Positions 1 to 36,745 of a stretch of 36,745 bases of DNA are shown piece after piece (position 1 is the stretch's first letter; each line of letters starts with the position of its first letter). The notes beneath the pieces were generated by a model. That model had not been told where the DNA came from. It did no database searches and saw only the letters and a program-made list of their open reading frames with translations. The translations under genes and the position numbers were made by a program. Source of the DNA: Craspedostauros australis (Eukaryota); the NCBI GenBank assembly GCA_030167865.1, contig JALAGF010002412.1, forward strand, positions 1 through 36,745, given 5' to 3'.

Positions 1-1
1 T

Positions 2-787
2 CATCCCAAGCATTTGTATTGGACCTTGTACTTCTTGCGACACTACGATTGTGTTCTTGCGCTGTCGTCGAAAATGTCTGCGGATCCCAAAACGCTTAAG
101 AAGTGGATTTGGCTTCTGATGAATGAAATTCAGAAGGGATACAAAGGCGTGGTAAGTGAAGAACACCCTTCCGATTGATACATCTCATGATAACACTTAC
201 ATAACGACGACTCACATCACCTTTTCGAATACTTATGCTGTCGGTAATTTGTACAACAGATTAAATGGAGGAATCGCTTGAAGAATGACAAACAGCGAAC
301 GTGCAAAGTCACNNNNNNNNNNNNNNNNNNNNNNNNNNNNNNNNNNNNNNNNNNNNNNNNNNNNNNNNNNNNNNNNNNNNNNNNNNNNNNNNNNNNNNNN
401 NNNNNNNTGGCGATTTGCATTCAAACTGGTGACATCGTTTGGTGCCATGGTCCATTCCCTTGTGGTGAATGGCCTGACCAAAAGATCTTCAACCGTTCGC
501 TTGCGGGGAAACTTGCTCCTGGTGAAATGGTGGAAGCGGACGGAGGGTACGGTGGCCCTCTTGTACGCAAACCAAAGGACTACATTACTCACGCAGACAG
601 GGATGGCAAGAAGCAAGCAAGAGCAAGACACGAAACCATCAATCGTCTCTTCAAGAAATGGAAGATCTTGTATGAACCATTTCGCCACAACATGAAGCTT
701 CACAAGACAGTGTTCAAGGTGGTTGCCATGATCACACAACTGTCCATTGATGAGGGCTTCTTCCAGCCTTTCCAAGTCAGTTACTAG
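2..787 (+). mobile_element. PIF/Harbinger-family (DDE_Tnp_4-like) transposase gene, 5'-truncated by the window, one intron (152-259), interrupted by an N gap
   Basis: Exon 1 reads HPKHLYWTLYFLRHY...DPKTLKKWIW...GV. Donor GTAAGT at 152, acceptor CAG at 257-259. Exon 2 reads IKWRNRLKNDKQRTCKVT[gap]...IVWCHGPFPCGEWPDQKIF...EMVEADGGYGG...ARARHETINRLFKKWKIL...FRH. ADxGY and RxxxETxN match the second D and the E of Harbinger DDE enzymes; the first D would lie in the gap. Confidence 0.8.
313..407. other. Assembly gap (95 N)
   Basis: Run of n. A second 19-N gap lies at 3265-3283. Confidence 1.
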
Positions 788-1403
788 AGAGACGGCGACT
801 AAACAAGTAGAGCAGAGCAGAGCAGAGCAATTGGTTGTACACGTATGAACAATGCATCGCGCAGGAGACCCATTTTGCCTGTCGTGATTTTTGTTTGTGT
901 GGTTGCCAATTCGAATAAATCCCGTTGGGTCTTTGCTTTTAGACCTGAGGGAAATTATCTATATTACCATGGCTCCCAGGAATGAACCAAAAGTGCCTCA
1001 ACCACAGAAGCAGCGCAGTCATCATAGGCTTAGGCGCGCTGGCAGACATTTTGTCAATGCACTATTTAACTCCCCAAAACAAAGCGAATGCGGTTGTGCA
1101 GGCGACAGAACAAAGACACAAGCGACATGACGTGTTCTCTGTTTGACCAATAACGACTCATGCGACTACAATCGTTTCTTCCGAACTGGAACAATTCGGA
1201 AGGGCCGTGGAGTTGTGGTGAATTCACAACAACATGTATTAGTGCAAACGCCAATTTTCAATTCGAACCCGTCGATTGCTCCAATCTCGCTCCAGTCGAG
1301 CCACGAAGGCAACATGCAAGCGAGACAAGACCACATGGTTCATCTGCAGCCTTGGATGTTGCTATCACATACGAGAGGATGGATATCCGTAAGGAATTTT
1401 TCG

Positions 1404-1579
1404 GGACTGAGGAGTCCACTTACGGCTAAGTGGATTCCTCAGTCCACTTACCATTTTTGTTGTTTCGTAAGTGGACTCCTCAGTCCAGTTACCGTAAGTG
1501 GACTGAGGAGTCCACTTACGACCACAAAAAAGTAGTCGAATTTCGCTCATCTGAGAAAAGACCACTTCGACCACCCCAC
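1404..1579. repeat. Left subterminal region: four copies (first one truncated) of a 28-bp palindrome CGTAAGTGGACT-N4-AGTCCACTTACG, followed by the inner inverted-repeat arm
   Basis: Copies at about 1404-1424, 1426-1452, 1466-1493 and 1493-1520. The spacer is GAGG or its complement CCTC. Confidence 0.9.
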
Positions 1580-1743
1580 TGCCCTAGACGGCTGGCTAGA
1601 TAGACTATTGGTGACACAAGACCTAGACTTGTGCACAATAGATACTAGTCATGAATAATGTCACCCAAGCAATCACATTGTCAGTCTCACCTACGAGTCG
1701 TGTTAACAGTCAATCAAGACTGACGAGTCGTGAATCAAGATTC

Positions 1744-1823
1744 AAGTCGGATTAGTCAAGACTCAAACTGAAGTCAGATGAGTCAAGAATCCAACTGGAA
1801 GTCTGATTAGTCAAGACTTAATC
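1744..1823. repeat. Degenerate ~27-bp tandem repeat, about 3 copies (AAGTCnGATnAGTCAAGA core)
   Basis: aagtcggattagtcaagactcaaactg / aagtcagatgagtcaagaatccaactgg / aagtctgattagtcaagacttaatc. Confidence 0.75.
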
Positions 1824-1882
1824 GTATGTAAATATTTGCATATGAGAAGACACTTCTTCAACCATTGACCTCCAACCAAAAC

Positions 1883-1939
1883 GAGAAACCTAATAGAGAA
1901 ACCTAATAGAGAAACCTAATAGAGAAACCTAATAGAGAA
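1883..1939. repeat. 13-bp tandem repeat (GAGAAACCTAATA)x4
   Basis: Four perfect copies plus a partial GAGAA. Confidence 0.95.
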
Positions 1940-2306
1940 TGGATCGGGTTGGGAGAAGTGGAAACCGAATCATCTTGAAATACAATCGACCAAGAGGTGC
2001 AGACAGCAGAAGAGAGAGAGATAGCTCAAGTAATCATAATTTGGTCTTACATCCACAACAACAACCTCAATCGTATCAAGTACAACATCATTCGTAAAAA
2101 AAAATACAACATCAATCGTACGCCGGCATAAGGCACCCACCCTGTCACATTTTTTGGATTCTTCGTGGTGTTGCGTGTAAACTTGTGCACACAGCGATTT
2201 TGCATTGAGACGCACCTCCTCCGTTCCTTCCTTACACAAATACTCTCTCCATCCCCACAATAACAGCAATCAACACTGACTCTACTCTGCATTATATTGT
2301 CTTTCT

Positions 2307-2354
2307 CTACTGTTATGATACTGTTGTGCTACTGTTATGCTACTGTTATGCTAC
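2307..2354. repeat. 11-bp tandem repeat (CTACTGTTATG)x~4
   Basis: ctactgttatg atactgttgtg ctactgttatg ctactgttatg ctac. Confidence 0.85.
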
Positions 2355-2415
2355 AGTCATCCTTGCGAGCCTCTTATGCGTGGAATACGTTGGTGTACAT
2401 AATTCGTATAGTATA

Positions 2416-5400
2416 TCATCGTTTCCGTTTCCTTCCGTACAGACCGTGAGTTATGACCCATGTATCTCTGCTCTGGATCCTGGCTTTGGCGGCTGCCTTG
2501 TGCGCAGCTTGTATTGCTGCTTCCAGATTCAGGACAGGCACCCTTGAGCTAATTATTGTGGCCATGTTTGTTTGATGTTCCTTGGCAGTGGTGGCTTCAC
2601 CGTCGGCGTTGTCATTACTTTCGTTGCTCATCTCTCTTGCTATCTCTGTTACTGCATTTGTAGCTGTGGTGGTTGTCTCATCTGTGTTTGTGCTGATAAA
2701 AGCGTTCATTGTGGTGGCTTCTCTCATTGATGCTGGGCCTTCACCTTCTCTACCCATTCAACAGGCTCCTTGTGCACAAGTCGATGACATAAGTTGTGAA
2801 CAATGATTGCGTCCGCTCTTTTGCGATGTTTCTTATTGCCATGGTTAGGGCAATGCCACATGTCGTGAGCCACTCCTGTTTGTCAGCTTCGATGTATCAG
2901 CAAGCATACAAGTTGCATCCTGGACAGATCCAGTGTCTACACACTGAGCAGGCAACACAGGTTCCCCTCATGTCTGGACAGTACCTTGCTGCATGCTCAC
3001 CCTGCCGCAATCATTTTGTCATTTTGATCTCCTCCTTGGGATCCATCGTGGATAGGCTGGCAAGCATTCCTTTTTATTTTGATGGTCCTCGGGGCATCCC
3101 CGTGGCTGCATCTCGCCATCTTCGACGGCTGACCCGCCTGGTGGAATGATATCAGTGTTGTGGATCGCTGTCTCCATGCCTCCCTTTTGTTTCTTGCCCT
3201 TTCTTTCGTCTGCAGCCATGACTGCGAGCAACTTGCGCAACCGAGCAATGATTCATCCCATCAANNNNNNNNNNNNNNNNNNNTGATTTACTCTGCTGGG
3301 ATAATGTTCGATGGTGCCAGTGTGGCCTGCTTCAATTTCATGATCGGAGTGTGCCTCTGTTGCGTAGTGAATCAATCAATGCAGTGCCACAACCATGGTT
3401 TGTAGCTATCAACCGACTGCTATGCAATGGATTGTTGCAATGAGTGGGGACGCTTTGTGCTGCTGGATGAGCTTTGTTGTTATGTCAGACCCACAATTCA
3501 GGCAGTTCCATACAGCACAGCTCAGGGGAGGAATGTCTTCACTGGAGGTACTGGGAAAGCAAGCATGTTGTGGTGGGTTTGTCAAGTCTTCTTGTGATGG
3601 AATACACCATCCCCTGTGATGTTCCGCAGGTTCTTGCTTGCCCTGCAGAACTTGTTCGTCTTTGGGTTCAGCTTGAGAAACTCTGTATGGAGCGCCTTGG
3701 ATGATTGCTGATCTGCCTCTGGAATTTTGGGGAAGGCAAACGCCAAGAGCAAATGGGATGCATCTTCAGGAACGTTCTCAGAATGATGCAAGAGGCCAAG
3801 GGAAAACCCCGTTCCTACAATGCACAGGATGTTTCCCTTTTTGTCTCTTGTCACCCAATCGAGCGTTCATGTGAGTCAGTGGTTGTGGAAAAGGGATCCA
3901 CAGTTGTGTGAGAAGACAGATGAGGTTGGTACGGAACAAAGTGAAGCCATTCGGACATGGAGAACCTGTGTTGCATTTGCCACAAGGCGCACTTACCGAT
4001 CACAATCAGAGCTCCTCTCACACCATAGACACATATGCATGGTGAAGCACCTGGATCATTTCTTCGTCTGCCCGGAAGAGTGAGCGATATGTTTCATCTT
4101 GTGCATTCAGATATAGATGGGTGCTAGTTGGGAAATTGTGCACATGTTCCACATTTCCGATGCGACTCCCCTTTCAGTTTTGTGTTCTGAGTTGTTCTCA
4201 TCTTCATCTCTACAATGAATACCTCATTGTGTGCATCATTGGTTGGATCCCCCACAATGCTCAGGAAATCGATGGAGGCACGTACGTAGCTTTTGCTCTG
4301 TTTCCGGACGACACCAGCATGAAATGCGGCCTTGATGGTCGTGTTGATTCTACCCACATGTTCGCAGTTCATGGCTGCTCTCATCAGTAGTTCCTCGTTT
4401 GCGTGTCCCAGACGTGTGTAGGCATAGGATTTATCATGCCAGGCCTTCATGAACCATGCCTGCAAAGCTGTCTTTGCAAGCTGTTGCTGCAGTCCCAGCA
4501 ACTGGAGTGATACAGTGCCATCACTTCATTGCGTTCCCCTTGTGTATCAGTCTGGAGACTGGAGGTACTGTTCCTTGTTGCTGCTGTGGCTTAGTCTGCA
4601 TTGTTGGATGGGGATGAAAGATTGCTGTGCTCTGAGCTACCTCTGTTATCATGCGCAGTAGTGTTTTCATCTGGCGGGCACATGTCAGTGAATGCCAATG
4701 TGCCCGGAGTCTCTGCTCTACTGGAAGCACCTGCATTCGACACGGATGTGGCAGTAGTGGGTGGACCAGAGGCAGATGTGCTCAATGCTGCAGTGCCGGA
4801 AGCTGGCGTGCCTGATGTGCAAGGGGTTGGTGTGTTGAATGTGGACGATGTGGATTGTGAGGCAGGTGAGCCTGAAGTCTTGGGCGCAGATGCCGCAGCT
4901 GCGGCTTCTTCAGTGGGGTGTGTGTTGCATGCCGAAGTTTGAAGATATGGAGGATTGAGCTGGAGATGAAGGGAGAGCGAAAGTGCTGGCGACTGAAGTT
5001 GTAGATGTTCAAGTCTGCCGAGCAGACAAAGATTGTCCTTGATGGCAGTGGACGGACTTTGTGCGCCTTGATGCTGGTGTGAGTCGAGATGGCCTCGTCC
5101 ATCTAGAAGCAGATGACCTCGTGCTGTGCGTTGTAGATGTGGATGGAGGAGGAGCTGATGTGGCAGACATCAATGCGGATAATGTGAATGAAGGGGAGGC
5201 ACAACAACTGCATGTACTAGGTGCAATTGTATACCTGCCAGAGTTGCGGTTGATGCTGGCTGCAGCATCACTTGACTGCTGGGTTGCAGCAGCCTGGGCA
5301 ACACTGACTCCCTTCTCACAGGCAATGCCATGCGAATCCTGCAGTTGTTTGTCGTCTGGCTAGGAGATGGGATGGAATGGCTTGCATTGGTTGAAGCAGC

Positions 5401-6171
5401 CATCATTGCAGTCTTGTAGAGGATGTCCATGTCCTTTGAAAGCTGCTTCATGCACAGCCCTTGAAAACGGTTTGGCGGCATCATGCAGTGCTTGCGATTT
5501 GCCTTTCCATGGGTGCTCAGGGTGAGGCTGAGCTTGTTTTGCAACGTCTTGGCTGGACGCTTGTTTCCATTGCGCGAGCGCAGACAGGTGCAGACTTTCT
5601 GGTGAGCAGTCATCCTCTGACCATTGCGCAACAGAGGCTTGTAGGTTGGCCTCCAATTTCGATGAGTTGTCTTGTTCATTTGTGAGCTGCTTGTAGTGCA
5701 CCTTTGCATCAAGCAAGGCCTTTCTCACAGCAACACAAACTCTGCCGTGTTGGGATCCAGCATCTTCCATTGCAGGCCCATAGAAGCCACTCGTTCTGGT
5801 TCTGTCAGAGCTAGTTGTTCAACAGTTCCGGATGTGCCGGTTGCAGATGTGCTGGTTGTAGTTGTGTTAGTGCGAGCATCATTGGGGATGATGATGTTGG
5901 CAGCAGCAACAATGTCAGCAATCAGTATGGCTGCTGGTGCATCATTGACCACATGAGCATTGCCAACAGGGTAGACTCCAGTATCGACGTTGTTGGCGTC
6001 AACATTGCTTTCGTTGTGGACCCCAAGGATGTCATCATTGTTGCCACTGTCAAGATCGATTGGGGTATCAATAACCCAGTCTTCATATGAACTGTCGGTG
6101 TCATTGTCGCTGTGGTTGGTGGCGTCTGCTATGTGCTCGATGAGGGATGCGATGTCAGGCAAAGTACTCAC
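2416..6171 (-). pseudogene. Relic transposon protein: acidic N-terminus, S/T/A/P-rich linker, YqaJ-like PD-(D/E)XK nuclease, piggyBac-like WNxxxxGSD motif, Cys-rich domain, basic tail
   Basis: Fragments across frameshifts: AWFMK...TRLGHANE...GVVRKQSKSYVRASIDF...IVEMKMR (about 4200-4465); QVLHHAYV/YGVRGALIVIG-[intron, GTAAGT at 3996]-DKKGNIL; AVWNCLNCGSDITTKLI (about 3465-3515); RGTCVACSVCRHWICPGCNLYAC (about 2900-2968) and CHRLVH; ends GRKRKR-stop. Multiple stops and frameshifts. Confidence 0.65.
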
Positions 6172-6434
6172 GATGAAACAAGCTTCTTGAAGCTGGTGGG
6201 AACCTAAACAGTGTTATATTAGAGGAACATTTGATGATGAGAGACGTTAATGGTACTGAAGGGGGCGACAATTACGATAAAAAGCTTGTGGTTACACACA
6301 AAGTTGTTGTGTTACCGTCTACAAGTCTATTGAAGTCGAAGGATGCGGTTGACGACACGTAAATCAACGCGACAAAATACGAAGCCAGCATCACAACCAG
6401 AACGCAACCGAGAGAAACAGGGAATTTGGAGAAG

Positions 6435-6551
6435 GTGGAGTGGTCAAAGTAGTCTTTTCTCAGATGAGCGAAATTCGACTACTTTTTTTGTGGTCGTAAG
6501 TGGACTGGTGAGTCCACTTACGAAAACGCCCACACAAAAAATTCCTTACGG
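6435..6551. repeat. Right subterminal inverted repeat, one palindrome copy (6495-6522) and TIR
   Basis: Reverse complement of 6435-6522 matches 1493-1579 with few mismatches (GACCACAAAAAA(A)GTAGTCGAATTTCGCTCATCTGAGAAAAGAC). Confidence 0.9.
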
Positions 6552-7049
6552 ATATAATCGAACAGAAAAAGATTGGTGACAACCTTATCAGATCAAAAGT
6601 CTATATTCACCTTAGTCTATGTCTAGTCTTGTTCTCCGTAGATTGTGTCAGGTCACGCATGAGACTTTTGGTCATGAACCGTTTTCTCTTTCTCTGTTGA
6701 CCTCATATCCCGCAACTCCCAACGGCGCTCAGATACCTGTCTTGGTATCTGAAGGTGGTAATGAGTTGAAGGATGGATGTCAGGCCCTGCCTGTCATCCT
6801 CCTTATGTGCACCTGAACATCTATGTCTGCATCCCTGCGAATCCACCTTCACAGGGCATGTCTACTGTCTTGTTGAGTGAATGTATCTGAGCATCTTGGC
6901 TCAGATACAAGCTCATCAATCCCATCAAATTTGGCAAGATCGCATTTCTGCAATGATCGGATTTGCTGTATGCATCATTGTTGTTCCAAGAAGCAAGAAA
7001 GGTCTTGGAGGTGCCATGAACCTCCTCAGTCTTGCAAACTTGACAACAC

Positions 7050-7118
7050 CTTCATGCTCTCCACTTCATGCTCTCCACTTCATGCACTGTAATTCATGCA
7101 CTGCACTTCATGCTCTGC
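7050..7118. repeat. 14-bp degenerate tandem repeat (CTTCATGCTCTCCA)x~5
   Basis: cttcatgctctcca cttcatgctctcca cttcatgcactgta attcatgcactgca cttcatgctctgc. Confidence 0.85.
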
Positions 7119-8056
7119 TGTGTGTTGCAACACATGTTGCCTCAGCATCATTTTTCATCATTTCATCTCCATCTGCTCACAATTCAGACTCCAACAGTTC
7201 TGAATTGGGCCAGCTAACATCATCTAAACATCAATTAACCACTCAGAGCACACTGACAATTCCTACTAGCTTCACTCTACTTCATTTGACGGACCTGATC
7301 ACTCCCAATCTCGAGGTAAGTACCCATTTTTGTCTGTGTTCTATCAAACCTCATCTGTGTGCATGAAGACAACAGGGAGGTGACGTTCATTGTGATTGTT
7401 TGTGTACGTATGCCGTCGTGGACAACCACCAAGTTCTCCCAACTCCACAAACTGAAGTTGTTTGCGGCAGGTGCGTACGACTACTACTACGTGAGGTTGA
7501 ACGAACCGCGGATGCCAGACGGATGAGCACTCACCAAACGTGCCAACAATTCTTGACACCACACAAATGACGAATCTTCGACTTCGTACATGATCCATCA
7601 AACAACATCAACACATCCGGAGAGAAAGTGAGAAAGAAAGAGAGATGAAATGGTATGAATGTGTTTATATTGATGGAGATATCAGCCAGTACTGGAAATT
7701 GTCCGTCACGCGACAAAGAAACGCAGCAATGACGTGATCAAGCAAGCAGCGGCTGCGCAAATTATGGCACGCCAACCAGAATCAACGAAGGCGACCATGG
7801 CAAAAGACGACGATGATGCCGATGATGATGGTGAATGGCGAGCAGTGACGAACAGCGATCCCAAATGTGTCGCATCGCTCAGCGACATCAGAAAGGAAGA
7901 TATCAAACCAACTGCTCCGGAGTAGAGAAGATCTTGGTATATGGGCAATCGTAGCGCCAACAACAGAACCAACAGCCATGGCAAGAATGTCATGGCCGTA
8001 GAGTGATCTGGGTTCAAGTCATCAGTGGCAGTGCCGTCTGCCTCAATCACTTCAGA

Positions 8057-9865
8057 TCAATTGGTTCTCATGGAGCGGACGAGGTCCACGAGTGTCGCCC
8101 GATCCATGTATGAGTCCACTTGTGCTGTGCCCTCATCCTCATCTATGACCTTGTACAGCTCCATCATGGACATACGGCTGTACTCATCACCAATGTCATC
8201 GCTCTCCGCTTCCCCACTGCAAAACGCCTGGGTCTCCGTCATCAGTTGAATGTGTGGAAACAGTTTCTTGAAATCTGGATGAGTGAACAGATTTTGTTCA
8301 TATCCAACGGCCAACCTCATGGCTGCATCCTTCAACACCACGCTGTTGTGTTGATCAGCGAATATCAACACATCCATCATGGTGGTCTGTGTGAGATGCT
8401 TGCAGGCCAACTCTGCTTCAAGAACAAGCTTGAGTCGCCAGAAGCCGAACTCGTTGGCCACAAGGATCAGCTGTTGCAGATCGTCCTGTCCATTGAGGGT
8501 GGGAGTTGGTTGGTTTGCGTCACCGGTATTGGCGTTGTCTTCATGAGCGCTGTTGTCGAAGGACATCTCACCTGTGTAGATGCATTGGAGGACATGTCGG
8601 ACATGTTTTGGTTGAAGGTTGGGAAGAGGGATGGTCGTTTGGATGGGTTCAGTTCCATCTTGAGCACCATCGTGAGCGCATTGATGTTGGATTCCGGAGT
8701 TGATCAATGTCTGAATGGATGGAACAGTGACAATGAGGACTCCGGAGTTTGCCTTGATTGATTGTTGTTCGTCCCCTTGTCCGCACAGGAAGGAAGTGTC
8801 TGCGATGGCCTCGGCACGAACAGCGGCGCGACGATCTTGGTCGATGCTGATCTTGAGGTGTTGTTTCAGCTGCCGTTTCAGTTGTTCATTCTCCTGCTCC
8901 TTCTGTTTCTTCTCTTGCTCATTCCGTTCAAACTGTTGTTTCAGCTGTTCGTTCTCTTCTTCCTTCTGTTTCTTCTCTTCCTCCTTCCGTTCCAACTGCC
9001 GTTTCAGTTGTTTGGTCTCCTGCTCGTTCTCCTTCAACTGCTCCTGCAGTTGTGAGTTGCAGTGACTCAGATGATCGAGACTGTTTATCATCTTGATTTG
9101 AAGTTTTGCATCGATCATGTCGAGGGGCGTTTTGTTGTTGTTGTTCTGGATGTCAATATCGGCATTGGCTGATGCAACGAGGTACGCAACACACTCCGGG
9201 TGGCCGGGAATGCATGCCACGTGAAGGGGAGTGTCACCATCGTTGTCTTTGCAGTTGATGTCAGCCCCGCGTGATTCGATGAGGTACTTCACACACTCCA
9301 GCTGGCCGGTACCGCATGCCAGATGAAGGGGAGTGAGACCTTTGTTGTCTTTGCAGTTGATGTCAGCCCTGCGTGATTCGATGAGGTACTTCACACACTC
9401 CAGCTGGCCGGTACCGCATGCCCTATGAAGGGGAGTGAGACCATTGTTGTCTTTGCAGTTGGTGTTGGCCCTACATGATTCGATGAGGTACTTCACACAC
9501 TCCAGCTGGCCGTTTTGGCATGCCGCATGAAGGGGAGTGTCACCGTCGTTGTTTTTGCAGTTGATGTCAGCCCCGCGTGATTCGATGAGGTACTTCACAC
9601 ATTCCAGGTGGCCGGTACCGCATGCCGCATGAAGGGGAGTCCAACCATCGTTGTCTTTGCAGTTGGTGTCAACCCTGCATGATTCGATGAGGTACTTCAC
9701 ACACTCCAGCTGGCCGGTAACGCATGCCACATGAAGGAGAGTGGGACCATTGTTGTCTTTGCAGTCGACATCAACTCCTTCACTTTGCGTCTTCCATTCC
9801 TTCAACACCGACAAGTCACCTGCTATGACAGCAGCAAAGAGTTGTTCGTTCGCAACATTCGGCAT
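8057..9865 (-). CDS. Ankyrin-repeat / coiled-coil / BTB-POZ (plus BACK-like helices) protein, putative cullin-3 substrate adaptor, 602 aa
   Basis: Six 34-aa repeats KDNxGxTPLHxACxxGxLECVKYLIES. E/K/Q-rich coiled coil with a 21-aa repeat. BTB-like ADTSFLC...IKANSGVL...VLQCIYTGE...LILVANEFGFWRLKLVLEAEL...DVLIFADQHNSVVLKDAAM. Confidence 0.88.
   Translation of the reverse strand: MPNVANEQLFAAVIAGDLSVLKEWKTQSEGVDVDCKDNNGPTLLHVACVTGQLECVKYLIESCRVDTNCKDNDGWTPLHAACGTGHLECVKYLIESRGADINCKNNDGDTPLHAACQNGQLECVKYLIESCRANTNCKDNNGLTPLHRACGTGQLECVKYLIESRRADINCKDNKGLTPLHLACGTGQLECVKYLIESRGADINCKDNDGDTPLHVACIPGHPECVAYLVASANADIDIQNNNNKTPLDMIDAKLQIKMINSLDHLSHCNSQLQEQLKENEQETKQLKRQLERKEEEKKQKEEENEQLKQQFERNEQEKKQKEQENEQLKRQLKQHLKISIDQDRRAAVRAEAIADTSFLCGQGDEQQSIKANSGVLIVTVPSIQTLINSGIQHQCAHDGAQDGTEPIQTTIPLPNLQPKHVRHVLQCIYTGEMSFDNSAHEDNANTGDANQPTPTLNGQDDLQQLILVANEFGFWRLKLVLEAELACKHLTQTTMMDVLIFADQHNSVVLKDAAMRLAVGYEQNLFTHPDFKKLFPHIQLMTETQAFCSGEAESDDIGDEYSRMSMMELYKVIDEDEGTAQVDSYMDRATLVDLVRSMRTN
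9150..9775 (-). repeat. 102-bp intragenic tandem array encoding the ankyrin repeats
   Basis: GATTCGATGAGGTACTTCACACA recurs at 9273, 9375, 9477, 9579 and 9681 (exact 102-bp period). Confidence 0.95.
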
Positions 9866-12306
9866 TTTGAGAGGATGGTCGATGATTACTGGACGATTGA
9901 CGTTGGGCGATTGACGTTGGATTGGCTGTCGAGGAAGAGTGTAGTTCGAGTTACCTATGGCAGAGATATCGATGGTGTGTCTTCAATAGCTTGTATTTGT
10001 ATGAGTATCATACACTGTGTGGTAACTCGATGTCTGTTGTTGATGTGCTCGAGTATGGGGTTGAGTGGTGTGTGTTGTTGTCTTGTTCGCATGGTCCTCT
10101 CCTTCTCTTGATCGCACCCCTCTGGTTCGTGTGGTTTGGATCCTTCTGTTCCCACCAACCACGAAAATGCACACACACAACAAGAAGAAAGAAGGAAGAA
10201 GCGTGTTCTGCGAGCATCCTTGAAAACGAGGATCTTCGACTCGTAGGACCATTCAGGAAACTCAACGACCGTCAGCCACCAGCGACATCGACCACAACCA
10301 ACAACTTGGGCTCCAGCCGCAACATCTGCCACAACCAACACCACCTTGGTGTCCACCACAAAGCATCCATCCAAAGATCACAAAATAAAGGTGTCCAAAG
10401 AGAGATAGCAGGAAGGAAAACTGCCACCACCATCATGTGCACCAAAGGCTTCGCTTTTTCTCTGATGATACATCATCATTGCATCTCCAAGATCATTGAC
10501 ACCAGTTGACCTGCCATCACTGGCAGCAAATTGAGGTGTGAACCAAAGCCTGGAATCATGAAAGTTGCTATTCTGGTTGCATCACATCAGTTGGGATCCA
10601 CCTGCTGTGGAGTTGACCGTCTATTTTCCTGTTGCATTAATGATCAGAATTGAAACATGGACAGCAGGCATTCAAGAGATAAAACCAACACCGCACTGCA
10701 TGTCGAAATGGATTGACACATTCCACACTGCAAGCAGGCAACTGATGCTGTTCCATCTTTGCTGCTTCTGCCGCACAGACCAGGAGAATCTACGTCCTGA
10801 CAAGAGGTTCATGGGCACTGGCGCATTCCTTTGCAAGTTCCAACAGATCGATGCTCGTCCATTGTGGCCAACAGCAGCAACCTTTGCGCAAGCACAGTTA
10901 ACAACATCAGCAATGCTTGCAACATCCATGCACCTAACTCGCTGCCTCTCTCTCAAGTTTTCCTGGATGTAGGCAACTGCTGCGCAAGTGGCCAGTCTCA
11001 TTAGTTGGACCTGATTGATGTACCAAATGAGCTCGAGCGTAATTGATTGCATGACATCATGATGTCCATGCTTGATGTGCTATGAATCAGCTGTTGCGAG
11101 ACCTCCATTCAAGGATAGGGCCAGCAAACACCAGCAAGTACCCTGTGGCTACCATGCTTTGTTTGTTGCCCCATCGTTTGCTTCAATCAATCGTTCAAGC
11201 AATGAGGTCAGCTCACAAATGTATATATACTCTCTCTCTCTCTCTCTCTTGTTCGCTCCACAGACTAGTGTTGTGCAATCACTATTGATGTTGTGTCCAT
11301 AACTTCTCATGTACATATTTATTGTATCATACAATGGAGTCAGGATTGGGGCGTACCATACCATACGGTCTACACAACACAAGTGCCATGCAACTCAGTC
11401 ATCGATTGGTCTTTACTCCGATGGACGTCCACCTGGTAGGGCATCCTGGCCGCTCCATTGCAACGATGTGCAGCTGACATAAGTGGAAGACTGTGCAATG
11501 ATGTGGGCATGTCCGGATGGTTGACTTGACATTGTGTCTCCCATCTGTGGGTGATGCTCTACATCCAACGCGCATCGGTATAGCTCATATCATTGGTACG
11601 AAATGTCTGTGACGACACATCATCACTTTGATCGCTGTTGTTGCGACTTCGCTTCAAAAAGTGAAAGTTGTGTAGGCGGCTCGCGTGGACTTTCGTAGCA
11701 CTTCTGCCGAGTCATGCTTTGGTCGTGGCAAGGAACACCGAGGAATGGAACATCACATGACATCACCCGAAACAAAAATCCAAGGAGATGCAAGGGGCGA
11801 ACGCCGCACATTTGCGCCATTTGGTGTTGCTCTGAGTTTGCATTCTGCAAAAACACACAAAGACGCAAACACACACACACACATCGTGACTCTGGCATCA
11901 AAAACCCCAACGGCCACCAATCGACAAGCGCACGCACTGGAGTCTCCAAGTGATCACAACAAACAGGTGCATGCGTAGCGTACTTATCTGCAATCCACTC
12001 TCTCAGGTATCCACACATTCACACCATAGTGACGCAAGCGGTGACAGCCACATCAGAAGACGACGAGTCCAACCACAAGCAGGCAAGCACGAATCGGGCG
12101 CAAACTGGGGGCAGCATCGGGCGAAAGACTCCAAACCGCGAGCAGCGAAGCTTCCGAGCGAAGGCTCCAGGCCAAACATTGCACTTAGAACTTTGTACGC
12201 GTACATAGCCGCAATACAGGATTGGAGGGTTGACTCCACTCTGCTCTATCGGTCGCACGACGACGGCAAATCACAACGCACAGCTCTTCACAGTTGAGAA
12301 GTGATC

Positions 12307-14004
12307 ATGAACAAAAACAAACCCTCTCTGAAGATCCTGGTGTGCTCCGCCAACATCGGCAATGCGGAACCCGACATGGACAGCATCCGGGCCTGGGTGC
12401 CGACGGATGGAGCTTGCGATCAGGTGACGCCTCTGCAAGGAATCAAGAAGGACAAGCTCGCATCCGGCCAGTTCGACATGGTCGTCATTGGCATGCAGGA
12501 ATCGACGTGGAAGAAGCCGTCCAAGATGGAACGCAAGGAGAGCAAGGAAGACAAAGAGGTTGGCGAGGAGGTCACCGTGTCGGTCGCCCCGCCGCCCTCG
12601 GACCGCAAGATGAAGCGCTCGGCGAGTTCGCTCAGCATGCTCGAAGGCAAGGATGCGCATGACTCGGTGGCGTTGAAGCGCATGTTCCAGGAGGCGCTGG
12701 GTGACGGATACCTGCTCATTGGCCAGCAGCAGCGAGGTCAGATGCGGTTGCACATGTGGGTGCGCGACGTGCTGGCCGACGACATCGAACCGGAGGACAT
12801 CGTCATCAAGGGCGAGAATACGGGGATCGGCGGCGTGCTGGCCAACAAGGGTGGCATCGTCGCCACCTTGACCTACAAGAAGACGCGCATCACCTTCCTC
12901 TCGGCGCATCTTGCGGCGCACGAAGGAGAGCAGTACTACACGGCGCGTTGCGACAACATCAAAGAGATTCTCAGGGGCGCCAAGACGTTCGAAAAGTTCG
13001 ACGCCGCCATCTCGTCGCATTACATGTTCATCCTGGGCGATCTCAACTTCAGATCCAAATTCGGCGAGTACGGGGATCTCGAGCATGAGGAGAAATTCGA
13101 AAAGGCCATGAACCTCATCAACGCCAAGGATTACCTGTCGTTGTACGCCTACGACGAGCTGCAGCTGGGCATCAAGAACGGCGAGCTGCTGGTCAATTTC
13201 ATGACGCTGCCATGCAATTTCCCACCCACCTTCAAAATGCTGCGAGAGAAGGGCTTCGTCTACAAGGATCAGCGGGTGCCCAGCTACACGGACCGAATCC
13301 TCTTCAAGGCCGCCGATGGCATGAGCAAATACCTCAAGCCGCTGGCGTACGAACCGTGTCCGGATTTCACCACGTCCGATCACAAACCGATCCGAGGTGC
13401 CTTCACGTTGCGTCTCAACGAAGGCATTGGCAACAGCGGTTCGGACGAAGAGACCTTGCCGAATTCCATCCGACTTGTCTTCTCCAACATGAGCTGCACG
13501 GACCTGCCCGTCATGGACGTCGGCGGTTCGTCCGATCCGTACATCAAATTCATCTGGGACGGCGCCAACATGAGCAGCGACGGGGAGAGCGGCAAATCAC
13601 GGCGCACGCTCATGGGATCGCAGTCGAAGTGGCCCAGAACCAAAACGAAACCAAAGACGCTCAATCCGGTGTGGTCCGAAGAGGTCGGTCTCATCGTCGA
13701 CACTCTCGTCGGCACTGACGCCATCCTCTTCATCACCGTCATGGATTACGATGCCGCCAGCCAGGACGATCTCATGTGCACGCTGCCCTTGAACATCCGG
13801 AAGCTCATGCGGGATTCCATGCGAGATCACACGCGCAAGGTCGTCGTCGACCGGCCCCTGCTCAAGTACGGCAAGCCCACGGGCAGGATCAAGTTCGATG
13901 TCACCATCTCGGACCTCGCGTCCAACCAGGAAGCGGCGAATCCCAAAAAGAAGCAGGGTATATTCAGCCGCGCCAAGGGTTACTTCAAATCCGACAAGAA
14001 GTAG
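12307..14004 (+). CDS. Inositol polyphosphate 5-phosphatase (IPPc) with C-terminal C2 domain
   Basis: Motifs IGMQE, ANKGG, SAHLAAHE, ILGDLNFR, PPTFK, RVPSYTDRIL, SDHKPI. C2: DLPVMDVGGSSDPYIK...KTLNPVW...VMDYDAASQDD. First ATG at 12307; an upstream exon cannot be excluded. Confidence 0.93.
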   Translation: MNKNKPSLKILVCSANIGNAEPDMDSIRAWVPTDGACDQVTPLQGIKKDKLASGQFDMVVIGMQESTWKKPSKMERKESKEDKEVGEEVTVSVAPPPSDRKMKRSASSLSMLEGKDAHDSVALKRMFQEALGDGYLLIGQQQRGQMRLHMWVRDVLADDIEPEDIVIKGENTGIGGVLANKGGIVATLTYKKTRITFLSAHLAAHEGEQYYTARCDNIKEILRGAKTFEKFDAAISSHYMFILGDLNFRSKFGEYGDLEHEEKFEKAMNLINAKDYLSLYAYDELQLGIKNGELLVNFMTLPCNFPPTFKMLREKGFVYKDQRVPSYTDRILFKAADGMSKYLKPLAYEPCPDFTTSDHKPIRGAFTLRLNEGIGNSGSDEETLPNSIRLVFSNMSCTDLPVMDVGGSSDPYIKFIWDGANMSSDGESGKSRRTLMGSQSKWPRTKTKPKTLNPVWSEEVGLIVDTLVGTDAILFITVMDYDAASQDDLMCTLPLNIRKLMRDSMRDHTRKVVVDRPLLKYGKPTGRIKFDVTISDLASNQEAANPKKKQGIFSRAKGYFKSDKK

Positions 14005-14561
14005 GAGGAGGATGCGCACGAGTTGGCAGTCGCCACGGTTGTTGTTCATCACAAGTCCGTATTATACATGTGTTTATTGTGTCTCATTGCATCCCAAGCA
14101 TGTACTGTGCCATACGACACACGAATGTGTGCGGATGTACGTATGATACATCAGGGAAGACGTGATCAGTGTTGTATTTGAAAAGGAAAGGGTGGGAGAT
14201 CGCACACGATCAACCCACCATAAACAATAGAAGAAGAAAACAAAGTCTTACATACTCGCCTTGACACAGACCATGTTTGCTCTGGGCTGCTCACCATCTC
14301 CATCTCGACTCCAGAGTTTGGCAGTCCTCATATGTTTCAATTCCAACAGATCGACATGATAATCGAGCAATCTATAATTATGCATTTGATGTGTGGTGCG
14401 TCGTTCAGTGGTGCCACTGTTGCTGTTGCAGCTGCTGGTGTTGTTGTTGTTATTTCGTGCACGTACGTGTGCGCGTACACGTGGAAAGGTCACACCGCAT
14501 CCTCTTGACACCCTCGCCATCCGATCACCTGCTCCCATCACGGCGCGCTCAGCATGCACTA

Positions 14562-17500
14562 CTATGTAGGCCTTGGTGCGGGCATGCCGCCGTAGTTGTC
14601 GTAATCGTAACGTTCTCTGGATGCTGCTTCGCCTTCGTCTTCTCCGTCATAATCGTCATCTTCCTCGCTGCTTTCGGACATGCTGCCCTCGGCATCATCA
14701 TGATAATCACCCTGGTAATCGCCCTGGTAATCACCATCGTAATCGTCGTAACGGTCATCGTATTCGTCCGAGCTCGTCAAGTCTCCCGGTGAATCATACC
14801 CGATGTCATCCGAATCCAACTCCGAGTCGGTCTCGTCTTCATCGATGTACGAAGACTCGTCTTCCGTATCTTCGACGGCATCCTTGTACAGCACCTCCAT
14901 CTCCTCCACGACCTTCGGGCCCTTGTGCTCCCATTCTCGCTTGTTCTTCATCACGTACGAGATGTACTCGTGCCCGGAGGCACCGAAGGTGCCGCAGTCG
15001 AGAAGCTTCTTTGCCAACGGCAGGAGGTAGTAGTCGAAGAAACCGAGCTCGCCACGGTACCAGTTTTCTGCCGGATGCACAGCGGCAAGACCGGCCTCAT
15101 AGGCATTGTGCATCTCGTGAAACAGGCGCTCGTTCCATCGGCGGTAGATGTGCCAGTGCTGCATGGTGTGCGCCACGTCGCTGACTTGGATCATGTGCTC
15201 GATGACGGCGGTGGCCTTGCGGTTCATGTCCTCCTGGATTTGGAACGCGGATGTGACTTGTCCCGTCGCCGTGACATGTCCCAGCACGGGAGTTGGCCTT
15301 CGGAAGGCCTTGTTCCACTTTTGCTCGCGGGTTTGATTGACCTCTCGCGATGCGATGTCCGTTGCCATGATGCAGTTGATGACCAGCTGTCGGAAGCGCT
15401 TGCGTTCGACGTTGGTTTGGTAGATGCACTTGCGCAGACGTTCGAACCTCGGATCCATGAGCAGCTCCCATCCAATGTGCACCGAGTTCTGTTCGGCGAC
15501 GCTCTTGTTTTCGAACTTGACGGCCAGCTCGTGCTGATCCTTCACCAGCTGCGCGTTGGGCAAGCCGGTGTGGTCCACGTCGTGGATGATCGCCGCGAAG
15601 ACGATGGCAAAGTGGGTGAGCGGATCGGAACTGATTCCGAACGTCGCGTTGTGTAGCTCTTCCTCCTTTTCGTACTCGTCCGATGTGATCAATCGGTTCA
15701 GCATCTTGTTGGCACACAGTGTAACGTGAGAGGCATGCTCGAAGCTGTGGAACGGATTTTCGCGATACATCGCGGCGATGAGGCGGACGTAGTCCCTCAG
15801 GTCGGAACGTGTTTGGTTCATCATGGAGGTATCCGGTCGTTCGCGACGGTATTTCGAGGCTTCCGCATCAAACGGCGGCAGTGCCACCACCTCTGCGACA
15901 TCGTTGACGGCAGATGGCAGCAGCGCAACCTCTGCGCTGTGATTGACCATGGATCCGCGAGATGGGGAACGGCTTCGGAACGAGATGACTCGCGCCAAGT
16001 GGAATAGAAGCAGCTCCACATTCCAGTCGATAAGTCGAGCGTACTTCTCGTCGAAACCTGGATCGTCCGTCATGTTGCCGCTGCTGCTGCTGTTGCGACC
16101 AACATGCATGCTGCCACCCATAGGACGATGCGGCGATGCGGCAACGCCGGGAATCTTGGCGGGCGCTTCGATTGCGCCGTTGGCATTGGAACCGCCGGAA
16201 CGGTCCACCAGGTTGTTGTGCACATTGATGTCGGTGGTGACGCGGATCTCTTTGGTGGTCTTCGTCGCGCGGCGCTTCTTTGTTGGGTCCAACCAGAACG
16301 TCTTGAGTTCGCCTTTGCCTTTGGCAACCACGAGCTTGTCTCTGGGCTTCAGCCAATGGTTCTTGCCTGCTGCGATCAGCAGATCCGCCGTTTCCTGCGA
16401 GATCTGGATGCGCCCACGTTCACCGGTACTCTCCATACGCGACGCGGTGTTGACGGTGTCACCGAACAGCTGGAATCGCGACTTCTCACCACGCAGCACA
16501 CCGGCAGTGACCGGACCAGAGTGCAATCCAACTCGCAGTGCCAAGTCGCTGGTACCTGGCCCGAGATGGGCCTCCAGCTCCTTGATCAGTTCCTGCATGC
16601 CCAGCAACGATTGGTACGCGAATCGGCTCATGTGCACGGCGTGGTGGGTATCTGGATTCGGCAGCCCTGTCACTGCCATGTAACAATCGCCGATGGTTTC
16701 GACCTTGAAGACCTTGAGCTTTGCCGCGATCACATCGAAGCTGCGGTAGAGCGTCTCCAGGAGGGTGAACACCTGCGCCGGCTCGCGCTGCGAACTCCAC
16801 GCAGTGAATCCAGCGATATCCGCAAAGAGGACGGTCGTGTTCTGGAAGAAGTCGGCGATCGGTTCGGACGATAGATCGGTGGAGGTCTCGGGCATGGAGA
16901 GGAACTGCTTGATCGACACCGAACCACCTCCCGGAGCGCCGTTGAGCCGCTTCTTCGATCTGGGTCCGCCGTTCTTTGTTTTACTGCGACCTCCCGAAGG
17001 CTTTCCATTCTTGCCGTTGCCGTTCTTGCCGGAGCCATTGGCACCGTCTCCATTGGCGCTGCCATCGCCGTTGTTCTGGTCTGCAGATCCGTTGCCGAGG
17101 GCTTTCTTGGAGGATGAACCCGCGGCATTGAGGGCGCTGCTTTTAGAACTGCCGGTGCCACCCAGACCTGTGCCGTTGCCGTTGGCGCCGTTCCCGCTGC
17201 CCCCCATGCCACCGGACGTTGAAGTGTTGTTGAGGATGGGCAAGGACGATCCGGCAGAAGCGCCGGCGTGATCCCCCTTCTTGTTCTTGTTGTCCCCGAC
17301 GTTCTGCAACATACGATCGCGCACTTGCTCTGGGAAGAGGTTGGAGACGACGGCGGAGAACTTGGTGGCGACGTTGACGACGACCGATTGGCGCTTCTCG
17401 ACGTACCAGTCGTAAACGGCGAAAGCGGAGATGAGGATGCACATGGCAATGCCAGCGATGATGGGGTATATTATCGTCTCCTGAACGGCGGGATCGTCCA

Positions 17501-19556
17501 CGGATTCGATGGCTGTGGTTTCCTGCTCGAGGTTCTGCAGCGGCACGATACGCACCGTGAGCGGGCACACCGCACCGTCCGCACCAGCAAATGGTTTTTC
17601 GAACTCGCTGTACGCGAATGCGGTCGGGATAGTGAGCGTCCTGTCCCAGTTCTGGTTGATGGATTTTCTCGCATCTTGGTTACCGCCAGCGTACTGGACG
17701 GTGCCATTCACGAACACATCGTATTGGTGAATATCTGCCTCCGCACCGGCCGTCGCACTTGCATTCGAGCATTGGAATTGCACATTTAACGAGATGATCG
17801 GCGCTGTTGCATCGAGATCAGGGTTGGCGTTGTCATCGTTATCAGGAAGGGCGACGGCGGTCTGAAGCAAGCGCTCTATCGAGAAGACGAGGGAGACGAT
17901 TCCGATCATGTCATTCTGCTGGAAAGTTTCGAAGACGGGATAGTAGGTGGTGGTAGTCGGTTGCTGCTGTTCATTTGCGTTCGCCGCAGCTCTGCTAATG
18001 TCGAAGGAGCTCCAATAGCCAATCTTGTTGGACACGACGGTCTGAATGTCCTGGTTCATTTGATTCTGCAGGACGAACGTGCTGTTGGCATTGTTGCCAA
18101 TGAACGGCGGAACGATTTGCCACACGGGGTTGAGGAGGAAGGAATCGTCGTCGCCACCGGGCGGTGTCGTGATCTCGGTGACCACTTGGCAACCGATGAG
18201 GGAGCATGTTTGCTGCTGCTGCGTGACCGCGTAGTTTGTGTACTGTTCGATGGCGGTGGGGACGTTGAATATCAGGGGGGCGAAGATGACATACTGTGGT
18301 GCCAGGGTTTGGTAGATGCCTGTGACGATAGCCTCGAGGTTGTCCAACGTGACGAATGCCCCATCGTCATTCGTAATGCCAGAGTTGCCGTCGTTGGGAC
18401 TGGTTTGGGTGGCATCGAGACTGGCCGACGTGTACATCGCGGAGACGGTGAAGAGGGAGGAAAGGATGTTTTGGTTTTGCTCCGTCCAGAGATGTTGAAA
18501 TGAGTGCGCGAATGAATCCAACCAGAGGGGAGACGTGGTTGCGTCGCCGTTGTTGGTGGTACCGGCGCTGGCTGCATTGATGTCATCCCGCAGCTCATCC
18601 TTGTCCCTCGCCAGATCCCACATGAGCACGGCAAAGACGATGGGGACGAGGATGAGGACCGCGACGACTACGTAGCGCAGCTTGTCAACGATGGCGATCT
18701 CCTTGCGGACGAGCTTCATGACGACCTCGTTGTCTCGATCTTCCTGCTTGTCGCCGCGTTTGTGGCGTCTGCCGTACTTGCCCGATCTGCGGTGCCTGCG
18801 CGATGGGAAGAAGAATCCCAAGAAGCGAGAGCCGTGCACGGAATGGCCATCCGATCTGTAGCCCGCGGATTCCGAATCATGCGAGGAGCTGCCCTCGTCG
18901 GAGGCGACGATGGAGAGCTCTTCGTGGTCGAAGCGATCGAAGTTGGTTGCGGAGTTGAGCCTGGAGGCTCTCGGCGGTGTTGATGAGGATACGATCGAGG
19001 CTCCTGTTGCGGTGTGCTGGCTTCCGCGCATTCCGTGGCCGGAGTTAATCATGGAGGGAGGATTTTGCGGATTGTGATGGACACGCGAGGTTGACGCTTT
19101 GCGCTGGAATGGGAGCCTGGGATAGGTTCTTGCGTTGGAGTTTCTGCCGCTGCCGCTGCCCCGCCGCATGTTGTTGGTGGCGTTGTTCATCGGAGCGTGT
19201 CCATTCATTTCTGTGGGTGCGTTGGAATGCAAGGCTGTGTTGGTGCGTGCGTTCGACTGCGAATACGAACCTTGTGCTGGATTCCGCGGATGCTGCGACA
19301 TGGGCGATGGAGGTGGGACGGGCGCCATCCTTGATGATGGTTGTTCCGACCGGTACTGTTGCTGGTGTTGCTGCTGCTGATGCTGCTGGTGTTGTTGCTG
19401 GCGTTGCTGTTGTTGCTGGTGGTGTCCCGATGACATGGCTGGTTGCTGCATTCTGGTTCCTTGGTCGCGAAATTGTGGACCCATCGCCCGTTCCGAATGC
19501 GCAGATGGATTGGTCTCAGTGCGTTGTTCGGTTGCTGCCACTGTTGCTGCTGCCAC
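14562..19556 (-). CDS. Receptor-type class III nucleotide (probably guanylate) cyclase fused to a C-terminal class I cyclic-nucleotide phosphodiesterase domain; two TM helices around a CHASE-like sensor region
   Basis: TM1 YVVVAVLILVPIVFAVLMW, TM2 IIYPIIAGIAMCILISAFAVY. Cyclase: TVLFADIAGFTAWSS, KVETIGDCYMAV, RVGLHSGPV, FQLFGDTVNTASRMES. PDE: NPFHSFEHASHV, IHDVDHTG, MATDI, SDVAH. The ORF start at 19556 is GTG and the first ATG is at 19484, so the true start is uncertain. Confidence 0.92.
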   Translation of the reverse strand: MAAATVAATEQRTETNPSAHSERAMGPQFRDQGTRMQQPAMSSGHHQQQQQRQQQHQQHQQQQHQQQYRSEQPSSRMAPVPPPSPMSQHPRNPAQGSYSQSNARTNTALHSNAPTEMNGHAPMNNATNNMRRGSGSGRNSNARTYPRLPFQRKASTSRVHHNPQNPPSMINSGHGMRGSQHTATGASIVSSSTPPRASRLNSATNFDRFDHEELSIVASDEGSSSHDSESAGYRSDGHSVHGSRFLGFFFPSRRHRRSGKYGRRHKRGDKQEDRDNEVVMKLVRKEIAIVDKLRYVVVAVLILVPIVFAVLMWDLARDKDELRDDINAASAGTTNNGDATTSPLWLDSFAHSFQHLWTEQNQNILSSLFTVSAMYTSASLDATQTSPNDGNSGITNDDGAFVTLDNLEAIVTGIYQTLAPQYVIFAPLIFNVPTAIEQYTNYAVTQQQQTCSLIGCQVVTEITTPPGGDDDSFLLNPVWQIVPPFIGNNANSTFVLQNQMNQDIQTVVSNKIGYWSSFDISRAAANANEQQQPTTTTYYPVFETFQQNDMIGIVSLVFSIERLLQTAVALPDNDDNANPDLDATAPIISLNVQFQCSNASATAGAEADIHQYDVFVNGTVQYAGGNQDARKSINQNWDRTLTIPTAFAYSEFEKPFAGADGAVCPLTVRIVPLQNLEQETTAIESVDDPAVQETIIYPIIAGIAMCILISAFAVYDWYVEKRQSVVVNVATKFSAVVSNLFPEQVRDRMLQNVGDNKNKKGDHAGASAGSSLPILNNTSTSGGMGGSGNGANGNGTGLGGTGSSKSSALNAAGSSSKKALGNGSADQNNGDGSANGDGANGSGKNGNGKNGKPSGGRSKTKNGGPRSKKRLNGAPGGGSVSIKQFLSMPETSTDLSSEPIADFFQNTTVLFADIAGFTAWSSQREPAQVFTLLETLYRSFDVIAAKLKVFKVETIGDCYMAVTGLPNPDTHHAVHMSRFAYQSLLGMQELIKELEAHLGPGTSDLALRVGLHSGPVTAGVLRGEKSRFQLFGDTVNTASRMESTGERGRIQISQETADLLIAAGKNHWLKPRDKLVVAKGKGELKTFWLDPTKKRRATKTTKEIRVTTDINVHNNLVDRSGGSNANGAIEAPAKIPGVAASPHRPMGGSMHVGRNSSSSGNMTDDPGFDEKYARLIDWNVELLLFHLARVISFRSRSPSRGSMVNHSAEVALLPSAVNDVAEVVALPPFDAEASKYRRERPDTSMMNQTRSDLRDYVRLIAAMYRENPFHSFEHASHVTLCANKMLNRLITSDEYEKEEELHNATFGISSDPLTHFAIVFAAIIHDVDHTGLPNAQLVKDQHELAVKFENKSVAEQNSVHIGWELLMDPRFERLRKCIYQTNVERKRFRQLVINCIMATDIASREVNQTREQKWNKAFRRPTPVLGHVTATGQVTSAFQIQEDMNRKATAVIEHMIQVSDVAHTMQHWHIYRRWNERLFHEMHNAYEAGLAAVHPAENWYRGELGFFDYYLLPLAKKLLDCGTFGASGHEYISYVMKNKREWEHKGPKVVEEMEVLYKDAVEDTEDESSYIDEDETDSELDSDDIGYDSPGDLTSSDEYDDRYDDYDGDYQGDYQGDYHDDAEGSMSESSEEDDDYDGEDEGEAASRERYDYDNYGGMPAPRPT

Positions 19557-21003
19557 TGCCCGCCGTTGCTGATAATCAGGATGAGCCTGCAGCTTCCTGT
19601 CTCCTCTCTCTGCCCTCTATCTATCGATCTATCGATCCACCTGTTCGCCAATCTGGATCAGATGCCAGAGAGTCTTAGTATCTTGCCAAGATGGTTTGTT
19701 CGACCTCTTGCACAGTCTGCTGTGGGTAAGACAGTTCGAGTATAACGCCAGGGCCTGGTCTCAATGGTCACAGCGCAGGGTGTCTGCACTGATAGCAGTC
19801 AAAGCAGAACGACGTTCCTCTGCTGTCGCTGTCGCTGCTTCTGCTGCAATTGTGGCGAACGTCGCGAAGAAGGCAGTTCGGTTGATTCTCTCTTCTTTCG
19901 CGGAGGCGGATGTGAAGGATTCGTTTGCACCCCTCTCCCTCTGACCTCTCTGCTTGTTTCTGCTTCTGCTTCTGGTTGCCGTTCTGCCTTGTCCCTCGTG
20001 CTCGTTCAACTGTTCGAATGATGGCTTTGTACTCGTAAAATGCGTACAGCAATCCACTCTATCAGTACTGCGCGTTGCTCTGCGTCGCTGTCTTGCTTCC
20101 TCGTCTTGTCTTTTCTGTCGTTATAATTGCGCAGCAGCTGGCATTCAACGATGGCGGATGGCGTTGATCACAGAGATGCAAATGTGAATATGAATGCAAC
20201 TTCGATGGATGATGGGTATGAGGCACCTCTTCGTTGTCGATCCCAAAGGAGCAGAGAGACGGAGATGGAAGGAGACTGATCCTTTCGTGCGGCTCTTCGA
20301 TTCGTTTTGTTGCCTGCCTCTCTTGCCTCTCTTGTCTCTGGTCGTGGTCGCCTCTTGTTGCTCTCTCTGTCTTTCTTGCTGTCGTCGCGCGTTTTGCCAC
20401 CACCAACAGACAACAAAGCCCCTCCTCTCACGAAACGGAATAACGCCACTGTCGCGAAGAGGCCGGTTCCATTCTGCGCCATGCGACACACATGTTCCGA
20501 AAAACAAAGCGTGCAAAAGTCGCAACCCGCTTCACACGGAAAATGGTCATTGTATCGTTGAATCCCATCCAACCCAACAAAGAATCCTTGGTCACTGTGA
20601 CCGACCGAACGTGATTGATGCCACGAATGGTTGGCGTCGTTGTTCTCTCACGACTTGGTGCATACGTCGATCGAGTCGAATCACGAATCAGATGAGAAGA
20701 GATGGCGACTGACGTTGGTGGATTTCTGTGGAAATGAGTTTGGCCACTGCACTTGTGCCAAGTACTCGTACGAGTGGAGTGGAGTATCGTGTGCGGTGCA
20801 ACCACATCATCGGCCTTGCTCATCATTACACTCATGCGGCCACGCATTCATGTGCGCCATCGCAGCATGTCTCCCATCATGTGCTCATGGCCTTCCCCAC
20901 TCACATGATTCGAAGACGTACTCGTGGCTCGCACCATACTTCTCTGGCCATTCCTGTCACATTCTCTCCAGTCCACCGCATCACCGACCAGTTGTGAACG
21001 ACC

Positions 21004-21675
21004 ATGGCACCATCCAACTTGCAACAATCCGGTCACATGTCGGCCTTCATCGCGACCAACTCCATTCGGCAACGCAGCCATGCCATGATGCTGCCATCGC
21101 CCGCCTTTGCCTGCGATCTCGTGACGCACAACGACCACGCTGCCGATGTTGTCTCGATACAAGCACCCATCCTGCTTGCGGAGGCATTGCAACCACAGCA
21201 GCAGTTCGAGGCCGTGGCACCGCCCACGCAAACGCTCGTCGGCATGGCGGTCATCGTTGTGCTGTGCGCCATCACGGCATGGTACTGGCAGACGCAGGTG
21301 GTGCCCGTATCGCGCACGAATTTGGCCATGTCCAAGAAGAAAGGACCGTTGCGAGATTATCTGCAGGAATTGGAGGATGCCGGAGATCGGCAAGGAGACG
21401 AGATGGTGGCGGTCGTCAATGGTACCGCCGCGATGCAATCGTCGGAGACGAATGATGGGGAGCCATCGCGGGCCTTTGAACGGTGGCTGTTCACGGATTG
21501 GTTGCAGAGTGACAAACCATCGAAGCCAGGACGGCAGAAGGAGCCGGCCTTGCCCATCCTCAAGGACGCCAAATGGAATTCGGGTGACAATCCAGTGCTG
21601 GCCGCGACGGCCTTGATCTCGCTCGGAGTGCTAATCACGTCCATTACGGAACGTGTGTCAGGTGCGCTGTTTTAG
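21004..21675 (+). CDS. Hypothetical membrane protein (two hydrophobic segments); 5' end uncertain
   Basis: 223-aa ORF with coding-like codon usage. Hydrophobic LVGMAVIVVLCAITAWYW and PVLAATALISLGVLITSI. Protein-like motifs FERWLFTDWL and AKWNSGDNP. Confidence 0.7.
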   Translation: MAPSNLQQSGHMSAFIATNSIRQRSHAMMLPSPAFACDLVTHNDHAADVVSIQAPILLAEALQPQQQFEAVAPPTQTLVGMAVIVVLCAITAWYWQTQVVPVSRTNLAMSKKKGPLRDYLQELEDAGDRQGDEMVAVVNGTAAMQSSETNDGEPSRAFERWLFTDWLQSDKPSKPGRQKEPALPILKDAKWNSGDNPVLAATALISLGVLITSITERVSGALF

Positions 21676-22004
21676 AGTATGGAGCACATGTGCAACTGAG
21701 GTATTCTATTACAGAGTGCTGTATAGAATAGTTTGAGACAAAAGCCAACGGAGATAGCATAATAATAGATGCCGTCCGTGGCTACCAGGGAAGCATAATA
21801 GTTTGCATTCCTCAGCAGAACAGGCATCGATCATGATTGGCCAGTTTGAAAAGCGATAACGGCGATGATGTAGGCAATGCAGAGTGCAGTTGTGCTGTGC
21901 ACAGTCGTAACATAGAGGCTGCAGTCCACGAGTACAAGTACTTGCGATGGAATGTGATACACAGTCAGTCCACCCAACTCTACTCAACCCTACTCTTCTC
22001 TACT

Positions 22005-22790
22005 CTACAACGATTCGTTCACGTCAAATACTGGCTTGATGGGCTTGCCTTCTTCGTCTCGCAGGACCCGCAATCCGCCATCTCGAATCTCATCGCCGAC
22101 GTAGATTTCTGGATTGTACCCCACATCCGCCACGCGGAAGTCCTCGTGCAGATCGCTTGCCGCGCCGACCACCGGCTCCAACGTGATCTTGTTCTGCACG
22201 CAATCCATCTCGCTGTCGCCCGGCGCCAACCAAAGCTCCAGTGCCGTCGCGTAGTTGCCGCCCAGATTCTGAGGACGCAATTCCCGCTTGGCGTACTCCA
22301 GAATGACGCGCTTCTGGGACAAGACGGCCTGCGTGGCGGTGGCGACGGTGTCGGGCCGCACCGCGACCTTTCCGACGAACCAGTAGACCTGCGGGTCGTT
22401 CAAGGGGCTGCGGCAGTAGACATCGGAGCAGCACTCTTTGCCATGCTCCTTGCGGATGGCATCGAAGGTGTTCGCGGCGGCGCGCAATGGCTTTTCTCCG
22501 CTGCCACGGTGTCCCGACACGGAGCGTATCTTGCCTTGCAAGGAATCTGCGTCGCCCTTGCTGGAGCTGCCGAAACCACCGGGCGCTGCGGTGGGGGGTT
22601 TGGACTTGCTCTTATTCTTGCCACCGCCCGTCCGTTGCTTTCGCACGAAGCAGGTCGTCTGCGATGCCGTCCTTGTGTTTGGAACTGACGGATGCATGGA
22701 GAACCCCTCCGTCTGGTGGGCTGCCAGCGCCAACAAGATGGCTGCTGTGGAACAGATGCATATCATCCTTTGAAGGTTGTTGCGGACCAT
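22005..22790 (-). CDS. Hypothetical protein with bipartite (signal plus transit) plastid-targeting presequence
   Basis: Hydrophobic ICICSTAAILLALAA, then TEG|FSM (ASAFAP-like Phe at +1), a basic Ser/Thr-rich transit region, GGFG, and an ordered domain (YWFVGKVA, ELWLAPGDSEMD, VGYNPEIY). Strong GC3 bias. Confidence 0.8.
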   Translation of the reverse strand: MVRNNLQRMICICSTAAILLALAAHQTEGFSMHPSVPNTRTASQTTCFVRKQRTGGGKNKSKSKPPTAAPGGFGSSSKGDADSLQGKIRSVSGHRGSGEKPLRAAANTFDAIRKEHGKECCSDVYCRSPLNDPQVYWFVGKVAVRPDTVATATQAVLSQKRVILEYAKRELRPQNLGGNYATALELWLAPGDSEMDCVQNKITLEPVVGAASDLHEDFRVADVGYNPEIYVGDEIRDGGLRVLRDEEGKPIKPVFDVNESL

Positions 22791-24174
22791 CCTTGGACGT
22801 CGTCTGTCTCAATACCCGTAATGCGTTGCGGAATGATGTGATGCGACGTGAATGGGGTCGATAAGCTGCCTTTTCTACTGTGTAAAGTACTGTGCGTGAA
22901 GATCGAACTCAATCTCTCCTCCTTGGTCTTGGTTTGTGTCGTGATTGAGGTTGCGATTGGCAACGCAAGATGTCTCTCTCCCAGAGAGGACCAGTTGTTC
23001 TTCTCAGTGGTGGCCGAGTACTCGCAGAGAGTTGCTGCGCAGCTGATTGATTGAGGCAGTGCCGCTGAGCGAAACCATGGAACAGTTGATGTCTGAACGG
23101 CGATGGACAACCAAAATTCTGTGGTTGGTGTTTCATGCGCTTTGATGTGGTATCAGCGGTGCATTCAGTAAACACCGTAATTGCATACACGCTCGACTAG
23201 AACAATGAAAGTCATCTCAAAGTCAACCACACTGTGTAGTAAAGTACAGAACTTAATCATTTTACCACAACATCCAGAGGTATCTTTCGCTCGACACGTT
23301 GGACTGATGCACAGAAAGACAGCAGTCTTGTGGTCTCCGTCTTGGTCTAAATGGTACAAGCAGATCGTATTGGGAACGGACTTGGCAGCGACCAACCAAG
23401 CCAGATGCGATGGCCTTATGAATGTTTTTGCTTTTAATTTTACGGAGGCTGTGTATCGTCTGAATATGTTACATCTATACCGATAGCATGGATGGAAACA
23501 TATTCAGAATATGAAGAGAGTAGAGATTATCACTCGTACGTATGAAGAGGATCGAAGAAGACGCAAGAACGCGATGGGAGCAGGCTTGGACGCGTCCCCG
23601 GATCGCCGGTGGAGAAAGTCTTGGATATTGCATCTGATGAAACTCGATTGTATGGATGGAGTCGCCGACGTCACGCTGGAGTCCGTCTGTTGCGCAGGGA
23701 GGAGCATGGTTGTGCTCCGGGCAACATCTAACGCCGGAGGCACCTTGAGTCACAGACCCCATGTGACTATGGATGTGGCTGCGCCCAAGCTCCAGGCGGA
23801 CAATCAGGAGAGATGAGCGTGCTCGTGAAGTTCTTGGTGACAAGGCATTGCTCACGGTATATGCGCTCTACGCATTTACCACTTGCAATGTCCTTCTTGG
23901 AGGCTTGGTGAGAACAGCACGGTGTGGCATCCTGGCGGAGCCTGGCACCCAGGATTAGAGTAGATCAATGATCTTCATGCCACGGATACATGAAAATGAT
24001 CGAGTGAATGAGTGTGCGTGTGATGACGGCCTGAGCTTGGCAGGAGATCGATGCCGGCTGATGACGTCTTCGTGAACATTGATGGGCCGGAAAGGGGCCA
24101 ACAAGGGACGGATCCTGAATCATTCAGTGCCCGGTGCCAGGAGGTGCACGTAGCCTGACACCAGACCCGAAACC

Positions 24175-26010
24175 TTAGAATCGGCTTTGCCTCGATTGCT
24201 GCACCCCAGCTGGCCCCTGCTGGTGAGGTGACGGTGCCCCAACTTGATTCTGCGAAGGAGGCGGCCATTGGAGAGCGGCGGCCGAGAAAGGAAACCTCAT
24301 TCCTGGCCCGGCACCACCGTTGCTCACCATGCCTCCTGCTGAAGCCCCCATGTTGGTGCCGCCACCATTGCCACCACCATTTGTTGACGTCCCTCCCAAC
24401 TGAGGTGCCGAGAACATGTGGTGTGGCGTTAAGTTCATGTTGACTCCAGCAGGGTTCCCGTTCTGCACTCCCAAGGAGAAGGGGATGGTCGAGTTGAGCG
24501 TGGCCGCGGGCACCCCTGCTGCCATCCCCTTGAGAAGATGAGCCGCGCTATGCACCCCTTGCAGGCCTGGGCTCATGTTCAACATCTTGGACTGCTGCGC
24601 CGGTGGCATAGCCGTGCCCAGACCAAAGCTGTTGCCAAGCTGCAGCATGGGGGTGGGCGTGCTTGGGCTGTGGGCTTGGCCGTTGTTGTGGTTGGGATAG
24701 GGCGACGAAATGGACTGGATGGGGTTGGACGGTGACATCTCGTAGAAGTTGGGCTCCGTCCGAGCATCCGATGGTTGCTTGTGCCCCGTCCCCTTGACCT
24801 TCTGCCGTTGCATCCGCATGCAGAGCTGAGGCTTGCCGCGGAGGAAGAGCTCGTGATAGTAGGCGCCCGCATCGGCCCCCTGCGTTATTCTTCGGAACCC
24901 GTACAGGTTCAGCTGTGCGTCCAAACGGGCACAGAGCGCAAAAGCGTAAGAGTGTACATGTTGTATGGTATGTTGTATGTTGCGCAGCGATGAAGAGTGA
25001 GAGATCGCTCGTTCACATAAGAAAGCGTGTTGCAGCAACGCGAGGGAGATGTAGGAGTCTTGGTGAGCAACCGAAGCATCAGAACATTGAAGGGTCGGCT
25101 TCAAGTTGCGATCAAGATTCACAGGAACGACGGGGTGGCCTCGTGTACCGGGCAACAGCGACAGCAACAAACAACAAACGCAAGAGAACGCAACATGCCA
25201 CCACGAGATCAAACAGGGTGCGAACAGTTGACCGACCGAAGTTCTCAAGATTGCCCGAAAAGGCGAAACTGTACGCACCTGCCGCTGGAACGACGTCAGC
25301 TTAGTCTGACGGAAGTACTTGGGCATGATGTCCCTCGTGAAGTCCTTGGGTTTGCGAACGATGAAGGACCTTCCGTGTGGCGACCAACCGACAACATTCG
25401 TGCGTTCGCTGTCCAGTAGCTCGTGCAGCTTCTCGGGGAAGGGCTGGGAGACGCCTCCTGTTTTCTTGCGCACGAATGCCACGGGTTCTGGTTCGTGAGC
25501 AAAGTCGTGGTAGACGTGCGGGACGCCGCGCTTGCGGTTGGATCCTGTCGAAGATGTGCGTCGTTTCTTGGGGGTCTCATTTCCCCCGCTGTGGGAACTC
25601 ATCGGTTCGGCTGCGGGCGCTGATGCTTGGTTCGAGTTCAACGGAGACAGGGTGACCGTGGTCGCCGACGTGGTTGGAGTCGCTGACATCCCCAAGCCTC
25701 CCTCGACGGACTGCGGTGATGCCGGAGAGTCCACGGCGCACGAAGGAGGCGTCACCTTGGCCCACACGTAGGACGGGAATGGTGAGCCAGAGCGATTGAA
25801 TCCGGCCATGCAATTGTTGTTGTTGTTTGTGTTGCCGTCCTCCGTCTTTGTGTTGGTTGTGTTGTCGAATTGGCCAGCAACATTCAGTTGAGAAGCGGCG
25901 GCGTTCGCGTTCGCATTCGTGGCGTTTTGGGTGCTCAGCGCAGTGGGAACCTCGTTCTTTCCGCTGCTGCTTGCTGGTGCCGGAGGCGCCATGATGTTTG
26001 ATGTGTTCAT
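24175..26010 (-). CDS. Heat shock transcription factor (HSF-type DNA-binding domain); exons 26010-25279 and 24912-24175
   Basis: PFPEKLHELL...VVGWSPHGRSFIV...FTRDIMPKYFRQTKLTSFQRQ | LNLYGFRRITQGADAGAYYHELFLRGKPQLCMRMQRQKVKG. Intron CAG/GTGCGT (25278) to GCACAG/CTG (24913), 366 nt. Confidence 0.92.
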   Translation of the reverse strand: MNTSNIMAPPAPASSSGKNEVPTALSTQNATNANANAAASQLNVAGQFDNTTNTKTEDGNTNNNNNCMAGFNRSGSPFPSYVWAKVTPPSCAVDSPASPQSVEGGLGMSATPTTSATTVTLSPLNSNQASAPAAEPMSSHSGGNETPKKRRTSSTGSNRKRGVPHVYHDFAHEPEPVAFVRKKTGGVSQPFPEKLHELLDSERTNVVGWSPHGRSFIVRKPKDFTRDIMPKYFRQTKLTSFQRQVRTVSPFRAILRTSVGQLFAPCLISWWHVAFSCVCCLLLSLLPGTRGHPVVPVNLDRNLKPTLQCSDASVAHQDSYISLALLQHAFLCERAISHSSSLRNIQHTIQHVHSYAFALCARLDAQLNLYGFRRITQGADAGAYYHELFLRGKPQLCMRMQRQKVKGTGHKQPSDARTEPNFYEMSPSNPIQSISSPYPNHNNGQAHSPSTPTPMLQLGNSFGLGTAMPPAQQSKMLNMSPGLQGVHSAAHLLKGMAAGVPAATLNSTIPFSLGVQNGNPAGVNMNLTPHHMFSAPQLGGTSTNGGGNGGGTNMGASAGGMVSNGGAGPGMRFPFSAAALQWPPPSQNQVGAPSPHQQGPAGVQQSRQSRF

Positions 26011-27916
26011 GGTGGCAACGTCAGTGCCTGTGGTGATGCTGATGCTAACGCTGATGCTAAAGATACCGTGGCGCTGAAGTGTGTGATGATGACGACGACA
26101 GGGATGGGAATGGCGACTATGATGTGGGATGCTGTCTTTGGATGATGTGCGGCTCTTCTGTGGCCACGGACGGATGATTGTGCGGGCGCTGGAGTTTGTG
26201 GCTCTCGCTGTCCTCTGATGTTGGGAGTTTGATGGCGTGCCTTGATGTTTGGGTCACGATGATGCGAACACCCAAAAAGAGCAGTCAGCCTTCCGAAAGA
26301 TGTCTTTGCCGACGCTGCGGGCGAGTGCGAGGTGCTTCTCAAGGCAGCCTGCTGGTGCTGGGCGTTGCTGTCTGTTGTGGAACACGCTTGTGTTTGCCTG
26401 ATTGTCGCTGACAAGGCAGTGGGAGGAGATGAGTTCGTTGATGGACTACTTGGCTGCTTGGTTGATTGCCTGGTTGAATCAATCACTGGCCGCTCTGTCT
26501 TTGACTTTGACTTTGCCTGGTTGAGATTTGGTTCCAAGAGACGTGAGCTGATGAAATGATGAGCCTTGTTCTGTTCGATCAAGTGATGGCTTGGATGTGG
26601 TGATGATGGGTGTGTGTTCGCAGAGATGGAGAGTGTTCACATTTGCTGTTGAGGCTGTTGTGGAATCGGATTGGATTTGCCGCCACAGAACAATGGAGAG
26701 GGGTGTTTGTGGCGAGGCGAAACGGTTCGCGTGTTCTGATTGGAGATGGCTATTTCGATCTTCTTGTGGTGGTGCTCTGTCTGTTTCTGATGGATCGTGC
26801 TCGAGGGAGTAGCAACGGGGTGCGCCAAGCTGCGCGTGCGAGAGAGAGGGTGTTGGTATTGATGTGTGTGCGTGTGTGGTGTGAGGGAGAGCGATGGCGG
26901 ACGAGAAGGATGTCAGCTTCGCAGAGAATTCTCAACCGTTGCTCTGATTTGGGCGCAATCAAATGGGTTCCGTCGATTTGGTGTGAACCTTCACGCTTCT
27001 GTGAAAGCGGCAGCGATGATCGCGGTGATGGCAACCAGATTGGGGTGGAGGAGACCACCCACAGAGAACTGCAACAACAACACGACACCACACACACCAC
27101 GAGGATTCGCACCCGTGACAATGGATACATCCCCCCAACAACGCACAGACGTGAGCCCAATCAACTCCTTTCGTTTCGATGCGGACAAGGACCATTCGTA
27201 CACACGCGCACTCGTGCTCGTACAACACGCATCGCAGTCGTATCGTGGCACACGCGAACCCTACCTTCTCTGTTGACAGGGGAACGAATTCCAAAAGAGT
27301 CTGAAGAACACAAGCTGGACGGACGGGGATGATGGGGTTCTCATTTGTCCGACCATCCTCGCGTCAGTTCGCCATCATCGTCGTCGCTGTGCACAAAGAA
27401 GGCGGCGTTTCTCTTGCGTGTTCGTTTTGGCGCGATTCTGTGCTTGACGTTTCAGTCCAGTCCCGTTACGACGGATGCAATTGTAGACTTCACATTGTGC
27501 ATAGATTGCTTCAATGTTCTGATTCTCCAACGCTTTGGAATAGCTGATCGCATCGTATTCTATGAGCATGTACAAACAATAGTACAATACAATACGACTA
27601 CTACTACGTATGGTACCCGCAATAGTGCCATCGCTATGTTGTCGTCTGTAATACAATTGAGCGTGAATCGGTTGTTTCGATTGATGGATCCACTTCAAAT
27701 CGACAGTCCAAACCAATGAGTTGCTCATTCTCGCTCATGCGACTTATCGTATGTATTGTGTGCTATTGTAACATCGTGCCGAAGCGCATACCAACAGAGG
27801 AGCAGAGGGATTAACGTTGCGCCATGCTCTGCACTTGTGGAGAAGGAGGAGCCGGCCATGTCTCAACACACCCCACCACATGGAGCATCCGCATCAACGC
27901 GGGCAGCTTTCATGTT

Positions 27917-29523
27917 CTATGTTGCCATGCGGTATTTGCCAGCATCTTCCTTTCGGAACCATTCGACGAACTGGGGAATCCCCTGCTCGATGGGCGTGGT
28001 GGGGTTGTAACCCAGCAGCCTCTGCGCCTTGCGAATGTCGGCGTACGTGACAGGCACGTCGCCCTTCTGCATGCCGACCGAATCAATGACGGCCTTGTGT
28101 CCCACGGATCGCTCGACGAGCCGTATGAAATCCGCGAGCACGATGGGCCGTCCGTTGCCCAAATTGATAATCTCGGGCTGGTGGGTGGTGACGAAGAGGC
28201 CGTTGACGACGCCCTGGACGATGTCGTCCACGTACGTGAAGTCTCGCTTGGAATGGCCGTGGTTGTACATCTTTATCGTCTTGCCTTGGCTGATCTTGTC
28301 CGTGAATATGAACGGGGCCATGTCGGGTCGGCCGTATGGACCGTACACCGTGAAGAAGCGGAGGCCGACCTGTTTGGATTGAATTAGATTAAGTTGTGGG
28401 AGTGGCGGCACATTGTCATGGAAAAGCGGGAAGTGATTTCGGAAATCCCGAGTTCAATGATCGTCGTTGATGTATGGTGTGTCGTTGCAGCGCGAGCAAA
28501 AAGGAAGAACAGTGTGAGCAACGAGGAAGTATCAGCATCGGTGTCGGTAATGCAAGCAATTGCAGGAAACTGCTTGTAGGTGCTGGGGCAATGCCACAAC
28601 AAAACATGTCATGGAATACCATGCAATACAATGCAGTATCATTGTTGCATGATCCACGATCCAGCGATATCGTCCAACCTCCCAGATTGGCAACATCCCC
28701 ACGAAACGACAGACAAGGAACTTACGCTCGATACATTGTGCAAATTGAAGTAGGTATGCGCGATGAGCTCGTCCGCGCGTTTCGTCGCAGCGTAGAGCGA
28801 GGCGGGATCTTCGACGCGATCCGTCTCCGAGAACGGGACCTTGACGTTGTTGCCGTAGACGGACGACGACGACGCGTACACCAAGGTCTCTTTCATGTCG
28901 AGCTTGACCAAGGTCTCGAGGAGCTTGACGAAGCATTCCACATTGTTGCGCGTGTAATCGTAGGGGTGGTCCAGACTGTACCGCACCCCCGCCTGCGCTG
29001 CCAGGTGGATCACCCTCGTGATGCCGTTGTCCCGAATTGTTTTCTCCAAGAGGTCGGTGTCGCACACATCACCTCGCACCAGCGGAATGTTCCGCTTCGC
29101 GAGCTCCGCTATCCTCATCTCCTTGAGGTCCGTCGAATAGTAGCTGTTGATGCTGTCGAATCCCACCGGCTTCATCCCCAGCCGTTCCAGTTCGAGGCAG
29201 GTGTGCATTCCGACGAACCCCGCCGCGCCCGTGACGAGGACGTTGTACTTGGGACCGCTGGGGCCGCGCAGCTGCTCAATGCGGGCCTTCGTCATTGGCT
29301 TGCTCTTGATCTTGTAGGCGTTCTGCAGGTGGTCCTCGACGGAGAATGGCATCGGCTTGGCCTGCACGGACGAAATGCTTTCGTCTCCCAGGATCATGCC
29401 TCTGCCAGCGAGGATTCCAACGCACGACAGCACGCAGCAGATCATCACGAGGTTGATCGATTTGCGTTGATGTTCGGGATGCATCGCTCGCGGCGGCGAA
29501 CCGTTGCTCGTTGGCACCGTCAT
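27917..29523 (-). CDS. GAE: UDP-glucuronate 4-epimerase (extended SDR, GAE family) with N-terminal membrane anchor; exons 29523-28726 and 28369-27917, 416 aa
   Basis: VLVTGAAGFVG, HLAAQAGVRYSL, YASSSSVYG, YAATK | GLRFFTVYGPYGRPDMA, RDFTYVDDIV, GDVPVTYAD. Donor GTAAGT at 28725, acceptor CAG ending at 28370, phase 0. Confidence 0.93.
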
Positions 29524-29532
29524 CTTGTCTTC

Positions 29533-29593
29533 TTCAATTCAATTCAATTCGGTTCAATTCAATTGGATTGGATTCGATTTGATTGGATTCGAT
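29533..29593. repeat. Degenerate pentanucleotide repeat (CAATT/GGATT) just upstream of the GAE start
   Basis: tcaattcaattcaattcggttcaattcaattggattggattcgatttgattggattcgat. Confidence 0.8.
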
Positions 29594-31077
29594 GAGAGAT
29601 GGTCGCTTTCACAATGCCAACAGCTGCAACTGTGTGCTTGAGCTCGCAGAAGGTTCTGCTCGAGAGTGGAGGATGGATCGAAGGCAATACTCGTGCGACC
29701 ACTCCAACGGACTGTGGTTGCTTGGTTGAACTGATCTGCTGTGATCTTCTGTGATCTCGACGCTTTCACAGGTGCAATGAGAGGACAATCACAATTGCTC
29801 TGTCTGCATGAGTGGTGGGAGGCGCGAAGGAGCGAAGTGAGGAGAGGAAATGAAGAAAGGAGGAGAGATGGCGTTGGAACTGCCTCCATTCGTGTTTGAT
29901 TGATTGTTTGTGAACGCGCCTCCTGCATTGCTGGTGCGTGATGGTGTTCCGTTCGTCGTCATTTTCTCTCCCCCTTTGTTCGTCACTTGCGCAGTGTCAG
30001 CCACATGGACAGCAGTCGCTGGCAGGCGCGCAATGCCGAGCCAGGCGACCACCACCATCAACCCGACGAATGACGGATTCATGAAACAACATGTCACGGG
30101 ATTGCATGCGACAGTCTACAAACTAGCGTGTCTAGGCGCTTTTTGGCAACCATTGGCCTATCGCCGACGGCACAAGCTGCCATTCGACGAGTTGATGGTC
30201 GTTTCCTGACATCCTCACATCATTGGAAAGAGGAGAGTGAGAGCTCTCTGTTGATGCGTTCATTGTAGGCAAATAGTCTCCGCTTCCTGTTCATCTCGAT
30301 GTATCTTTTAACCCTTTATCGGCCTTTTTCATACGGACGACGCACAGACGAATACCCGCAATATGATCGTTGCCACCTATTGCTAACTGCTGAGAGTCTA
30401 CGACATCCTGGTACAGAAATTTGTTGCGTTTTGGTCCAATCTCGACCGACGGCCTTCCAAAGACCCGCATCCAATTCTGTTTCGTCAGATTCCCAATTTG
30501 ATGTCATGGCGGAATTCAACACTTCATTCTGCTTTGGGTGGTGTGCTGGTCAGTGGTCTGAAATGCTTTTGTGTGCTGCCTTGTGTGTTTGAAGCAAGTC
30601 AACAATGCTTGTGGCAGCCATGATCATCAATTTGTCAACATCTGAAAGTTTGTGCCAAAAATTGTTGTGCTTTGTACTTATTGTTGATTCGTACTGTGTT
30701 GCTCGCCTGAGTCTCTCTACTTCATGCAATGTTGTGAATTTCCATGACATCGGATCATCCTGCCGTTGCTTTCAATCAACACAGTATCCTCTCCTGCACC
30801 TGTCTATACAGTCTTGGTCTTCGAACCTCACTTCCTCCAAAGATGTACAAACTGCAAGTTCTGTTTGTTGCTTTGCTGTGCACTATCCACACTAGGAAAC
30901 ACCGCTCCCTGATCACGTTCTCCAGCTGAAATCATTGACACTTGTTGTTACACTGTCGCAAAGACTGGTCACTCATCTCATGCTCATGCCATGGGTGAAT
31001 TTGTTGATGCAGTCACCATCCGGGCTGTATCAAACTGCGTTCAAACTATTCTGTGGAAGAAGCCTGATGTTCTCTAC

Positions 31078-31529
31078 TGATCTTCAGCACTGCCATGCCA
31101 CCATGTTGCCATTGAGCTGCATGCCCGCACCTGCAATGACATCCAGTTCTGGTCTAGCATCAAAGCATGTCACATTGACAATGTGTGCAATGTTGTACGC
31201 AGTGCTATTGTTGTTGCTTTCATTCTTGCCATTGTGGCTGTTGCCATTGTCATTGTTGTCATTATTGCTGTTGTTCCAGAAAGCATGCGCCAAGGAGGGA
31301 CCAGCGATGCCACCACCGATGACTGCGATCTTCCGTATTGGTTGGTGGTTCCCACTCCCACTCCCATTGCTGCTGCTACTGCTGCTTCGCTGAGGTGTTG
31401 GAGTGAGGATGACGGCGATGATGGGGATGGTGACGTCAGTGAGTTCGTTGCCACCACCATCCATGCAATGTGGATGACGCCGATCATACTCTTTTGATGC
31501 ATCAACCACGTCATTTTTGTCATTGCCAC
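31078..31529 (-). pseudogene. 5' fragment of an FAD-dependent monooxygenase (Rossmann N-terminus), frameshifted and truncated
   Basis: IRKIAVIGGGIAGPSLAHA...VTCFDARPELDVIAGAGMQLNG, then a frameshift (GMAVLKI) and loss of similarity. A signal-peptide-like start (ATG 31529) lies in another frame. Confidence 0.7.
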
Positions 31530-31714
31530 CGTTTCTGTGATTCTTCTGGTTGTGGCTGTCTCTGTGTTTGGGCGATCAATGAGTGAGGAACCAAGTCAAC
31601 CAGCCAGCATTGTTTGAAATCTCTCTCCAGAAGCAGAGAGAGAGAAGCGAGCGAGAGAGAGAGAGTGTGTGTGTTGGTATACGTACTCTGTGGATAGACA
31701 CTTGATGGCAACAG

Positions 31715-32529
31715 TGTATCGAGATGTACATGTGAGTATATGTCAAGATGTACGTGTATATGTGCATCGTTCACCCATTATTCTCTCATACGCACTTGGA
31801 CGGTAAAACTACATTCGTGTTAATAGTATGCTGTGATTTGTCAAAATCACACCACAAATGGAACACGAAAATGAGCAGAATTTCTGGAGGAAATTTGTAA
31901 TCAACGATTTCTGAGAGAATCAGGAACATCGGTCGTCCATCCATCAATGGAGACGTATGGCATCGAGCGAAGCTCGATGTACCTCCCAACTAATCCCCAG
32001 ATGACGATATCATCTGACAGACCATCGCATCATTGATGGAACATGACATCTGGAGAGCAGAAGGACGCTTACTGACGTCGACAGGATGTCATTGTGTCAC
32101 CATGTCGACATCTGTCTCCATGTCAGAAGCAGAAGGTGAAGATTCGAAGACCGAAGGGCATCGAGATCATGGATGCACGAAGAGGAGTTCAAGTGGCAAG
32201 CACTCATGGAGTAGAAGTCAGTAGTGAACGAACGGAGTGTTGAATGCGGAGCACGCATCGAATACGGAGTATCATGTGGTGCAAATACATGATATTGGGA
32301 GAGAGTGAGAGAGAGGGAATATGAATAGCAGCAAGAGAGCATCTCACGTACTGACTCATAGTCGGAGACCAATCTACGAAACAGAGAGACATGCCGAGAG
32401 CATTGGGCAAGAGAACGGGCGTACACCGAGAGGATTGGAGTGCCAACGTAATGAAATAGCAAACAGAATGACTATCAACCAACACCGTCTTCCACAATCG
32501 TAGGCTTCCGTGCGCAGAACTTGCCAACA
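31715..32529 (+). mobile_element. LTR copy A (~0.81 kb) of a Ty1/copia family, inverted relative to copy B
   Basis: Starts TGTATCGAGATGTACATGTGAG and ends TTGCCAACA. Colinear along its length with the reverse complement of 33582-34367. The left boundary is uncertain by about 2 bp. Confidence 0.85.
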
Positions 32530-33500
32530 GTGTCTTGTATTCGTTGCTCACTGTGCTGAGGATCTGCATGATCATCTCCTCGTCTGTGATCGAGTACTTG
32601 ACATCGTGGAGACGTGAGCGTAGAAGCTCAAGTCGTGTGATGTACACATCGGGGTCTGTGTCTCTCTTCATCTTCTCATTGTTGAATTGACACTTGAGTT
32701 TGATTTTGTTGCTGCGTTGGATGGCCAGAACTTCTCCGTGAGAACTTTCCATGCCACATGTGGATTCCCCTCAGGGTAATCGTCGGAGATGCATTGGTTG
32801 ATGTATTGGATGGCCTGTTTGCCTTTTCCTTTCTCTGCATCCATCATGAGGATCAAATCGCTGAAGCAGTCGGCTGCCAGCTTGTGGGTCTCCTCCATTA
32901 CTTCCTTGGCATCGTCAGTGGCTGCTCCGATCTTGCTCATCGTTGGGATCTTTGTCTGGCCCAACATCACGTCTCTCGTCTTCTGTGTACGAGCGTACGC
33001 CTTTGCTTGGGACTCCCATGCGCTGTAGTCTTCCTGTTCACTGCTGAATATCGGCACCTTGATGCGTCGCTTGTTCGTGTTGGCTGATGTCGCCATCTTG
33101 ACTTGTTTTTTGTTGGTGGTGCGCGCACGCCCTTGATTTCCGTCTGTTCCTGTGTTGTCGTTTCTTCGATTTTTGCTAGTTGTTTCGCGGAGATTGTTTT
33201 CCTCACAATTTCTCCTCCTAATTGTGTCTCACTTTTCCCACCTTGTTTGGCTGTGTGAATGCTCTCCGTCACACCAGTCTCCTCTTGCTTGATCGCCTTG
33301 AGAATGCTCTCCTCCTTGCGATGTAGTCTCCCAAACCGTTCCTCGTCGGTCTTGTCGATTGCGCTTGCTTCTGCGCTAGACAGGACAGTGGGCGCACCCG
33401 CTTCCTTCTGTTGTTGAAGTCGAGTCTCACTCGCACCTTCTTCTTGCTTGATAGCCGGATTGGACAGAGGGATGTCTCTCAATTCCTCTTCCTTGCTCAT
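32530..33500 (-). pseudogene. gag: Truncated Ty1/copia (CoDi-like) gag with apparent frameshifts at ~33100 and ~32705
   Basis: VPIFSSEQEDYSAW...AYA, CFSDLILMMD..KGKQAIQYI...DYPEGNPHVAWKVLTEKFWP / KLKCQF...DPDVYITRLELLRSRL...ITDEEMIMQILSTVSNEY (UBN2 / Retrotran_gag_2-like). Cut off by LTR A; no pol visible. Confidence 0.85.
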
Positions 33501-33581
33501 TCAGCCTGCTGCTCTTGAATGATGTCGTCTTCCTCGTACGATCCGATCCACAGGCTCGCCCTGATCTATTGTTTATAAACG

Positions 33582-34367
33582 TGTTGGCAAGTTTCGCTTA
33601 TGGAAGCCTACGATCGTGGAAGATGGTGTTGGTTGATAGTCGTTCGTTTGCTATTTCATTACATTGGCACCCCGATCCTCTCGGTGTCTGTTCTCTTGCC
33701 CGATGCTCTTGGTGCGTTTGTCCTGTCTTGTAGGTTCAGTCTCCAACTATGAGTCGGTGGGCGAGATGCTCTCTCGCCACTCTTCGTATTCTCTCTCAAT
33801 ATCATGTCCTCGTATTGCACGATACCTCATGTTCGATGCGTGCTCCGCATTCGACACTCCGTTCATTCACTACTGGTTCCTACTCCATGAGTACTTACCA
33901 TTTGAAATTCACCTTCTGTATCCATGATCTTGATGCTCTTCGGTCATCGGATCTTTGCCTCCTGCTCTGACTTGGAGACAGATGTCGACGTGGTGACACA
34001 ATGACATCCTGTTGACGTCAGTAGGCGTCCTTCTGCTCTCCAGATGTCATGTTCCATTGGTGATGCAGGAGTCTGTCAGATGATATTGTCATCTGAGGTT
34101 TAGTTGGGAATTACCTTGAGATTCTCTTGGTACCATTGATGGATGGACGGACGATCTTCCAATTCTCTCAGAAATCGTCGATTGCAAATTTCCTCCAGAA
34201 ATTCTGCTCATTTTCGTGTGTTCCATTTCCACTGTAATTCTGACGAATCACAGCATACTATCAACACGAATGTAGTTTTACCGTCCACGTGCATATGGGA
34301 GAATAACGGGTGAACGATGCACATATACACGTACATCTTGACATATACTCACATGTACATCTCGACA
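33582..34367 (-). mobile_element. LTR copy B (786 bp), probable 5' LTR of the gag-bearing copia element
   Basis: On the minus strand it reads TGTCGAGATG...TTGCCAACA (TG...CA ends) and ends ~80 bp upstream of the gag ORF. Confidence 0.85.
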
Positions 34368-35250
34368 GTTCCGTCAGCTCATCGCTGGTCTCACAGGTGC
34401 ACTGGCTTGATAAGGCGATACTTGGATTCCCCATTGTGTTCATGCAAGGATGGGCTATTTCCCTTGAGGTGTCACTGTTCAGGGTGGATGAAGCAGCTGG
34501 TTGCCTGGCCGAAGTAGGACTTGGTGTCACTGTATTTGTTCTATGACAGCGTCCACACTTTCGTAACAGGCGCCGTGGGTATGCAGACTCCTGGCTTGAT
34601 GCTGGTACACCCAACGTTCAAGTACGTCTGTTCCATGGTGTATGGTACTTTTCTATCATTGTATACTCAGCTACCCAAAGCTCCCTGACCGAGACTATCA
34701 CCAATCAACAATGTGAGGCGTGTGGCAGAGTGCGACGTGGTCGGCATGTCAACGCAAGGAAGCAGCTTTTGGCTCCGTAGATCCCATCCCAGAGATGTTG
34801 GCTTTGGCATCCTCCTTTGTCACTATGCTGCGACGACGCAAACACAACACATGAGCGTCATCAGACGTGTGAGGTTGTTCGTGAATTTGTGGTGCACGAT
34901 CGCGCGAATGGTCGCGACGTGATGCACGCAATTTCTGAGTCGTACATGACTCTCCAATACGTCTTTACGGCGTCCGTTCATGGCACATCCACAACAAATG
35001 TACGAATAATGAATCAATCCACCGCATGCCCCATAAATCAGAACCCAAACGCCGAACAACCAACCAACCAACCAACTCACGTCAGAACCACTCATTCTTC
35101 CATCATTCTTCCGCCATTCCGACCTCCTCTCAGAACGACACGCGGTGGAGAAGACTCCTATTCTCGCATACGTAACCAACACACGCACCATCCATAGAGT
35201 AGATAGACACAGACAGGCAACTAATCAGGCAGACAAAACAGCATCAAGTG

Positions 35251-36745
35251 ATGGCGTCTCACCTGCAGCAGAAACGGAGATTCAACGACTTCGAAAATGC
35301 CAAGGCGCAATGCCTGGGCAAACGGGACAAGTCGTCCGCAGGTCGCATCGATCCGCCAGCTGTCGACATCTGCGCGGTGCTGAACGAGCGTGAGGACTGC
35401 TACACGACGAGCTCCTGCGCGGGGCGTTCCTTCATGCACAGAGGACCCGGTCGCAAGTCGACCACACGCTTCCGATGGTTCCGAATTTCGCACGAGATGA
35501 TCTCGGATCCGATGCGGTGCTTTGATTTGGGCACGATCGACGCCGATCCATCGGGAAGAGGCGATCCAATCCCCACGATTGGCCAGTATGATTACAAGAA
35601 CAACGGGAAACGGTCAAGCGAGACTGTCAATGGCGACGTTGAGAATAACGTTGATAATGACATTGATAATGACGTTGATCAACCGAAAGAGCAAAACGAT
35701 GATGAGGATGCCCAACATGACGCAGATGAAAACGACCAAACCATCTGGCTGAGATGTTAGCCATTCATTCTGCATGTCGCGTGACGATTGTTGGCGGCGG
35801 CATCCGCTCTCATGGCCGCAGCCAGACCGGCATTCAAGAATGTGGGATTGACGACGTGGAAGAACGACCGCATCTATCTGGTTGCGGTCTGGAGCGACGA
35901 AGGATTGGAGATGCCGACGTGCACGAGATGGGGATCGCCGCTGTACTCGTACGGAGTGAACAAGTCGAACGCGGAGAAGCAGGGGGCACAAATGAAGATG
36001 CCGGCCTGAACGAGGTGAATGAGCAGCACGCGCAGATGTCGCACTGGCTGATGCAGCTCGCGAACGAGAGGCACGGACGAAACTGGGAGAAGATCGATCA
36101 GTTTGTGGAGAGCGTGCGTGCCATAGGTCCTCCTGTTGATGCAGCTCCTATTGATGTCGCACAACATGGCCAGGATGAAGGGAGTGCGCTGGATCTGATC
36201 GGATCGACCGATGGTGGCGACAATGTAACGCGGCAACGCATGATGCCAAAGAGGTTCGATGTCATCGGCGATGTCGCATACCTCCATTCCTTGCCAGATG
36301 GCGACGACAACTCGCACACACCGGAAGAGATGGGCAAGGCCATAATGAAGAAGAACAAGGCGACCAAGATGGTCGTTGTGCGCGAGTCCAACATGGAATG
36401 CAGCGAACGGGCACCTGAATCGTTGCGGATCTTGGTAGGAGCACAGCGATCGCCACTCATCACGACGCATACCGAGTACGGTATCAAATGCGTCGTGGAT
36501 CTCGAGCAAACCTTCTTCACTCCGAGGATGGGACCGGAGCGGCTGCGGATCTGCCAGCAGGTGGCAAGAGGAGAACGCGCATTGGTGTTGTTTGCTGGCG
36601 TCGCCATGGACGCACTCCAAATCGCTGGGCGGACGGAAGCATCTGCTGTCATCGCCGTTGAGCTGAACGAGGTGGCGGGGCGTTGTGCGCATCTCGCTCA
36701 TGCGATGCTGAAGCGGAACAAGGCGGTGAAGTGCACCGGTGCCTC
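35251..36745 (+). pseudogene. TYW3: Disrupted TYW3 (wybutosine methyltransferase) - Trm5/TYW2 (Met-10+)-like fusion gene, running off the window
   Basis: TYW3: DKSSAGRIDP...LNEREDCYTTSSCAGR...IWLRC*PFILHVA*RLL...AFKNVGL...GLEMP...LANERHGRNWEKIDQF. Stops at 35758 and 35782, frameshift near 35985. Then open to the window end with FDVIGDVA, THTEYGIKCVVDLEQTFFTPRMGPERLRI...VARGERALVLFAGV...IAVELNEVA. Confidence 0.85.

Follow-up and report, generated by a model that had tools for sequence, protein, structure and literature searches.

A decayed piggyBac-like transposon copy in Craspedostauros australis and a family of relatives that join a transposase-like domain to a lambda-exonuclease-type nuclease

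The stretch of Craspedostauros australis DNA analysed here (contig JALAGF010002412.1, 36,745 nucleotides, hereafter the window) carries at positions 1383-6555 what is probably a non-autonomous, decayed copy of a cut-and-paste transposon, whose intact relatives would encode a nuclease nested in their transposase. The evidence consists of the ends of the element, the homology of its gene to a small protein family, the fold class of the N-terminal domain of one relative and a profile match to phage exonucleases. An earlier note, based on the letters alone, had described a non-canonical piggyBac relative with an exonuclease inside its single gene. The core of this idea is borne out by a structural model of the N-terminal domain and by profile alignment of the nuclease; the nesting itself is the part that we infer.

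The ends of the element and its relic gene

The element is bounded by two arms of 19 nt (1383-1401 and 6537-6555) forming a 100% complementary inverted repeat that consists of ATAT followed by CCGTAAGGAATTTTT, which confirmed the ends previously read as ATAT/CCGT...ACGG/ATAT. The 15-mer CCGTAAGGAATTTTT occurs at only two sites in the window, at 1387-1401 on the plus strand and 6537-6551 on the minus strand, and two or more matches were obtained in 0 of 100 shuffles. The ATAT flanks at 1383-1386 and 6552-6555 are identical and form part of the 19-nt repeat. Because ATAT is palindromic, an ATAT duplication with a 15-nt repeat, a 19-nt repeat and an AT duplication with a 17-nt repeat look the same in a single copy, and the flanks are thus treated as a putative 4-bp target-site duplication read from one copy. 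This copy is the sole one in the analysis with both ends, and its value is that of a pointer to a protein family. No paralogous empty site was found within the window.

The compound inverted repeats reported earlier were also recovered, as two pairs of subterminal arms together with 26-nt palindromes at both ends. The left end (1387-1579, plus strand) comprises the 15-nt terminal inverted repeat at 1387-1401, three copies of the palindromic 26-mer GTAAGTGGACTGAGGAGTCCACTTAC (1426-1451, 1467-1492 and 1494-1519) and subterminal arms at 1488-1579; the right end (6435-6551, minus strand) comprises subterminal arms at 6435-6527, one 26-mer (6496-6521) and the 15-nt terminal repeat at 6537-6551. The arms pair as 1526-1579 with 6435-6488 (54 nt, 94%) and 1488-1531 with 6484-6527 (44 nt, 89%), and five matches of GTAAGTGGACTGAGGAGTCCACTTAC, both strands counted, compare with 0 expected. 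The non-coding 3' part of the element (1735-2354) contains tandem repeats: a 27/28-bp unit repeated three times (1735-1818), a 13-bp unit repeated 4.4 times (1883-1939) and an 11-bp unit repeated 4.4 times (2307-2354).

The gene of the element lies on the minus strand and is broken, retaining a nuclease core, the motif WNCLNCGSD and a Cys-rich tail. All the PD-(D/E)XK motifs noticed earlier could be located on this strand between 4411 and 4030: LGHANEE (4411-4391), ASIDF (4279-4265) and VEMK (4213-4202) belong to a lambda-exonuclease-type core at 4124-4525 recognised by phmmer, by the family HMM and by hhalign, and the piece at 4021-4173 that carries QVLHHAYV (4053-4030) can be joined to this core only through a frameshift of 1 nt, next to the GGGG run near 4160. 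Downstream, positions 3845-3996 likely correspond to a 152-nt intron, judging from the donor G/GTAAGT, the acceptor ..AAGAG/ and the fact that excising it fuses ..ALIVI with DKKGNIL.., matching LLLVGDKSGSIL in the relative P0005; at the same position the relative P0011 reads through, with GK plus 28 aa. Two introns, one after ..ERY and one after ..VIG, are regarded as conserved. The C-terminal transposase-like region (3229-3555), which contains WNCLNCGSD (3510-3484), aligned by tblastn with aa 1029-1133 of P0011 (E 2.7e-6) and aa 928-959 of P0005 (E 0.013). It includes three in-frame stops, two of them adjacent (3411-3406) and one at 3378-3376, and an assembly gap of 19 N lies inside the gene at 3266-3284. 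The order of nuclease and transposase-like motifs was correctly seen in the earlier note, but the two are not directly adjacent, since about 520 nt, including the likely intron, separate QVLHH from WNCLNCGSD. The relic of the Cys-rich domain (2772-2959) shows the expected CxxC motifs in CVACSVC (2959-2939) and WICPGC (2932-2915), but its last Cys/His motif, LCHRLVH (2792-2772), is C-x4-H and stands in another frame; by eye this relic resembles the C-terminal end of P0011 (CFLCG..WWCGSC..LC..CFVEAH), and it had no Pfam match.

Upstream of the nuclease core, Ser/Thr/Pro-rich and other minus-strand frames (4591-5818) are without a significant relative, and an acidic N-terminal open frame of 162 aa on the same strand (5725-6213) lacks an in-frame start codon and matched no Pfam family above cut-off. 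Two short segments here, MKTLLRM (4670-4650) and QNQNEWLLW (5804-5778), are possible remnants of a SAP-like helix and of the nuclease N-motif respectively; neither scored significantly when the family HMM was run against the six frames of the window. That the gene is decayed is indicated by stops and a frameshift falling inside stretches that align to relatives, and by CpG depletion: the observed/expected ratio is 0.48 in the gene, while three large ORFs of the host have 0.92-1.15 and the ankyrin ORF has 0.75. The same six-frame search detected only the nuclease core, and no DDD core anywhere in the 36.7 kb. We read the copy as a non-autonomous relic that has lost its DDD core, this loss being deduced from non-detection, with no breakpoints found.

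Relatives of the gene and their domains

Relatives of the gene are rare, two collections with billions of sequences yielding about 12 proteins. A phmmer search with the nuclease core against 1.84 billion representatives returned two matches at E<=1e-3, P0001 (E 4.6e-6) and P0002 (E 2.4e-5); further searches gave nine proteins at E<=0.01, eight at E<=1e-3 and four metagenome loci, located on contigs of at most 2.9 kb without flanks. Conversely, the family HMM recovered the nuclease core among the six frames of the window with E 1.4e-17. The longest relatives are P0011 (1327 aa) and P0005 (972 aa), and the only shorter relative of the C-terminal part was P0012, a piece of 56 aa. Tblastn showed P0011 and the window to be colinear: residues 738-852, 881-900 and 1029-1133 of the protein map to 4492-4154, 4089-4030 and 3555-3229. 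In P0011 and P0005 a piggyBac/Tn5-like N-terminal domain is followed by a split lambda-exonuclease-type nuclease, WNxxKGGSD and a Cys-rich tail. No relative was found among viral contigs, a search of phage DNA with the gene gave no match, and PDB sequence searches gave 0 matches at E<=10. In the Protein Atlas the clusters nearest to a window fragment were unnamed viral ones, with a single YqaJ-bearing cluster (16% of members) weakly matched at rank 11, and the C-terminal part of P0011 had no usable match.

The AlphaFold model of P0005 has a pLDDT of 65-90 across residues 50-380, and the best Foldseek matches of this N-terminal domain were piggyBat (9c0f_D, E 2.2e-4) and piggyBac (6x67_C, E 2.3e-4), followed by Tn5. 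VIA-align ranked them similarly, with 6x67_C at Z 12.4 (rmsd 4.5, 290 aligned), 9c0f_D at Z 11.2 and Tn5 at Z 9.7-10.1, the next unrelated match among those listed reaching Z 5.5. Since Tn5 scores near piggyBac, the fold is that of the IS4/piggyBac class and not of piggyBac specifically. In the model, D199-201 close strand 194-199 (beta1) and D286 comes after strand 281-285 (beta4); an RNase H-like DDD domain accompanied by a piggyBac-type DNA-binding domain and an insertion domain was found in this manner for P0005 only. The motifs DDDK and DRxY are invariant in all nine aligned relatives. The earlier note had missed the first two catalytic Asp motifs and offered either their deletion or a catalytic take-over by the nuclease; the presence of DDDK and DRxY in 9/9 relatives and their absence from the window copy make loss the better reading.

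The piggyBac relationship proposed earlier is thus supported by structure, through the P0005 model, but not by Pfam. DDE_Tnp_1_7 (PF13843) gave no match at E thresholds of 1 to 10 in window fragments, P0001, P0002, P0005 or P0011, nor for eight members of the family alignment or C-terminal pieces, and the single related Pfam match was DDE_Tnp_1 on P0001 (E 0.093). More generally, Pfam, NCBIfam and PDB sequence searches yielded nothing significant for DDE_Tnp_1_7, YqaJ or the piggyBac zinc domain.

For the nuclease, we aligned the family alignment with a profile of eight phage exonucleases using hhalign. The N-motif alone matched with P 1.4e-3 and the core alone with P 6e-4, G81, E85, D119, E129 and K131 being in register. 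With the insert columns removed, the probability was 88% (P 2.8e-6, 111 columns), a value that depended on our own choice of the columns to omit, and the register then extended in full over Q19, W24, R28, G81, E85, D119, E129 and K131. Controls remained low, at 0.4% for the reversed profile and 5.3% for the best of 30 column-shuffled profiles. The N-motif of a further relative, P0007, had sub-threshold matches to PHROG 434 (RecE-like exonuclease, E 0.022) and TIGR03033 (lambda-exonuclease family, E 0.049). The YqaJ/lambda-exonuclease-like domain claimed earlier therefore stands on this alignment of catalytic residues, but not on Pfam, where YqaJ (PF09588) had no match at E<=1 for window fragments or relatives.

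The family shares with phage lambda exonuclease and YqaJ the motif order Q..W..R...T.S, G...E, S.D and E.K, in register, and differs from them in that its domain is split by an acidic, SAP-like insert of about 185 aa. This insert matched 1v66 with a probability of 0.94 and the SAP domains of Ku70 and Hcc-1 with Z of about 5. Whereas the phage exonuclease adjoins an annealing protein, the nuclease of the family would lie inside a eukaryotic transposase. A model of P0011 residues 520-1010 (mean pLDDT 47) has a predicted order of helix, three strands and helix, compatible with the alpha-beta-beta-beta-alpha-beta arrangement of a restriction-endonuclease-like fold; the lambda-exonuclease fold was not recovered from the nuclease models, which like the C-terminal part were poor (pLDDT <50), and Foldseek and a wide VIA search gave only SAP-like helices for them.

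In piggyBac, the third catalytic Asp lies in a ..N..KGGVD.. motif and a Cys-rich DNA-binding domain forms the C-terminus. The WNxxKGGSD motif of the family, present as WNSMKGGSD in P0005, WNALKSGSD in P0011 and WNCLNCGSD in the window, and the Cys-rich tail may be piggyBac-like by this consensus; the only Pfam zinc-domain match of the P0011 tail was zf-B_box (E 0.51). The Asp of WNxxKGGSD would accordingly be the third catalytic Asp of the family. When the N-terminal domain of P0011 (residues 100-470) was docked with its C-terminal segment (residues 1015-1200), the runs scored 0.00, 0.74 and 0.00.

Architecture and relation to known transposons

The placement of the third Asp decides between a nested and an appended nuclease. 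If an IS4/Tn5- or piggyBac-like transposase were already complete before the nuclease, its third residue would be found among D378 and D386 of P0005, which are invariant and precede the nuclease, and the nuclease would be fused downstream as in KolobokE, with the C-terminal WNxxKGGSD a chance likeness. The VIA alignment indeed reaches model residue 462, as compared to 117-497 in piggyBac, covering the piggyBac third-Asp position before the nuclease core, and WDL and P..D are invariant immediately past the insertion sheet. However, with a pLDDT <50 for model residues 422-528 the alignment is unreliable here, what the model placed in this stretch is the exonuclease N-motif, and WN..KGGSD..TK is conserved in P0011 and P0005 and decayed in the window. 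The motif also stands about 200 aa before the Cys-rich tail, which is roughly its placement in piggyBac. We regard an appended nuclease as unlikely. More improbable still is that the window copy is no deletion derivative and that its lineage encodes the nuclease and C-terminal part alone, with a DDD core supplied from another locus. The window does lack a DDD core in all frames and the 1.7 kb upstream of the nuclease core holds long open frames without relatives, but both halves occur in one protein in P0005 and P0011, a protein reduced to the C-terminal half could offer no more than one catalytic Asp, and the copy is plainly decayed. Our preferred reading therefore remains a relic of an element whose nuclease is nested in the transposase.

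Compared with piggyBac and piggyBat (6X67, 9C0F), P0005 likewise has an Asp following each of the strands beta1 and beta4 and an insertion domain made of a beta-sheet, and the window element likewise has CC..GG termini and is flanked by a 4-bp palindrome of A and T only. The flanks are ATAT where piggyBac targets and duplicates TTAA (the 4-bp length being compatible, in one copy), the putative third Asp is separated from the insertion domain by about 500 aa of exonuclease and acidic/SAP-like insert, the family protein is about twice as long, and the window copy is without a catalytic core. Given the lack of a Pfam DDE_Tnp_1_7 or YqaJ match and ATAT in place of TTAA, we name the element a piggyBac-like variant and not a member.

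Membership of a known nuclease-bearing or ATAT-targeting superfamily was considered and is very improbable; KolobokE, ISL2EU and Sola2 were each excluded by their signature motifs. According to PMC9587614, KolobokE fuses a DDD/E transposase with a PD-(D/E)XK lambda-exonuclease-like nuclease in one protein, as in our family, and Kolobok has been reported from a diatom. Kolobok is characterised there by a C/DxxH signature, a catalytic domain that contains zinc fingers, TTAA as the duplicated site and termini of the RR..YY type. Against these, the family shows a piggyBac/Tn5 fold class, the window element has ATAT flanks and CC..GG termini, no C/DxxH was seen in the family alignment, no Cys lies between DDDK and DRxY, where KolobokE carries a CCHC finger, and no hAT-like transposase figured among the best 50 structural matches listed. 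ISL2EU (PHIS), as described in PMC4482050, has a YqaJ exonuclease protein and inserts at AT-rich sites (A/AT/T, with AT duplications), but there the nuclease is a separate, second ORF that accompanies a DDE/THAP transposase of Harbinger-like type, and GG begins the repeats, whereas here the nuclease is fused, the repeats begin with CC (with AT in the case of a 2-bp duplication) and the family has no DDE_Tnp_4 match. Sola2 makes AWWT 4-bp duplications, ATAT among them, and its DDD transposase has no Pfam match (PMC3627910), yet the motifs DFAENY, SDG..QYKN and CDGxGG of its supplementary alignment are absent from the family alignment, leaving the ATAT flank as the only fit.

It is quite possible, if short of an even chance, that the group has already been catalogued as a Repbase or Dfam piggyBac-related family or among the diatom elements of 2009, in which case novelty alone would fall. 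For the genomes of two diatoms, PMC2806351 describes elements with an uncharacterised transposase, "weakly related to piggyBac", and the host genes of the window look diatom-like. On the other side, a full-text literature search, judged by title and abstract, found no element combining piggyBac with a YqaJ/lambda exonuclease. Only tentatively do we suggest a distinct, undescribed piggyBac-related lineage, perhaps a superfamily-level branch of IS4/piggyBac with an exonuclease and SAP-like module inside its catalytic domain and an ATAT target.

Proposed mechanism and significance

The lineage would be rare and eukaryotic, with an intact protein of about 1300 aa. An acidic N-terminus would be followed by a piggyBac/Tn5-type DNA-binding domain and an RNase H-like catalytic domain that holds the first two catalytic Asp (DDDK and DRxY) as well as a beta-sheet insertion domain, then by a lambda-exonuclease/YqaJ-type PD-(D/E)XK nuclease into which an acidic linker and a pair of SAP-like helices are inserted, and finally by the WNxxKGGSD stretch, taken to hold the third catalytic Asp, and the C-terminal Cys-rich domain. 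The transposase may bind the terminal repeat and the 26-nt palindromes, excise the element and re-insert it into a 4-bp target of A and T alone, in this case ATAT. The built-in 5'-3' exonuclease would then resect the ends left by the break, directing repair of the donor gap into homologous recombination. The window copy could be mobile only with the enzyme of a full-length copy and is itself a dead relic.

The fusion of a lambda-exonuclease-type nuclease into a piggyBac/Tn5-like transposase is an unusual pairing, though not an unprecedented one, transposases with their own end-processing nuclease being rare (fused in KolobokE, a second ORF in ISL2EU). Such nucleases bear on bias in gap repair after cut-and-paste transposition and hence on copy-number increase. 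Should the nested reading hold, a nuclease within the catalytic domain of a piggyBac-type enzyme, together with a changed 4-bp target, would constitute a new architecture in a transposase family in wide use as a genetic tool. A single polypeptide would both excise the element and resect the ends, biasing donor-site repair towards homologous recombination, and a dark protein family of about 12 members without a Pfam match in environmental eukaryotic data would gain a name.

Element ends and genomic surroundings

The element (1383-6555) is bounded by a 19-nt inverted repeat of complete complementarity (1383-1401 and 6537-6555), and the 15-mer CCGTAAGGAATTTTT has only two sites in 36.7 kb, corresponding to both element ends (two matches in 0 of 100 shuffles). 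Longer subterminal inverted repeats lie internal to the ends, at 1526-1579/6435-6488 (94%) and 1488-1531/6484-6527 (89%), and a palindromic 26-mer has three copies at the left end and one at the right end. CCGT...ACGG is flanked by ATAT on either side (4 nt each), and no duplication past ATAT was detected at the two flanks of this single copy. Since ATAT is a palindrome, the copy is compatible with three readings, in which the duplication measures 4 bp (leaving a repeat of 15 nt), 2 bp (AT, repeat of 17 nt) or nothing (repeat of 19 nt). The ends are genuine, and the ATAT-flanked CCGT...ACGG termini with compound inverted repeats described in the earlier note are borne out by the 19-nt arms, the subterminal arms and the 26-mer.

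Host genes in the window are intron-poor and eukaryotic, and comprise a guanylate cyclase-phosphodiesterase fusion, an HSF and an ankyrin-BTB gene. The fusion is a single ORF of 1684 aa (14562-19616, minus strand) with guanylate/adenylate cyclase and 3',5'-cyclic nucleotide phosphodiesterase domains and long Gln-rich and Gly/Asn-rich tracts, while the 692-aa HSF ORF (24175-26253, minus strand) carries an HSF-type DNA-binding domain matched in two stretches (E 4.2e-20). Such surroundings are suggestive of a diatom or another stramenopile. Relics of other mobile elements, Harbinger and copia, are also present. A PIF/Harbinger-type transposase relic (248-787, plus strand; Pfam DDE_Tnp_4, E 1.5e-5, just above the cut-off), broken by an N run, is located about 600 bp to the left of the element, and a copia-type LTR retrotransposon gag relic (32204-33500, minus strand; Retrotran_gag_2, E 2.7e-7 at 32204-32770) is accompanied by additional open frames upstream.

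Decay of the gene in the window

All peptide motifs listed in the earlier note were recovered on the minus strand of the window, where the frame shifts repeatedly across 6213-2760. At least one of these changes is likely an intron rather than damage: a putative donor G/GTAAGT (3996) after ..ALIVI is followed 152 nt on by an acceptor ..AAGAG/ (3845) restoring ..DKKGNILCIVGTGF, which once rejoined agrees with LLLVGDKSGSILRGVYITF of P0005, a 972-aa relative. At the same point P0011, the longest relative (1327 aa), shows 28 additional read-through residues beginning GK. Real defects are a 1-nt frameshift at a GGGG run near 4160, which separates VEMK... from ...QVLHHAYV, in-frame stops at 3411-3406 (two adjacent) and 3378-3376 (one) within the P0011-aligned stretch, and the replacement of K-G by N-C in the WN..KGGSD motif, all on the minus strand. 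A 19-N assembly gap (3266-3284) also interrupts the C-terminal region of the relic gene. The gene has a CpG observed/expected ratio of 0.48, compared with 0.92-1.15 for three large host ORFs and 0.75 for the ankyrin ORF, and its GpC is at a normal level, which fits long-term decay, presumably through methylation, of a silenced repeat.

The window is colinear with P0011 (aa 738-852 at 4492-4154, 881-900 at 4089-4030 and 1029-1133 at 3555-3229). When the family HMM was run with every filter off against 1174 stop-to-stop pieces from six frames of the whole window, the nuclease core was the sole match (E 1.4e-17); profile positions 1-655 had no match in these six frames, and tblastn was concordant. 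Upstream of the core, a 1.7-kb stretch contains an acidic frame and Ser/Thr/Pro-rich frames, with statistically insignificant candidate remnants of the N-motif of the nuclease and of the SAP helix. The window copy is a dead relic, and the simplest reading is that of an internally deleted, non-autonomous copy that decayed afterwards, the breakpoints of which were not found. Just downstream of the Cys-rich relic, a 113-aa frame with an initial Met (2416-2757, minus strand) has I/LWEQ as its sole match (E 5.6e-4, sub-threshold) and may be the tail of the transposase-like gene, or noise.

Domains of the relatives

None of 12 window fragments matched Pfam above cut-off. An exhaustive phmmer search of 1.84 billion representatives, for which the 133-aa core (4124-4525, minus strand) served as query, gave two matches at E<=1e-3, P0001 (E 4.6e-6) and P0002 (E 2.4e-5). 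Word-indexed searches seeded with P0001 yielded nine proteins and a profile search eight, with P0011 newly gained, and the family is also encoded on four short metagenome contigs. Pfam, PDB and NCBIfam searches with family members returned nothing above threshold. The public gene models of P0001, P0003, P0004, P0007, P0005 and P0011 look mis-predicted at two conserved introns. The first four all terminate right after ..R(Y), a site at which P0005 has an unusual hydrophobic insert and metagenome contig L001 has GGTATGG (about 2520), and we infer that another conserved intron at this position cuts these models short. P0005 reads through the first intron (..R(Y)) and P0011 through the second (GK + 28 aa). 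The protein collections therefore probably understate how common full-length proteins are.

The N-terminal half was modelled on P0005 with AlphaFold2 from a 13-row alignment (mean pLDDT 52 overall, 65-90 for residues 50-380). Foldseek against PDB placed piggyBat 9c0f_D (E 2.2e-4) and piggyBac 6x67_C (2.3e-4) on top, with five Tn5 chains next. VIA-align gave Z 12.4 for 6x67_C (rmsd 4.5, 290 aligned, model 57-462 on chain 117-497), 11.2 for 9c0f_D and 9.7-10.1 for Tn5, the following row being an Argonaute complex at Z 5.5. Strand 194-199 of the model ends in DDD199-201 and strand 281-285 precedes D286; as modelled, these residues sit where the first two catalytic residues are canonically found, and the predicted three-strand sheet 340-369 corresponds to the insertion domain. 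The DDDK and DRxY motifs holding them are unchanged in 9/9 aligned sequences. The predicted fold identifies this half as a piggyBac/Tn5-class transposase domain, a class within which piggyBac and IS4/Tn5 are not confidently separated.

The middle part was compared by hhalign with a profile of lambda exo and seven diverse phage exonucleases. The N-motif (..VTT.QNsPgWFLlRsFSiTSS.., exo 7-42) aligned at P 1.4e-3 and the core alone (GHkNE ... SVD ... ExK, exo 80-133) at P 6e-4, in register with exo G81, E85, D119, E129 and K131. Upon omission, by our own choice, of the roughly 185-aa acidic/SAP-like insert columns, 111 columns aligned with 88% probability (P 2.8e-6), as against 0.4% for the reversed profile and 5.3% for the best of 30 column-shuffled profiles. 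Sub-threshold matches of the P0007 N-motif were PHROG 434 (RecE-like exonuclease, E 0.022) and TIGR03033 (lambda-exonuclease family, E 0.049). The nuclease part gave a poor model (mean pLDDT 47) that yielded no exonuclease fold; the insert was the one stretch with matches, and these were to SAP domains (PIAS1, probability 0.94; Ku70 and Hcc-1, Z about 5). Its aligned motifs mark the middle part as a nuclease of the lambda-exonuclease type.

Downstream of the nuclease, P0011 and P0005 carry ..iP.vFS.WN..KGGSD..TK.. and P0011 terminates in CFLCG..WWCGSC..LC....CFVEAH; the window retains relics of both, and no Pfam match was obtained in this C-terminal part. In piggyBac-family transposases the third catalytic Asp lies in ..YN..KGGVD..DQ.., followed about 100 aa on by a Cys-rich domain of such a pattern. 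The earlier note likewise ascribed a KGGVD motif and a C-terminal Cys-rich domain to piggyBac transposases. If KGGSD carries the third catalytic residue, the nuclease would be nested within the catalytic domain. D378 and D386 of P0005 are invariant and both precede the nuclease, which would be merely appended were either of them the third residue, an arrangement that we regard as unlikely.

Affiliation and proposed mechanism

In ISL2EU, as outlined in PMC4482050, the YqaJ ORF is separate and next to a Harbinger-like transposase, duplications are AT and repeats start with GG. Sola2 duplications are given as AWWT, ATAT among them, in PMC3627910, of which Additional file 10 lists catalytic motifs dissimilar to those of this family. 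Signatures of ISL2EU, KolobokE and Sola2 were all absent from the nine-sequence family alignment, and on these signatures membership in the three groups was rejected. Pfam silence alone is not unusual, because Sola, Kolobok and others have no Pfam models according to PMC5751038. The uncharacterised elements 'weakly related to piggyBac' that a 2009 diatom paper names without further detail (PMC2806351) may be the same group. Full-text literature searches found no description of a piggyBac-like element with a lambda-exonuclease-type nuclease. The earlier reading of a piggyBac-like transposon with a YqaJ/lambda-exonuclease-like domain was largely right as to transposase fold class and exonuclease motifs; Pfam gave no match to either piggyBac or YqaJ. 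As two operational tests of piggyBac membership, Pfam and TTAA, were negative, we call the element piggyBac-like and not a piggyBac member.

The terminal and subterminal repeats are suited to putative transposase binding, and the relic is homologous to a family combining a piggyBac/Tn5-class domain with the lambda-exonuclease-type motif set. Excision would be DDD-catalysed and followed by integration at an AT-only 4-bp site. By analogy with KolobokE and ISL2EU, whose nucleases follow the same logic, the built-in nuclease might resect 5' ends and thereby bias the donor gap toward homologous repair. The window copy would be mobile in trans only. We conclude that the family is a rare, unnamed variant in which a piggyBac-like transposase possesses a built-in exonuclease.
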